A stretch of 62,906 bases of DNA, the filler included. It is 9 parts of 9 records of this genome, joined end to end, with 100 filler letters (N's around TTAATTAATTAA, not from the genome) between each part and the next. Parts side by side here need not be neighbours in the genome. Positions count along the whole stretch, not along the records: positions 32,998 to 38,752 come from SRR31147125_186415; 8 more parts are not named here. One strand, 5' to 3'. The notes under the pieces are model-generated. The model did no database searches and was not told the origin of the DNA. It saw only the letters and a list, made by a program, of their open reading frames with translations. A program made the translations under genes and the position numbers. Each line of letters begins with the position of its first letter. The first letter of the stretch is position 1. This document shows positions 1-62,906 of the stretch, piece after piece.

Positions 1-2447
1 GCTCGCGCGTGAGTGCCAGCTCACCCATGACACCGGATATGGCGGCTGTCGTTACTGAAGTGACACAAGGCAACCCGCGAGTGGCCGTGGAACTTGCTTC
101 CCGTCGATCGTCTACCCCTCAAACCCCCATGATCCACTCGTCGTCCCGCCGTTCGTCGACCCCCTCACGCTCAGATGGATGTCGTGTCCGTTCCTCTTCT
201 GCCCAACATTCACATACGGTCATGGCTGCCGTTCTCGCACGCTTCGATGATCTCTCTCCGAGACAGCAGGTGTGAGAGTTCTCTCAGTAGAGTTGCCTTC
301 TTGGTCTGATCGCACTCTCGCACTCAGATGTTGTTGAAAGTTGCAAGTGTTATTGGAGCACGTTTTTCACCCCATGTGCTCATGGCTGTGATGCCTTCTT
401 CGGATGACACCACCCCCCTGGAGGTGGAGGACCTCATGGCTGAGTTATCGGTTCTCCCCGGCCTCTTTCTTGTTCCTGACGATAACGAGGACGGGGAGGA
501 CGAAGACAAGGACTCCAGTGGGAAAACGCGGGTTCGTTTCTCGTTTCGTCACGAGATGGTCCGCCAGGCTTGTGTCTCGTTGATGCTTGTGGATCAACGA
601 GCCGAATTGCACCGCCGGATTGCTGCGTGGTACGAAGACGAGAACAACGATTCGGAGAACATGTTTGAGACGGAAGGAAGCCGTGCTGCATTCGTAGCCG
701 ATCACTGGGAGGCAGGCGAACGTCCTGAACGTGCCATTCGATTCCTTCTTCAGGGTGCCGAGGTTGCGCTTGCCCAAGGACACTACTACGAGGGTCAGCA
801 AGCTCTCCAACACTATCAGACCATGATCACAAAGTTCCAACCCCATCTGGATAATGGGACACGCTCGCGAGGACATCGACTGATTGCGGTACGACCCAAC
901 CTTTGCCTGTGTGCTCTGTGCCCCAAACAAATAACTCACGCCATTCCGCGCCACATTCACAGACGTGTAAAACCATCCTGGGAGAGCGTGAGGATGCCTA
1001 TCCGCATCTGATCAGTGCCCTCCGAGCGCTCGCGTGTACCTCCCCGCCTCGCGGTCCTAGTTTGTGGTTCCATGTTGTGAGCGAATGTGCAGACCAATTG
1101 GATCGAATCCTGCCTCACAGGACGTCGAACAACGCGGCCTTGAGTACGGTTCAAGCGACTGCCGTCCTCGCGAAGAGTTTTGTTCGAATTCGCACCTGGT
1201 GGAGTGGTTTGGATGCCACCCTCACCTCACATCAAGCACGACAACAGCAACAAGCGATCATACGCGTGCCGGGAGGCAATGCCGCTGTGGAAATGTGTCG
1301 GTGTCACGTCCTCTGGTCCTTCTTGTCACTTCTCGAGGGCGACAAGGTTACAACACTTTTTCATCTCATGCGAGCCCTCAACCTCGCCGAACTGGGAGGA
1401 GAAAGTACCCGTGGCGACCGCATCCGATGCTTTGCCGCAGCCGTCCTCATAGCTCCTCTGTTGGGTCTCCGTTGGTTGCGGCCCCTCTTCATGTGGCGCG
1501 CCGTACGCTATCTCTCAACCGACGGGCGTGCGTTGGAGCGAGCCGTGAGGCATGCTCGCCTTCTGCTTGGAATTGCAGACGTAGCAAACGGAAATACGAG
1601 TGGCGGTACCGCTATGCTTCGTTTGTGTGCTGCAGCAAGTCGTGGTCGCCATCAGGATGCGAGTGTGGGAATGGAGGCCTTTGTGCATTTGGCCCTGACG
1701 GCACTGGCGAATGGCGACATGACGACAGCAGCAATGCTTTGGGGAGAGGTACAAGCATCCGAGAGGCTGTCCCTTGGTGCGGCGCCTGAGCAGATGATGA
1801 CCGCGACCGCGACAGCAACAAGCCAACTGGGATTTGCCTTGTGTGATCTTCTTCTTCGTGATGAGGCCCAAAATGCACGAGCCCGGGTGTGCGAGTGGGC
1901 GTACGGGTCTACGACACCCGTTGCCTCCCCTCGTACCATGCCAAGTTCTTTGCGTAATGCTGTCTGTGTATGGGCGGAAGCAACCGGAGGTGGATCCCTG
2001 GAGGAAGCTATGGAAGCCGCCATACGAGCCGGGAAGGAGCTCGCAAGCGCTGCCTGCATATGCCTCTATCCTGCATGTTGGGGTGTCTTTTTGTTGGCAT
2101 GTTTCTACTGCGGCCTATGGGAAGCAAAGACGGAGGTGGAGGAGAGGAAGCCGCGTCCCCGCTGGCCTCCCGTCTTTCTCCTCCCGCTCTACAAAGCTGC
2201 CGAAACAACGCTTCCCCTAGCAAAGATCCAAGAACGTGCTCGTGCCTTCACCTTGACCCTCTCGAATATGAGTAAGACGTTCCCCCTCCATGAAGGACTG
2301 TGGATGCTTATGGCTGCGCGCATTGCACGCCTTGAAGGACGACAGAACGAAGGAGAAGAGATTTTGTCACAATGCTCCCACAAGAAGGGACCTGAAGGAC
2401 AATGGGCCACACATCTGTTACACCTGTGGTCGTCCATTATCGCGTAA
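1..2447 (+). CDS. Eukaryotic spliced gene, 5'-truncated: C-terminal part of a STAND/AAA ATPase-TPR protein of the adenylate/guanylate cyclase-ATPase (sAC/ADCY10-like) type. Introns 270-327 and 889-962.
   Basis: Motifs TQGNPRVAVEL, VLARFDDLSPRQQ|MLLKVASVIG.RF, FSFRHEMVRQA and RAELHRRIA..YE, then helical repeats. Three ORFs join in frame through two phase-0 GT..AG introns (58 and 74 nt). Confidence 0.75.
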
Positions 2448-2464
2448 ATGTGGATATGTGTATT

Positions 2465-5400
2465 CTATCGTGTCATGATGGGGGGACGGAGTTCCGCACT
2501 ACTGTTTGCGCCTTCCAGTTGACTTGTTTGTTCAAAGAATCGATCCATAAGTGCCTGAGCCTGTGTGGCCAGTCGTACGAGACATGGAACCTCCTGCCGA
2601 GCCAGCGTAGTGACCACACGAACAAAATCCAGCGCAAAATCACGAAGATGGGTTCTTCTGTTTGGCCCCCACAAAATGAGACTGGCCAAACGAAAACGAA
2701 TCAGTCAATCTCAACCCACATGTCCTCTTCACAGAGCAAAAGGGCTAGAAGAGAAAAGGCGTCTTCCAGAACCGATACCCTGTTTCCCTCCCTCATAAGA
2801 ACAAAAGAAAGAAAAACAGTAGTGCGTGGCGTACCGGTCCGGAAGTGCCTCAGCACCATCTTGTAATCGCTCAAGTTCATCACGCAAAAGAAGAAGGAGA
2901 CGTGCACAGACAACCTGATGAGTTGGTTGATTGCGCTGGATACGGAATGGGTAGACAGCAGCAGCACCTCGGTTCCTTCATCCTTGCGATGATGAATCAC
3001 GTCAAATCCGTCCTCATGGTACCTGACAGGAATGAGTTAGTGCGACTACACGAGGCAGACGCTGAGCACACAAGGAAGCCGCCATTAACATAAGCATCAC
3101 ACTTCGACGGAGGGTAAACACCTATCCAATGATCGTACGTGAGCAAGCCGTCATCGTTCGAAAGGCACACACAAACCTCCTTTTCTGTCCCCTTTTGTCG
3201 GATGTTCAGAGTCTTGGAGGACAAATCAAGCATATTCTCCTCTGGTTTAGGCCAACACCGAATTCCGTCAAAAACGGACCGACCTGTCCGAAGTGGGCCA
3301 CTACGTTTGGGGACATGCGTTCGTGGGTGGTACACACTTTTTAAGCAGATTCGAAGGAGTTTGATGAACTTTTGCTTGCAGGCAGCAGGTGTACTTCGAA
3401 TAGTTTGGATGGCTTCTCGTCCAATAAGAAAGGGAACAAACCTAAAACGGGTTCCTGAGCCAAGAACACCACCACCACTACCACCACCACCGCCACCAAC
3501 ATCTCCAGCTCTCCCTCCTTTGCCTCCTCCGCAATGGCCACAAGAATGTCGAAAGCCAAGCTGAGGATGGATGGTTCGCGGAGCAAATTGGGGAAAACGG
3601 ACAGAATCTGCCACCCCAGATGTCAGAGCACACGTACACACATATATACATACATATATACCTGGCCAAGAATAGCGTGTGGAGGCTTTGCAATGTTGGC
3701 CCGAGACGATCCGACTCGAAGAGGGGGGAAATGATCATTCACATCTTCTGCTCGAAGGAATACACGAGAATTGTCGGGATGGGGTACATAACCTTCCAGA
3801 TCGTCCGGAAGATCCAATTCCTCACTCTGTCCATCCTCTTCCACCACATTCACACGATTGTCCTCGCTCTCCTGCGCACTCCTAACGTCTTCTTTGAGCA
3901 ACGCCCATCGGCACTCAGCACTACACACAGCCACAGTTTTCAGAATGCGTAGAACAGTTTCAAAGAACTCCAAGGTTTCAAAACTTCTATCCCGTGCACG
4001 GCGGAGACAACTATCAAGTACAGGGAGGAGATGTGTGGCCGGAAGCCCACTGATGGCCACTTGTGCAAATCCCGTCATCAGGGAATCCGCCAACGAGTCC
4101 CCGTTATGATACACGTGTTCTTCGGACCCGAGGGATCGAGGGGCATCAACGAAACCGAGACGATTGAGAAGCGAATGAGCCCGCTGCCCTGATTGTGTAG
4201 GATCTCGTTGAAGAAGTGTGAGAAGAGAACTCGCACACGAAGAGAGGATGGCTTGAATCAGACACAGATTGGACTTGGGCGGATACAGAAGTTAGCATCA
4301 CCACCCCCTCCCAACAACACCCATCACATACCGAGGGCGATGGATGGGGTAAAGGAAGTGGAATGAGATGTTTTGGATCTGGTTCTTCCGTGGAACGACG
4401 ACTGCGCACCGATCCCACGGCCGTTCCTTGTGGAGACATAAAGGTAATGGTGCGCGCTGCCTTGGGAGGTGTACGCTCCCCAGCGCTGGGAGCAAGATCA
4501 TCATTCGTCCCTTGCGAGAGAACAAGTGAGAGTGGTCGCCGCCCCCTGGGGCTTCCTGCACGGAGTCGTTTTGTGGAGGAACGCGAACCGCGTGCGCCAA
4601 CAGACTCTGGCGGCGCAAGGACAGGAGTGGTGAGTCCCAGCGATAGTGTAGGTGCTCCTCCACACTTGGCCGGTGACACAAACTCATCCTCGGGGATCCT
4701 GTGAGGGCCTGTCGATCAGCCAGCTCGTGAGGCGAAGACAAGTGCACGCGTACATTTGTTGCATGAATTCCTTGACCTCACCATCCAAAGCATCAATGCG
4801 CAGCTGGGAACGCCGTAATTCCTCTTGAAGTCGTTGTTTTGCACGATCGGCTTCGATGATTTCATTTTGCTACGGGACCATTGATGAACGTACGAACGTA
4901 CGCACACGCACACGCACCATTTGCGTACCTTGAACGTCAGTTGGACTCGCAGAGTACGGAGTTCATCATCTCGCTCGTGTTTCTTGCGTTGGTCCCTGTC
5001 TCGCTCATCAACCAACGGGGTTGCACAAGAATCGCCCTCTCGCACCGTTCGGAAGCGTTCAACTTGAGATCTCTGACCTCCAACTTCAAATTCGCCGCCT
5101 GCAACACACTCAGTTGCGTCATCTATCCCAGCGCGTCGTACCTCCGCCTCCTTCTGGGATAGCTTCTGTCGTAGAATATCTAAGGCACTCTCAGCTTGTC
5201 TCAGACGTGCATCGAGAGTGGTTTCAGGGGCAACGACACGTGCAGGCTGCTACCGTCGTTCCCGTTGTTAGGGATCGATGGTCTCACGTACACAACAGAA
5301 CCAGGAACCTTCTCATCAGGGACAGGAAGCTGTCCATCCCGCAAGTAGTCATGAAGAGCTTGTTCCCATCCCATAGATGGAGGAAGGCCATTGGTCTTCA

Positions 5401-5674
5401 CCATCTCCAAGGGTCGGCGAGGGGGCAAGGGAGTCGAGAGACCCACATCACCACTACTGGCCCCTCGACGGAGCTGGGTACCACACGTCGTCCCCGACAC
5501 AGGGGGTGGTTCTGTGGGAAGAACAGGTCCGGAGACTGCCTTCTTCAGCACAACAGGAACCGGAGAGGAGGGTGCAGACGAGGCAGCCGAGGACAGTCGC
5601 GACGGAAGTGGTTTCTGGGTGAGACTCTCCCGTGCCACGACATCCCATTCGTCTAGCTGCGATACGAAGAAGTC
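2465..5674 (-). CDS. Eukaryotic multi-exon gene, 5'-truncated, probable ATRIP (ATR-interacting protein)-like
   Basis: Spliced translation gives DFFVSQLDEWDVVARESLTQ (like the acidic RPA-binding motif of ATRIP), a coiled coil RQAESALDILRQKL...ELRTLRVQLTFK, a Ser/Pro-rich linker and a Leu-rich helical C-terminus. Several short GT..AG introns. Exon map only partly traced. Confidence 0.55.
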
Positions 5675-5705
5675 CTAGGGAGGACCCCGTAGCTGAGCCT
5701 CCAAC

Positions 5706-5731
5706 CTCTCTCTCTCTCTCTCTCTCTCTCT
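5706..5731. repeat. (CT)n microsatellite at contig end
   Basis: Uninterrupted ctctct run directly before the spacer; probably the cause of the assembly break. Confidence 0.95.
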
Positions 5732-5831
5732 NNNNNNNNNNNNNNNNNNNNNNNNNNNNNNNNNNNNNNNNNNNNTTAATTAATTAANNNNNNNNNNNNN
5801 NNNNNNNNNNNNNNNNNNNNNNNNNNNNNNN
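5732..5831. other. Artificial contig spacer. The same spacer is at 11381-11480, 17100-17199, 26584-26683, 32898-32997, 38753-38852, 49034-49133 and 55554-55653.
   Basis: Identical 100-nt N-run with central TTAATTAATTAA (stop codons in all six frames); gene content and composition change abruptly across each one. Confidence 0.99.
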
Positions 5832-6712
5832 TTTAGAAAGCCGGCAGCATATTGGCCACGAACCGTCTTAGCATCAATATTAGTGTGAGTGATAGGACGC
5901 AGCGCTTTGAGTACTTTAAGTTTCTCATTGCGTACACTGTCTGCCTTGAGGTCTGCTGGCGGCTCCATGGCCATAATGGTCAGAAGCTGAAGCAGGTGGT
6001 TTTGTACCATATCACGCATCTGGCCTGCCTGATCAAAGTAACCCCAGCGCCCTTCAATGCCCACCTCTTCGGCCACCGTGATCTGAACATGATCAATGGT
6101 GTTGTGATCCCAGTTATTGGTAAACAGAGCATTGGCAAAGCGCAGCGCGAACATGTTCATCACAGTCTCTTTGCCCAGGTAGTGGTCAATTCGATAGATC
6201 TGGGATTCGGCAAAGAACTCGGCGACCTGATCATTGATCACCTGAGAGGTCGCCAAAGAGGTTCCAATTGGTTTTTCCAACACAACTCGACACTGGGTAT
6301 CCACCATGCCGGCACTGTTCAAGCCTTTACAAATGCTGCCATAAGTTGAGGGCGGCATAGCAAAGTAGAAAACGCTTGGTAACGCTGAATTACCAAGAAA
6401 AGCTTTAATGGCATCATAAGTCTCTTGGACCTCCACGTCCAAACGGAAGAAGAAGAGACGCTCTATAAAACGCTTCCAAGTCTCTTCACAGATATCCTCT
6501 TTCATAAAGGTCTTAGTGTTTTCCAACACCACAGCACGATACTCGTCGTGATCGTAATCGCGACGAGCAGCACCGATAATGCGAGTATCCTCATGCAACA
6601 GGCCCGCTTTATCGAGCTGATACAGGGAAGGTAAGAGTTTGCGGCGGGCCAAATCGCCCTGTGCACCGATTAATACAAAATCGCAGTGCGCAGCATGTTC
6701 ACCGTGCGACAT
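5832..6712 (-). CDS. zwf: Glucose-6-phosphate 1-dehydrogenase, 3'-truncated
   Basis: GAQGDLARRKLLPSLY, VVLEKPIG, RIDHYLGKETV and DMVQNHLLQ motifs; GGAGA RBS before the ATG at 6712. Confidence 0.97.
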
Positions 6713-6772
6713 AGTTTCTCCAGTCATTTCAAACGACGCCTACAGACAATTGATGCTAAGGATTCTGAAAGT

Positions 6773-6918
6773 TGTAATTATGTAACAATCAATCATCACG
6801 CCAATAAACGAAGCAAAAGATTACAACAATTTGATCAAAATACGGTAATCACTCCCAAGCTCACGATAGAATCTTGTAAATTTTCATCTTACAAGGAATG
6901 GGCTGTAACAAAATTACG
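6773..6918. promoter_or_regulatory. Probable HexR operators in the zwf-hexR divergent region
   Basis: TGTAATTATGTAACA (6773-6787) and TGTAACAAAATTACG (6904-6918) resemble the TGTAAT-N3-ATTACA HexR palindrome; also CTTGTAA-N9-TTACAAG at 6873-6895. Confidence 0.7.
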
Positions 6919-7041
6919 ATTATATGGCTGAGGGGGTTCCTGATCATTCAGGCTCAGATCATAGTCGAATTTTAGAGATATTGCCCTGTGGGCCCCATTG
7001 ATGCGTCTTTGCATTTGGGCCGTAATATTAGAGCCAGGAAA

Positions 7042-7908
7042 ATGAATACGCTTGATAAAATATCAAAACATCTGAATAGCTTCAGTAAGTCAGAACGTAA
7101 GGTTGCCGAAGTGATCTTAGCGGCCCCTCAAACGGCCATTCACTCAAGTATTGCGACGCTTGCCAAGATGGCAGACGTGAGCGAACCAACCGTTAACCGG
7201 TTCTGCCGACGCCTGGATACCAAAGGGTTCCCAGACTTCAAACTTCACTTAGCGCAAAGTTTGGCTAATGGTACCCCATATGTGAGTCGTCATGTAGAGG
7301 AAAATGACGGTCCGGAAGCATATACAGCAAAAATATTTGAATCAACCATGGCCTGCCTGGATAACGCGCGCCAATCCATCGACATTCACCAGGTTAATCG
7401 AGCGGTGGATCTCATGACTCAGGCGACTCAGCTGTCATTTTTTGGCCTGGGGGCTAGCTCAGCCGTGGCCAAAGATGCTCAGAATAAATTTTTCCGTTTT
7501 AACGTGCCTGTGGTCTGTTTTGACGATGTGGTCATGATGCGGATGAGCGCCATCAACTCTCAAGTGGGTAACGTAGTGGTACTGTTTTCTCACACAGGCC
7601 GAACCAAACCGCTGGTTGACATCGCCCGCTTGGCACGCGAAAACGATGCCACTGTCATAGGCGTCACCAGCTACGACTCACCACTGTCAAAAGAGTGCCA
7701 TTTGGTGCTGTCAATGGATGTGCCTGAAGATACGGATATCTATATGCCCATGGCCTCTCGCATTGCCCAATTGGTGATGGTTGATGTACTCGCCACTGGA
7801 TTTACCCTGAGGCGCGGCAACAAGTTTTTAGAAAACCTAAAACGAGTGAAAGAGACGCTGCGAGACTCCCGATTAGGGAAAGACACTCTATTTGAAGTGG
7901 GCAGTTAA
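7042..7908 (+). CDS. hexR: RpiR/MurR-family transcriptional regulator HexR
   Basis: SKSERKVAEVIL...VSEPTVNRFCR HTH plus SIS domain; conserved zwf-hexR-pykA synteny. Confidence 0.95.
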   Translation: MNTLDKISKHLNSFSKSERKVAEVILAAPQTAIHSSIATLAKMADVSEPTVNRFCRRLDTKGFPDFKLHLAQSLANGTPYVSRHVEENDGPEAYTAKIFESTMACLDNARQSIDIHQVNRAVDLMTQATQLSFFGLGASSAVAKDAQNKFFRFNVPVVCFDDVVMMRMSAINSQVGNVVVLFSHTGRTKPLVDIARLARENDATVIGVTSYDSPLSKECHLVLSMDVPEDTDIYMPMASRIAQLVMVDVLATGFTLRRGNKFLENLKRVKETLRDSRLGKDTLFEVGS

Positions 7909-7930
7909 GCAGACGGAACTGAGTTGGCTT

Positions 7931-7944
7931 TTGAATGAAATCAA
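7931..7944. promoter_or_regulatory. Possible FNR-type box upstream of pykA
   Basis: TTGAA-TGAA-ATCAA, one mismatch from TTGAT-N4-ATCAA; a weaker copy TTGCC-GGAA-ATCAA is at 8069-8082. Confidence 0.35.
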
Positions 7945-8174
7945 TGGCCACTTTAGTAAAGAGTTGGTTTAGGCACAATTTTCAGCCGGTTATTCCCTAA
8001 CCTAGAGAACTGGCTCTAAATCGTACAAGGCCTTGGACTGAAACCGAGTTTCAGGTATTAGCCAAATTTTGCCGGAAATCAATGATTGAGTTGTTTTTTT
8101 ACAAAATATGCACAGGGCTTATGCTAATATCTCGGTCGCCTCATAGATCACACATTTAAATTGCGGAGCTTGCA

Positions 8175-9611
8175 ATGCTTAGAAGAACCAAGATCGTTAC
8201 GACCTTAGGTCCAGCGACAGATCGCGACAACAATCTTGAAAAAATCATCCGTGCTGGCGCTAACGTCGTTCGTATGAACTTCTCCCACGGTACTCCCGAA
8301 GATCACAAAAAGCGTGCTACTGAAGTACGTGAAATTGCTGAGCGCTTAGGTGTTCACGTTGCCATCCTTGGCGATCTTCAAGGTCCAAAAATCCGTGTTT
8401 CCACTTTCAAAGATGGCAAAATCATGCTGAAAGTTGGCGACAAGTTCACTCTGGATGCCGCCATGGCGAAAGGTGAAGGTCACCAAGAAGCGGTAGGCTT
8501 GGACTATAAAGAGCTGCCAAACGACGTGCACCACGGCGATATCCTGTTACTGGATGATGGCCGAGTTCAACTGAAGGTAGTAGACACTCACGGCACTAAG
8601 GTTGAGACTGAAGTGACTGTTGGTGGTCCACTGTCAAACAACAAAGGTATCAACAAGCAAGGCGGCGGTCTCTCTGCTGCAGCTCTGACCGACAAAGACA
8701 AGGCTGACATCAAAACAGCAGCCGACATCGGTGTTGACTACCTGGCCGTTTCTTTCCCTCGCTCTGGTGAAGATCTGCAATACGCTCGTCAACTGGCCAA
8801 AGAAGCCGGTTTTGAGCCTCTGATCTGTGCCAAAGTAGAACGTGCCGAGACAGTTGCCACTGAAGCTGCGATGGATGACATTATCCTCAATTCTGACATT
8901 GTGATGGTTGCCCGTGGTGACCTGGGTGTTGAAATTGGCGATCCTGAGCTGGTCGGTACTCAGAAGAAACTGATCTCTCGCTCACGCGCTCTGAACCGTG
9001 CCGTGATCACTGCGACCCAAATGATGGAGTCTATGATCACAGCACCAATGCCAACTCGTGCCGAAGTAATGGACGTTGCCAACGCCGTTCTTGATGGTAC
9101 CGATGCAGTCATGCTCTCTGCTGAAACGGCAGCGGGTGACTACCCAGAAGAGACAGTTCAAGCCATGGCTAAAGTGGCCATTGGGGCAGAGAAGCACCCA
9201 CGCGTGAACATCTCTCGTCACCGCATGAACCAATCTTTCACCACCATCGAAGAAGCTGTGGCTATGTCTGCCATGTACGCTGCTAACCACCTCGAAGGTG
9301 TGAAAGCCATCATCTGTATGACAGAGTCTGGCCGTACCGCTCTGATGACCTCACGCATCACTTCTGGTCTGCCTATCATTGGTCTGAGCCGTCACCAAGC
9401 GACTCTGAACAAAATGGCTCTGTACCGTGGTGTTGAGCCTATCTTCTTTGATAGCCGTCAGGAAACGCCTGAAAGTGTCTCTCACGCAGTCTTCTCTCTG
9501 CTGAAGAGCCGTGATCTTCTTGAAGCGGGCGATCTGGTACTGCTGACCAAAGGCGATATCATGGGTCAAGCGGGTAGCACCAACAACTGCAAGATCCTGC
9601 GCGTAAACTAA
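8175..9611 (+). CDS. pykA: Pyruvate kinase II
   Basis: [41 protein letters not shown] and ATQMMESM motifs. Confidence 0.98.
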
Positions 9612-9635
9612 GCCACTTTAATTGGCTAGTAAACG

Positions 9636-9662
9636 AAGGCGCTCACTATGAGCGCCTTTTTT
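9636..9662 (+). terminator. Rho-independent terminator of pykA
   Basis: AAGGCGCTCA-CTA-TGAGCGCCTT hairpin followed by a T run. Confidence 0.9.
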
Positions 9663-9832
9663 ATTTGGAAATTGACGTAAATTATTTCTCGGTTATATGA
9701 AAGCACAAACTCGATTATGTCCGTTACTCGAGGGCAGTGTTCACAAATTCTAGTGTTTGCTCTATCTTCTCTTTTTGATTGTCCCAAGGTGTGCGAAGAT
9801 CTCGGCCACGACTGTTTTATCGCTGTTTTTTG

Positions 9833-11053
9833 ATGTCTACTCCGCTTCTTTTACTTTGGCCTTGCCTCGTCTTAATTGGCCTGATCTGGGTGGCTCCGCA
9901 AACCACGCACTGGTCAGAAAATTATCAGCAGCTTCTTTACTACGCGCCTTATGCCTTAGCTCTTCTGCTGGGTAGCTTAGCTCATCCCTTTCGCCAAGGC
10001 CGGGTCGCCATCGCAGCTCTGGTTTGCGCCATTAGTTACTGGCTTATCCAGACCTACTTGCAGCAGCCTATGGCACTCATAGAGACTCAGAAAGTATTTG
10101 TACTCCTTGCGATACTCTTTCCGATTAACTGGTTTGCATTGAGCTTCTGTCAGGAGCAGCCACCATTCTCTCCCCTTGGCCTGATGGCAGTGGCTTTGGG
10201 CCTGGCTCAGCTTTTCATTGGCTACCTGCTGGTCCACTTTGAAGCCAGTTTTGATCTATGGCTACAAGGCTGGCTCCAGGTACAAACCCTAAGTTGGGCA
10301 CAACAACCGCTAGCCGCCCTACTCTTAAGTCTGGCCTGTATTCTCTTGCTCGCCCTTAAGAGCTACATACAACGGCAGAGGTTTGACATAGACACTACGG
10401 CCATCCTTATCATTGGCGTTTGGATGCTGGCTCGATTTGAAGTAGCCAATATTTCTGCCCTGGCCGTCATTGCGATGGAGTTAATCCTGTTTGGCACCTT
10501 AATGCACAACAGTTATCAGATGGCTTTTCATGATGAACTCACCAAACTCCCTGGCCGCAGAGCACTCATCAGTGATCTGAAAAATGCCAGCCGCGGCTAC
10601 GCCATGGCCATGACGGACGTGGACCACTTCAAAAAATTTAATGACACCTATGGCCATGATGTGGGTGATGATGTCCTTAAATTGGTCGCCGCTAAGCTCA
10701 GTCAGGTGACAGGAGGGGGGAAGGCCTACCGTTATGGCGGCGAAGAGTTTGCTGTGGTTTTTCGCGGCAAAGAAGCCAAAGCCTGTATGCCACACTTAGA
10801 AGCCCTCAGAGAAGTGATTGCCGATTACTCTCTCGTGGTACGAGATCCTAAAGCAAGGCCTGAGAGTGATAAAGAAGGGCGTCAGCAGCGCGGCCAAGCC
10901 ATTAAAAAGACCAAGACCACCCATGTCACCATTAGCCTGGGGCTGGCGCAAAAGCAACAAGGTGAAGCGTGGGAGCAGGTGATGAAGCGAGCCGATCAGG
11001 CGCTCTATAAAGCCAAAGAGAATGGCCGAAACCGGCTTGAGTTAGCAGACTAA
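9833..11053 (+). CDS. Membrane-bound diguanylate cyclase (GGDEF)
   Basis: Multiple hydrophobic segments, then DELTKLPGRR, DVDHFKKFNDTYGHDVGD and RYGGEEF. No RxxD I-site before the motif. Start codon uncertain. Confidence 0.92.
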   Translation: MSTPLLLLWPCLVLIGLIWVAPQTTHWSENYQQLLYYAPYALALLLGSLAHPFRQGRVAIAALVCAISYWLIQTYLQQPMALIETQKVFVLLAILFPINWFALSFCQEQPPFSPLGLMAVALGLAQLFIGYLLVHFEASFDLWLQGWLQVQTLSWAQQPLAALLLSLACILLLALKSYIQRQRFDIDTTAILIIGVWMLARFEVANISALAVIAMELILFGTLMHNSYQMAFHDELTKLPGRRALISDLKNASRGYAMAMTDVDHFKKFNDTYGHDVGDDVLKLVAAKLSQVTGGGKAYRYGGEEFAVVFRGKEAKACMPHLEALREVIADYSLVVRDPKARPESDKEGRQQRGQAIKKTKTTHVTISLGLAQKQQGEAWEQVMKRADQALYKAKENGRNRLELAD

Positions 11054-11094
11054 TCGACAAGCACAGCGCCAAGGCATGGGCCCGGCGCATAGAG

Positions 11095-11380
11095 TTATTT
11101 GAGCTTTCGCTTCCCCAACGCCGCTAGCATAGAGCCTGTGATCACCAAAAGAGCCCCTATTAAAGCTAATACATTCAAGTGGATCGCTTGGTAGAGTTGA
11201 GGCCAGTGCCAGGCGAGTAGATCAAGCACTGTAATAGTGATTAACGGGGTAACGGCTAAAACTGCACTCACCTTAGAGGCTTCCCAGTGGGCCAGAGCTT
11301 CCGCAAATGCGCCATAAGCAAAAACAGTATTCAAACAACAAAAGACCAGCATGCTCCACTGCCAGCCATTGAGCAGCCAT
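11095..11380 (-). CDS. EamA/DMT-family transporter, 5'-truncated
   Basis: LVFCCLNTVFAYGAFAEALAHWEASKVSAVLAVTPL, typical of the C-terminal EamA repeat. Confidence 0.88.
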
Positions 11381-11480
11381 NNNNNNNNNNNNNNNNNNNN
11401 NNNNNNNNNNNNNNNNNNNNNNNNTTAATTAATTAANNNNNNNNNNNNNNNNNNNNNNNNNNNNNNNNNNNNNNNNNNNN

Positions 11481-12539
11481 GGATATTGCGGAGGAGATGC
11501 AGTCCCTGCCGGAGAAAGAGTGCCTCCACTACCGGGACAGCTGCCGTCTGAACTACCTGTCTGTTACAGGACTGACCGGCACTGTTCTGCTCGGCCCCTT
11601 TCTGACCCGGATTCCCGACAGCGTCCTGATCCGGGAGATCCTGAGCGACAACAGCCTTCCCCTTCCCTCCCGGGAATCGGTGCTCAACTATTTCAGGGGA
11701 CTGCCCATTCTGGAGAACCGGCGGATTTCCGCCCTGACGGATACCATGCGCTCCCTGAGGGGTTCAAGGATCCGCAGCGGAGAGCCGGTCCGGCGGATCC
11801 GGTCGATCCGTCCGGAGGTGCAGCCGGGTGATGTTCTGAAGGAGGAGGAGTTTCCGGATTTCTCGATTATCGAAGAACGCTACGGAGTGGAAGCGCAGAT
11901 GATGGATGCGGTCGCCCGGGGCGACAGGAAGGCAGCGGAAAACATAACTCTCAAAACAAAAGATCTGATGAACTTCCCCGACCGGATTGAGGGAGACCCG
12001 CTGCGCTCCCTGAAGGATCTGACCATTACGCTGAATACCCTCCTCCGCATCGCCGCCCGGCAGGGGGACTCCACCCCCGGTACCTGCACAGTATCTCGGA
12101 GAAATACGCCATCCTTCTGGAAAAGGGGAATACCCTGAAAGGTGTTCAGGAACTCCAGATGCGGATGATAAACGAGTACTGCGACAAGGTCCGTTACAGC
12201 AGTACGGTCAACTACAGCAGCCTTGTCAGCCGGTGCGTGCATCTGATCCTCTCCAGGCTGCAGGAGGAAGAGCTGTCTCTGGACTATCTGGCCCGGGAGC
12301 TGTCGGTCAACCCCTCCTACCTTTCCCGGCTGTTTCACAGGGAAACGGGAAAAACCCTCACCCGGTTCATTCAGGAAAAACGGATCGAAGAAGCGGCCCG
12401 GCTTCTGGTTCATACCTCTTCGTCGGTTGCGGATATCGCCCTGCAGACGGGATTCCCCGACAGCGCCTATTTCAGCCGCGTGTTCAGCCGGATCAAGGGC
12501 GTCTCTCCGACAGGCTGGAGGAACAGGCATCAGACCTGA
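11481..12539 (+). CDS. AraC-family regulator, 5'-truncated, frameshifted at G5 run 12063-12067 (probable sequencing error)
   Basis: Adding one G gives GGLHPRYLHSISEKYAILLE, running in frame into the C-terminal AraC HTH (LSVNPSYLSRLFHRETG...GFPDSAYFSRVF). Confidence 0.88.
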
Positions 12540-12569
12540 TCATGTGAAGCTGCCGGCGCCCGGCCGCCA

Positions 12570-12598
12570 TTGACATTAGTTTGGCACCCAACTATTGT
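12570..12598 (+). promoter_or_regulatory. Sigma70 promoter with an embedded MarR-type operator
   Basis: TTGACA (12570-75)-N17-TATTGT (12593-98); inverted repeat TAGTT-N8-AACTA (12577-12594). Confidence 0.65.
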
Positions 12599-12604
12599 AA
12601 AATC

Positions 12605-13033
12605 ATGGAACCCGACAACACACTCTGGATGATCGGACGGATCAGGGAAAACGCCAACAGGGTGATAACCGAAAGACTGACGGCCGCAGGATACGGAACC
12701 CTCTCACCCTCCCACGGAGATATCCTGTTTCACCTCCTCCGTAGAGGTGAAATGACAAAATCCGAGCTGTCGTCAAGGATTCACCGGGATAAATCCACTG
12801 TAACGGCCCTGCTGAAAAAACTGGGAACCGCCGGCCTGATCTGTACCAGGAAGAATCCGGAGGACAGCCGGTCGGAACTGGTCTGCCTGAGCGATGCCGG
12901 ACGGAATCTGGAACCCCTTCTTATGTCTGTTTCCCGGGAACTGATGAACCGCCTCTACGGGGGGATCGGGGAAGAGGAAATAAAGGACTTCCGGAAGACC
13001 CTGAGCCTTCTGCTCACAAATATGGAAGATTAA
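12605..13033 (+). CDS. MarR-family regulator
   Basis: SPSHGDILFHL...DKSTVTALLKKL...NPEDSRSELVCLS winged HTH. Confidence 0.92.
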   Translation: MEPDNTLWMIGRIRENANRVITERLTAAGYGTLSPSHGDILFHLLRRGEMTKSELSSRIHRDKSTVTALLKKLGTAGLICTRKNPEDSRSELVCLSDAGRNLEPLLMSVSRELMNRLYGGIGEEEIKDFRKTLSLLLTNMED

Positions 13034-13095
13034 GCCGGCCGGCTCTCACCGGAAATCTCAGACCGAATCCCTTATAATGGAACAGGGAGGGTCCG

Positions 13096-14208
13096 ATGAG
13101 TCTTGTCCATCTGGAAGATTGCGCTTTTATAATCAATCCCAGCCGGTACCCTCAGTATGCCCGGATCCTGAAGAAAATCCTGAAAAAGGTACAGGTGGGA
13201 GAGGTGGTGGAGAGCGAGAGCCGGGAGCATTTCGTCCGGGAAATCCACCGGTTCTGCCGTTCCGACCTGCCCCGGCTGCTGGTCTGGGGCGGCGACGGAA
13301 CCGCCCACGATGCGATCAACACCCTGATGGAAGAGGGAGAACGGATACCCGGCCTCCTGCAGAGCAAGGCGGTCGGATTCCTCCGGGGCGGCTCGGGCAA
13401 CGGGATTCAGGACTCCTACGAAGTCCCGGTCCGGATGATGAGCCAGCTTGCCTGCTACAGCGAAAGTCTGAAACACAACTACACCCTCAATGTGGATCTG
13501 CTGGAGGTCCGTCACGGCAGCGGGAGCCGCTTCTGCCAGCTGGCGGGAGTAGGCATGGATGCGGAGATCCTGGCCGTCCGGGACGGCAATATCATCACAC
13601 GGGGTCCCTATGAAGGCCTCCCCAAACGGGGGATTCTCAGCTATGTGTCCTCGGCCCTCAATGCCTACTTCTCAGAATACACCGGAGAGCGGACCCGCTT
13701 TCGGCTCACCATGCATCAGGGTAATCTTGCCCTGAGGGGGACCTGGGTCAATGCGGAGTTCAGTTTCAGCAAACTGAGCACCCTCCGCTCCCCCATGATG
13801 ATAGAGATGGGCACCCGTCCCTACTACGCCAAGATGTTCCGGGTCTGTCCGGATGTGGTGTGCAACGACGGGCTGATGGGGGTCTATCTGTTCAATATCC
13901 ACCGCCGTCTGACGGTGATTGTGAACCTGCCCTGGGTCTGGATGGGCAGGCACGACCAGATCAACAAGAAGTCAGCCAGGAAAGGCGCCCCTCTGATAGA
14001 ACGGTACGAAGTGAACCGTACGGTCCTCCAGGCGGAAACGCCGTTCCTCTATCATGTGGACGGGGAACTGAAGCAGGCCGACCGGGAGGAGAACGGTCTG
14101 TACACACTGGATGTCACCATTCATCCCCGGGTCCTGCCTCTACTGGTACCGCCCACGTTCTACCGGAAATTTCATCTGGAAGATGAAAACATGTCCATTA
14201 TCCGCTGA
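13096..14208 (+). CDS. Diacylglycerol/lipid kinase family protein (YegS/DagK-like)
   Basis: IINP, WGGDGTAHDAIN, GGSGNG, GVGMDA and HVDGE motifs; AGGGAGG RBS. Confidence 0.85.
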   Translation: MSLVHLEDCAFIINPSRYPQYARILKKILKKVQVGEVVESESREHFVREIHRFCRSDLPRLLVWGGDGTAHDAINTLMEEGERIPGLLQSKAVGFLRGGSGNGIQDSYEVPVRMMSQLACYSESLKHNYTLNVDLLEVRHGSGSRFCQLAGVGMDAEILAVRDGNIITRGPYEGLPKRGILSYVSSALNAYFSEYTGERTRFRLTMHQGNLALRGTWVNAEFSFSKLSTLRSPMMIEMGTRPYYAKMFRVCPDVVCNDGLMGVYLFNIHRRLTVIVNLPWVWMGRHDQINKKSARKGAPLIERYEVNRTVLQAETPFLYHVDGELKQADREENGLYTLDVTIHPRVLPLLVPPTFYRKFHLEDENMSIIR

Positions 14209-14220
14209 GGATTTCCGGAC

Positions 14221-14874
14221 TCAGTACACCCAGCCCAGTATCCCGCCGCCGATGATATTCATCAGAATGGCCAGGCCGTAAACGGTCCCGATCACCGCCA
14301 GCTTCTTCCTGTAGGAATCCAGTTCGATCACAACCTTGGTGATCACGAAAAACCAGAAGTAGCCGATCAGGAAGATCAGCCAGATGCCGCCGAAGGAACG
14401 GTCCCAGAAGGGGTATTCCCAGATCAGGTGTCCTCCGATATTGAGAAGAACCTCGACAAAGACACAGAAGGCGGAATAGACGACCGCCCAGAACCAGCGG
14501 TTGGGTATCCCGAGGATCCGGACACTCCTGTCGTCCTCGATGGTATTGCAGTAGATGATTCCGATTATGGCGAACATGAACATGATTTCAATGTTCCACC
14601 CCACCATGGTGCGGAGGGCCGACGGTCCCGGTGCGGTCCAGAAGGCGGACCGTCCGGTCAGGTGAAACACCCACCCGTTCCAGGTCTCGTTCAGAAAATC
14701 CGCACCGAACAGGGTCAGTCCCGCCAGAACAGAGTTCCAGTTGCCAGTTGCCTTCGATTTTTTCATTTCCGACGTGTAGATGTAGAAAGTCAGGGCCAGC
14801 AGGGGGATGACATACCACTGGAGGGTGGAAAGGTCCCGTAAACCGGTCAGGGCGCGTGCAGAAGCATCAGTCAT
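14221..14874 (-). CDS. Conserved hypothetical multi-pass membrane protein
   Basis: 217-aa ORF with AAGGAG RBS; about 6-7 hydrophobic segments, Trp-rich, with polar motifs DFLNETWN and GWNIEI. Confidence 0.8.
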   Translation of the reverse strand: MTDASARALTGLRDLSTLQWYVIPLLALTFYIYTSEMKKSKATGNWNSVLAGLTLFGADFLNETWNGWVFHLTGRSAFWTAPGPSALRTMVGWNIEIMFMFAIIGIIYCNTIEDDRSVRILGIPNRWFWAVVYSAFCVFVEVLLNIGGHLIWEYPFWDRSFGGIWLIFLIGYFWFFVITKVVIELDSYRKKLAVIGTVYGLAILMNIIGGGILGWVY

Positions 14875-14974
14875 ATAAATCTCCTTTACTTATCGGCGGT
14901 CTTCCCGGATAAAGGATCCGGGGATTCCGTCAAAATGATTGACAGATTCCGGATTCAGGATTTAAATGTATTAT

Positions 14975-14997
14975 TGAATAAATTATTTATTTATTCA
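14975..14997. promoter_or_regulatory. Probable TetR operator
   Basis: Perfect 9-bp inverted repeat TGAATAAAT-N5-ATTTATTCA between the divergent membrane-protein and tetR genes. Confidence 0.7.
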
Positions 14998-15008
14998 TTT
15001 ATACTATT

Positions 15009-15602
15009 ATGAGAAAGAAGAAAGAGCAATCAGAAATTTACGAATCCGCCCTGAACCAGTTTGCCCTGTACGGATACGGCAAGACGACCCTGGACGATAT
15101 CGCCGCTGCCCTGGAGATGACCAAGAGCAACCTCTATCGGTATGCCCGGAACAAGAAGGATCTGTACGAGCAGGCCGTCCGATACGGGCTGCAGAAATGG
15201 CAGAGCCGGGCGGCCGAAGCGATCGAAGACCTGCCCGATCCGGCGGAGCAGTTCCGGGTTTTCTGCACCACCGGATTCAACTACCTGGCCCGTGACCGGG
15301 TTCTCCGGTCCATCCTGATCCGGGATCCTTCCATCTTTCCCGTGACCGCCTCGGAAGACCGGTTTGCGGACATCAACGACGCCTCCGCCGGTTTTTTGGA
15401 ACAGATCCTCCGGAGAGGCATCGCGGAGGGTGTCTTCCGGGACCTGCCCGTCCGGGAGACGACACGCTACCTCTATTCGGTGTATGTTATGTTCATAGTA
15501 CGAACCTACGTCAAAGGCGAAGGGATCAGCACCGCCGACCTGTTCGATGCCGCCATGGATCTGAATCTGAACGGCCTGCTCTCCCGGGAGAAGAAAAAGT
15601 GA
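15009..15602 (+). CDS. TetR/AcrR-family regulator
   Basis: FALYGYGKTTLDDIAAALEMTKSNLYRY HTH. Confidence 0.93.
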   Translation: MRKKKEQSEIYESALNQFALYGYGKTTLDDIAAALEMTKSNLYRYARNKKDLYEQAVRYGLQKWQSRAAEAIEDLPDPAEQFRVFCTTGFNYLARDRVLRSILIRDPSIFPVTASEDRFADINDASAGFLEQILRRGIAEGVFRDLPVRETTRYLYSVYVMFIVRTYVKGEGISTADLFDAAMDLNLNGLLSREKKK

Positions 15603-16114
15603 AAGAGACAGAACTGCGTATTACCCCCGCCGGTCCGGATGAGACCGCCGAAGTGTCCGGACTGGTCCTTCAGGTTTTCGATGAATTCGTCGGCCGGGAC
15701 TACGGAGAACAGGGGAACCGGATCTTCCGGGAATTCGCCTCTCCGGCGGAAATGGAAAAGAGGCTCCGGGCAGGAAGCTTCATCCTCTGTGCCCGGACGG
15801 GAGACAGGACGGGTGACAGGATGGCCGGGGTGATCGAAATCCGGGAGCACCATCATATATGTCTTCTCTTTGTCAGGAAAGAGTATCACGGCAGGGGGAT
15901 CGCCGGCCGCCTCCTGGAGAAGTCCCTCGGGATCATCAGGGAACGGGCCCCGGAGGTGACAAAGCTGACAGTCAACTCCTCCCCCTACGCGGAAAAAGCC
16001 TATGAAAAACTCGGTTTCTCCCCGACAGGGCCTCTCTGCGAGAGAGACGGCATCCGTTCTATTCCCATGGAGATGAACCTGGAATCCTCCAGTCCTGCCG
16101 CCTGTTCAGGCTGA
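15599..16114 (+). CDS. GNAT-family N-acetyltransferase
   Basis: LLFVRKEYHGRGIA motif A and TVNSSPYA..AYEKLGF; GTGA overlap with the tetR stop. Confidence 0.92.
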   Translation: MKETELRITPAGPDETAEVSGLVLQVFDEFVGRDYGEQGNRIFREFASPAEMEKRLRAGSFILCARTGDRTGDRMAGVIEIREHHHICLLFVRKEYHGRGIAGRLLEKSLGIIRERAPEVTKLTVNSSPYAEKAYEKLGFSPTGPLCERDGIRSIPMEMNLESSSPAACSG

Positions 16115-16128
16115 TCCATCCCGCCGTA

Positions 16129-16157
16129 TTGAAAGTCCCGTCCGGGAAGTTTACAAT
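16129..16157 (+). promoter_or_regulatory. Sigma70 promoter of mntP
   Basis: TTGAAA-N17-TACAAT. Confidence 0.65.
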
Positions 16158-16220
16158 CAGAGCCAAGACCTGGCGGAACCGAACCGGTCCGGCGGCGTAA
16201 GTCCCACTTCCGGAGTAGCA

Positions 16221-16791
16221 ATGACCTTTCTGACCCTGATGATTACCGCTGTCGCCCTCTCCATGGACGCCTTTGCGGCCTCCCTCTCCTGCGGCTGTAC
16301 TATGGACAAATTCAAACACCGCCACTGTCTTCTAACCGCTTTCCTGTTCGGTCTTTTCCAGGCCGTAATGCCCCTGATCGGCTGGGCCGGGACCGGCTTT
16401 TTCCGGGGAGTGGGTGGAACGGGCGGATCACTGGATAGCCTTCGGTCTCCTGAGCTTCATCGGAGCCAAAATGATCTGGGAGAGCTTTCATCCCGACGGG
16501 GAGTGTAAGGATCCGGAGGACATGTTCAGACTGAAGAACCTGCTTGTCCTGGCGGTGGCCACCAGCATCGACGCCCTGGCGGTGGGGATCACCTTCTCCT
16601 TTCTGGACTACCCCATCCTGATAGCCGCCCCGGTGATCGGCCTCACCACCTTCGCGATCTCCTATATCGGCGTCCGGGCGGGCCATCGCCTCAGTCACCT
16701 GTTCGGCGAGCGGATGGAAGCTCTGGGCGGCGCGGTTCTGATCCTGATCGGCCTGAGGATCCTCCTGGAACACACGGGAATTCTGTTCTGA
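16221..16791 (+). CDS. mntP: Manganese efflux pump MntP, frameshifted at G4 run 16405-16408 (probable error)
   Basis: VALSMDAFAAS, FGLFQAVMPLIGW, DHWIAFGLL and LAVATSIDALAVG; removing one G joins the two ORFs. Confidence 0.92.
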
Positions 16792-16841
16792 GACTCATCC
16801 GGTCAAAAAAACGCTCGAACAGGCTGGACTATATCTATTAT

Positions 16842-16878
16842 TTCATATATAAACAATTCGACATTTAATATATATGAA
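16842..16878. promoter_or_regulatory. Inverted repeat in an AT-rich promoter region (possible metalloregulator operator)
   Basis: TTCATATATA-N17-TATATATGAA perfect 10-bp inverted repeat just upstream of the ATG at 16890. Confidence 0.4.
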
Positions 16879-16889
16879 GTATTTAATAG

Positions 16890-17099
16890 ATGACAATTTT
16901 TAAACTGAAGAAAGAGTGGAACTGGGTACTGATTGTCCTGTTCTTTGCCCTTTCCATATTCAATACCTGGTTCGGTCTTCTGGGATTCCTCTGTATGGGC
17001 TCCCCCATCCTGCACGCTCTGAAGGGAAACGGCCGGCGCCACTGCTCCCGCTACTGTCCCCGGGGTTCCTTCCTGGGAAAGTTCATGAGAAGAATTTCC
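16890..17099 (+). CDS. Membrane 4Fe-4S-binding protein (NapH/FixG-like CxxxCP motif), 3'-truncated
   Basis: Hydrophobic N-terminus followed by GRRHCSRYCPRGSF. Confidence 0.7.
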
Positions 17100-17199
17100 N
17101 NNNNNNNNNNNNNNNNNNNNNNNNNNNNNNNNNNNNNNNNNNNTTAATTAATTAANNNNNNNNNNNNNNNNNNNNNNNNNNNNNNNNNNNNNNNNNNNN

Positions 17200-17370
17200 G
17201 TCTTCCATCTGGATGAATTTCTTGCCGGCCGCCGGCGACATCGCCGCCAGTGTTTCAGCAATCTCGGTGGAAGGCGTGATCGGGTAGCCCGCATAAAAAT
17301 CGAGGCCGGCGTACATGGCTCCCAGTGCACAGGCCTCGTTGCCCTGTACAAACTTGATGTTTTTCGCCAT
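17200..17370 (-). CDS. 2-oxoacid:ferredoxin oxidoreductase alpha subunit, 3'-truncated
   Basis: [10 protein letters not shown]...[14 protein letters not shown]...FIQMED. Confidence 0.93.
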
Positions 17371-17371
17371 C

Positions 17372-17608
17372 TCAGCTATCCCCCTTTGCGGATTCTTCGA
17401 CATACTTGACCATTACCGTTATAGCCAGATCAGGGCAGATCTGCTCACACAGCTGGCAGGCGATACAATCCTGCTTGCGGGCAGCTACCGCCTTCTCCTT
17501 TTTATCCAGTTCCAGTACGTTCTTCGGGCACATGGCGACGCAGATACCACACCCCTTGCACCACTCACGGTTTATAACATGCCGTTTCAACTTCCTTTTC
17601 TTTGCCAT
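17372..17608 (-). CDS. 2x[4Fe-4S] ferredoxin (delta) subunit
   Basis: [12 protein letters not shown] and [12 protein letters not shown]. Confidence 0.93.
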
Positions 17609-17714
17609 TGGGTTCCCTTAACCGGTGCTTGTTCTGTTACGCAGGACGCCGTTCTAAAAATGCGATCCCCGTATTTGTCCCCCCCATATACACCTTACGT
17701 TTCGAATAATCAAT

Positions 17715-18770
17715 CTAAGTCTGAAGTCTTGTCCCCAATATTTTCAGCAGAACCGGAATAAGGACAAATAACAACCCAAGTCTGAACAGATGATGCCCCG
17801 CGACAAAGGCAGGATCATACCCCAGTGAAAGGGCCATCGCAGCCATCGCCTCGATGCCGCCGGGGGCATATGCAACGAACACCTGGGCAAATGAAAGAGA
17901 CAGGATAGATGAGGTAATGTATGCGAACAATGCAGCTATAGATGAAGAACCGACCGTTACGATGAAGGAAACCTTCAGCAGCAATCGCATTTCGCTGAGA
18001 GAAATGTGTGAAAACCGCGCCCCCACGACCGTGCCGATAAGCGCGAACCCGACAAACAGGAGCGGGGCTGGCGGTCTGCCCGACACCAGTTCTCCGACGT
18101 GTGCAACAGCGCTGATCACCGTTCCGGTAAGCAGGTAGGCAGACGGAAGATTGAGCAGTTCCAGCCATCTTCCTGCGCCCAACGTCGCAACAAAGAGCAG
18201 GACAAAGCCGGCTATACTCATCGTGGCGACGACGTTTTCACCGGTCCCGCCGCGTGGTTCATGATTACAAAAATACCCGAGCAACAACGGGAGCACGACA
18301 ATCAATCCCATAACCCGAAGAGACTGGATCACCACGATCGAGCGGGCATCGCCGACACCGTCTGCGGTAATTGACAGCGTATATGCCAACGCGCCCGGAG
18401 AGGTCGAGAGAATTGCCGTTTCCGGAGACAGATTGAAGAACCGGGTCAGAAACCAGCTACCGGCGAGCATGATGACCAGTATGGATATTGTGAGAATACA
18501 GAGACTGAGCGGCCAGTGCATAGCCTGGCTGACAAAATTCTTCGTCAGCCCGCTCCCGAGCGAGCAGCCGATGATCGCAAACGCAACGATGCGCAAGGAC
18601 GACGGTATCGTACCGGTAACGTTGAAACAGGAAGCGAGGAAAGCAGCGATGGATGAGCCAAGCAGGGCACCTGCAGGCAATCCGGTAGCCGTTGCCAGTG
18701 CAGCTCCGGTGAAACCGATTGTTATTGTGGAAAGTGTTTTTATTCCAGCAGTTGTCATTTTCGTCATCAT
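17715..18770 (-). CDS. AbrB-family (AidB regulator / putative ammonia monooxygenase) membrane protein
   Basis: Duplicated membrane repeat with LPAGALLGS, STSPGAL, AYAPGGIEAM and HHLFRL. Confidence 0.88.
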   Translation of the reverse strand: MMTKMTTAGIKTLSTITIGFTGAALATATGLPAGALLGSSIAAFLASCFNVTGTIPSSLRIVAFAIIGCSLGSGLTKNFVSQAMHWPLSLCILTISILVIMLAGSWFLTRFFNLSPETAILSTSPGALAYTLSITADGVGDARSIVVIQSLRVMGLIVVLPLLLGYFCNHEPRGGTGENVVATMSIAGFVLLFVATLGAGRWLELLNLPSAYLLTGTVISAVAHVGELVSGRPPAPLLFVGFALIGTVVGARFSHISLSEMRLLLKVSFIVTVGSSSIAALFAYITSSILSLSFAQVFVAYAPGGIEAMAAMALSLGYDPAFVAGHHLFRLGLLFVLIPVLLKILGTRLQT

Positions 18771-18846
18771 AGCTGTACTGCTGAACAGGCGTACATACTC
18801 CCACTTTGTCACCGGACAGCAAACACGGTCTGCAGAAATCTGAGAA

Positions 18847-19083
18847 TTATCGCGAGACTGCGGCGGCAGGATCCTGACCGCTCGCTTCGAGGCGGGGCCT
18901 GACGAAACCAGTTTCAATCATTTCCTCTATAAATTCATTGAGGAATAACACTGCATCTGCAGACCGCTTCAGCACCCCGATTGCTTGCCTGATCTCCATG
19001 AATGAACCTTCTACGACCCTGAACTTCGGATTGAGCGCCGCAAAGGCAGCCAACGCCGGCTTGATTCCTGCAGCCACATCGAG
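18847..19083 (-). pseudogene. C-terminal remnant of an ABC-type substrate-binding protein gene
   Basis: LDVAAGIKPAL...GSFMEIRQAIGV...FLNEFIEEMIETGFV resembles a family-3 SBP C-terminus; the upstream sequence shows no matching N-terminal part. Confidence 0.6.
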
Positions 19084-19280
19084 TTTTCGGCAACGAACAG
19101 ATCGACGGCGCCGGATGTGGTCGAGGTTCTCACGAGTTCTGCGTTTTCGAGGGTCCGTCAAAGATACAGATCATACGCCGCATTCTTACCCACCGAAATA
19201 CGTACACCCGTTTGATCAACATCGTCAACAGTAATATACGGAGTTAACGCGGATGAGCGATACGCGAAACTAACAACCAG

Positions 19281-20360
19281 CTATACGCGGTTTTCAAGAT
19301 GATGCCGGTAATGACGGAGCTGATCGGCCGAGATTTCGTCGGGGCCGGCAGAAGACTGTCCCGATTCGCGCAGCCAGTATTGCAGCGCGCGACGGCCGAC
19401 CTTCCTCCCGAAAATCAGCTTACGCTGTGCGCCCACGGTCTCCGGCGAAAACGGCTCATAGGTCTGCGGATCTGCAATAAGCCCCTGCAGGTGCAGTCCC
19501 GTCTCGCACGAGAAGATGTCCTTTCCCGTAAGGGGCTGATTTCCAGGTATTTCTCGGTTGGTAAAGGAGGCGATATCGCCAGCGAGTCCGGTAAGAACCG
19601 ATATGTCGAGATGCGGGCAACCGCAGCGCAATTGCAGGAAACCTGCCATTTCTTCCAGGCGCGCACATCCGGTGCGCTCCCCGAGCCCCAGCACAGTGCC
19701 GTCGGCCCAGATCGCCCCGCTCTCCAGCGCGGTTATCGCGTTAGCCGACGCCATGCCGAAATCGTTGTGGGTATGAATGCCGAGCTCGGTTTCCGTCAGT
19801 ACTTCGGACACCTGGCGTATCAGTTCAACAACCTGCATCGGCGAACAGATACCGACCGTATCTGCGAGCCTGACCCGCACCGCTCCCGCCTGCTCGGCAC
19901 GCTCAGCCATTTCAATAAGGAACCCGGTATCGGCCCGCGTTGCATCCTCGAACCCAACCGATACTGCCAGGCTGCGTTCGTGCACCCGTTCCACCGATTC
20001 CGTCAGTGTCCGCCGAGCCCACGCTCTGTCTTTTCCAAGTTTCGTGGTCAAGTGAAGATCCGATACCGGGATCGACAGCGACACGATATCCGGCCGAATC
20101 TCGGCGGCATGATCGATGTCGTCCGGCCTGCACCGGCTCCACACGGAGATCTGCAGCTGCGGGTGATGGATCCTGCAGTAGCGGGCCAACTCCGCGCTGC
20201 ACTCGGCAAGCACAGTAGCCAGGCCGACCTCGATTTCCGCAATTCCGGCCTTGGCCAGCCCGTCGATAATGTGCTTCTTCTCGTCGAGAGTGAATTTCAC
20301 CCCCGGTGTCTGCTCACCCTCTCTCAGGGTCGTATCTATAAGTCGGTAGCTTTTCGCCAT
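19281..20360 (-). CDS. nifV: Homocitrate synthase (DRE-TIM metallolyase), NifV-like
   Basis: IDTTLREGEQTPG, GFEDATRAD, RVRLADTVG, HTHNDFGMA.AN, IFSCETGLH.QG...TYEPF; no LeuA regulatory domain; sigma54 promoter. Confidence 0.8.
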   Translation of the reverse strand: MAKSYRLIDTTLREGEQTPGVKFTLDEKKHIIDGLAKAGIAEIEVGLATVLAECSAELARYCRIHHPQLQISVWSRCRPDDIDHAAEIRPDIVSLSIPVSDLHLTTKLGKDRAWARRTLTESVERVHERSLAVSVGFEDATRADTGFLIEMAERAEQAGAVRVRLADTVGICSPMQVVELIRQVSEVLTETELGIHTHNDFGMASANAITALESGAIWADGTVLGLGERTGCARLEEMAGFLQLRCGCPHLDISVLTGLAGDIASFTNREIPGNQPLTGKDIFSCETGLHLQGLIADPQTYEPFSPETVGAQRKLIFGRKVGRRALQYWLRESGQSSAGPDEISADQLRHYRHHLENRV

Positions 20361-20397
20361 CTCAGTTCCTGTCTGAATTAATCGTCAGGAATTCAAG

Positions 20398-20413
20398 AGC
20401 AAGAAAGGTACCA
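20398..20413 (-). promoter_or_regulatory. Sigma54 (-24/-12) promoter of nifV
   Basis: TGGTAC-CTTTC-TTGCT on the minus strand, about 38 nt upstream of the ATG. Confidence 0.8.
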
Positions 20414-20486
20414 GTTTAGTTTAGCCGGATATCCGGTCGATTACCGGCAGATCGCTGATGAGTGTCACCTCTCCGCCGGACACACT

Positions 20487-20520
20487 TGTCTCGCAGCTAC
20501 AGAAATGTAGATTTCCGACA
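20487..20520. promoter_or_regulatory. Two tandem TGT-N9-ACA boxes (candidate enhancer for nifV)
   Basis: TGTCTCGCAGCTACA (20487-20501) and TGTAGATTTCCGACA (20506-20520), about 75-105 bp upstream of the sigma54 site. Confidence 0.55.
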
Positions 20521-20595
20521 CACCGTTCGTTCGGGAGGATGGAGCGCGGCCCCGCACTGCCGGAGGAGACCAGCCTGCGGCTTCTGCGCGGAAGA

Positions 20596-21048
20596 CTATC
20601 TGAGCTTGCCCATAGTCAGTACTCTGGAGGCATAAAGGCTGTTGATATAGTCGGCCTGACCCGAATCGATCTCGTGAAACTGTAACCCGACTTTATACCC
20701 GCCGTCCACCTCGCTGACCTGGCGGACAACCGCGCTTGTGAGGATTTTCTGGGTGCCGAGGAAAAAGCCCAGTTTCACATTCTGCCTGACCTCCAGCCGC
20801 CTCTTCAGGAACACCGCGATCCCGACTCCGCTGATATCGACGAGACGGCCGTCGGTAGTGAATCCGGATGTCGCGATCCTGACGGAGACCGCTTTCACCT
20901 CGAAGATCGCGGTGATCTCCCCCACCGTAAGACGCTCGAACTGCCGCTTGCCAAGGGATGTTTCCGCAGCGTACTCCCAATCGACCTCAAGGCTATCCAG
21001 GGAAGGGATATTGTCCCAGCCTTTAGTTTCTTCTTCTCTCATGCTCAA
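20596..21048 (-). CDS. PilZ-domain protein
   Basis: KRQFER (RxxxR) and DISGVG (DxSxxG) motifs; ends with YKVGLQF. Confidence 0.88.
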   Translation of the reverse strand: MSMREEETKGWDNIPSLDSLEVDWEYAAETSLGKRQFERLTVGEITAIFEVKAVSVRIATSGFTTDGRLVDISGVGIAVFLKRRLEVRQNVKLGFFLGTQKILTSAVVRQVSEVDGGYKVGLQFHEIDSGQADYINSLYASRVLTMGKLR

Positions 21049-21175
21049 ACCTGTAAACTATCATTCGGACAGCGCGGCAACAGCAGTGCCCAACGCGACT
21101 CCCGTGCGAACCGCACTGACCAGATACTTTATCCGATAATCCGAGAAGAAACAACGACGAGGAACAGAAAGGGGA

Positions 21176-21201
21176 AAGGCGGGGCATACCGACCCCGCCT
21201 T
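21176..21201 (-). terminator. Probable terminator of the orp-type operon
   Basis: AAGGCGGGG-N8-CCCCGCCTT hairpin downstream of the last operon gene; a second hairpin GGGTCAG/CTGACCC lies nearby. Confidence 0.55.
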
Positions 21202-21244
21202 CGCTCCTGCTATAAACGGGTCAGACCTGACCCAGGGGTTTTTG

Positions 21245-21658
21245 TCACGTGGTTGTCGAATGCAGAGTCCGGGCGATATAATCCTCGACACTTTTCTGCA
21301 GCGTCGTTTCGGCGAGCTGCGCGCAGTGCAGGTGGGATTCGGGAAGCTCCCCCACCAGGTCCATGATGGAGATCATGTTGATCTTCTTCACTTCCCCGAT
21401 GGTCTTGTCCCGCGCCAGCATCGCCGCGCCCTCGACACAGAGCTTGCTATAGGCACACCCGTCGGTCCAGCAGTGCGTGGAGGTGACAACGTTGTCCTCC
21501 ACCCGCAGACCGATCTCCATCGTGTCCCCGCAGTTGCCGGCCACCTTCGCGATCCCCTCGGGACTCTCGATAACCGGGTTTCCAAAGTAGTGCAGCAGAA
21601 ACCAGACAAGTCCCACAGCCAGGACCAACAGAATTGCAACCAACAGATTTGTTACCAT
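21245..21658 (-). CDS. IscU/NifU-N-like scaffold with an N-terminal transmembrane helix
   Basis: LLVAILLVLAVGLVWFLLHYF, then GNCGDTM, DGCAYS and LPESHLHCA. Confidence 0.85.
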   Translation of the reverse strand: MVTNLLVAILLVLAVGLVWFLLHYFGNPVIESPEGIAKVAGNCGDTMEIGLRVEDNVVTSTHCWTDGCAYSKLCVEGAAMLARDKTIGEVKKINMISIMDLVGELPESHLHCAQLAETTLQKSVEDYIARTLHSTTT

Positions 21659-21708
21659 AACTCACGGCTCGGCCTGGAAATTCCAGGCTGGAAACGGCGC
21701 TATCAGGA

Positions 21709-22173
21709 TTATCTGCTCCTCTCCCTGTCGACAACACTGATCATGTAATTGTTGAGGGCTTCCTGTAACGCACTGATTGCCAGTGTTGCGCAATGTGTCT
21801 CCTCAGAGGGAAAGGTGCCGATTGTGTTTAACACATCTTCAGGCGTCAACTCAAGCAATTCCTCCGGGTTTTTGCCATGGGCGAGCTCCGCGGTAAAAGA
21901 CCCGCATAACGCACTCGAACCGCAGCCGTCGGTCGTGTAGCTCGCCTTTGCAACCCGTTCCCCGTTGAATTTCAGGTAGATATTGATGGTGTCCCCGCAG
22001 CCGCCCAGCACCCCGCCGGACGCATCCGCGTCGGCGTCTTCGAGCGGGCCGTTGAACCGGGGATTGCGCCACCGCTCGAAGCCTTTTTCACCGTATGCCT
22101 GCCGCGCATCATCGAAGACCTGGTCCTGCAGCTGCATGACTATCGCATCAAACGCTTTATCGGTCATAGACAT
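21709..22173 (-). CDS. IscU/NifU-N-like Fe-S scaffold protein
   Basis: NPRFNG, GCGDTI, DGCGSS and EETHCA. Confidence 0.88.
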   Translation of the reverse strand: MSMTDKAFDAIVMQLQDQVFDDARQAYGEKGFERWRNPRFNGPLEDADADASGGVLGGCGDTINIYLKFNGERVAKASYTTDGCGSSALCGSFTAELAHGKNPEELLELTPEDVLNTIGTFPSEETHCATLAISALQEALNNYMISVVDRERSR

Positions 22174-22196
22174 AATTTGCGTTCCTCAACTCCTCT

Positions 22197-22562
22197 CTAC
22201 CAGTGCGCGTCGGCATTTGCCGCATCGGTGTATTCAACCTTGTCAGCCTTCAACAACTCCACCGCCTCGGCAACCGTTCCCCCGACATCGCTGACCACCT
22301 TCACACCGGCGGCCTCCAGCGTCTGGAAGGCCTTCGGCCCGCAGTAGCCCGTCATCAGGACGTCGGCCCCCTTGTCATGAACCATGGTCGCCGCCTGAAT
22401 GCCGGCCCCTTTGAACGAATTCACATTGGCTGAATTGTCGACCGCCTCGAAGGCCATGGACTCGGTATCGACGATCATGATGTAGGCCGCACGCCCGAAC
22501 CGCGGGTCGACCTCGCTTCCCAACTCCGTTCCTTTCGCTGATATTGCAACTTTCATCGTCAT
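22197..22562 (-). CDS. NifB/NifX-family protein, Orange protein (ORP)-like
   Basis: KVAISA...VDPRFGRA...GAGIQAA...TGYCGPKAFQTLEAAGV. Confidence 0.88.
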   Translation of the reverse strand: MTMKVAISAKGTELGSEVDPRFGRAAYIMIVDTESMAFEAVDNSANVNSFKGAGIQAATMVHDKGADVLMTGYCGPKAFQTLEAAGVKVVSDVGGTVAEAVELLKADKVEYTDAANADAHW

Positions 22563-22585
22563 GCTCCTTCAAAATGTCTCTATGC

Positions 22586-22969
22586 TTATTGACCGCCACC
22601 GCCGCCGCAGACCTGGTCATCGGATATCATCGGCAGTTTCCCTGCAAGCAGGTCCTCAACCACCGGCCGGATGTCGATCCGCTCCGCGTCATGATACACG
22701 TCGATACCGACCTGCCTGAAGCCCATCAACGGACGCATCCCGATTCCGCCGACGATCAGCGCATTCACGTTGTGCGATGAAAGCAGGTTGACCGGCACCA
22801 TGCAGCCGCCCTGGACATGCTCCTGGTTCTGAATCGTGGTTACTGACGTGATCTCCCCGTTCTCTGTGTCGATACAGGTGAATACGTCGCAATGGCCGAA
22901 ATGGCCGGCTCGCTGGCCGTCAAGTCCGCCGTTTCCTAAAGATGGTACTGCTACACGCATTTTCGTCAT
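22586..22969 (-). CDS. NifB/NifX-family protein (His/Cys-rich)
   Basis: RVAVPS...AGHFGHCDVF...EHVQGGC...LIVGGIGMRP...CGGGG. Confidence 0.88.
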   Translation of the reverse strand: MTKMRVAVPSLGNGGLDGQRAGHFGHCDVFTCIDTENGEITSVTTIQNQEHVQGGCMVPVNLLSSHNVNALIVGGIGMRPLMGFRQVGIDVYHDAERIDIRPVVEDLLAGKLPMISDDQVCGGGGGQ

Positions 22970-22982
22970 GGGTTTCTCCTTG

Positions 22983-23885
22983 TTATTTGATTGTTGGAAT
23001 AACGCGCATTTCTTCTTTCGTAAACTCTTCCGTCGACAGCACGCGCCGCCACACGGTTTCCACTGTAGATGCAAGCTGAGAGTCGGGATCGTACTCCTGG
23101 ATCGTCTGCGCTTCCACCATTGCTTTTGTGAAGGCAGGATCGAAAGGAATCCGGCCGACCATCAGCAGGTTCCGCTTCCTGGTTTCCGCCTCGATCACGC
23201 CGGTCATATCCCGGTTGAGGTCGTACTTGTTGATGCAGACCATTGTCGGGATCTTGAAGTGGGCGGCAAGATCGGCCACCCGCTCCATGTCGTGCAGGCC
23301 GGAAAGCGTCGGTTCGACGACGATCAGGACGGCGGTTGCACCTGTTGTCGCGGCAATCACCGGACAGCCGATGCCCGGCGGGCCGTCGGTGACGATCATC
23401 CGGTTCCCGTTCTTCTCCGCCAGCTCACGGGCCTCTTTGCGGATCACGCTGACCAGCTTGCCGGAATTTTCTTCGCCGATCCCGAGGTGGGCATGAACCA
23501 TCGGTCCGAAGCGGGTACCGGAGACAAACCACTCGCCGCATTTGCGGGGCAGAAAGTCTATCGCATCTGCGGGGCAGAACGCGTTACACACACCGCACCC
23601 CTCGCACTCGACCTGATCGACTACGAAATCGTCACTGATCGCGCCAAACTGACAGCGCTCGACACAGATCCCGCATTCGGTGCAGCGCTCCGGATCGATC
23701 TCGGCTTTGCTTCCGCCGATAAAATCATGCTTCTGTTCGACCCGGGGGGCGAGCAGCAGGTGCAGATCGGCTGCGTCGACATCGGTATCGCACAACATGG
23801 AATTCTCGGCCAGCGATGCAAATGCGGCGGTGAGACTTGTCTTACCGGTACCGCCCTTGCCGCTGATGATCACCAGCTCTTTCAT
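22983..23885 (-). CDS. MinD/ParA-like P-loop ATPase with a 2x[4Fe-4S] insert
   Basis: SGKGGTGKT, DTDVDAADLHL, CTECGICVERC, CEGCGVCNAFCP and DGPPGIGCP. Confidence 0.93.
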   Translation of the reverse strand: MKELVIISGKGGTGKTSLTAAFASLAENSMLCDTDVDAADLHLLLAPRVEQKHDFIGGSKAEIDPERCTECGICVERCQFGAISDDFVVDQVECEGCGVCNAFCPADAIDFLPRKCGEWFVSGTRFGPMVHAHLGIGEENSGKLVSVIRKEARELAEKNGNRMIVTDGPPGIGCPVIAATTGATAVLIVVEPTLSGLHDMERVADLAAHFKIPTMVCINKYDLNRDMTGVIEAETRKRNLLMVGRIPFDPAFTKAMVEAQTIQEYDPDSQLASTVETVWRRVLSTEEFTKEEMRVIPTIK

Positions 23886-24736
23886 TGAACCACCTCCGAC
23901 AGAGCGATATACGCACTGATTTTAGCGAACAGCTCACGGTATTTTTCACGCCACTCCGGCGACTCTTCCACCAGCAGCCGGCCCTGTGAGTACCACTCGG
24001 CAATGGTGCGCTCAAACGGTATCTCCATCAGTACCGGAATGGCTTCCTTCTCCGCATACCGGTACACGTCATCGGTGCCGATATCGGCACGGTTGATTAC
24101 CAGACCGCACGGTTTACCAAGCTGACGCAACGCCTCGACCGTCAGCTTGAGGTCGTGCAGTCCGAACGGTGTCGGCTCGGTGACCAGCAGCACGAAATCG
24201 CTGTCCTTCATAGCCGCTATCGCAGGGCAGGATGTCCCCGGAGGCGCATCGATGATGACCAGTTCATCCGGCTGAATCAGCGACTGCACCCGTCCGATCA
24301 GCGGCGGGCTCATGGCCTCACCGACGCGGAGCAGGCCGTAACTGAAGGTGATTTTCCGCCAGGTCCCGGTTTCAATCGTCCCCAGTTTCCGCTGGCCATC
24401 GCTGATTGCCTGTTCCGGACAGATCATCTGGCACCCGAGACAGCTGTGACACAGCTCCGGGAATACCAGTACCTTTGTACCGATGACCGCCAGCGCGTTG
24501 AATTCACAGAGTTTCGCACATTCGCCACACCCGGTGCAGCAGTCCTCTTCTATGCGCGGCACGAAGGTCGACTCCACGTTTGATTCCAGATTTTCCGGCT
24601 TGATGAACAGATGGATGTTCGGTTCTTCGACATCGCAGTCAAGCAGCCTCAGATTTCTGTCGAGGCTGGCCGCGAGATTGGTTGAGACGGTCGTTTTACC
24701 GGTTCCGCCCTTGCCGCTTGCCACACTGATTATCAT
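23882..24736 (-). CDS. MinD/ParA-like P-loop ATPase with a 2x[4Fe-4S] insert (paralog)
   Basis: ASGKGGTGKT, DCDVEEPN, CTGCGECAKLC, CHSCLGCQMICP and DAPPGTSCP. Confidence 0.93.
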   Translation of the reverse strand: MIISVASGKGGTGKTTVSTNLAASLDRNLRLLDCDVEEPNIHLFIKPENLESNVESTFVPRIEEDCCTGCGECAKLCEFNALAVIGTKVLVFPELCHSCLGCQMICPEQAISDGQRKLGTIETGTWRKITFSYGLLRVGEAMSPPLIGRVQSLIQPDELVIIDAPPGTSCPAIAAMKDSDFVLLVTEPTPFGLHDLKLTVEALRQLGKPCGLVINRADIGTDDVYRYAEKEAIPVLMEIPFERTIAEWYSQGRLLVEESPEWREKYRELFAKISAYIALSEVVQ

Positions 24737-24767
24737 TGCATTCACACAAAGTTGTCGCGTTACGCGA

Positions 24768-25139
24768 TCAATAGATTCTGGCCAGACAGTCACGGAGTTT
24801 TTCCGCGTCCGCCTTTCCCGGTGTCGGGGACAGCTGCATGAGCACACCCAGTCCCTCAGTAACCTCGTGAAACTCCTCTGCGGGGAGAGGCGACACCAGC
24901 GCTGTATTGCTAAAGGGATTTTTCATTACCACCCGTTTGATGAGATCGAGCCCGCTGCCCTCAGCCACCTCTTCGGCGGCAACGACGACATCCACCTCGT
25001 TCGCGGCCGCGGCAGCGACCACGTCGTCTCCGGAGCTCAGGCACTCTATCTTGCAGGAAGCTTCATCTCCCAGCGCAGCACTGAACTCCTCGAAATATCC
25101 ATTCTGGCTGCTGACACATATGATGGTGAGATCTTTCAT
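24768..25139 (-). CDS. Atypical receiver-fold protein
   Basis: CheY-like pattern (SSGDDVV...VDVVVAAEEV.EGSGLDLIK) without the phospho-acceptor Asp. Confidence 0.7.
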   Translation of the reverse strand: MKDLTIICVSSQNGYFEEFSAALGDEASCKIECLSSGDDVVAAAAANEVDVVVAAEEVAEGSGLDLIKRVVMKNPFSNTALVSPLPAEEFHEVTEGLGVLMQLSPTPGKADAEKLRDCLARIY

Positions 25140-25471
25140 GGTTTCTCGTCTAGTCCTATTTTTTTTGTATCGTCTACCGGCTGCAGTTGCTCCGGGATGT
25201 TTTCGTCGTTCCGGGTGTCTTGAAGAGGACCGGGGGCCCTGTCGACCCGGCCCAGAGCCTGCAACCGCATCTTTTCCACCTCGCAGACAATCAGTCCGGC
25301 AACGGAAGAGAGGAGCCTGCATACCTGCGAAACAACAGACCGGATCCCCCCGGTCTCTGCCATCCGGCCATCGCTGCAGCGCTGATCCCGCAACTGCTGC
25401 CCCATCCGGTTTGAGCAGTGCCTGCCGCCGGGACGTTTTCCTCTTCCCGTTCCAGTGGAGCGTCGGTTCAT
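25136..25471 (-). CDS. Hypothetical protein (Gly/Arg-rich N-terminus)
   Basis: Fills the operon gap with a GGAG RBS and an ATGA overlap with the next gene. Confidence 0.55.
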   Translation of the reverse strand: MNRRSTGTGRGKRPGGRHCSNRMGQQLRDQRCSDGRMAETGGIRSVVSQVCRLLSSVAGLIVCEVEKMRLQALGRVDRAPGPLQDTRNDENIPEQLQPVDDTKKIGLDEKP

Positions 25472-25508
25472 CGTTTCTCCTCCGACCTCATCGGGCAGCA
25501 ATGGCCCC

Positions 25509-25856
25509 TCATTTCAGCGTTTCCTTATCACAGCCTGGCATGATAAAGGAATCGATCGGTTCATTAGCCGCATAGAGATCCAGGAATTTCTCTGCATTCC
25601 CGCTGACGAACGGAAGCAGCTTCACCTCGGCCTGCTGAATGATTTCTGCAGGTCGCTCGGATATCGCACCACAGATCAGCGTGTCGATCCCCTTCTCAAC
25701 AAGCATCCGGGCAATACCCGATGCAACGAGTCTGGGCAGAAATTCCCGGTGCCGGTGTACAATCGCTCCATCCTCGATATCGGCGAGCAGGATGGTCTGG
25801 GCGGCATCAAAAACCGGCGATATTCGATTGCCCCAGACGGTCATCGCAACTTTCAT
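25509..25856 (-). CDS. NifB/NifX-family protein, first gene of the operon
   Basis: MKVAMTVWGNRISPVFDAA...DTLICGAIS. Confidence 0.88.
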   Translation of the reverse strand: MKVAMTVWGNRISPVFDAAQTILLADIEDGAIVHRHREFLPRLVASGIARMLVEKGIDTLICGAISERPAEIIQQAEVKLLPFVSGNAEKFLDLYAANEPIDSFIMPGCDKETLK

Positions 25857-25901
25857 CGAATCAATTCCTCATTGGTAGTGGTTATCCTTCCCCACCTATA
25901 A

Positions 25902-25917
25902 AGCAAGCCTGATGCCA
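25902..25917 (-). promoter_or_regulatory. Sigma54 promoter of the orp-type operon
   Basis: TGGCAT-CAGGC-TTGCT on the minus strand. Confidence 0.88.
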
Positions 25918-26014
25918 CCCTGGAGATGATTCTTGGTAAATCGAATAAAGCATATTATTTCAGCACTATAGATTAACCACAAAAAGGCATGTGCGAAACC
26001 GGAATTGCGGAACA

Positions 26015-26063
26015 GTCGCATCGGTGCGACCATCGGAGCGGGAAAGCGTCGCAGCGATGCGAC
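26015..26063. promoter_or_regulatory. Paired palindromic enhancer sites (UAS)
   Basis: GTCGCA-N4-TGCGAC at 26015-26030 and 26048-26063, 33 bp apart, about 100-145 bp upstream of the sigma54 site. Confidence 0.75.
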
Positions 26064-26073
26064 GCTCCGGATG

Positions 26074-26583
26074 TCAGGAGCGGGAACGTCCGTCCCGGGC
26101 AGGAAGGGATATATTGAGCCGGTTGATCTTGCGGAACAGGGTGGATTTATGCATGCCGAGTTTTCTGGCTGCGGCCGTACGGTTGTAGCCAACCTTCTCG
26201 AGCATTCTGATGATCGTGTCGCGCTCGCTCGCGGCCCGGGCGTTCTGCAGTGTCGAGACCGGCTCATCGTCCAGTTCAGAGGCAGCCGTTATCCGGGAGA
26301 GCGAAGCCGGGAGGTGGGACGCGTTGATCTCCCCATTGGAGCAGAGAATGAAGGCGTATTCGATAATATTTTCGAGTTCCCTGATGTTTCCCGGGTAATC
26401 GTGGGAGCGCAGCATATCTTCTGCGTCGGTGCTCAAACCGGAAACCATTCTCGCCCTGCGCCGGTTCATCTTTTCGATAAAGTGCTCGGCGAGCAGGATG
26501 ATGTCTTCCCGGCGCTGCCGCAGCGGCGGCAGTTCCACGGTTATGATATTGATACGGTAGAGAAGGTCACGCCGAAACTCCCC
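26074..26583 (-). CDS. Sigma54-dependent activator (OrpR-like), 5'-truncated
   Basis: FRRDLLYRINI..ELPPLRQRREDI, YPGNIRELEN and a Fis-type HTH (NRTAAARKLGMHKSTLFRKI). Confidence 0.92.
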   Translation of the reverse strand, partial: GEFRRDLLYRINIITVELPPLRQRREDIILLAEHFIEKMNRRRARMVSGLSTDAEDMLRSHDYPGNIRELENIIEYAFILCSNGEINASHLPASLSRITAASELDDEPVSTLQNARAASERDTIIRMLEKVGYNRTAAARKLGMHKSTLFRKINRLNISLPARDGRSRS

Positions 26584-26683
26584 NNNNNNNNNNNNNNNNN
26601 NNNNNNNNNNNNNNNNNNNNNNNNNNNTTAATTAATTAANNNNNNNNNNNNNNNNNNNNNNNNNNNNNNNNNNNNNNNNNNNN

Positions 26684-27292
26684 CCTGGCACCCAGGGAAA
26701 GATCTTCCATGACCATGGCCACGGCCCGGGTCAGATCCCCGGCCGCCTCCCCCGGGAAGCCTTCGTGACTTGGAAGGGACGGACAGATCCCGGCCAGTTC
26801 CGTTTCCCTGTCTGAATCCAGAAAGACCAGGTAGAGCATGGCCTCTATAATGGATTTAACCTCAAAATGGATATGGGGATCGTGGCTGGCCCTGGGACCG
26901 GCCACATTGAGCACCCGGATATGATTTTCAAGGATAAAGGAATGGAGAATCAGTGCGGCCTCAAAAGTATCCTGGTTCATGAGATCAATGTGGCAGACCG
27001 GTTTTACCGCTACCCGGGCAAATGAATGGGTCAGTTTGGACCCTCCGGTGAGGGCCCCCCTGGATATGATAACCGTGCCTTCCGAATCCAGGATATTTTT
27101 CCGGGTCCTTTCAGGATAATCCGGTTCCGGCATCTCCCTGAGAAGGTAGATTTCAGGCAGGGGGCCGTCTTCGGTCAGCCTGCCCTTGGGAATCCATCCC
27201 CCGTGGGGAATATCAAATTTAATGGCCGTATCAAGGGCGGCCCGGTCCGCACCGGTCTGTCCCCCTGAAATAATTTTCTCAAGTATGGGCAT
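26684..27292 (-). CDS. SLOG-family 'putative molybdenum carrier' (cpYpsA-like) protein, 3'-truncated
   Basis: KIISGGQTGADRAALD, HGGWIPKGR, RTRKNILDSEGT and LNVAGPRAS. Confidence 0.88.
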
Positions 27293-27404
27293 GACGCCCC
27301 CTTTTCTTAAAAAGTCCTTTTCTATAATAACAGCAAAGCGTATAACTTCAATACCATTTAGGCCTGTCAATTCGTACAAAGGAACCCAGGGGGGAAACCC
27401 AATC

Positions 27405-27962
27405 ATGAATCTGCCCTCGGACAAGGAATGCTTCAGGATCATAAAAGAGATGGAGATGATGGACCATATCATCGACCATTCAGTGATGGTTTCCAATGTG
27501 GCGGTCTGCCTGTGCCGGTCCATTAAACGCCAGGCCCTGAATCCGGATCTGGTCAGAACGGCGGCCCTTCTCCACGATATTACCAAAACCCGGAGCTTTG
27601 ATACCGGGGAAATCCATTCCGAAACCGGGGCCGGCCTGATGCGGGAGAAGGGATATCCTGAAATCGGAGAAATCATCCGTCAGCATGTGATGCTGGACGC
27701 GACATCCCGTAATCATGAGGTCCTGGAATCTGAAATCGTCAATTACGCGGATAAGCGGGTATTGCACGACAAGGTGGTTTCCCTGGATCAGCGCCTGGCC
27801 TATATTAAGGGGAAATACGGGATCAAGCCCGGTTTCGCGCCGATGATCGAAAAAATGTGGGAAGAGACCCTGAGCCTGGAGACAAAATTATTCCGGCACA
27901 TCCCCTTTACCCCTGAGGAACTGCCCGCCAGGGTCCGGCCGGTGGTCAAAAAGGTTCTTTAG
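27405..27962 (+). CDS. HD-domain (HDIG-type) phosphohydrolase
   Basis: DHSVMV, AALLHDITK, H..TGA and IVNYADKRV. Confidence 0.88.
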   Translation: MNLPSDKECFRIIKEMEMMDHIIDHSVMVSNVAVCLCRSIKRQALNPDLVRTAALLHDITKTRSFDTGEIHSETGAGLMREKGYPEIGEIIRQHVMLDATSRNHEVLESEIVNYADKRVLHDKVVSLDQRLAYIKGKYGIKPGFAPMIEKMWEETLSLETKLFRHIPFTPEELPARVRPVVKKVL

Positions 27963-28317
27963 TCTACGATATACTGCTGAACAATGCTGAAAAGGTCGTT
28001 GATGGTAAAGGGCTTGTCCAAAAAGGCATCTGCCCCTGCCGATTGGGCCCTGGCATAGTCTTTTTCCTTTCCCGACATGAGGATGAACACCTTATCGGCC
28101 CATCTGGTCTTGAATTTGCTCAAAAGGGCGAGTCCGTCCATTCCAGGCAGATCCAGATCGGATATGACCATATCCACCTCATTGCCCCCTTCGATATACT
28201 GCCAGGCAGACAGCCCGTCCCGAAAGGAGACCACATCCCGGTTCACACAATAGGACAGGGCATTCACCGTCAGATCCTTGACTTCCGGATCCTCATCCAC
28301 GACCACTATTTTGACAT
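27959..28317 (-). CDS. Stand-alone response regulator receiver
   Basis: VVDED, ISDLDLPGMDG, ILMSG and FLDKPF. The true start is probably ATG TCA AAA (A)TA GTG with one A missing from the run. Confidence 0.88.
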
Positions 28318-28335
28318 TCTCAAGAATAGTAGACC

Positions 28336-28737
28336 TCAGGCAGCATTCAGTATCTTGCGGTATTGGGAAAAATCCTGTGCAGGAAAGACAATTGAAATGA
28401 TGCTGTCAATATTATCCATAACAGCCTCCCGCCTGTGGATGCCAAGGGGATACGCATCACTCACCATGGCCGTTGCCATGACACTGAGCAGCTTGACCCG
28501 TTCCCTGAACAAATGGGCCGCCGCCCTGGATCCCTTGATCCGGATATCCATTTGTGAGACATCTTTATGAAGCCGGGCCGCCGTTTCCATCACAGCCGCT
28601 TTTCTGTATTCTCCCACAGGATAGCCTTCCAGTCTTGCCTTGACCATGATGATCAAAAGCTGGAGCCTCATATTGAATAAAAATTTCCGGTCCATTTTTG
28701 ACGGAGCGTCATTTGTCCGGAGGCCGAATCGTTTCAT
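28336..28737 (-). CDS. Hypothetical protein made of two internal repeats
   Basis: FNMRLQLLIIMVKARLEGYPVGEYRKAAVME and FRERVKLLSVMATAMVSDAYPLGIHRREAVMD. Confidence 0.8.
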   Translation of the reverse strand: MKRFGLRTNDAPSKMDRKFLFNMRLQLLIIMVKARLEGYPVGEYRKAAVMETAARLHKDVSQMDIRIKGSRAAAHLFRERVKLLSVMATAMVSDAYPLGIHRREAVMDNIDSIISIVFPAQDFSQYRKILNAA

Positions 28738-28836
28738 TTTCCATCCTGAATCGGATTAATAAAGCCTAGGTTCTAATCCAAAAAAACTGAATTTTCTTAC
28801 CACATCCCAATAATAATTCATAGTTTTTTTCACGGT

Positions 28837-31043
28837 TCAGGATGCGGATTTAAGTAAAAACCGGTCCAGGGCCTCTTCAATCCTGCGGATGCGATTTCCT
28901 GCCTCCTGGATGATTTTCCTGTGGCCGGCTTTTTCATCCTGTTTCAATGTAAAGAAATCTTCCATATCCCTGCTCAGGGACTCATACATGGCAAACCGCT
29001 GAATGATTTTATCCTTGAAATCCCGGGTAACCGCGCGGATCAGGGGGAAAAATACTCAAGGATCAGGGCCTGGTGGTAATCCCGTATCTGATTCCGGACC
29101 AGGGAGAGGCTTTCCTTTTTGATCCTGGCCGCGGCCCTGTTCAATCCCGGGGTAAAGGAAAATCTGACGTGCTTGTCCATCAGGGCAAGAAAAAAGAGAC
29201 CCACAGAATGACACCCGAAATTGGTCAATACATTGGCCCGTATCCTTGGGGTGAGCCTGACTGTAAACACCTGAGCCGGCAGACTCAGCCCAAGAATTTT
29301 TTTAATGGAAGCAATATCAACGGTTCTGGCGCCGGCCTGGTCCTTGTCTAAAATATCTGCCCAATAGGGAAACGCTTCCCTGTCCCTGCCGGAAGGGGTG
29401 AAAAAATCAATCTGGTAGGAATCCAGAAGGGACTGAAAATAATCCTGGACCCGCTTTTCCTGGCTTCCCACAAGGCGTTTAAGCTCGGGCAGGACCTCTT
29501 CCAGGGCGAAAAGATCCAACTGCTGCTTAAAATCCTGAAACATAAAATAGAGAATCTGTTTGAATCCGGTCTCCTGCACATTGGTTCTATAGGGCTCTGG
29601 GTCTATTTTTGCATCATTGATAAACTGGGCCACCCGGCGGTTAATATTGATACGGTCTTTTAAAAAGGCTTTTTCCAGATTGGTTTCAATCTCCCGGTTC
29701 AGCCCGGAAACCGCTCCCTGGATGGAATTGTCCACAATAACCCGCAGCCGCCTTGCATTCTCTTCAATTTCGGCGATGCGGGTTCTGGCCCTGTCCTGGT
29801 CCCCAAGGTCCATGGCCAGCAGATCGTCCATGATCCGGATCTTTTTATCCAGGTCCTCGGTAACGATCCTGAGCCGCTCCAGGTGGTTGGCAACCAGAAG
29901 ATCAAACCTGCGGGTTTCAAGAATATGGTCAAAGGCGGCTGAAAACCCCTTAAACCCACGGGAGGATAAATCCGCCATTTTTTTGTCTTCCCGCCAGAGG
30001 GAAAGGCGTTTGGCATTCCGTTTGGTCAGCCGGGAACCCAGGCCCTCAAACAGGATATGGAGGGCGGAGAATGAAAAAAGCCGGGGATCAGGCATAAAGA
30101 GTTCAAGCTCCCTGCAGATACCGTCCCGGATCCGTTCCAGGTCTTCAAGATTCTCATGTTCGGTCAGATCGCAATTATTGACAAAAAGGATATTCTCCAT
30201 AAGGCCCAGGCGCTTGATGCGCTTTAAGAACCCCATATCGGAACGGCGCAGCCCCGTCCTTGAAGAGATGCAGTATACGATGAGATTGGCCGATTCAAGA
30301 TAGGAAATAATCTGGGCCATCTGGGCCGGATCTGTGGAATCCGCCCCCTGGCAGTCCGCAATTTCAATGTTCGGGGGGAGCATCTTGCCGAAGACCTCAA
30401 GGCAGACATCCTGGACGTAAAAGGCCCTGGACGGGTCTGCGGTAAATCCCTTGTGGTCGTCAAAGGACTTGGACTCAAATACCACCTCCTGGGCATCAGC
30501 CTCAATAAAGTCCTGACAGGCATTAAATCCTTGAAGGGCATTTCTCATGATCAGGGCTTCGGGCCGTATCCCCTCCCGGGTCACGGGAAACTGGCGGGAG
30601 AGGGTATCATAAACCTGGGCCAGATAGGTCCTGTCCTTTTTTCTGCGAATATCGAAACGCTCGTGGGGACGGGCCTGGGGGAAATAATCCAGGGCCTTTT
30701 CAAGGGTGGTGTTAACCTCGTCCCAGGATTTGAGTTGAATGCGGGCCCTGTTTTTTTTGCCCTTACGGATCCGGGTGGTAATAGAGGTCACAACCCCTGC
30801 ACCCCGCTTGACCAATTCCTTTTTGGCCAGGGCATTGATGAGTGTGCTTTTTCCGGATTTTATCACCCCCACAACAGCGATGCGGATCCGGCCGGCCCGG
30901 ATATGGTCAGGAATTTTCGAACAAAAGGATCTGTATTCCGCCAGTGCCGACGCGTCGGTCTGGGGAAGGGATTCTAACAGGTCGATGGTTGACAGGGTGT
31001 CGTCGACAATGGATTGAATGGGTTCGGTAATGGAAGAGGTCAT
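28837..31043 (-). CDS. Bacterial dynamin-like GTPase, frameshifted at a homopolymer near 29043-29053
   Basis: VVGVIKSGKSTLINAL (G1), VTS.T, IADCQG and NNCD, with a long helical stalk; the shifted frame continues PLIRAVTRDFKDK...LLKSAS* to 28837. Confidence 0.85.
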
Positions 31044-31055
31044 GGTGCCCCAAAG

Positions 31056-31583
31056 CTATATCAGCATCATGGCTTTTTCATATTTAAGATCGGGACTGGT
31101 TTCAAACATGATCTCCCTGGACAGGTCACAGGTCAGCCAGGCACTGTCGGTTAATTCATTGTCCAATTGCATGGGCCCCCAGCCGGCACACCCCAGCATG
31201 ACCATGAAGGCATCGGGCCCCTTGCCCATGGCAATGGCCTCGAGAATATCCCTGGAGTTGCTCAGGGCCAGCCAGTCCGTCACTTTAAGGGTTTCGTTCC
31301 AGTCAAAAGGCCCCCCGTGAAGGACAAAGACCCCGGAAGGCTGCACCGGCCCCCCCAGGTAGATATCCAGTTTATCCACACTCTGGTTGAATTCAATGCT
31401 TAAATCTTCAAAGAGTTCCCTGCCCGTGAGAAGGGGATGCACCTTGTTCACAATAAACCCCAGGGCGCCGGATTCATTGTGCTCGCACATGCAGGTAAGG
31501 GTCTGGGCAAAATTCGGATCCGGCAATCCGGGGACGGCCATGAGGAATTTGCCTTTCATATTTTGCGACACCTCGCCGGTCAT
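31056..31583 (-). CDS. algH: YqgE/AlgH-family protein
   Basis: FLMAVPGLPDPNF, HNESGALGFIVN, GGPVQ and GCAGWGPMQLDNEL...WL. Confidence 0.92.
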   Translation of the reverse strand: MTGEVSQNMKGKFLMAVPGLPDPNFAQTLTCMCEHNESGALGFIVNKVHPLLTGRELFEDLSIEFNQSVDKLDIYLGGPVQPSGVFVLHGGPFDWNETLKVTDWLALSNSRDILEAIAMGKGPDAFMVMLGCAGWGPMQLDNELTDSAWLTCDLSREIMFETSPDLKYEKAMMLI

Positions 31584-31701
31584 ACATCTTTCTCCACGTT
31601 AATGCTTGACATTAGGACTCCTGTACTCCAATATTTATCAGAGGATTAGTTTTAAATATTTTTGCTTGATTTGCAATAGTTTTATTCCGGCGACAGGAAA
31701 T

Positions 31702-32205
31702 ATGAAAGAAATAGACCCCGGAAATAAAGGGATTCACAAGGTTTCCCCCGACGCCCACCCCCAAAAGGCCAAGTCCAAGGATTCAGGTCTTTCCGGAGAA
31801 TTCAGCAGAATTCTTTCCCAGCACCAGGCAGGCCCTGATCCCGGGAGTCCGGATGGGACTGCCCCGGCCGGCGGGCCAAGCCACGGCGGACTGCCCGAAC
31901 TTGAAGGCACCTACCAGGCCAGGATGGTTCAGCCCGTATCTTCATCCCCGTCCGATGCCGTCCCCGAGCAGATCTCCCAGGCCATTGACCTGCTGGATCA
32001 TTATGCCGCCGGCCTGGCAGATCCCGGCACCACCCTGAAACAGGCCTGGGGTCTGCTGGAGCGGATCACGGACCAGACAAAACAGATCCATGAAAACCTT
32101 GGGGCAGACCCGGCGGACCATCCCAGGCTCCGGGAGATCCTGACCCATTTATCAACCGTGGTTGAACTGGAAAAAATCAAGATCAACCGGGGGGACTATT
32201 CCTGA
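31702..32205 (+). CDS. Hypothetical protein
   Basis: AGGA RBS; low-complexity N-half and helical C-half ending KINRGDYS. Confidence 0.7.
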   Translation: MKEIDPGNKGIHKVSPDAHPQKAKSKDSGLSGEFSRILSQHQAGPDPGSPDGTAPAGGPSHGGLPELEGTYQARMVQPVSSSPSDAVPEQISQAIDLLDHYAAGLADPGTTLKQAWGLLERITDQTKQIHENLGADPADHPRLREILTHLSTVVELEKIKINRGDYS

Positions 32206-32217
32206 TATTTTGGGGGT

Positions 32218-32897
32218 TTAGTCTTCTTCCCTGCCATATACATCGTCAAAACGGACAATATCGTCTTCACCCAGATAGGCCCCGGACTGGACCTCTATGA
32301 GTTCCAGGGGATTTTCCCGGATTCTCCAGGCGGTGAAGGGTTCCCAGGGGGATATAGATGGACTCATCTTCCTTGAGCAGAATCTCTTCCTCCCCCTTGG
32401 TGACGATGGCCGCGCCCGAAACCACGGTCCAGTGTTCGGCCCGGTGATAGTGTTTCTGCAGGGAGAGCTTGGCACCGGGTTTCACCGTAATCCGCTTGAC
32501 CTGATACCTTTGGGCCATGTCAATGGTTTCGTAATCCCCCCAGGGGCGAAAGACCTTGGCATGGGTCAGGGCCTCTTCCCTGTCATTCGCCTTAAGCTGG
32601 GCCACAATTTTTTTGACATCCTGGACCTGATCCCTGGGGGCCACAAGGACTGCGTCCTTGGTTTCCACAATAACGAACCGGTCCAGCCCCACGGCGGCCA
32701 CCAGACGATTTTCCGCATGGATATAGGTCTGCTTTACATTATGGATCAGGACATCCCCGGAGGTGACATTTTCATGACCGTTCTTTTTCCCGGTCTGCCA
32801 GAGGGCGTCAAAGGATCCCAGATCATTCCACCCGGCATCCAGGGGCAGGACCACGCCTTTGGCCGTCTTTTCCATCACCGCATAGTCAATGGAATCC
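32218..32897 (-). CDS. manC: Mannose-1-phosphate guanylyltransferase / mannose-6-phosphate isomerase, 5'-truncated, frameshift near 32307-32320
   Basis: SIDYAVMEKT, GWNDLGSF, RPWG, LSLQKHYHRAEHW and EVQSGAYLGEDDIVRFDD. Confidence 0.95.
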
Positions 32898-32997
32898 NNN
32901 NNNNNNNNNNNNNNNNNNNNNNNNNNNNNNNNNNNNNNNNNTTAATTAATTAANNNNNNNNNNNNNNNNNNNNNNNNNNNNNNNNNNNNNNNNNNNN

Positions 32998-35900
32998 CAG
33001 TAAGCACAGCCTCTTGTAAACCAGTTGCTTCTTCGACCGTCATATCCCCGGCCTTCACAGCTTTATCCGTTGCCGCGGTTATCAATGTTTCAAGAGCCAT
33101 GTCCGTACCCTTGAACTGCATCAGCTCCTCGGGGGTCGCTTCGTTCCGATCGATCGTGAAGGTGTACTTGGACTTTGGATCAAAGTTCCCTTTCAGGTGA
33201 CCTTTCAAGTCGCCTTGCACCTTGGATTTAAGAGACTCGGCCCCTACCCTCGTTTTGGTAGGCCTCATGTAGACCTGAACCCGGTTGCCGTCCTTGTCCT
33301 TGGTATAAACTCGGACAAACCATTCACCGTCAGGCCGCACCCTGGGAGCATAGCCCTTCTGGAATCCCCACTCCTGCTTAAGTTCGCCCAAGCGGGTTTT
33401 GTAGCCCTTGAGCTTGATGAAAGCCGCTTTCAGGTCATCATCGATCTTCGGGTCATCCTTGACCTGTTTCACCGTTCTGCCAGCTTCAATAAGGCGTTTC
33501 AGGTCGGGATAGAAAGGGCTTGCCTCGTAAGGGATCAGGGCCAGATCGTCAAGCTTCTGGAACATGGTTTCACGCGATACCCGAACCACCTGACGGAACG
33601 CACGATAGGCAGCAACAACCCCTTTACTGAATTTGGTGTTCAGTGGGTTTTTCCCGCTTATCAGGTTACTATCCTTGAATGCCTCATTGAGGGTATCCCC
33701 CTCTTTGATAATCCGGTCGACCTGCCGGCGCTCTTTTTTGGTCAGGGAGGAAAGTATTTCCCGCATACCCTCCAAGCCTGCGTATTTAAGTTCCTCGTTC
33801 TTCTTGTCCAGGTCGTAAACAATAGCGGTTCGCTCTTCCCCCTCTGAAGGTTCAGATCCACAACCGCCCGGCGCCCGGCGTTACCCTCTGACCCAAACCA
33901 CGGATTGGACATAAACTTACCGGCCAGGGCCTTGACGCGCTCGGGAATAGTCCCCGACGGGTTTTTTAAGCTGGCACGAACCATGTTCTCGACGTTTTTC
34001 CGCCAGCCAGGGACCTCTTTATCTAATTCGGCATCCATGGTGGGGTTCCCGGTGGAGATAGGACGGCGGGAAAAACGGATATCGGAGATCGAAGCGTCCC
34101 AAGTTCCGGAGTTGAAAGCTGATTTAATCTGATTGGGAGAAAAAACGATGTAAGAATCCGCTGCGTCCGGGAACATTTCTTCAACCATGTAATCAGACAT
34201 TTCATTTAAAATATCACCATCGACTCCATCCGGACCAAACGGGTCATGGTCGCCTTCCCTGCGGTTAAGATAAACTACCCCGTCATATCCGGCGTCCTGG
34301 ATGATCTTTTGAAGCTCTACGTTAGTTTCTTTATCATCAAACCGGGCATCGTAGAATTTGGCGGCTTCTTCGTCGGTCAAAATACCCATATCAACTAATT
34401 GCGGCGCAACCTCGGAACCGGAAAACTGGCCACGGTCCTCAAGTCGCAACGGGTTTTTGATGGAGAGATACACAGGCATGACATTCCCTCTTTTTTCGGT
34501 AAAAATATCTGCCTGCTCCTGTGTTCCGAAATGCGATCCTAAATCTTGATCGGTTCTGAATTCGCTGAAATTGGCTTGAGTTCCGTGATATACCATTAGC
34601 GGGTTGCCTTCTCCATCCACAACTTTGGACTTCCCAAACCACTTCTTAAAGGCATCTTCTTTTCTGGACGCCTTGGGTTTTCCGTCGGTCCTCTTCCCCC
34701 TGTCCCTTTTCAACAAACCGCTTCGACTTGGCAATCAAGTGGACGATATCGGCATCCGAATATTTGAGATCGATATTCAGGCTCCTGATCCAATCTTTGA
34801 CAATGGCAATGATCTGCCGGATAAAGCCGTTCTGTTCGCCACGAGCCGCCATTTCCGCAAGCACTTCCTCAGCCGCTTCGCGCCGTTCCTCTTTCTTGCT
34901 CATGTCCAGCTTGAGCATTTCGGCCATGGCCTTGACTTCCGGCCCCCTGACCATAGCCACATGATCAAGTACGGGGTTCAGTTTACCCTTGGGAAGCACC
35001 CCGCGAAGCCCGTAATGTCCACGGGTTTCATGAATGAGGACATGAACAGCGCGGGCATTGGTCGGGAGGTTGGCCGCAATCATGTAAACCGTGTTGTTGC
35101 GGGGGCTGAAAAACGCCTCATCCAGTAAGGTTTCATCATTGACAGAAGCCGTGTAATCCAAAATATCGTTGGGAAGGTCCTCGATACTCTCTAAAACCTT
35201 TATTCGCGGTGCGTTTTCCCAGGATTCGGTGAACTCGCCAAAAAGTTTTTCAAGCTCGGCTTTTCGTTCCCTAAGCCGTTTAACGTCCGCCAGGAGAGAT
35301 TTGTTTTCCTGAACAACCTCTGATTCAATAAGACGGCGAGAAAAAAGAGGGTCCCCGTTGACAGAATCAATTAGAGCCGATAGACTCATTTTAGAACCCG
35401 GTGAACCTTGGAAGGGCAACGGAGCTTTAGCTACGACCCTCCTATCTATGGCGCCGGGTTCGACCATTTCATACCCTGCAAAAGTGTAAAATTTCCTTTC
35501 CCTAACCCAGAATATTCTTTCATCACCAGCTTGATAGCATAGATTTCGTTATCAATTTTTGCTGGGACCACAGCATATTTAAAACCACTGATGTCCACTT
35601 TCCCTTTGCGGTCTCCAACTGTTTTGAAAGGAACTGCAGCTTCAGCAAGTTTTTCCAAGTTACGGACAAGGCTCATTCTTTTTGGGTCTCTTCTCCCAAC
35701 ACTTAAAGCCTTGGTCCTTCCTTTTGCGGAGAACTGAATCTCACCAATCCTTGGGTTCTGAACAGTTTTCCCCTGCAAATTTTCACGATAAAACTCATTG
35801 GCCGTAGCCCAAAGTTTTTCAGGCTCAACATCAAAGGGCTCAACATCTACAATAGGGATTTCCTCGTCCTTTACTCGCCTGGACGCCTTGGGAGCTTCAG

Positions 35901-38752
35901 CATCTTCTTTTTTCGGTTGTTCCACTACCTTCGGCGCTTCAAACTCCTTACTTTCATAAAGCCTGACCCCGGTTTCGTCCGTAACCTTGTCATAAGGGAT
36001 GTTGGTTTTTCCCTTCTCATCTTGCCCGACTACAAACCACCCCTCTGCCGTCCATTTGTGGCCTACCACTTCAAACGGCTTTTTGTTCCAGTAGACTACC
36101 GTTTCAGTTGGGGCCCCACTTCTCAACCATGCAGGGGGAGGTACCGGGTTGGCTTCCATATCCGCCATAAGGTCAGCTTCAATTTCAATGGCCGCCTGCA
36201 GGTCATCAGCCTGTTGAAAGGACTCGGCTGCAACCTCTTTCATTCGCTCAATGGAGCTTTGGGCCTTATTGATTTGCTCATCCAGCTTTTCAGCCCGCTT
36301 GATTTCGTTCCGAATTGAGGCTTCGATAGAAGCGAGACTTGCGGCACCGGTGCTGACTTCCCATTTCCCCTTTTCGCCATAAGGGATAAAAACCTCTAAA
36401 CCAGGTCGGTCTGACAATCCGCTGAAATGCGCCTTGAGTTCCAGGCCGCCGACACTTCCAACCAGAACACCCTTATCCCCCATCCGAAGATTTTCCTCGG
36501 CAAAAGCGGTCAGTGCCTCGTCAAAGTCTTTCCTCTTCCGGTATTCCTTCCCGCCGACATAGCCTTTGAAGTTATCCCCCTTATTGGATGCCAGAGCGTT
36601 CTTGATGTTTTCTACAATACCGTTGGCCTGAAAGTATCGTTCTTTTTCGGTCGTATCCTCTTCAACGTTATTCTCCAACCTTCGGATATTGCCCCTCGCT
36701 TCGGAAACAGCGAAAGTATGAAGCCTTTCCTTCATCTGGAGCTTTTCAACCTTTCTCCTGGCCTTTTCCAGCAAAAGAACGCGGGGATCTCCGGAAGCAT
36801 CGGCAAAGGTTTCCAGGATATCGCTCTGTTCATCCGCCGCGGCATCCCCTTCGATCACGCGCACATCATCGTTTGCCCTGAGAAATTCCTTGATGAATCG
36901 ATCTTTGATGGAAAGAATCTGCCAGCGTCTACCGTCCAGCCGGTCGGTAATGTAGCGGTATTCCAGCACGGTGTTCCATTGGTTGGCCTGACGGTGGCCA
37001 CGGCCATTGCGTTGCTCGAGATCCCCAGGCATCCAGGGAGCATCAAGATGGTGCATGGCCCGGAGATTCCGCTGCATGTTGACGCCAACCCCAAGGGTTT
37101 GAGTGTTCCCGACAACAACCCGGATTTCCGTCCGGTTCATGGCATCAGCGATTTCCTTGCGCTTCTGCTTGCTGGTGCTCCCTGTTACAACTGCAATCTG
37201 TTCCCTGGGAATCCCGCCGGCAACAAGCCGTGCAACCATGTCATTAACAGGGGAGAAAACCGGAAAACTGAATCTTTGAGCCTCCCCGTCCTCGGTCCTG
37301 GACGTCCTGGTTGCTCGGGTGCCTATACCGGTCTCTGTAAATACCGCCTGGCAGGCTTTCTCGTGAGAGTTGTAGATTTCCAGAATGTTTTTGACCGCCC
37401 TGGATACCTTGCTGCTCTCATGGTCCTCGGCCTGTCCTTCCTGCCCGGCCAAAGAACGGCCATCCAGGAGACGGACATCAAGACTCGCCTTATTGGCTTT
37501 GCCCTCAATGATGATAGGCGAATGCTCATCCCCGGATTTCAACCAGTCGTATCTTGCTTTGGGTGATGCTTTGCGGAATTCACCAGCCAGCTTCTGAAGC
37601 CTTTCAAACTCCCTGACCTGCCTGGGTGTCATGTCCGCGTTGTCTACGATGATTTTCTTATACGGCCGGTTTGTGGCTCCTTCTGTCCGGCTATTTTCAA
37701 GTTCAATACGCTCTTTTTCGGTGAGCGTTTCATCATCCATCTTTTTCCCGGATTTGGTTTCCCGCAAAGCCATTTCCGGCATATCGTCGGAAAACACCAC
37801 GTCCATATACTGGCCAAGCATCCGCCGCAGATCCGAGACGTTGACGAAAGAAGCCAGGCGGACAACGTTTTCATATTCCCCAGCTGCGTTGAGTTCGATG
37901 TCCTGAACCTCGGCCGCAAAAGCTCCAAACCAACCATCCCAGGCATCTACACCGATTTCCGACATTTCGGATTCCATGATGTACCGCATGTGATGGTAGA
38001 TTTCCGTCAGGGTATTGGTGATAGGGGTCCCGGTGAAAAGATGAACGTTCCCCTCCTCGTTGTTCGCCCGGATATAACTGGTCAGGAACCGCAAGGCGAT
38101 GGAACGATTGGAGGTTGCGGTATTCAGACCCTTCATTCTCATCTTCGTGGCAATCGGAGGCTTTTTGAACTCATGGGCCTCATCAACCATGAGCATATCA
38201 ACCCCAAGTTCCTCGAAGGGAACGGCGCTTTCCCTTGAGGCCCGTTGCCCCTGTTTCCGAATGTTCTCCAGAATCTTGTTCCTGGCTGCAACCAAGTCTT
38301 TGGCCGTAGGTGACCGGACCTTTTTCATTTCTTCCGGATCGTCCATCATGTTCAGATCCAGATCCACATCGTCATCCGCTGCGGCATCCAGGGCCTCGGC
38401 CTCCAGGGCTTCAATTTCCCCCTGTGCCATTGCCATCAAGGTTTCTTCCCGGAAAGTAAGGCGGTCGATCAGGGAATGAGGCATGACCACACAATCCCAA
38501 TCGTCATTGGCAATCTGCCGCAACTTGATATCGATGGTGTCCGGTGAAAGGTTGTCCACATAGAGGATCTTCGCCGCCGGGTACATCTGCTGAATCTCTG
38601 CGGCCACGGACGCACTGTTGGCGTTATGAGCCATGAGCAAGGGTTTTCTGGCTATCCCATAGCGACGGGATTCAACAGCGATACCGCCCATGGTAAAGGT
38701 TTTGCCCGTCCCAACCTCGTGAGCGTTGAGAGATTTCCGGGTAACAATCCCC
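32998..38752 (-). CDS. Giant phage/MGE polyvalent protein, both ends truncated: DarB-like SF2 helicase, LPD3-like domain, zincin metallopeptidase, ADP-ribosyltransferase (ART-PolyVal-like) and an uncharacterised helical region. Three homopolymer frameshifts.
   Basis: AHEVGTGKT, VDEAHEFK, TGTPITN and LEQRNGRGHRQ; LQGKTVQNPRIGEIQFS...FYTF; LIHETRGHYGL...AEEVLAEMA; FKKWFG.SKVVD..GNPLMVYHGT...PVYLSIKNPL...GYDGVV...IVFSPNQIKS. Four ORFs join with single-base changes at 35488-94, 34696-700 and 33838-42. Confidence 0.85.
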
Positions 38753-38852
38753 NNNNNNNNNNNNNNNNNNNNNNNNNNNNNNNNNNNNNNNNNNNNTTAA
38801 TTAATTAANNNNNNNNNNNNNNNNNNNNNNNNNNNNNNNNNNNNNNNNNNNN

Positions 38853-40811
38853 CCTTAACGCCACCCATACATCGGCTGCATTGGTGCCGTTGGTAGGCAG
38901 ACCAGTGGTCGATTCAACCGCCTGGAGTCGAATACCGGCCGGCTGCAAAAAGGGGCGCGGCGGCTCCCCTTCGGTCGCTCTGATCATGAACTGTGCCCAG
39001 ATCGGGGCAGCACCGCGGCTGCCGGTAATGCCGACACCGTTTCGGTCCAGCAGCCTCTCGTCACGATCATGGCCGACCCATACGGAGGTGCAGAGGGTCG
39101 GCGTAAAACCGGTGAACCAGGCATCGTGGTAACCGTTGGTAGTGCCGGTCTTACCGGCAGCCGGTTTCCTGAACCCCATGCGCCGGACGACCTGTCCGGT
39201 GCCATAATCCACGACTCCCTTCATCATATCCACGACCTGGTAGGTCAGGCGGCTGTCCAATGTCTGGGTGCCGCTGACGAGATGCTCTTCCAACAGCTCA
39301 CCGTAGGCATCTTCAACCCGCCACACCGCAAACGGTTTGTAGTGCATCCCCTCAGCGGCAAATGTGGCGAAACCGGAGGCCATCTCAAGCGGGCTTACAC
39401 CGGAGGTGCCCAACGCCACCGAGTAGACCGGGGCCAGGGGGCTTTGAATACCGCAGCGCTGTGCGACGTCGATGACCGCTTCGGGGCCGGTGCGCGCCAC
39501 GAGTTGGGCGGCAATGCTGTTGATCGATTGGGTCAGCGATTTTTTCAAAATGACCGGCCCCTGATAGCTGCGCTTGAAGTTCTGGGGACGCCAATCGGGG
39601 GCGCCGGCTATCGGAATGCGCACCGGCTCATCGACAAACACCGAAGCCGGCGTCACGTCCAGCTTCTCCAACGCAGCATAGTAGAGGAAAGGTTTGAATA
39701 CCGACCCGGGCAACCGTCTGTTCTGAACGGCCCGGTTGTACTCGCTCTCAGTGTAGTTGCGGCCGCCCACCATCGCTTTGATGGCGCCTGAGTTGACCTG
39801 CAATGCCACGAGCGCACCTTGTGGGAGTTCGTCGGCCTCTTCCCGCGCGGCTCCCATTTTTTTGGCCAGCTGTTGCAGCCCCTGAGTCAATGACTCCTGT
39901 GCAGCCCTTTGCAGTTGGGGATCCATCGTAGTGGTCACCTTCAGACCACCGTGATAGACCACCTGGGCGCCGTAGCGCTCTTCCAGATATTTCAAAACCC
40001 AGTCCATAAAATAACCGCCCATCGGCCCCGAATCGCCCTGACGGGCAAAGGTCAACTCTTCGGAAGCCGTTGCTTCGGCCTCTTCGGTTTTGATGAAACC
40101 GGCGGCTGCCATGCGCCCAAGCACCACCTGCTGGCGGGCTTTGGCGCGCTCCAGGTAGCGTAACGGATTGTACCGGACAGGGGACTTGGGCAATCCGGCC
40201 AGCATAGCCGCTTCGGCCACCGTCAATTGGCCGGATCGCTTTCCGAAAAAAGTTCTCGCCGCCGACGCAACACCCTGAGCGCGTGGGCCGAAATAGATCT
40301 GGTTGACATAGGCTTCCAGAATTTCACGTTTGCTGAACTGGGACTCGATCTGCAAAGCGACCAGAAGCTCCCTGAATTTGCGCCGATAGGTCTTCTCGAA
40401 ACTGAAAAAGAGGTTCTTGGCGAGTTGCTGGGTAATGGTCGAGGCCCCCTGGACACGGCCGCTGAAGAAGGTGCTCCAGAGCGCTTTTATCAGTCTCACC
40501 TTGTTGATGCCGTGATGTTCCCAGAAGCGATGGTCTTCGGTTGCCAGAATTGCCTCGAGGAAGGTGATGGAGACCTGGTCCAGCGGTACGTAATCGTGGC
40601 CGCCGATCTGGAGGACCCGCTCGCCGTTGGCAGCATAGATCTCCGTTGGGGGCGTTTCGATAATACGCCGCAACGGCTCGGGTACACTGGGCAGATCGCG
40701 CACGCTCCAGAAAAAAAGCAGGACGCCGGCCAGCGCCGCAATACCGGCCAGGGTAAAGAGCATGGCCAGACAACCCGTCAGCCAGCGAACCAGACGCACC
40801 ATCGGGGTCAT
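38853..40811 (-). CDS. Class A penicillin-binding protein (PBP1A family), 3'-truncated
   Basis: TEDHRFWEHHG, GASTITQQLAKN and RKFRE transglycosylase motifs; GSVFKP (SxxK), SIN and KTGT transpeptidase motifs. Confidence 0.95.
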
Positions 40812-41713
40812 CGCAACCCCTCCTGACGCCATGGCCATACGGGTGCGGTCGCCTCTTCAAGGGTGTGTTGGATGCGGCGCACCTCATCCTCGGCACCCTG
40901 CATCAGCACCACCCGTGGGCCGTCCACCCCGTTGACCTCGAAGCCCAGGTCCACTGCATCGCCCATCATCTGGTTGGAGATGCCGACCCGCTCAATACGG
41001 CCTTCCACCCGCAACAGATCCTCCGGATGGGCCACAACGCGCTTGCGCGTCTCCTCCGGCAGTTCAGCCAGCGCTGCAAAAAAACGCTCGGCCGGATAGA
41101 TATGACCGCCAAAGTCGGCCAACTGATCCAACCCGGTTCGGATGGCCACTTCGCCGCGTTCGATGTGGGCCAGCAAGACCTGGCCGAGACTCAATCGATG
41201 GATCACCTGGTTGTTGGCATCGAGCATGTAGATCTGCAGCAGATTGTTCTGACGTTCGAGAAAGGTGCGCTGCCACTGACCTCCGCTCTGATAGGTCAGC
41301 AGGGTGAAGGGTGACGCGATTTCGTGGGACAACACCGGCGGCAGTTTCAGATAGAGCGCGACAAAGTGTTCGGAGGAGATCATGGCGCCTTTATCCTCCC
41401 CCAGGTTGGAGAGAAGCTGTCCCATCGAGGCCGCTTTGCGGACTTCGCGCTGCAGATGCTGACGCTGATCGGCATATTGGGCCAGAGCGGTTCGTGCCGA
41501 GTCGGCCTCGCGCCCCTTTTCCCAAATGGCGCCCGAGCGGGGACGATAGGCATTGGTGGTGGTGAGATAGGCGCCCACCGCCTTTTCGATCCAGTCGAAA
41601 CGAAATTCCGTTATCCCGACAATCGCCAGGAGGCACACCAGCAACGCCGACCGCGGCACCAGCAGTCGCTTGCGCCAGATTTTCATATCTGTCGGGGCAT
41701 ACCAGGGGATCAT
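40808..41713 (-). CDS. Hypothetical membrane-anchored protein coupled to PBP1A
   Basis: N-terminal basic plus hydrophobic segment; ATGA overlap with the PBP start. Start codon uncertain. Confidence 0.78.
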   Translation of the reverse strand: MIPWYAPTDMKIWRKRLLVPRSALLVCLLAIVGITEFRFDWIEKAVGAYLTTTNAYRPRSGAIWEKGREADSARTALAQYADQRQHLQREVRKAASMGQLLSNLGEDKGAMISSEHFVALYLKLPPVLSHEIASPFTLLTYQSGGQWQRTFLERQNNLLQIYMLDANNQVIHRLSLGQVLLAHIERGEVAIRTGLDQLADFGGHIYPAERFFAALAELPEETRKRVVAHPEDLLRVEGRIERVGISNQMMGDAVDLGFEVNGVDGPRVVLMQGAEDEVRRIQHTLEEATAPVWPWRQEGLR

Positions 41714-41920
41714 TTGGAGGAAATATCAATCCATTTAAAAGAAGGCGTTATGTTGACTGCACGTTCTGTCAGGTGCCGGCCGTTTTTTACGGGCTTCAGC
41801 CCCGATTTCGTGCACCATGTTCCGGAATAGGGATTCGGACCGTGTTCCGATTGATGAATACCGGTATAGTCCAAATTGAGTGGAAGGTCAAAATTTACTT
41901 AATGGGAGCTGAGGGGGTTG

Positions 41921-43522
41921 CTATGCTTCTGAAGGCGCCTCTTCCTCATCGGCAAGGACGCTTGTCAATTCGCCCGATTCGTAAAGTTCCCGGAACACTT
42001 CAATAATATCGGGGTCGAACTGAGTACCGGACCCGCCGTACATGATCTCCAGGATCTTCTCCTCGGACATCCGCGCGCGGTAGGCGCGGTCTGAAGCGAT
42101 GGCGTCATAGACGTCGGCCACACTGAGGATACGGCCCAGCAGGGGAATTTCGTCTCCTCCAATGCGATCCGGGTAGCCTTTGCCGTCAAATCGTTCGTGA
42201 TGGCAGCGGACGATCTGCTTTTCGCGTGTCCAGAGGCCGAGATGGCTCATAATCTCACATCCGATGACCGGATGCTGCTGGATAATACGATACTCCTCCT
42301 GGTCCAAACGGCCAGGCTTGAGCAAGATATCGTCGCGGATACCAATCTTACCGATATCGTGCAACAACCCCGCAACGTTGAGAATCTCCTGCTCTTCATC
42401 ACTGCAGCCCATGGCCTGGGCAAGCGTGACGGCGATCAGTGTAACGCGGCTGGAGTGCTGTTTGGTATAGGGGTCGCGCGCTTCGATGGCCTTTACGAAG
42501 GCGTAGAGCGTTGAGAGCAGGTTGTTGTATATGTTCTCGTAAAGGGCCAGGTTTTCAATGCCCGTTGACGCCTTTTTCGACATAAAATCGAGATAGTAGA
42601 GATCTTTCTCGCTAAAACGATGATTACCCTGATAGATGCTGGTCATCAGCACGCCGAGCACCTTGGAGCGAATTTTCAACGGCGCCAGCATAAAGGAGAG
42701 CACCTCCTGGGGTAACCGGTTGAAGCCGCCACCATTGTTGGCAATAATCAGAGGCTGGTCATCCTTGACCACTTCGTTGATCAAGTCGTGGATTTTAGGG
42801 TCGCTCGGTGACAACAGCTGCCCGAAACCGGCTATCGGGGATTCGACCACATCGGTGCAGTCGGCCTTCTTGGTCCAGGGCGCTCCGGCGGCGGCGATGG
42901 GCATCGGCTGATTGGACTGCTCGTTGACCAGATAGAAACAGGAGGCGTCCGCCTGGACAATATCAACGGCCATATCGACCAACTGCCGGAAGACATCGGT
43001 ACTCTCCCGCATGGCTGAAAAATCGGTTAAAATCCGGTTCAGGATGTTGAGCTCTTCAACTTTGTACAGCAGTTCGTTATTTAGCTTCTCTATTCTGGCC
43101 TTGCCCGCCACCTCTTTTTGCAGCATCACATTTTCGATGAACAGCTGCCGCTCCCGCAAAACACGCTGCACACAAAGCTCCATCTGGTGCAGATTCACGG
43201 GCTTGACCAAAAAGTCGACCACGCCGTTCTTCAGGGTCTGGATGGTGTTGTCCAGGGAGGGGTAGCCGGTCATCACGATGACCGGGATGGTGTTATCGTG
43301 TTTGCGGATATGTTCAGCCAGTGCCAGGCCGTCCATCTCCGGCATATTGATATCGGTAAAACAGCAGTCGACACGCCTCTCGGAAAGCAGCTCGACCGCC
43401 TCTTTGCCGTTGCCGGCAGTGAGCACATCATACCCGCGTGACGTAAAATAGGTATGCGCAATGTCTATGATGCTCTCTTCGTCATCGACAAACAGGATGG
43501 TCTCTTTTTGATCGGTGTCCAT
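41921..43522 (-). CDS. REC-GAF-HD-GYP cyclic-dinucleotide phosphodiesterase
   Basis: FVDDE...TDINMPEMDG...KP receiver, GAF region, LLHDIGKIG, HHERFDGKGYP and VADVYDA. Confidence 0.93.
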   Translation of the reverse strand: MDTDQKETILFVDDEESIIDIAHTYFTSRGYDVLTAGNGKEAVELLSERRVDCCFTDINMPEMDGLALAEHIRKHDNTIPVIVMTGYPSLDNTIQTLKNGVVDFLVKPVNLHQMELCVQRVLRERQLFIENVMLQKEVAGKARIEKLNNELLYKVEELNILNRILTDFSAMRESTDVFRQLVDMAVDIVQADASCFYLVNEQSNQPMPIAAAGAPWTKKADCTDVVESPIAGFGQLLSPSDPKIHDLINEVVKDDQPLIIANNGGGFNRLPQEVLSFMLAPLKIRSKVLGVLMTSIYQGNHRFSEKDLYYLDFMSKKASTGIENLALYENIYNNLLSTLYAFVKAIEARDPYTKQHSSRVTLIAVTLAQAMGCSDEEQEILNVAGLLHDIGKIGIRDDILLKPGRLDQEEYRIIQQHPVIGCEIMSHLGLWTREKQIVRCHHERFDGKGYPDRIGGDEIPLLGRILSVADVYDAIASDRAYRARMSEEKILEIMYGGSGTQFDPDIIEVFRELYESGELTSVLADEEEAPSEA

Positions 43523-43643
43523 TCGGGATTCCAATTGCCCGCCCATTTATCCTCAAATATCCGTTATCGTGGAATATTTGTCCATGGAAGGCTCAAAATA
43601 TCATTAAGCGCACTCACATGGCACAACTGTTTTTCATGATTTT

Positions 43644-43670
43644 GTATCGGCCTGTTTCAGCAGAACTTGA
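43644..43670 (-). promoter_or_regulatory. Sigma28 (FliA)-type promoter for the HD-GYP gene
   Basis: TCAA-N15-GCCGATAC on the minus strand. Confidence 0.7.
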
Positions 43671-43789
43671 TTTTTAAATTGTGTTTCGTCGAATTGAGAA
43701 CGGTTTCTCTCGAGCGGTGGGGATGATGGCGGCACCGGCCCTGTTTTTCCGGCACGACACCTGGAAGGGACAAACTATTGCGGTGTTCG

Positions 43790-44689
43790 TTATTCAGCCT
43801 GATTCAATCGGTAGACCTTGCCGGGCAGGTCGTGTCCGAAGAGCTCACTGAGGCGCTGGCTCCATCGGGCCACGGGAGGAATGGGGACGCCGGTTTCGAT
43901 GCCAAGTACCGCCATGAGATGGAGGGTATCCTCGGTGGCGATGTTACCGGATGCGCCGTTGATAAACGGGCAGCCTCCCAATCCACCCAGGGAGGCGTCG
44001 AAATAGACGATCCCCGATTGCATGGCGGCCATGACGTTGACCAGCCCAAGGCCACGGGTATCGTGAAGATGAAGACCGACCGGGACCACTCCGGCGACCG
44101 CTACGATCGCCTCGAGAACCTGAGTCACCGCCAGTGGGGTGGCCAGACCGGAGGTGTCGGCCAGAACGAGGCGGTCGATTCCCTCTTCAATCAGAATGGT
44201 CGCGGTCTGCACCAGCATTTCGACCGGAGTCTCCATCTCGAAGCTGTAGCCGAAACTGCACTGGAGACTGCCGCGGACGCTGCGACCGGCCCGCTTGGCC
44301 GCTGCAATCATCTGGACCGCCTCCCGGCGGGCACGGTCCACCGACATGCCTGAATTCTCAAGGCAGTGCGTCTCATTGACCGATATGGAGACCTCGATCC
44401 AGTCGATGGCGGTAAGGCAGGCCCGTTCGACCCCCTTGCGGTTGAGCACCAGAGCACTGAATTCGACGGTTTCAGATGGCGGTAGCCGTTCGATCAGCTT
44501 CTCGGCATCTGCCATCTGGGGTACGCGCGCATCGTGGACGAAGGAGGCGACCTGGATGCCGGGAAGGCCCGCATCGACCAGGCCGGAGATCAGATCCAAC
44601 CTCTGGTCGATGGTTAGCACCCGGCGCTCCATCTGAAGGCCGTCGCGCGGTCCGACCTCGGTAATGTGAATGCGGTTGGGCAGCTTCAT
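43790..44689 (-). CDS. hmgL: Hydroxymethylglutaryl-CoA lyase
   Basis: EVGPRDGLQ, SFVH...VPQMAD, HLHDTRG and GGLGGCPF..GASGNIATED. Confidence 0.92.
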   Translation of the reverse strand: MKLPNRIHITEVGPRDGLQMERRVLTIDQRLDLISGLVDAGLPGIQVASFVHDARVPQMADAEKLIERLPPSETVEFSALVLNRKGVERACLTAIDWIEVSISVNETHCLENSGMSVDRARREAVQMIAAAKRAGRSVRGSLQCSFGYSFEMETPVEMLVQTATILIEEGIDRLVLADTSGLATPLAVTQVLEAIVAVAGVVPVGLHLHDTRGLGLVNVMAAMQSGIVYFDASLGGLGGCPFINGASGNIATEDTLHLMAVLGIETGVPIPPVARWSQRLSELFGHDLPGKVYRLNQAE

Positions 44690-44695
44690 GACAAT

Positions 44696-44879
44696 CAGTT
44701 TAAAGTGGAAAGTTGAAAGTTGAAAGTTGAAAGTGTTGGAATTCTGTCTATTTCATATTGGGCCAACATAAATATTCTTTTTTCTAACCAAATGCACTTT
44801 ACCTCTACGGTGGACTGGAAAGACAGTAAAACCGAAATCATACCTTCACTTTAAACTTATAACTTCACACTTAAAACTG
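44696..44879. repeat. Inverted pair of 7-bp tandem-repeat arrays
   Basis: Left arm CAGTT-TAAAGTG-(GAAAGTT)x3-GAAAGTG (44696-44735). Right arm (44847-44879) reverse-complements to CAGTT-TTAAGTG-TGAAGTT-ATAAGTT-TAAAGTG. Confidence 0.88.
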
Positions 44880-45035
44880 GCTCTTTTAAGGCTGAAAGTT
44901 CAAAAGTCGTTAGCTTGACCCTTTAATGGTAGGCGGCCCCGAAACAAAATGCTTGACGCCCCAGGCGGCAGCCGTTATTTGATTCCGTTTGAAATGAAAA
45001 AAAATCTGGCTATCGATCCGATCTATCGTTTGTAG

Positions 45036-46334
45036 GTGACGCGCTTGGCTGACCCATCTTTGGAATGTGACGGCGTTCGAAATCAAAACGGCCCGCTTCG
45101 TATCTGCCTTTTGAGCTATCGTGGCAATCCCCATTGTGGAGGACAAGGCGTCTATATCCGCCATTTGAGCCATGCACTTTGCCAACTGGGGCACAAAGTG
45201 GATGTTCTGGCCGGTCAGCCCTACCCCCATCTGGACAACGGCGCCCGACTCCATCGCCTGCCAAGCCTGGACCTCTATAATCCGGAGGACCTGTTCCGGA
45301 CGCCGACGGTCCGCGAACTGTGCAATCCCATCAATATGCTCGAGTGGATGGGCATCTCGACGATGGGCTTTACCGAGCCCCTCTCCTTCGGGCTGCGCGC
45401 CTATCAGCGACTCAAATCCCACAACGGATACGACGTCGTACATGACAACCAGAGCCTCTCATACGGTCTGTGGGCGCTGGCGCGCCGGATACCCACCATC
45501 GCCACTATCCACCATCCGATTACGGTGGACCGCGATCTGGCAATCCGCGCAGAAACAGCGCTCTGGAAAAAGGCCAAACATGTGAGATGGTACAGTTTTA
45601 TCGGCATGCAAAAGAGGGTGGCCCCCACCCTGAAGCGCATCATCACTGTCTCGGCGCACGCACGGGATGACATCAGCCGAGAATTTCGCATCCCCACTCA
45701 CCGGTTCAGCATCGTGCCCAACGGCATCGATACGGATCGCTTCTACCCCCTGCCCGGCATCGAGAGGGAGCCCTGCCGCCTGATCGTCACCAACAGCTCG
45801 GACATCGCCTTGAAAGGGCTGCATGTGCTGCTGCACGCCATGGCCGAACTGGTGCCGACCCTGCCTGAGATCAAATTGACCGTGGTGGGAATGCCGAAGA
45901 AAAAGAGCCCCATCTACAAATTGATTTCAGAGCTGAATCTGGGGCGGCGCGTCCACTTCACCGGTCGCATCGAGCAGGAGGAGTTCATACGGCAATATGC
46001 CCGGGCCTGGGCAGCGGTGGTCCCCTCCCTTTATGAGGGATTCGGGCTGCCTGCAGGAGAGGCCATGGCCTGCGGGGTACCGGTGATCAGCACCACCGGC
46101 GGCGCTCTTCCCGAAGTGGTGGGCGATGCCGGACTTCTGGTTCCCCCCGGCCAGCACCGCCCCCTGGCCGAAGCCATCGCAAAGGTGTGCCGGGAACCCC
46201 AACTTGCAGCGAAGCTAAGCCAAGCCGGTTACGATCGCGTGATGGCCCACTTTACTTGGAGAGCGGCCGCGGAAAAGACCGTCGCCGCCTATCGCCGGAC
46301 CATAGATGATTACCGTAGATTTTCAATGCCTTAA
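45036..46334 (+). CDS. Glycosyltransferase family 4
   Basis: LRICLLSYRGNPHCGGQGVY, HDNQSL and PSLYEGFGLPAGEAMACGVPVI. Confidence 0.93.
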   Translation: MTRLADPSLECDGVRNQNGPLRICLLSYRGNPHCGGQGVYIRHLSHALCQLGHKVDVLAGQPYPHLDNGARLHRLPSLDLYNPEDLFRTPTVRELCNPINMLEWMGISTMGFTEPLSFGLRAYQRLKSHNGYDVVHDNQSLSYGLWALARRIPTIATIHHPITVDRDLAIRAETALWKKAKHVRWYSFIGMQKRVAPTLKRIITVSAHARDDISREFRIPTHRFSIVPNGIDTDRFYPLPGIEREPCRLIVTNSSDIALKGLHVLLHAMAELVPTLPEIKLTVVGMPKKKSPIYKLISELNLGRRVHFTGRIEQEEFIRQYARAWAAVVPSLYEGFGLPAGEAMACGVPVISTTGGALPEVVGDAGLLVPPGQHRPLAEAIAKVCREPQLAAKLSQAGYDRVMAHFTWRAAAEKTVAAYRRTIDDYRRFSMP

Positions 46335-47019
46335 GCTACCCGTCGGCAGCCGGATCCTGGATATCGGCTGTGGCTCCGGCCGGCACGTTGCCGCCGCTTA
46401 CGCCCTTGACCGCGCCACCGTGGTGGGGGCCGACGCCAACGTGGAGGACCTGAAGGCCGCAAAGGATCGGCTCCATTTTCACGACTACCTGGGTGAACAC
46501 GGTCGGGGACGTTGGCTGCTCAGTGCCGCCGACATTACCCGATTGCCCTTCGACAGCGGCACCTTTGACCTGGTGATCTGTTCAGAGGTACTCGAGCATA
46601 TTCCGGATCACCACCTTGCCATGGATGAAATCGTACGGGTCCTGAAACCGGACCACCCTCTTGTGGTGAGCGTACCGCGGCGGTGGCCGGAGCGCATCTG
46701 CTGGTTTCTCTCCAAGGAGTACCGCCACATGCCCGGCGGCCACGTGAGGATCTATCACGCAGACGAATTGGTAAAAAAAATCGAGTCCTTAGGACTCAAC
46801 CACTGGCGCACCCACTTCGCGCATGGCCTTCACAGCCCCTACTGGTGGCTGAAGTGTCTCCTGGGGCTGGAGAACACCCAACGCCTGCCCGTTAAGCTCT
46901 ATCACCGCTTTCTTACCTGGGACATCATGGATCGGCCACGCCTGACCAGAACGATGGAGCGCTGGCTCAACCCACTGGTTGGTAAAAGTGTGGTGTTCTA
47001 TTTCCACAAAGCCGGCTAA
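46306..47019 (+). CDS. Class I SAM-dependent methyltransferase
   Basis: ILDIGCGSGRH, LPFDSGTFDLVICSEVLEHI and HGLHSPYWWLKC; overlaps the GT4 3' end. Confidence 0.92.
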   Translation: MITVDFQCLKLPVGSRILDIGCGSGRHVAAAYALDRATVVGADANVEDLKAAKDRLHFHDYLGEHGRGRWLLSAADITRLPFDSGTFDLVICSEVLEHIPDHHLAMDEIVRVLKPDHPLVVSVPRRWPERICWFLSKEYRHMPGGHVRIYHADELVKKIESLGLNHWRTHFAHGLHSPYWWLKCLLGLENTQRLPVKLYHRFLTWDIMDRPRLTRTMERWLNPLVGKSVVFYFHKAG

Positions 47020-47183
47020 TCGCACCACACCATCATCACGCTCGAAGGCATTCTATACCCATCATATCTATCTGAAAAAGAGGATGAATCGCTCTTGACT
47101 CGCATTAGCATCTCATGCCTGTGGCTAATGATTTCAATGCAATCTACTGGATCTCAATATTCCTCTGGGGGAAAGGATATCAT

Positions 47184-47210
47184 TAAAGTTTTGGGTTGAG
47201 CGGCCGATAG
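47184..47210 (+). promoter_or_regulatory. Sigma28 (FliA)-type promoter
   Basis: TAAA-N15-GCCGATAG. Confidence 0.78.
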
Positions 47211-47306
47211 AAAAAGAGATGGTAAATCGCCTTTTGGTGGAGAACCGACCGTCAGGGGCCGCCAATCGAGCTACTCGGACTCTAAACGCCCAAAACGGAT
47301 ATCCCC

Positions 47307-47708
47307 ATGCAGATCATCGTATATGTGTCACCTTTCAATGCCGTATCCCGTAATTTAATGGACATCATTCAGGGTATCGGGATTCAAAATAAGCAAGAGT
47401 ACCACCACACCCTCGATTCTCTCGTCTCCCGACTGCGCCAACCCATGGCGCGCTTCGATTCACTGCTCATACTGTGCCCTTCGAATGGGCGTGAATTGAC
47501 CCAATTGACGTCCATTGGTCATCTGCTTAGGGATACGCGCGTCATTGTGCTGCTGCCGGACGGAGAGGATAAAACCATCTCCGATGGCCACATGTTGCGG
47601 CCCCGTTATGTAGGCTATTCGGATGGTGATCTCAATGATGTGGCCGCAGTGGTGAGAAAAATGGCCGCTTGCAAGCCGATGGCCGGCAGGTCGCCGGCAC
47701 ACGCTTGA
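47307..47708 (+). CDS. Hypothetical alpha/beta protein (degenerate receiver-like)
   Basis: 133-aa ORF after the sigma28 promoter; alternating hydrophobic strands and helices; no acidic phosphorylation pocket. Confidence 0.65.
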   Translation: MQIIVYVSPFNAVSRNLMDIIQGIGIQNKQEYHHTLDSLVSRLRQPMARFDSLLILCPSNGRELTQLTSIGHLLRDTRVIVLLPDGEDKTISDGHMLRPRYVGYSDGDLNDVAAVVRKMAACKPMAGRSPAHA

Positions 47709-47733
47709 AAGAGCGCAAACGGTCTTTAGAAGT

Positions 47734-48354
47734 TCAATCTTGTTTTCGCTGCAACACCCCCAACGTACCTGTCCTGGAAAGCTCATGGTATTGCCCCGTC
47801 TCAACGGCCGCCTGATAGACTTGGAAAGGCGCCTGCCCACCCTGGGCGGGATCTTCGAAGAGGTCGTGTATCAGCAGATAGCCTCCAGGCATGAGATGCC
47901 TGGCCCAACTATCGAAGTCTTGCTGAACGGTCTCGAGGGCATGGCCGCCGTCGATAAAGACCAAGGCAAGTGGCGTCGCCCAAGAGCGTGCTACCACGGC
48001 CGAAGGTGCCACGATGGGCACGACACTCTCTTCGAGATCGGCCAGTTCAAGCGTCCGCCTGAAGAGAGAGAAGGTATCGATGTGATAGGCGCGCACATCA
48101 AACAGCGCCGCATCGAAATACTCTTCCCCGGGCTGCTGCTCCTCAGATCCGCGATGATGGTCGATGGAAAACAACACTTGACCATTCTGTTTACAGGCCT
48201 GCCCAAGGTAGAGGGCCGATTTGCCGCAATAGCTACCGATCTCGAGGCATGGCCCCATTGCAGCGGCCAATGTGGCTATCTGATAGAGGCGCTCTCCCTC
48301 GTCGAGGGCAAGGAACCCTTTTATGCGTTGAGCCAGTTCAAAAAGATCGTTCAT
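47734..48354 (-). CDS. Class I SAM-dependent methyltransferase (Methyltransf_24-like)
   Basis: KGFL..DEG, LEIGSYCGKS, IDHHRGSEEQQPG, VFIDGGH and IHDLF.DP.QGGQAP. Confidence 0.92.
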   Translation of the reverse strand: MNDLFELAQRIKGFLALDEGERLYQIATLAAAMGPCLEIGSYCGKSALYLGQACKQNGQVLFSIDHHRGSEEQQPGEEYFDAALFDVRAYHIDTFSLFRRTLELADLEESVVPIVAPSAVVARSWATPLALVFIDGGHALETVQQDFDSWARHLMPGGYLLIHDLFEDPAQGGQAPFQVYQAAVETGQYHELSRTGTLGVLQRKQD

Positions 48355-48566
48355 GACATCGGAAACCTTCAGCTAAGGGTAAAAATTGTGGATTTGCGCC
48401 GGTTTTTACACAGTTTCTTCCGACTTGCAAGTCATGCAACAGTCCAGTATGGTTATTGCAATACACCCGTTGGCGCCCAACGCTCCCAGGGTGCCCGGCT
48501 AAAACGCAGCTCCCAGTGAAGCAGGCATGAACCTTGCGGTTGAACAGAACGTTTAGCGGAAAACAG

Positions 48567-49033
48567 ATGGACGCCAAGACAGACAGCAAAACACGACCTC
48601 GGGATGAAATCGACGAGGTACGCCTGACAGAGATCAACTATCACAAAAAAATGAATGTATGGGTTGCGCTTGTTGGCGTGCTCACCTTTGCTTTTTTTGC
48701 CGTCTTTCATTTTCATCTCGGAAATCACCTTCAGGCACTGATCTACACCCTGGCGTTCATCAACGTAACCGCATCAATGATCGCGATTCCCCGGTTCCAC
48801 GATCTGGACAAGCAGGTTCTTTTAAAGCGCGTCACCGGTGGTATCGGCTTCTTTCTGATCTCGACCAGCATCGTCGTCGGCATATTGAGTAAAGATATCT
48901 ATATCTTCTTGCCGTGGATCTTCTCCATACCGGTGGCGATCGCCCTCTTTTTCGGCAAGCGCATCGGTATCTATAGCAGCCTCGCTTTTACCATGGTTGC
49001 AGCAACTGTGATTTTCGGTATTGACCTGCCCCC
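48567..49033 (+). CDS. Multi-pass membrane protein (possible sensor N-terminus), 3'-truncated
   Basis: About five hydrophobic segments; ORF stays open to the contig end. Confidence 0.65.
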
Positions 49034-49174
49034 NNNNNNNNNNNNNNNNNNNNNNNNNNNNNNNNNNNNNNNNNNNNTTAATTAATTAANNNNNNNNNNN
49101 NNNNNNNNNNNNNNNNNNNNNNNNNNNNNNNNNCCCCCACTCATGACAAGGGAGAGTGGTATACGCTTCAGTTT

Positions 49175-52100
49175 TTATGCATCCTTTTCTCTTAGATTCA
49201 AGATCTGCTGAGCAGACGGCGGTGCCACACTTGTAGCATACGCAAAGGATTTCTCTGCGCGAGACGATTGTCCGGATCGCTCATACAAGAATCCTTGTAG
49301 AAGCAGGGCAACATAGTGCCCAGGAAGAACCTTGAGTGCCTCCCGCACGTGTCTGAAAGAGTTGTAAACCATCCTCTGGGATCCCGAATTCTTCCCTTTG
49401 CCTTTTCCGTCCGTACCTTAGTCCTCGATCACACCTTGAAGTGTCATGGGCAAGTTCCGCAAGACGAACAAGGATGGCAAAACGGAGTGTGGGCCGTTGA
49501 GAGGAAACACGATTCAGTGCTTGTTGCCATGCTTTCTCTGCACCAAGAGGCGCCGAGTGGTCTCGAAGGGCGTTGGCCAGATCCTGTACGCCGTGAGCAA
49601 ACCAAACAACCAAGAATCAATCCATACCTGCCATGTGATCGGAGAATCGGGAGACAATTCCACAGACTTCCGAAAGTGAATAAAGGAATCCTCGGGCCTC
49701 CCAACCTCCAAATAACATCTTCCGGCCATGGCATGAACAATAGCTGTGGAGGGTTCCGCTGGATCACAAGACTCTAAGCACTTCAAGACCCTCTCCAACG
49801 CGGGCGTTGTCTTGCGAGACAAGAGCAGAAGCTACACATCATATATGAGCACACTCCTCCATACATGAGACAAGGAGACGTACGTCCACTTGTGCTAGCT
49901 CCAAACACAAATAGTGACGCCTGAGAACACTCTGGCGTGTCCCTGGCTGCCTCAAAAAGGCACTTGCCAGATATGTAAGGGCATATTGTAGGATTTGAGA
50001 GGCTTTGACTGCCTCCTCGCAATCTCCCGTCAGGATGACCGACGTGTGTAATGCCAGGGCCAAAAGAGACCACCCTTCGGGACTTTGAGGATCTTGATGA
50101 AGATAGCGCTATGGGCGCAGACAGAACGCATGAGTCATTGGTACGGGTGAGAAACAAACACAATCACGACCAACTTTGAACGCCGACACAGCACATGTCA
50201 CCATTCTATGGGCGCCCTTGGATTGGGAGGTACCGCGGAGCAAATTGGCTGCACCCACATAGAGGAGTAGGGATGCGTCCTCTGTGGTACCACCCTGGAA
50301 TAACAGACAGGTTTGATGTCTCTGTTGTCGTGAACTGACCACATCAGTACGCACCGGAGGAAAGGCAGACAAGGCCCCCAAAGAGACCAAGGAGTCATCG
50401 GCATCCATCAAGAAAACAGCAAGACGACTCCACAGTTCCGTGGACCGTGGATGCGCATGCACAGCCTTGAGCAAGAAATTGCGGGCCAAGGTATCTTGTC
50501 TCTACAGGTGGTGACGAGGTTGGTTTCTGCTTCACCTCTACAGAAAGCATACAGACGGACCTGCATACGACAAAGTTCGCATAGGAAACGAAGAAGCTCT
50601 GGATCATTTGGTTCGGAGAGATGGACAACGTGACTGAGTGCTGTGGAGGCCAGAACCAAATCTCCCGTTAACAATCCGAGCACATACATTGCTACCCAGC
50701 CAGGTCGATAGGTAGGGTATGCTCCGGTCCTGTTCAAGGGAATCCATATCACACACGAACCACGGTTCGAAACACCGTGCAAGACGTACACATGCACAAT
50801 AGTCCGCTTAGCACCGTCGAAATCGTTTTGATAGTACATCAGCTGCACAAGCAGGACAAGTACTTCGGCTTCTCCCTCTCCGGGCTGGGAAAGACTTAAC
50901 GCCTTCTGGAGTGCCTGATTGACCTAGACACATGCACACAGAATGAATTTTTTTTATATCTACGAGCAATACGGATTCCACATACCTCTTGCAACATCCC
51001 TTGCGAGGCATAGACGGCAGCCAGTCCACGCCACGTATGAGAATCATTAAGATCTGCGCGTTGATAGGCAGCCAAGGCATCGTGGGGGCAGTCAAGACGT
51101 TGCCAAACCCGACCTAGATTCCCGTGTACCTTGTGGTGGCAGGTGAGCTTTTTCACAGTGCAGCACAATGCAGCAACACACCGCTTGGGACCACTGAAGC
51201 TGCGGCGGATCTTCTCTACTCAAAAGGTCCACTGCAATCTGAAGTTCCTTCACGGCACTTGCGTATTCGCCATTTGCCTCAAGCAAAAGGGCGAGTGTGT
51301 TACGCATGGCAGCATCCCCTGGGGAGCATTCCACACTCTTCCTGGCAAAAAAGATTGCTCTCCTCGTTCCGTTTTGTTTCTCAGAACCCGCTAGGGATCG
51401 AGCGAAGAGATTACGCGCTGCATTGTGCTAGATCGGACAACGCGGAAGTGAGAAATGTGTCCACTTGATGTGTGGAAGGCACTACTCCACCTCGGGTTGT
51501 AGGTCTAGAGCATGGAGGAACGATTGACGGGCCAGAGCATTCCCCTCACAGGTCCCTAGAGTTTGATTCAACAGACCCAGACCAATCCAGGCCAAGGCGC
51601 GCGAGGAGTCAAGTGTTTGGGACATGGTGAAGGCTCTGTGTGCAGGGAAGATTAAGGGGATAACCGCGTGTGAATTCGATACCAACCGTGCAGATCGTTT
51701 CACATGGCCCTGTCGCAAGTAATCCAACCCCAGATTATCAAGTGGCACACCCGCCTGTCCGATACAATATCTGAGAAACATGCGAACAAAAGGAAGTGGA
51801 ATACAAGGAGCCGACCTTGGGGTTGTGTTCGGCCGAGAGGATAAAGAAATGTTGCCGAAGATCAGCACGATCTGTTTCAACGAGTCCCAAGGCATTCAAA
51901 TAGGCTGCGTCGTGTGGATCTAAGGTTGCAGCAGAACGAAAGCATCGCTTTGCCAGGCACACAAGCCCTCGGTCGGTCTCCTTCTGTTGCGCTTGGCCAA
52001 AGCACACGACACCCGCATCATACCACACCCCAGGATTGGAGGGGTGAATGTGAATAGCACGAGCATAGGCCTTGGTGGCCAATTGTGGATCCACCCGCGT

Positions 52101-55100
52101 TGAGGATCTTGGCATTACCCGATCAGATAGGTACAAAGGGATACACACACTCTCGCTCGCTCACGTTTTCTGTTGAAGCTGTTCGTGAAAAGAATATGCA
52201 TCACCAAGAAGCTTCCATAGGAGTTGCACGGTTGGATCCACACGGGATGCGTGGAGAAGAACGGTTTCACATTGACAAACAGTCACCATGGCGCGTTCGA
52301 GCATGCCATCCTTGTGAAACACCCTTTGTGTAGACATGCATCACACACACAACCTTCGTTGGCGCACACACACACTCACGCACACACCTCGCCAAGGACA
52401 ACAGAGCTTCTCCCCACCCTGCCCAACCAGGCAAAAAGTCGGGTTTCCGTGTAGTGAGGGCCATGAAACCACACGCGGCTTCATCGAATAGACCCAGTTG
52501 GAGTCGGACCCCAGCCAGCTGACATCTATGGAATCCTTTTTGTCAGCTTGGCTCAATCGTTCGAGCGGTTCGCAGTTCGCACTCGGCAAGTGTGGAGTCA
52601 GGCCGAAGCTCGAGGGCCTTCTCAAAGGCCTTGACCGATGCCACATATTTCCCCTTGCAAGGGAGATGAGCACCATCCAAGACTTGATTCAGATTCATAT
52701 CGTACCATGAGACGGTAGGTCTCCGCTAGACCAATCCAGCATCGCACATCCGAGGGATCCACACGAAGTGCGTGTTGAAAGGAAATCATTGCTCGTTGAT
52801 ACTCTTCCGACCTCTGGGGCGCAAGGGTTGGAAAGGCAGCAAACGCTACACAAGGAAGGGACACACATGTTGTTCGAAAGCCAGACGAACCCATGCCCAT
52901 TTGGCACGGGGCGAACGTTCGGAAACCTGCAAATCCACCCGAGTCACATCGCGACAGACATACAACGGCCGCAAAGCACCTCGTTATACAAGTTAACCTC
53001 GAGAGTTCGCTGCCCACTGGCACGGTACAGATCTCCCAGTGCCTCACCGGCCTGAAACCATTGAGTACTGCACACGAACGCCACACACACACACACACCC
53101 TCCCACCTCGCCCTCAAGTGGATCGAGACTGACAGCCTTAGCATAGCATCGCCGTGCTCTCCCTTCATCTTTCTCCACGTGCAGATACCAATGACCAAGA
53201 TATGTGAAGTTGGAAGCAATACCCGGATCCAGTTTCGCAGATTGGAGCAAGTGCATATAGGCATGCTCCTTCTCCGTTCGATAGTTCCCTGCCGAGAGAT
53301 GAGTATACATAGGCTCTAAGGACAAGAAGTCCCTTTGCTTACCGCCTTCGTGCCACATAATCACGCCCATGCGGTGAAGATGAAGGGCATGTGTCGGAAC
53401 AAGGGAAAGAGCGGCCTCTAGATGGCGATGGGCCTCTTCAAGCTGGTCTACAGCAAGACACAACCATCCGAGCTCACTGAGAGCCCAATCATGGGACGCT
53501 TGTATCGAAAGAATGGATTGAATGTGTTCCCTGGCCAGATCTGGGTCACGGAGGGAGAGAGCAAGAAGTGCCAGTCCCTGCAATGCAGTCATGGTTATAG
53601 AGACTCTCACCCCATTCATCAGGTACCTGAAGTGCCTCGGTGTTTGTGCTGTCTGCGAGCAGAACACGTTGATATGCCTCCTTTGCCTTTTCAGTAGCAT
53701 TTCCCTTCCGATAGGCGTGTGCAGCAGCCAGTTGGAGTCGAATACGCAATCTAGAAAACGTTATCACACCCACACCCACACATATTCAAGGCAATCTCAC
53801 TCACGTTCGCATGCTCCAACCCTCATTCTCCTTACACAAAGCTGCTTGTTCTCCATTGCGCACAGCTTCTAGAGTTTGTTGGAAGGAATTCTCCGCCAGG
53901 TGTACTTCGGCGAGAGTGGCCCAAGCGCTCACAAGGGTAGACTTCCCCTGTAACCCACGATCTAGAAGGGTCTGTGCCTCCTCTCTTCGATGGTGACGAG
54001 CCATTTCCATTCCTAGAAGAAGATGGGGAATCCATTTCTGTGGTGGTGTAGGATACGTACCGAGGTAACATGTGCCCACCGCGTTTCTAGGAAATGAGTG
54101 AGCCAATCTCTGACCGATACGCGCAAGTGTGATCCCTGTTCAAGAAAGACCACAGATCATGATTGTCGCCGTTTCCCTTTGTAAAAGAAAAAGAAACCAA
54201 CCACAAATTCCAGGTTCCTTCTCTTCCGTCAGCTCCATCAACACCTCAAACGGGATAGGCGACACGGGATGGCGTCGTGCAAGATCTGTAGCGGTCGTTA
54301 CCAAAAGCTCCCTGAACTGGAGTCCAAGTTACGAACACAGACAGAACACAACCACGATCCACTCACCCCAGCCCTCTGTGGCCCGTCACGGCTTGCTTGC
54401 ATGCGTCCACGGATTCTGTGAACAAAAGCACAAACAATCTCTGCGGGACAGGGCAGATCTGAGCGGAGTGCGGCGTCAACCACAACATCCACCTTTGGGA
54501 GCATCGGTCAGTCCACGGAGCGCGTACAGTGTGTACAAAACGTCTCACCCTTGGATCAGATAGTCGCTCCACACACACAGCGGCCTGCAAGGTTGATCGC
54601 ACATATCCCTCGTCTTCCGTCTGCGTCTCGCTCGCTCCCTTCGCACGTCGCCGCATCTCTTTCACCATACGCTTCTCCACCTCTTCCGTAATACGATCGT
54701 TCTCAATTGCAAGTGTGAGTTGGGCAATATGGACGTGAACGTCGTGGTCACTAGAGGGATCAGCCTTCACGGACACCAGATCGTGCCATCGCGCCAGTGC
54801 CTATGTTCACGTTTCAATAGGAAAAGATCTCTCCACGCCCTTTCGCAATGCAAACCTCATCTCTCTTGCCCAAGACTTCACACACACCGGCCAGCCGTCG
54901 TCTGTATTCGATATTTCGCTGTTCATCTTTGCTATAGGGACCCACAAAGACAAAGAATTACACAGTGGTACTGTATCCACGAGATACGAACCCTGTTGTC
55001 ACGTCCACAAGAACACGAAGCACTTCGTCCATCTTCACGTCTTCTTTCGTTTGTGTGTAAATCTCAAGCAGGCCCTTTCCAACAACGACACGTCACTCTG

Positions 55101-55405
55101 CACGCATTCACATCGTCATATCCCAACTTGCCACGCCTGGGGTGCCGTGTTGTGAATCTCAACAGCCTTACGGTACGCCTGTTCGGCTTGTTGCAGCTGG
55201 GGAGGGTCCAACCGTCCCGCTGCGAGTCCTATGTACACGAACACCGTGTAGTTCTTCCACGATCGTCAGAAGACCTCCAACCAACCACCGACCGAACCTT
55301 CTTGTCATATTTGAGGGCTTCCTTGCATCGGCGGAGAACTTCTTTATAGTTCTTCTCCTTGATAGCCTCCTGTGCCCCTTTAAGAGCGGCCCGAAGATCC
55401 GCCAT
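49175..55405 (-). CDS. SKI3: Eukaryotic SKI3/TTC37 (superkiller complex TPR subunit), apparently complete, many short introns
   Basis: Spliced N-terminus MADLRAALKGAQEAIKEKNYKEVLRRCKEALKYDKK|NYTVFVYIG...QAEQAYRKA...AWQ|GL; LQSAKLDP...FTYLGHWY...RARRCYAKA; FQHALRVDPSD..CWIGLAETY. Traced introns: 55254-55297, 55075-55127, 54932-54991 and 54801-54855. Confidence 0.88.
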
Positions 55406-55653
55406 GAGATGACACAGAAGGGAGAGAAAGAGAATGGCGATCAGCAGACCATTCCGTCCCTTGTTCGCGCCTGGGTTCCTCTCCTTCCCACGAGGGATCG
55501 ATGAGCGAGCGTCGCAGGAGAGATGGTGGCACCACGTTGGGTCAATGCATGCGNNNNNNNNNNNNNNNNNNNNNNNNNNNNNNNNNNNNNNNNNNNNTTA
55601 ATTAATTAANNNNNNNNNNNNNNNNNNNNNNNNNNNNNNNNNNNNNNNNNNNN

Positions 55654-58590
55654 AGAAAGCCGTCATCAGGATGGGCCTGAAACGGAGCTTGGCCGCTTCA
55701 ATGGCCGAATCAAAGAGGGAGTGTCCCTCATCAAATTTTAGTTTGGCGAATTCCACAATCAGGATAGCATTTTTTGCGGCCATGGCGATCAGCATGACCA
55801 GGGATATCTGGGTAAAGACATTGTTCTCATAGCTGAGACTGAAATAGCGGAAAACCAAAATGGCCGTCAGCGCACCGAAAATGGCGAAAGGCGTCCCGAG
55901 CAGAATGCTGAAGGGCAGGGACCAGCTTTCGTATTGGGCCGCTAGAATCAGGTAGACAAAAATGAGAGCGAACCCGAAAACAATCGCCCCGGAGCCGGCT
56001 GCCTCCTTTTCCTGATAAGACATGTTGCTCCACTGGTAACCCATCTCCGGCGGCAGGACCTCACTGGCCACCTCTTCCAATGCGGTCAGGGCCTGGGCGG
56101 AGGTGTATCCCGGGGCCGGGGAGCCGGTCACTTCCGTGGCACGGAAAAGGTTGAAGCGGTAGGTGAAGTCGGGTCCGGAGGTCTCCTTGACCTCGACAAA
56201 AGCCGAAAGGGGGACGCTCTCCCCGTCCTGGTTGTTGATGAAGAAAAGGTCGATCTGATCCTCGCCCTGGCGGTACTCGGGCTCGGCCTGGATATAGGCT
56301 TTATAGAGCCGTCCGAAGCGGTTGAAGTCGTTCACGTAGGCCCCTCCCAGAAAGGCGCTGATAGTTGTATACATGTCGTTCAGGGAGATGCCCGCCTTGA
56401 GGGCCTTGTCGCGGTTGATCGAGATCAGTTTCTGGGGGACGCTGGGCTGGAAGGTGGTAAAGATCGCCCCGATTTCCGGCCTCTGGCGGGCGGCCTGGAT
56501 GAATTTCATGGTCTGCTCGCCGAGGAAGGCCGGGGTGTTGCCGGCCTTGTCCTGGAGCATGATGGTGAAGCCCGAACCGCTCCCAAGGCCGGGGATGGCC
56601 GGCGGTCCGAAAGCGAAAACCTGGGCTTCATTGACCCCGAAGTGGAACTGGATATTCAACGCATTGACCAGGTCCTGTACGGTTTTTTCCCGCTCGCTCC
56701 AGTCGACCAGCGACAGGAAAATGAAGCCCGAGTTGGAGGACATGCTCCCCGACAGCATGCTGTATCCAGCCGCGGTGGTTACATATTTCACTTCCTTGTG
56801 CTGCTGGATGATCTTCTCGACCTTTTTGCACACCACATCCGTTCTCTGCAGGGAAGCGGCGTCGGGAAGCTGAAGGTTGACGAACAGGTAGCCCATATCC
56901 TCTGCCGGAATGAATCCGCCTGGGAGCAGTTTTCCGACCACACCCGTACCCCCAGCGATGATGGCGATGAAGACCAGGCCGAGGGTGATTTTGCGCGTGA
57001 CAACATTGGTGAAACTCATGTAGGAGGTCGCGGAGCGGTCAAAGGCCTTGTTGAAGAGTCCGAAAAATACTCCCAGTGGCCCTCTGGCTGGCTGCTTTTT
57101 TTCAGCAGCAGGGAGCTGAGCGCCGGGCTGAGGGTGAGGGCGTTGACCGAAGAAAAGCAGACCGAGACCGCCACGGTGATGGCGAACTGCTGGTAGAGGC
57201 GACCCGTGATACCGCCCATGGCGGCCACCGGAATGAAGACCGCCACCAGCACGAGGGTGGTGGCGACGATCAGGGCCGACACCTCCTTCATGGCCTGGAC
57301 AGTGGCTTCTCTCGGATTCATGCCGTTTTCGATATTGACCTGCACCGCCTCGACCACCACGATGGCGTCGTCGACCACGATGCCCAGGGCCAGCACCATT
57401 CCCAACAGCGACAGCACGTTGACGGTAAAGCCGAGGAGAGGGAAAACGGTGAAAGCCCCCATCAGGGAAACAGGTATGGCCAGGGTCGGGATCAGTGTGG
57501 CCCGCCAGTCCTGGATGAACAGCCAGACCACGAAAATAACCAGCGCCAGAGCTACCAGGAGGGTGACCACGATCTCCCTGATCCCTGCGGTGATCGGTTC
57601 CGTGGTATCAATGGAGATATCGTACTTGATGCTTTTCGGGAAGGATTTCGCCAGATCCGCCATGGTGTTTCTGATCTGTTGGGCCAGTTCCACCGCATTG
57701 GAGCCGGGGGCTTGGTAAAGAGCGATGATCGAACACTCCTGGTTATCCAGCCGGGTGAAAGCGTTATAGGTTTCCACCCCCAGTTCGACCCTTGCGATAT
57801 GCTTGATCTTGACCTGGGATCCTCCCTCCGTGGTTCGCACCACGATCTCCCCGAACTCCTCCTCCGACTGCAGGCGGTCGGGGAGACGCACCGTGTAGGT
57901 GAACTCGGTGCCGGGCGGTGCCGGTTCGGCTCCGAACTTGCCGCCGGGAACGATGACGTTCTGGGCCTTGATGGCCTCCATGATTTCCGGGATGGTGATT
58001 CCGAGCTGGGCCAGCCGATCCGGTTTGATCCAGATGCGCATGGAATAGTCGGCTGCACCGAGTACGCTAACCCGTCCGATCCCCTTGATGCGGGCCAGTA
58101 CATCCTGAATATTGATCAGCGCGTAATTTCCCAGGAAGTCCTGGTCGTAACGCCCCTCTTCCGAGGTCAGGGTGACGAGCATGAGGATGTTGGGAAGGGA
58201 CTTCTGGGTGGTGACTCCGAAGCGCTTGACCTCTTCCGGTAGTTTGGCCGTGGCTGCGGAGACCCGATTCTGGGTGAAGACGGTGTTCATGTCGGGATCG
58301 GTGCCGACCTCGAAGGACGTCTGGATGTTCATGGTACCGTCGTTGGCGTTGGTCGACTTCATGTAGATCATGTTGTCCACGCCGTTGATCTGCTGCTCCA
58401 GCGGGGTGGCCACCGACTGTTCCACATTCAGGGCATTGGCGCCCGTATAGGTTGCTCGTACCTCAACGATGGGGGTGATGTCGGGATATTGCTCAATCGG
58501 GAGCGTGAGCATTGAAATTGTTCCGACAATGGCCGTGATAATGGCGATGACAATGGCGACGATCGGCCGTCTGACAAAAAAATTACCCAT
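55654..58590 (-). CDS. HAE1/AcrB-family RND efflux permease, 3'-truncated, frameshift at A7 run 57096-57102
   Basis: FFVRRPIVA, ATPLEQQINGV, GIVVDDAIVVVE, LAAQYESW, KNAILIVEFA and LRFRPILMT. Confidence 0.95.
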
Positions 58591-58596
58591 GGCGGA

Positions 58597-59766
58597 TTAC
58601 TGCTTTTCCATTTCAGCGGGTTTGACATCCTGGACGACCGGATTCACGGTAGCACCGTCCGTAACCTTCTGGAGTCCTTCATAAACCACTTTTTCTCCGG
58701 GTTTAAGGCCTTCCTGAATCAGCCACTGGTCCCTGATCGTGGGCCCGACCTTGACTTCCCGTTCTTCCACCCTGCCGTTTTCATCCACGACGAAAACGCT
58801 GTGAAGTCCCTGGATCTCCCGAACACAGCGTTGTGGTATCAGGATTCCGTCCTTCACATCGGCCACTTTTCCCCTCACCTTGGCGAACTGGCCCGGGCGG
58901 ATGAGTTTGTCCGGATTGGGGAAGGACGCCTGGATCAGGATGGCCCCGGTGGTGGGGTCCACCTGCCGATCGATGAAATCGTATTTTCCCTTGTGAGGGT
59001 ACTTGGTGCCGTCCGCCAGAATCAGTTCGAGGTTGTTCTCTCTCTCATCATCCTGGCCGTTTTTATTTCCAGCCCCGTTGCTCTCTTGTCTTTCGAGGTA
59101 GCGGCGGGCGAATTGAAGATACTGTGTTTCCGTCAGGAAAAACTGGACGAGAACGCTATTGATGTCAGAAACCACGTTCAGGATCACCGGGTTAGGGCTG
59201 CGCCCCACAAAATCGCCGACTTTGGCCTGGGTCTTGCCGATGATTCCGTTGATGGGGGAGTTGATGCGGGTATAGCCGAGTTGTATCCTGGAGGCTCTGA
59301 GGTTGGCTTTGGCTGCCTCCACTGAGGATTGATAGGCCTCATACTGTGCCACGGCGGCATCGAGATCGCTCTCGCTGACCGCCTTGGTTTTTGCCAGCGG
59401 CCTGATCCGGTTCAAATCGCTACGTGCTTTTGCCAACATAGTCTTCGCTTCGGCAACTTTGCTCATCTTGGCGGCCACATCCGCCTCGAACGGCTGGCTT
59501 TCGAGCGTGTAGAGGCTGTCCCCTTTCTTGACTACGGAGCCTTCCTGGAAATGGATCTCATCCAGAAAGCCCTCCACTCGGGCCCGGATGGTGATGTCCT
59601 TCAGGCCAAAAACCTGGCCGACGAAATCCTGAAAAATGGGGACTTCCTCTGCTTTTGTCACAATCACCGGGATATCGAGGGGAGGAGGCTTGACGGCCTC
59701 ATCCTTGCCGCAGGAAAAAAGAACAACCAGAGAACCGACTATGAGGAGCAATATTTTAGGGTTCAT
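58597..59766 (-). CDS. RND periplasmic adaptor (membrane fusion lipoprotein)
   Basis: Lipobox-like LFSC, IRARVEGFL, LGYTRINSPING, VDPTTG and PGQF. Confidence 0.93.
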   Translation of the reverse strand: MNPKILLLIVGSLVVLFSCGKDEAVKPPPLDIPVIVTKAEEVPIFQDFVGQVFGLKDITIRARVEGFLDEIHFQEGSVVKKGDSLYTLESQPFEADVAAKMSKVAEAKTMLAKARSDLNRIRPLAKTKAVSESDLDAAVAQYEAYQSSVEAAKANLRASRIQLGYTRINSPINGIIGKTQAKVGDFVGRSPNPVILNVVSDINSVLVQFFLTETQYLQFARRYLERQESNGAGNKNGQDDERENNLELILADGTKYPHKGKYDFIDRQVDPTTGAILIQASFPNPDKLIRPGQFAKVRGKVADVKDGILIPQRCVREIQGLHSVFVVDENGRVEEREVKVGPTIRDQWLIQEGLKPGEKVVYEGLQKVTDGATVNPVVQDVKPAEMEKQ

Positions 59767-60224
59767 TTTTTTCTTTTCGCGTTGGTAAGAGGCAATGAAT
59801 CGCACATGGTTTTTCGCCGGATTTGAATAAAGAAAAGTGAGAGATCAGATGGTGAACTGCTAACTAAGATATATTATTAGGTAGAAAGTATCACAGATGA
59901 TTTTAATGTAAAGATTTTTAATCCCAAAGCAACAAGCTGGGAGCAAGGAGGAAATCATATTTTCTTACAAGTGCTATGAGCCCGAATATTTTTTGCTTTC
60001 CAACGGCCCAAAAAGGTCGCTTGGAGCAAGTGGCTTACCAAAGGAACGTTGACAGATCAATTGGTTGTGAGCCAGAATCTAGCGGCAGGCAATCTCGCAT
60101 TCCAAAAAGGTTGTTTGTCATTCTGCTGCAACCGGAAATGGCACGCCATCTCACGCGCACTTGTCGGTTTCGCGAAAAAGCCCCATGAATAAATCGTCCT
60201 GAACTATTTGTCTGGAGCGGATCA

Positions 60225-61148
60225 ATGAACCCTGAAGAGCTTGTCTGTATAGATCTTGACCAACCGAAACTCGTAGGATTTAGAAAATTTCTCAGCTCCT
60301 GGTTGTGCCGCTGGGAGGGCAAAACTTTCCTTGTCGATCCCGGCCCTCTTTCGACCATTTCTCACCTGTTAAATGAGTTGCGCCGTCATAACGTTGAACA
60401 CCTCGATTATGTCCTCCTGACCCATATCCACATCGACCATGCCGGTGGTACCGGCGAATTGCTCAAAACCTTCCCTGAGGCTTGCGTGATCTGCCACCCG
60501 GACGGGATTAGGCACATGATCGCTCCGGAGAAGCTCTGGCAGGGATCTCTCAAAGTTCTGGGGACGGTGGCTGAGGCCTACGGTGAGATCCTGCCGGTTC
60601 CGGCCGACAGGATAGGGTTTGAAGAAAAGATTGAAGAGACCGGCCTGCGTGTTTTTCTCACCCCGGGTCATGCTGCCCACCATGCCTGCTATCTTATGGG
60701 CGATCTGCTCTTTGGCGGCGAAGTGGCTGGCGTGCGCTGTGAGGTGTCGGACGGCATCTACATGCGTCCCGCCACCCCGCCGCGCTTCATTCTCGAAGTG
60801 GCTCTCGACTCCCTCGATCGCATGCTGGAGCTGAAACCCCACCGCATGGTTTTCGGTCATTACGGTCTGGTGGATACCGCCATGGAGCATCTGCGGATCG
60901 GTCGCAATCAGCTTCTCCTGTGGGTGCAGGGTGTCGCCGCAACTGCTGCAATTGAAGAATCGAAACGCCAAGAGGCGTTTTACGAGTGGCTTCTGGCGCG
61001 GGACAGACACTATAGCAACATCAGCCAGCTGGAACCGGATATTTTTGCCCGTGAGCGCATATTCCTGGGGAATACGCTGCGGGGGATGAGTGAATATGTG
61101 GACTCTCTTTCAGAGCATGAACGCCAGGCGCTGGGAGAGGTGCCGTAA
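60225..61148 (+). CDS. Metallo-beta-lactamase-fold hydrolase
   Basis: LVDPGP, THIHIDHAGG, TPGHAAHH and FGHYG. Confidence 0.92.
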   Translation: MNPEELVCIDLDQPKLVGFRKFLSSWLCRWEGKTFLVDPGPLSTISHLLNELRRHNVEHLDYVLLTHIHIDHAGGTGELLKTFPEACVICHPDGIRHMIAPEKLWQGSLKVLGTVAEAYGEILPVPADRIGFEEKIEETGLRVFLTPGHAAHHACYLMGDLLFGGEVAGVRCEVSDGIYMRPATPPRFILEVALDSLDRMLELKPHRMVFGHYGLVDTAMEHLRIGRNQLLLWVQGVAATAAIEESKRQEAFYEWLLARDRHYSNISQLEPDIFARERIFLGNTLRGMSEYVDSLSEHERQALGEVP

Positions 61149-61164
61149 TTGATAGTTGCGCCGG

Positions 61165-62448
61165 TTATTTGGGATTGTTGGCGAATGATTCCTTCAGCAG
61201 CAGGCTGGAGAGGAATGCGAGACAGGCGGAGGCAAAGAAAAGCTGGAAGGCGAAGCCATAGGCAGCGGCACTAAAGGTTTGTGCCCCCTGGTTTTGGGAC
61301 TCCAGCAGGTAGCCGACTGCCGGCTGCATGAGAGCGCCCCCGAGAAAAGGAAACAGATTGACGAGACCGATCGCGGTGCCGGCGATGCGCACGGGAAAAA
61401 GTTCCTTGCTCATGGTAAAGCCGATGGCCACGACGCTGCTGGCGGAGAGGCTCATTAAAAAGACCAGTACATAAAGCATCGGTTTGGACATGCCCGCCGG
61501 GAAAAAGGTGAGGGGGATGGTCACCAGAACCAGGGTTAGCGAGGCCGCCACCAAGATGATCTTGCGGGAACGGATGCGGTCGGAAAGTATGCACAGGAGT
61601 GGACTTCCGACGATCATGGCCAGAGCCAGCATATTCATTACTCCGCCGGCCTGCATTTTGGTCAATCCGTAGACGTGGATCAGGTAGGGGACTCCCCAGA
61701 GTCCGCCAAACGCGAAGAAAACTCCACAGGAAAAGAAAAACCAGGCGGCCAGAGGCCAGAATGAACGGGTGGAAACCACGGTCTTCAAACCGTCCAGCAG
61801 TCCGGTTCCCCTTGTTTCGTCCCCCGCCGCAGGAGCCGTCTCTTCCATGGCCGGAAAACCTTTTTCCTGCGGAGTGTTGCGAACGAACACCCAGATAGCC
61901 GCTGCCAGAACCAGGGTGGCGAGACCTATGGCGATGAAACTTCCCCGCCAGCCGAGGGTTTCGCTCAGGTAGGCGAGGGGTGTGGCGGTGGTGAGAACGC
62001 CCACTCCTCCCAGGGCCATGAGAATTCCCGTCACCCTGGCGAATTCGGAAGTTCTGAACCAGTGGGTGAGTATCTTGAGGGTTGCCACGAAGAGCATCGA
62101 GACGCCGACGCCGACAATTATCCGGGCGAAGATGGCCCACCCCACCGACGTCACAATCCCCAGAAAAATGGAGGCCAGTCCGGCCAGAACGAAGCTGAAG
62201 GTGACGGTGCGGCGCGGTCCCAGGGAGTCGGCCAGAAGTCCGGAAGGGAGCTGCATCAGGGCATAGGGGTAGAAGTAGCCGGATGCCAGCAGGCCGATCA
62301 GAGTCCCTCCTACACCGAGATCCCTCATCATATCGAGAGCCACGACGTTGGTGCTCAAACGGTGGAAATAGACCAGGATATAGCCGAAGGCGAGGAGGCC
62401 GAAGACCACCCAGCGATAAGAGGCTATATTTCGGGCTTTGTCATTCAT
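61165..62448 (-). CDS. MFS transporter
   Basis: About 12 TM segments; YFYPYALMQLPSGLLADSLGPRR (motif A). Confidence 0.93.
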   Translation of the reverse strand: MNDKARNIASYRWVVFGLLAFGYILVYFHRLSTNVVALDMMRDLGVGGTLIGLLASGYFYPYALMQLPSGLLADSLGPRRTVTFSFVLAGLASIFLGIVTSVGWAIFARIIVGVGVSMLFVATLKILTHWFRTSEFARVTGILMALGGVGVLTTATPLAYLSETLGWRGSFIAIGLATLVLAAAIWVFVRNTPQEKGFPAMEETAPAAGDETRGTGLLDGLKTVVSTRSFWPLAAWFFFSCGVFFAFGGLWGVPYLIHVYGLTKMQAGGVMNMLALAMIVGSPLLCILSDRIRSRKIILVAASLTLVLVTIPLTFFPAGMSKPMLYVLVFLMSLSASSVVAIGFTMSKELFPVRIAGTAIGLVNLFPFLGGALMQPAVGYLLESQNQGAQTFSAAAYGFAFQLFFASACLAFLSSLLLKESFANNPK

Positions 62449-62462
62449 GGGAAATTTTCCTG

Positions 62463-62858
62463 TCAGGCAGTGTTGACGGCCGTGACCTGATCGTTGAGGG
62501 TCCAGAAATCATAGAGAATTCCGAGCAGGAACACCCCACCGGTCAACGAGTAGATAATCCCGGAGAGCCACTTGCCCATGTACATGCGGTGGATACCCAG
62601 GAAGCCGAGAAAGGTCAGCAGAACCCATGCAAGGGTATAATCGATGCGACCTGCCTTAAACCTCAAGTCGGCCTCACGGTCCATGGAGGGAATCAGGAAG
62701 AGATCGATCAGCCAGCCGATGCCGAGAAGCCCGAGGGTAAAGAAATAGACCGTACCGGAGATCGGTTTGCCGTAGTAGAAGCGGTGTGAGCCGGTAAAGC
62801 CGAAAATCCATAAAATGTAGCCGACGGACTTGCGATGGGTGTCGTTGCTTTGGATCAT
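62463..62858 (-). CDS. TM2/NINE-domain protein (two TM2 repeats)
   Basis: GYILWIFGFTGSHRFYYGK and LTFLGFLGIHRMYMGK. Confidence 0.92.
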   Translation of the reverse strand: MIQSNDTHRKSVGYILWIFGFTGSHRFYYGKPISGTVYFFTLGLLGIGWLIDLFLIPSMDREADLRFKAGRIDYTLAWVLLTFLGFLGIHRMYMGKWLSGIIYSLTGGVFLLGILYDFWTLNDQVTAVNTA

Positions 62859-62906
62859 GGCGCCTTTCCCTTTTTCTACCTGAATCCGTGGGTTGGGGCC
62901 GGGAAA

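Follow-up and report, generated by a model that had tools for sequence, protein, structure and literature searches.

Known Giant Polyvalent Proteins

DarB of phage P1 (YP_006479.1, 2255 aa), which the P1 record annotates as 'defense against restriction', is to our knowledge the only functionally studied archetype of the proteins considered here. Iyer, Burroughs, Anand, de Souza, and Aravind (PMC5512222, published in 2017) present DarB as the archetype of the methylase–helicase dyad, in which an N6-adenine methylase with LPD36 is fused upstream of the helicase. They apply the term polyvalent protein to a single chain, from either a phage or a conjugative element, that combines several unrelated effector or enzymatic domains, give module shuffling as the norm, and describe LPD3, the H-Y-D ADP-ribosyltransferase (ART), and a HEXXXH variant of the metallopeptidase (MPTase) for such proteins.

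Among the closest known systems is gp31 of Pseudomonas phage vB_PaeM_USP_18 (QLI49405.1, 4947 aa, annotated as hypothetical protein), with USP_25 gp31 listed beside it. USP_18 gp31 is a single giant chain encoded directly ahead of the holin and lysozyme. Other giants, named 'DarB-like antirestriction', belong to Bcep22-like Burkholderia/Ralstonia podophages. For one of them, the DarB-like JC1 gp69 (4515 aa), 51 unique peptides were reported from virions purified on CsCl (PMC9144972). Giant proteins of this family take up roughly one fifth of the phage genomes that encode them and are believed to be delivered alongside the DNA as a counter to host defences.

Reading Frame of the Contig

The window, i.e., the whole stretch of 62,906 nucleotides that was analysed, is composed of nine contigs with N44-TTAATTAATTAA-N44 spacers between them, and the feature studied here is exactly one contig (32998–38752, 5755 bp). 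This contig is an internal fragment, about 1919 codons long, of a giant polyvalent-protein gene. The fragment is open at both contig ends and is spread over four frames of the minus strand. The stop-free stretches P0001 (1101 aa, 38751→35449), P0002 (300 aa, 35548→34649), P0003 (330 aa, 34734→33745, first codon TTG), and P0004 (294 aa, 33880→32999) overlap end to end, and uninterrupted homologs bridged each of the three frame changes collinearly in the alignments.

A contig assembled from the X1 run spans the entire stretch and showed 0 substitutions; the only differences were additional letters, namely one C following position 33837, two following 34695, and one following 35499. All of these lie in C-runs of the plus strand. 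At break 1 (35500–35502) the run has 3 letters in the window and 4 in the X1 contig, at break 2 (34696–34700) 5 and 7, and at break 3 (33838–33842) 5 and 6. The X1 assembly is independent, but it is not counted as an independent sample because the window may itself have been assembled from X1. Adding the four X1 letters gave a single frame of 1919 codons with zero stops; therefore, all three breaks reflect homopolymers that were called too short in the deposited consensus.

The preliminary description of this DNA had proposed one frame of more than 1900 aa after correction of three single-base homopolymer slips. The single frame and the homopolymer origin of the breaks were confirmed, but the middle slip comprises two bases. 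Its expectation that an ORF caller would split the gene into four agrees with the four open frames of the deposited sequence. The annotation is corrected accordingly: the four 'hypothetical' ORFs represent one intact gene of a known giant phage protein family. In another contig of the window, the AcrB gene is likewise split between two frames, at profile position of about 500, and users of the assembly should expect homopolymer indels in further genes, AcrB being an example.

Helicase and Post-Helicase Region

The modules are arranged in the order SNF2-type helicase, post-helicase region, LPD3, HExxGH zincin-like peptidase, H-Y-D ADP-ribosyltransferase, and start of the C-terminal region, all on the minus strand. 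The SF2 (SWI2/SNF2-type) helicase/translocase core (36652–38751) contains motif I GTGKT (38698–38712), motif II DEAH (38173–38184), and motif VI QRNGR (37000–37014) in frame. The Pfam search detected Helicase_C at 1.9e-11, and SNF2-rel_dom at 4.2e-4 with 20 bits, below its 24.9-bit cutoff. The helicase part matched PHROG 10089 'DarB-like antirestriction' over profile positions 2368–3361 of 4647 (E = 1.5e-235). The motifs, Helicase_C, PHROG 10089, and the P1 DarB match together identify the SWI2/SNF2-type SF2 helicase of a DarB-like dyad. The contig begins 13 residues ahead of motif I, and the X1 contig (43 kb) holds 33.8 kb upstream.

With P1 DarB the helicase core was collinear (P0001 72–324 with 955–1190 and 555–627 with 1483–1556; E = 6e-10 and 3e-10), but the identity of 23–35% covers short pieces only, and DarB is at most half as large. 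BLASTP of P0001 against P1 DarB aligned nothing outside the helicase core, and therefore the LPD3 and post-helicase parts of P0001 have no DarB match. USP_18 gp31 is much closer, with 57% identity between P0001 2–943 and its residues 2338–3267. The Bcep22-like giants fall in the same PHROG 10089 as the fragment, and the Ralstonia phage proteins cover 99% of P0001, although at only 27–28% identity.

The post-helicase region, here 'MID' (35842–36594), is conserved, lies inside the 57% USP_18 match, and corresponded to no named family in the libraries that were searched. It travels with the helicase, as the architectures of 122 of the 277 sampled relatives start with helicase and MID.

LPD3, ADP-Ribosyltransferase, and Zincin-Like Modules

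LPD3 (35494–35820; P0001 residues 978–1086) matched PF18798 in Pfam at 7.4e-19, with 68.5 bits against a cutoff of 27 and over profile positions 4–110 of 114. Its final few residues lie past frame break 1, across which it is collinear with the LPD3 of relatives P0147 and P0232. The Pfam scan of the contig's frames gave no PBECR family.

The ART-PolyVal module (34108–34617) matched PF18760 at 2.4e-21 with 77.4 bits against a cutoff of 31.2. The H-Y-D triad, of the Tox-ART-HYD2 type defined by Iyer et al. (PMC5512222), is intact and lies in conserved columns, with H50 (34585–34587), Y89 (34468–34470), and D151 (34282–34284) of P0003; among relatives, the histidine is kept in 53 of 60, the tyrosine in 43 of 60, and the aspartate in 52 of 59. 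The in-frame motifs are YHGT (34579–34590), YLSIKNP (34450–34470), GYDG (34279–34290), and NQIKS (34120–34134). USP_18 gp31 also carries ART-PolyVal downstream, with 30% identity to that of the fragment. Between helicase and ART, USP_18 gp31 has LPD23 and motifs of HExxH form (identified by eye), whereas the fragment has LPD3 and one HExxGH module.

The zincin-like metallopeptidase module of the HEXXXH variant (34694–35266) was assigned from conserved motifs and predicted fold. HETRGH (35015–35032) and AAEEVLAE (34853–34876) are present in frame. The module found 2575 cluster representatives at E ≤ 0.001. The H, E, G, H and the A-E-E columns are invariant. P0002 matched zero Pfam families at E ≤ 0.1, and therefore the MPTase-PolyVal model was also unmatched; four short proteins consisting mainly of the HExxGH domain matched none at E ≤ 0.01. 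The HExxGH domain is widespread and lacks a curated Pfam model, and as a very common peptidase module it is a lead in its own right.

The AF2 model of the peptidase module (pLDDT 87) contains strands 56–60, 86–89, and 94–98, a helix (105–120) bearing HExxGH, and a helix (160–176) bearing AEE. In the VIA fold search no fewer than 12 of the 20 best rows were zinc metallopeptidases by title, with the best matches reaching only Z 4.5–5.9, and Foldseek returned nothing at E ≤ 0.001 for this model. The modelled structure gives a weak but consistent indication of a zincin fold. Dipeptidyl-peptidase III (MEROPS M49) is defined by HEXXGH and, roughly 50 residues further on, EEXR(K)AE(D). The invariant HExxGH of the fragment's module and its AAEE(V)LAE 54 residues later resemble this zinc site; however, the searches gave zero sequence or fold matches to dipeptidyl-peptidase III, and this motif-level likeness may be convergent.

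Every motif quoted in the preliminary description was recovered in place, and its SF2 helicase, LPD3, and ART modules were upheld by the profile matches above. The HETRGH zincin with downstream EE held at the level of motifs; the motif is HExxGH (HEXXXH) and not the canonical HEXXH, the fold support is weak, and no Pfam peptidase model confirmed the expected MPTase.

Family and Origin of the Gene

Among 7995 candidates scored, 2415 were helicase relatives at E ≤ 0.001, with lengths of 1928–5000 residues; the 120 listed share 51–65% identity. Some are named 'PLxRFG domain-containing protein' or 'N12 class adenine-specific DNA methylase' in their sources, and many sit on 40–65-kb contigs. By similarity, the gene is placed in a family of 2000–5000-residue 'DarB-like'/'PLxRFG' proteins of phages and prophages of about 45–65 kb. 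With Helicase_C, LPD3, ART-PolyVal, and the zincin-like module in one continuous frame, the product is a polyvalent protein in the sense of Iyer et al., and the single DarB-like chain that had been proposed is supported (PHROG 10089, 1.5e-235). The suggestion that this was the best candidate for an undescribed system was not sustained, given the 2415 relatives, the PHROG, and the earlier description of the methylase–helicase dyad, the H-Y-D ART, and the HEXXXH peptidase variant (PMC5512222). A possibly new domain order was only partly borne out. Of the 277 relatives sampled, 0 had the exact order of the fragment, but its modules recur among them in shuffled form: P0013 has helicase-MID-MPT-LPD3-ART, and P0232 shares the fragment's own LPD3-MPT-ART. 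The absence of the exact order therefore carries little weight.

We consider it about 80% probable that the contig represents the central third of one intact giant polyvalent-protein gene, carried by a tailed phage or a prophage some 45–65 kb in size, with breaks that are assembly errors; the full-length protein would probably have 4000–5400 residues. Because the contig carries no other gene, its phage context is taken over from relatives that share ≤57% identity, and no phage genes were found in the window's other eight contigs. An origin in a conjugative element (ICE or plasmid), with delivery via a type IV secretion system, seems improbable. Helicase relatives do occur in 1388 plasmid records, 676 of them on conjugative plasmids, and the methylase–helicase module and MPTase are common to both element kinds (Iyer et al., PMC5512222), but the 20 plasmid matches listed show 24–30% identity and 0 of the 1388 cover 80% of the query. 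The closest relatives (51–65%) instead comprise one phage protein together with proteins encoded in prophages or on contigs of phage size, in line with the PHROG 10089 match. A host defence helicase fused to effectors, such as a DISARM DrmD-like or similar SNF2 defence protein, is highly improbable: DISARM DrmD (NF038317) and a PLD anti-phage protein head the NCBIfam rows, but with 40.3 bits against a cutoff of 610 and 38 against 1100, respectively, and these matches span the Helicase_C part only, whereas the whole-length match is the phage DarB-like PHROG.

Three frame breaks within 1.7 kb of deposited sequence could also be read as real mutations, in which case the gene would be a decayed pseudogene left behind by a dead prophage. 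This reading is very unlikely and largely refuted by the X1 contig, in which exactly four extra letters and 0 substitutions restore one frame; moreover, every break lies in a C-run, in-frame stops and further damage are absent, the catalytic residues are intact, and AcrB in another contig is broken alike. Four separate genes, or one gene with programmed frameshifting, would fit the four deposited frames and the TTG that opens P0003, but homologs that are single chains over every junction, together with the one X1 frame, refute this and leave it next to no probability.

Proposed Roles and Possible Self-Processing

For the single intact phage gene, a mechanism can be proposed from published work and from its relatives. 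The N-terminal part that the contig lacks would place an N6-adenine methylase before the helicase, as in the DarB dyad. By analogy, the protein is probably a virion component; packed in the particle, it would enter the cell alongside the DNA, where the methylase–helicase part could counter restriction, the ART might modify host proteins using NAD+, and the peptidase might cut the chain into separate effectors. Roles for the dyad, ART, and MPTase are argued by Iyer et al. (PMC5512222).

A motif search located FSRR before the peptidase module (35333–35344) and again after the ART (34063–34074), as well as PKASR[RK] before LPD3 (35875–35886) and before the ART (34660–34671), all on the minus strand. 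In the relatives, FSR was 3.6 times commoner than in shuffles and 3 times commoner than RSF, and ASR was not enriched. FSR lay 50–100 residues before HExxGH at 40 of 156 sites and 100–150 residues after it at 44 of 156, and within 40 residues after 26 of the 55 ART ends. We tentatively propose, as a doubtful but specific possibility, that the HExxGH family are proteases which, after delivery, cut the giant chain at short 'x-F-S-R' linkers on either side of the modules; the gene would therefore amount to a polyprotein whose cleavage follows a defined code. In the available part of the Iyer et al. text (PMC5512222) such a site is not mentioned; 'cleavage site' occurs in the reference list only, and 'linker' and 'processing site' are absent. 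With FSR recurring at module borders, the self-processing proposed here would be open to a direct test.

C-Terminal Region

The start of the C-terminal region (32999–33832, minus strand) matched residues 3057–3360 of P0141 (34% identity, E = 9e-53) and had no Pfam or NCBIfam matches. P0004 did not match NF032893 ('tail-700' PLxRFG, about 680 residues) at E ≤ 0.01, and P0141, its best relative, is also without this domain. USP_18 gp31, in contrast, ends in NF032893, which scores 750–770 bits there and in P0013 and P0232; the fragment stops within its C-terminal region, about 105 residues past GYAPRVRPDGEW (33320–33355). An atlas lead for the region was LPD39 (0.92–0.94), as a candidate only, and GYAPRVRPDGEW is a possible counterpart of the PLxRFG motif.

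Reading Frames of the Contig

The window consists of nine contigs set end to end with the separators N44-TTAATTAATTAA-N44, and the 5755 bases at 32998-38752 are exactly one of these nine. Its coding frames were open at both ends. Four consecutive stop-free stretches were observed on the minus strand, adjacent ones overlapping by 86-136 bases: P0001 (38751->35449, 1101 aa), P0002 (35548->34649, 300 aa), P0003 (34734->33745, 330 aa), and P0004 (33880->32999, 294 aa).

Uninterrupted homologs aligned collinearly across each of the three breaks between these frames. The first break was bridged by the relatives P0147 (residues 622-765, then 751-807) and P0232 (2290-2405, then 2413-2726), the second by P0156 (4269-4493, then 4519-4707), P0208, and P0161, and the third by P0141 (3003-3053, then 3057-3360). 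In the public sequencing run X1, a single 43,195-base Logan contig with a depth of 14.3 covered the entire 5755-base stretch (its positions 33844-39602) with 0 substitutions and with one extra C following 33837, two following 34695, and one following 35499. These four extra letters extend runs of C on the plus strand, which are 5, 5, and 3 bases long in the window, and their addition to the window contig by script gave one 1919-codon frame with zero stops. Of the sampled words, 99% were present in X1; this run is possibly the source sample, and its contig counts as an independent assembly but not as an independent sample. Run X2 gave four contigs of ~200 bases at a depth of 2-4, and run X3 gave no contigs. 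Because homologs align across each break and the X1 contig restores one frame, the breaks are, on the aligned sequences, not real and are an assembly artefact. The preliminary description had proposed three homopolymer slips; their number and nature were borne out by the X1 contig and the homologs, with the correction that the middle slip is of two bases.

Family Assignment and Relatives

The match of P0001 to PHROG 10089, 'DarB-like antirestriction', had an E-value of 1.5e-235 and spanned positions 2368-3361 of the 4647-position profile. A relative of P0001 was found in 116 phage records, 21 of which cover at least 80% of its length. The best phage match, in Pseudomonas phage vB_PaeM_USP_18, showed 57.3% identity over residues 2-943 and falls inside the 14,844-base gene gp31, which is followed by holin, lysozyme, and membrane protein genes. 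USP_18 gp31 (phage record L001, 4990-19833; 4947 aa) is annotated 'hypothetical protein' only and carries LPD23, ART-PolyVal, helicase, and the NF032893 PLxRFG domain (hereafter tail-700). Ralstonia phage proteins named 'DarB-like antirestriction' showed 27-28% identity to P0001 over 99% of its length. P1 DarB was only distantly related, with two collinear helicase-core pieces (E 6e-10 and 3e-10, 23-35% identity). Plasmid records with a P0001 match numbered 1388; identity was 24-30% among the 20 matches listed, and 80% coverage was reached in none.

In a collection of 5.8 billion proteins, 2415 proteins of 1928-5000 residues were found at E <= 0.001 among 7995 candidates scored. Helicase identity to P0001 was 51-65% in the 120 relatives listed, and many of the giant relatives lie on 40-65 kb contigs, others in bacterial chromosomes. 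Some carry the source names 'PLxRFG domain-containing protein' and 'N12 class adenine-specific DNA methylase'. Searching genome contigs with P0001 gave 82 relatives among 185 candidate stretches, the best with 58% identity and none near-identical. Among the matches listed from the phage, plasmid, protein, viral-contig, and genome-contig collections, no helicase relative above 65% identity was found. Megablast with the contig as query found no match among phages or plasmids, and viral-contig searches with P0003 and P0004 gave no relative. DrmD and other defence helicases were rejected as assignments, as their NCBIfam scores reached at most 40 bits against cutoffs of 500-1100. By homology, the gene is a member of the giant DarB-like polyvalent-protein family. 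The earlier interpretation of the contig as a polyvalent-protein gene was thus right in kind and overstated in its novelty, this giant family being already known.

Helicase, LPD3, and ART Modules

The motifs quoted in the preliminary description were all found in place on the contig at 32998-38752. GTGKT, DEAH, and QRNGR are present in P0001, and Pfam detected Helicase_C with an E-value of 1.9e-11. LPD3 matched residues 978-1086 of P0001 (7.4e-19) and ART-PolyVal matched P0003 (2.4e-21). These three domain calls were supported by the HMM scan; SNF2-rel_dom in P0001 scored 20 bits, below its cutoff of 24.9, and P0002, the frame with the peptidase-like motif, was left without a Pfam family. The unnamed conserved region MID (P0001 residues ~720-970) follows the helicase and travels with it in 122 of 277 sampled relatives. 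Short LPD3 homologs suitable for fold work were searched for and none was found; aligned with entire giant proteins, the short LPD3 query came out scattered.

Iyer et al. 2017 (PMC5512222) define this ART family by three residues: an H in the first strand, a Y in the second, and a D in the fifth. For alignment with the window ART, 60 segments of more than 100 residues were taken from the 111 ART segments found in 68 relatives. The triad columns of the relatives held H in 53/60, Y in 43/60 (F in 12), and D in 52/59, and H50, Y89, and D151 of P0003 fell in the matching columns. Since the residue preceding the conserved QIKS varies among relatives (E/T/N/S/D), the N at this position in the window is not a defect. 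P0003 showed no NCBIfam family.

P0004 had no Pfam or NCBIfam match. It aligned with residues 3057-3360 of the 3939-aa relative P0141 at 34% identity (E 9e-53). A resemblance of this C-terminal piece to LPD39 is offered as a lead (ESM Atlas 0.92-0.94, recognition 1823); local jackhmmer with the piece linked it to P0141 and P0151 only, and not to LPD39-bearing proteins.

HExxGH Peptidase-like Module

The HExxGH module lies at 34694-35266 on the minus strand (P0002 residues ~95-285). It contains HExxGHxGLR and, 54 residues on, AAEE. Alignments of 17 and 28 sequences showed invariant columns at H114, E115, G118, H119, G121, R123, A167, E168, and E169 (domain numbering), from which the metal motif is HEXXXH and not HEXXH. 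An MPTase with this variant motif is already among the domains that Iyer et al. (PMC5512222) describe. P0002 matched no Pfam family at E <= 0.1, and four short proteins consisting mainly of this domain matched none at E <= 0.01; NCBIfam returned a single chance-level row for P0002. The domain itself is very common: HMMER, run over all 1.84 billion cluster representatives, detected it in 2575 of them with E <= 0.001 and in 937 with E <= 1e-10. The carriers were mostly 1000-5700 residues long among the 150 matches listed, and 29 of the 30 nearest ESM Atlas clusters were unnamed 'hypothetical protein'.

An AlphaFold2 model from the 28-row alignment (mean pLDDT 87.0, pTM 0.76) showed a small sheet, with HExxGH on helix 105-120 and AEE on helix 160-176. 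Foldseek of this model against the PDB gave nothing at E <= 0.001, the first row being ArdC (E 0.42). VIA-align against 48,161 chains gave a best Z of only 5.9, and by the tool's own warning a Z below 8 can reflect a common arrangement. At least 12 of its top 20 rows were zinc metallopeptidases by title, all aligned to model residues ~30-121: predicted zincin, jannalysin, PPEP-2, anthrax lethal factor, DPC-repair protease, ArdC, Wss1, abylysin, PepO, and HtpX. PDB sequence search with P0002 returned only coiled-coil noise (SSO1/2, E >= 0.004), and the profile of one module alignment (A1) returned one row at E 0.68. The pairing of HEXXGH with EExxAE presumably resembles the zinc site of DPP III (M49), but a relationship with DPP III was unsupported by any search, and this enzyme was absent from both the Foldseek and VIA-align lists. 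The module is likely a zincin, mainly on account of its invariant metal-site motifs, with weak support from the fold.

FSR Motif at Module Borders

A recurrent feature of the module borders is the tripeptide FSR. A set of 252 proteins longer than 1500 aa contained 384 copies, compared with 108 expected after shuffling and 127 copies of the reversed tripeptide RSF. The nearest upstream FSR stood 50-100 residues before HExxGHxG[LMIF]R at 40/156 sites, and the nearest downstream FSR 100-150 residues after it at 44/156. The C-terminal motifs of the ART were followed by FSR within 40 residues in 26/55 cases, or 40/55 with a looser pattern. Its surroundings are linker-like, with G, D, N, P, A, and S abundant. 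On the minus strand of the contig, FSRR precedes the peptidase module (35333-35344) and follows the ART (34063-34074), and PKASR[RK] precedes LPD3 (35875-35886) and the ART (34660-34671). ASR was not enriched (418 vs 384 for the reversed RSA), therefore only FSR was kept as a border motif. Judged from these counts, FSR may be a linker or cleavage signal.

Domain Order and Proposed Mechanism

The contig's own modules were used for a phmmer architecture scan of 277 fetched proteins, the window's own four being left out. The order helicase-MID-LPD3-peptidase-ART was seen in 0 of these 277 relatives by this single-sequence scan, which is insensitive and missed, for example, the LPD3 of P0013; the architecture lists of Iyer et al. 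(PMC5512222) might contain it. Phmmer and Pfam together gave for P0013 helicase 2093-2792, MID, peptidase module 3054-3235, LPD3 3277-3391, ART 3468-3599, LPD39, and tail-700; for P0014 helicase, LPD3, HTH, ART, and LPD39; and for P0232 LPD3 2307-2407, peptidase module 2413-2726, ART 2793-2923, LPD39, and tail-700. The same modules thus occur in neighbouring orders, and module mosaicism is described in the literature as typical of the polyvalent-protein family. The order, which had been put forward as possibly new, may be so among the scanned relatives, though its modules recur in these neighbouring arrangements.

The restored gene reads as one chain with intact catalytic motifs in the helicase, the peptidase, and the ART. 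In Table 6 of PMC9144972, the relative JC1 gp69 (4515 aa) is listed with 51 unique peptides from virions purified on CsCl; the same paper places its gene at the close of the virion module, ahead of the lysis genes. USP_18 gp31 has the same genome position. For such proteins Iyer et al. (PMC5512222) argued analogies with P1 DarB and T4 Alt. By these analogies, the giant protein would be packed in the phage particle and would enter the cell with the DNA. Its methylase-helicase part, of which the methylase lies off the contig together with both termini, could counter restriction; the ART might ADP-ribosylate host proteins, and the peptidase might release modules from the chain.

Other Contigs of the Window

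On the remaining eight contigs the genes are ordinary bacterial ones, including G6PD, pyruvate kinase, PBP1, an RND pump, and Fe-S/nif-like proteins. PHROGs gave no match to the 24 scanned Pfam-blank ORFs of these contigs, so the window shows no phage context. The contig at 32998-38752 could derive from a prophage, or it could be a phage contig that was binned together with a bacterium. At 21248-25487 lies a cluster that looks typical of an anaerobe, made up of two NifU_N-like genes, a Nitro_FeMo-Co (dinitrogenase cofactor-binding) gene, and a ParA/MinD-type ATPase with 4Fe-4S motifs.

The AcrB/RND pump gene (55655-58590, minus strand) was likewise split at ACR_tran position ~500, one frame covering Pfam positions 2-503 and a second covering 500-970 (57016-58590 and 55655-57085). 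This is probably another homopolymer error of the assembly and, as a single example, suggests indel errors across the whole assembly. A7 and T5 runs were observed in or near the overlap of the two AcrB frames. Overlapping end-to-end frames on the same strand were also seen in other contigs, at 3000-4715, 23885-25487, and 52344-53760 (minus strand), and these may be more indel-broken genes.
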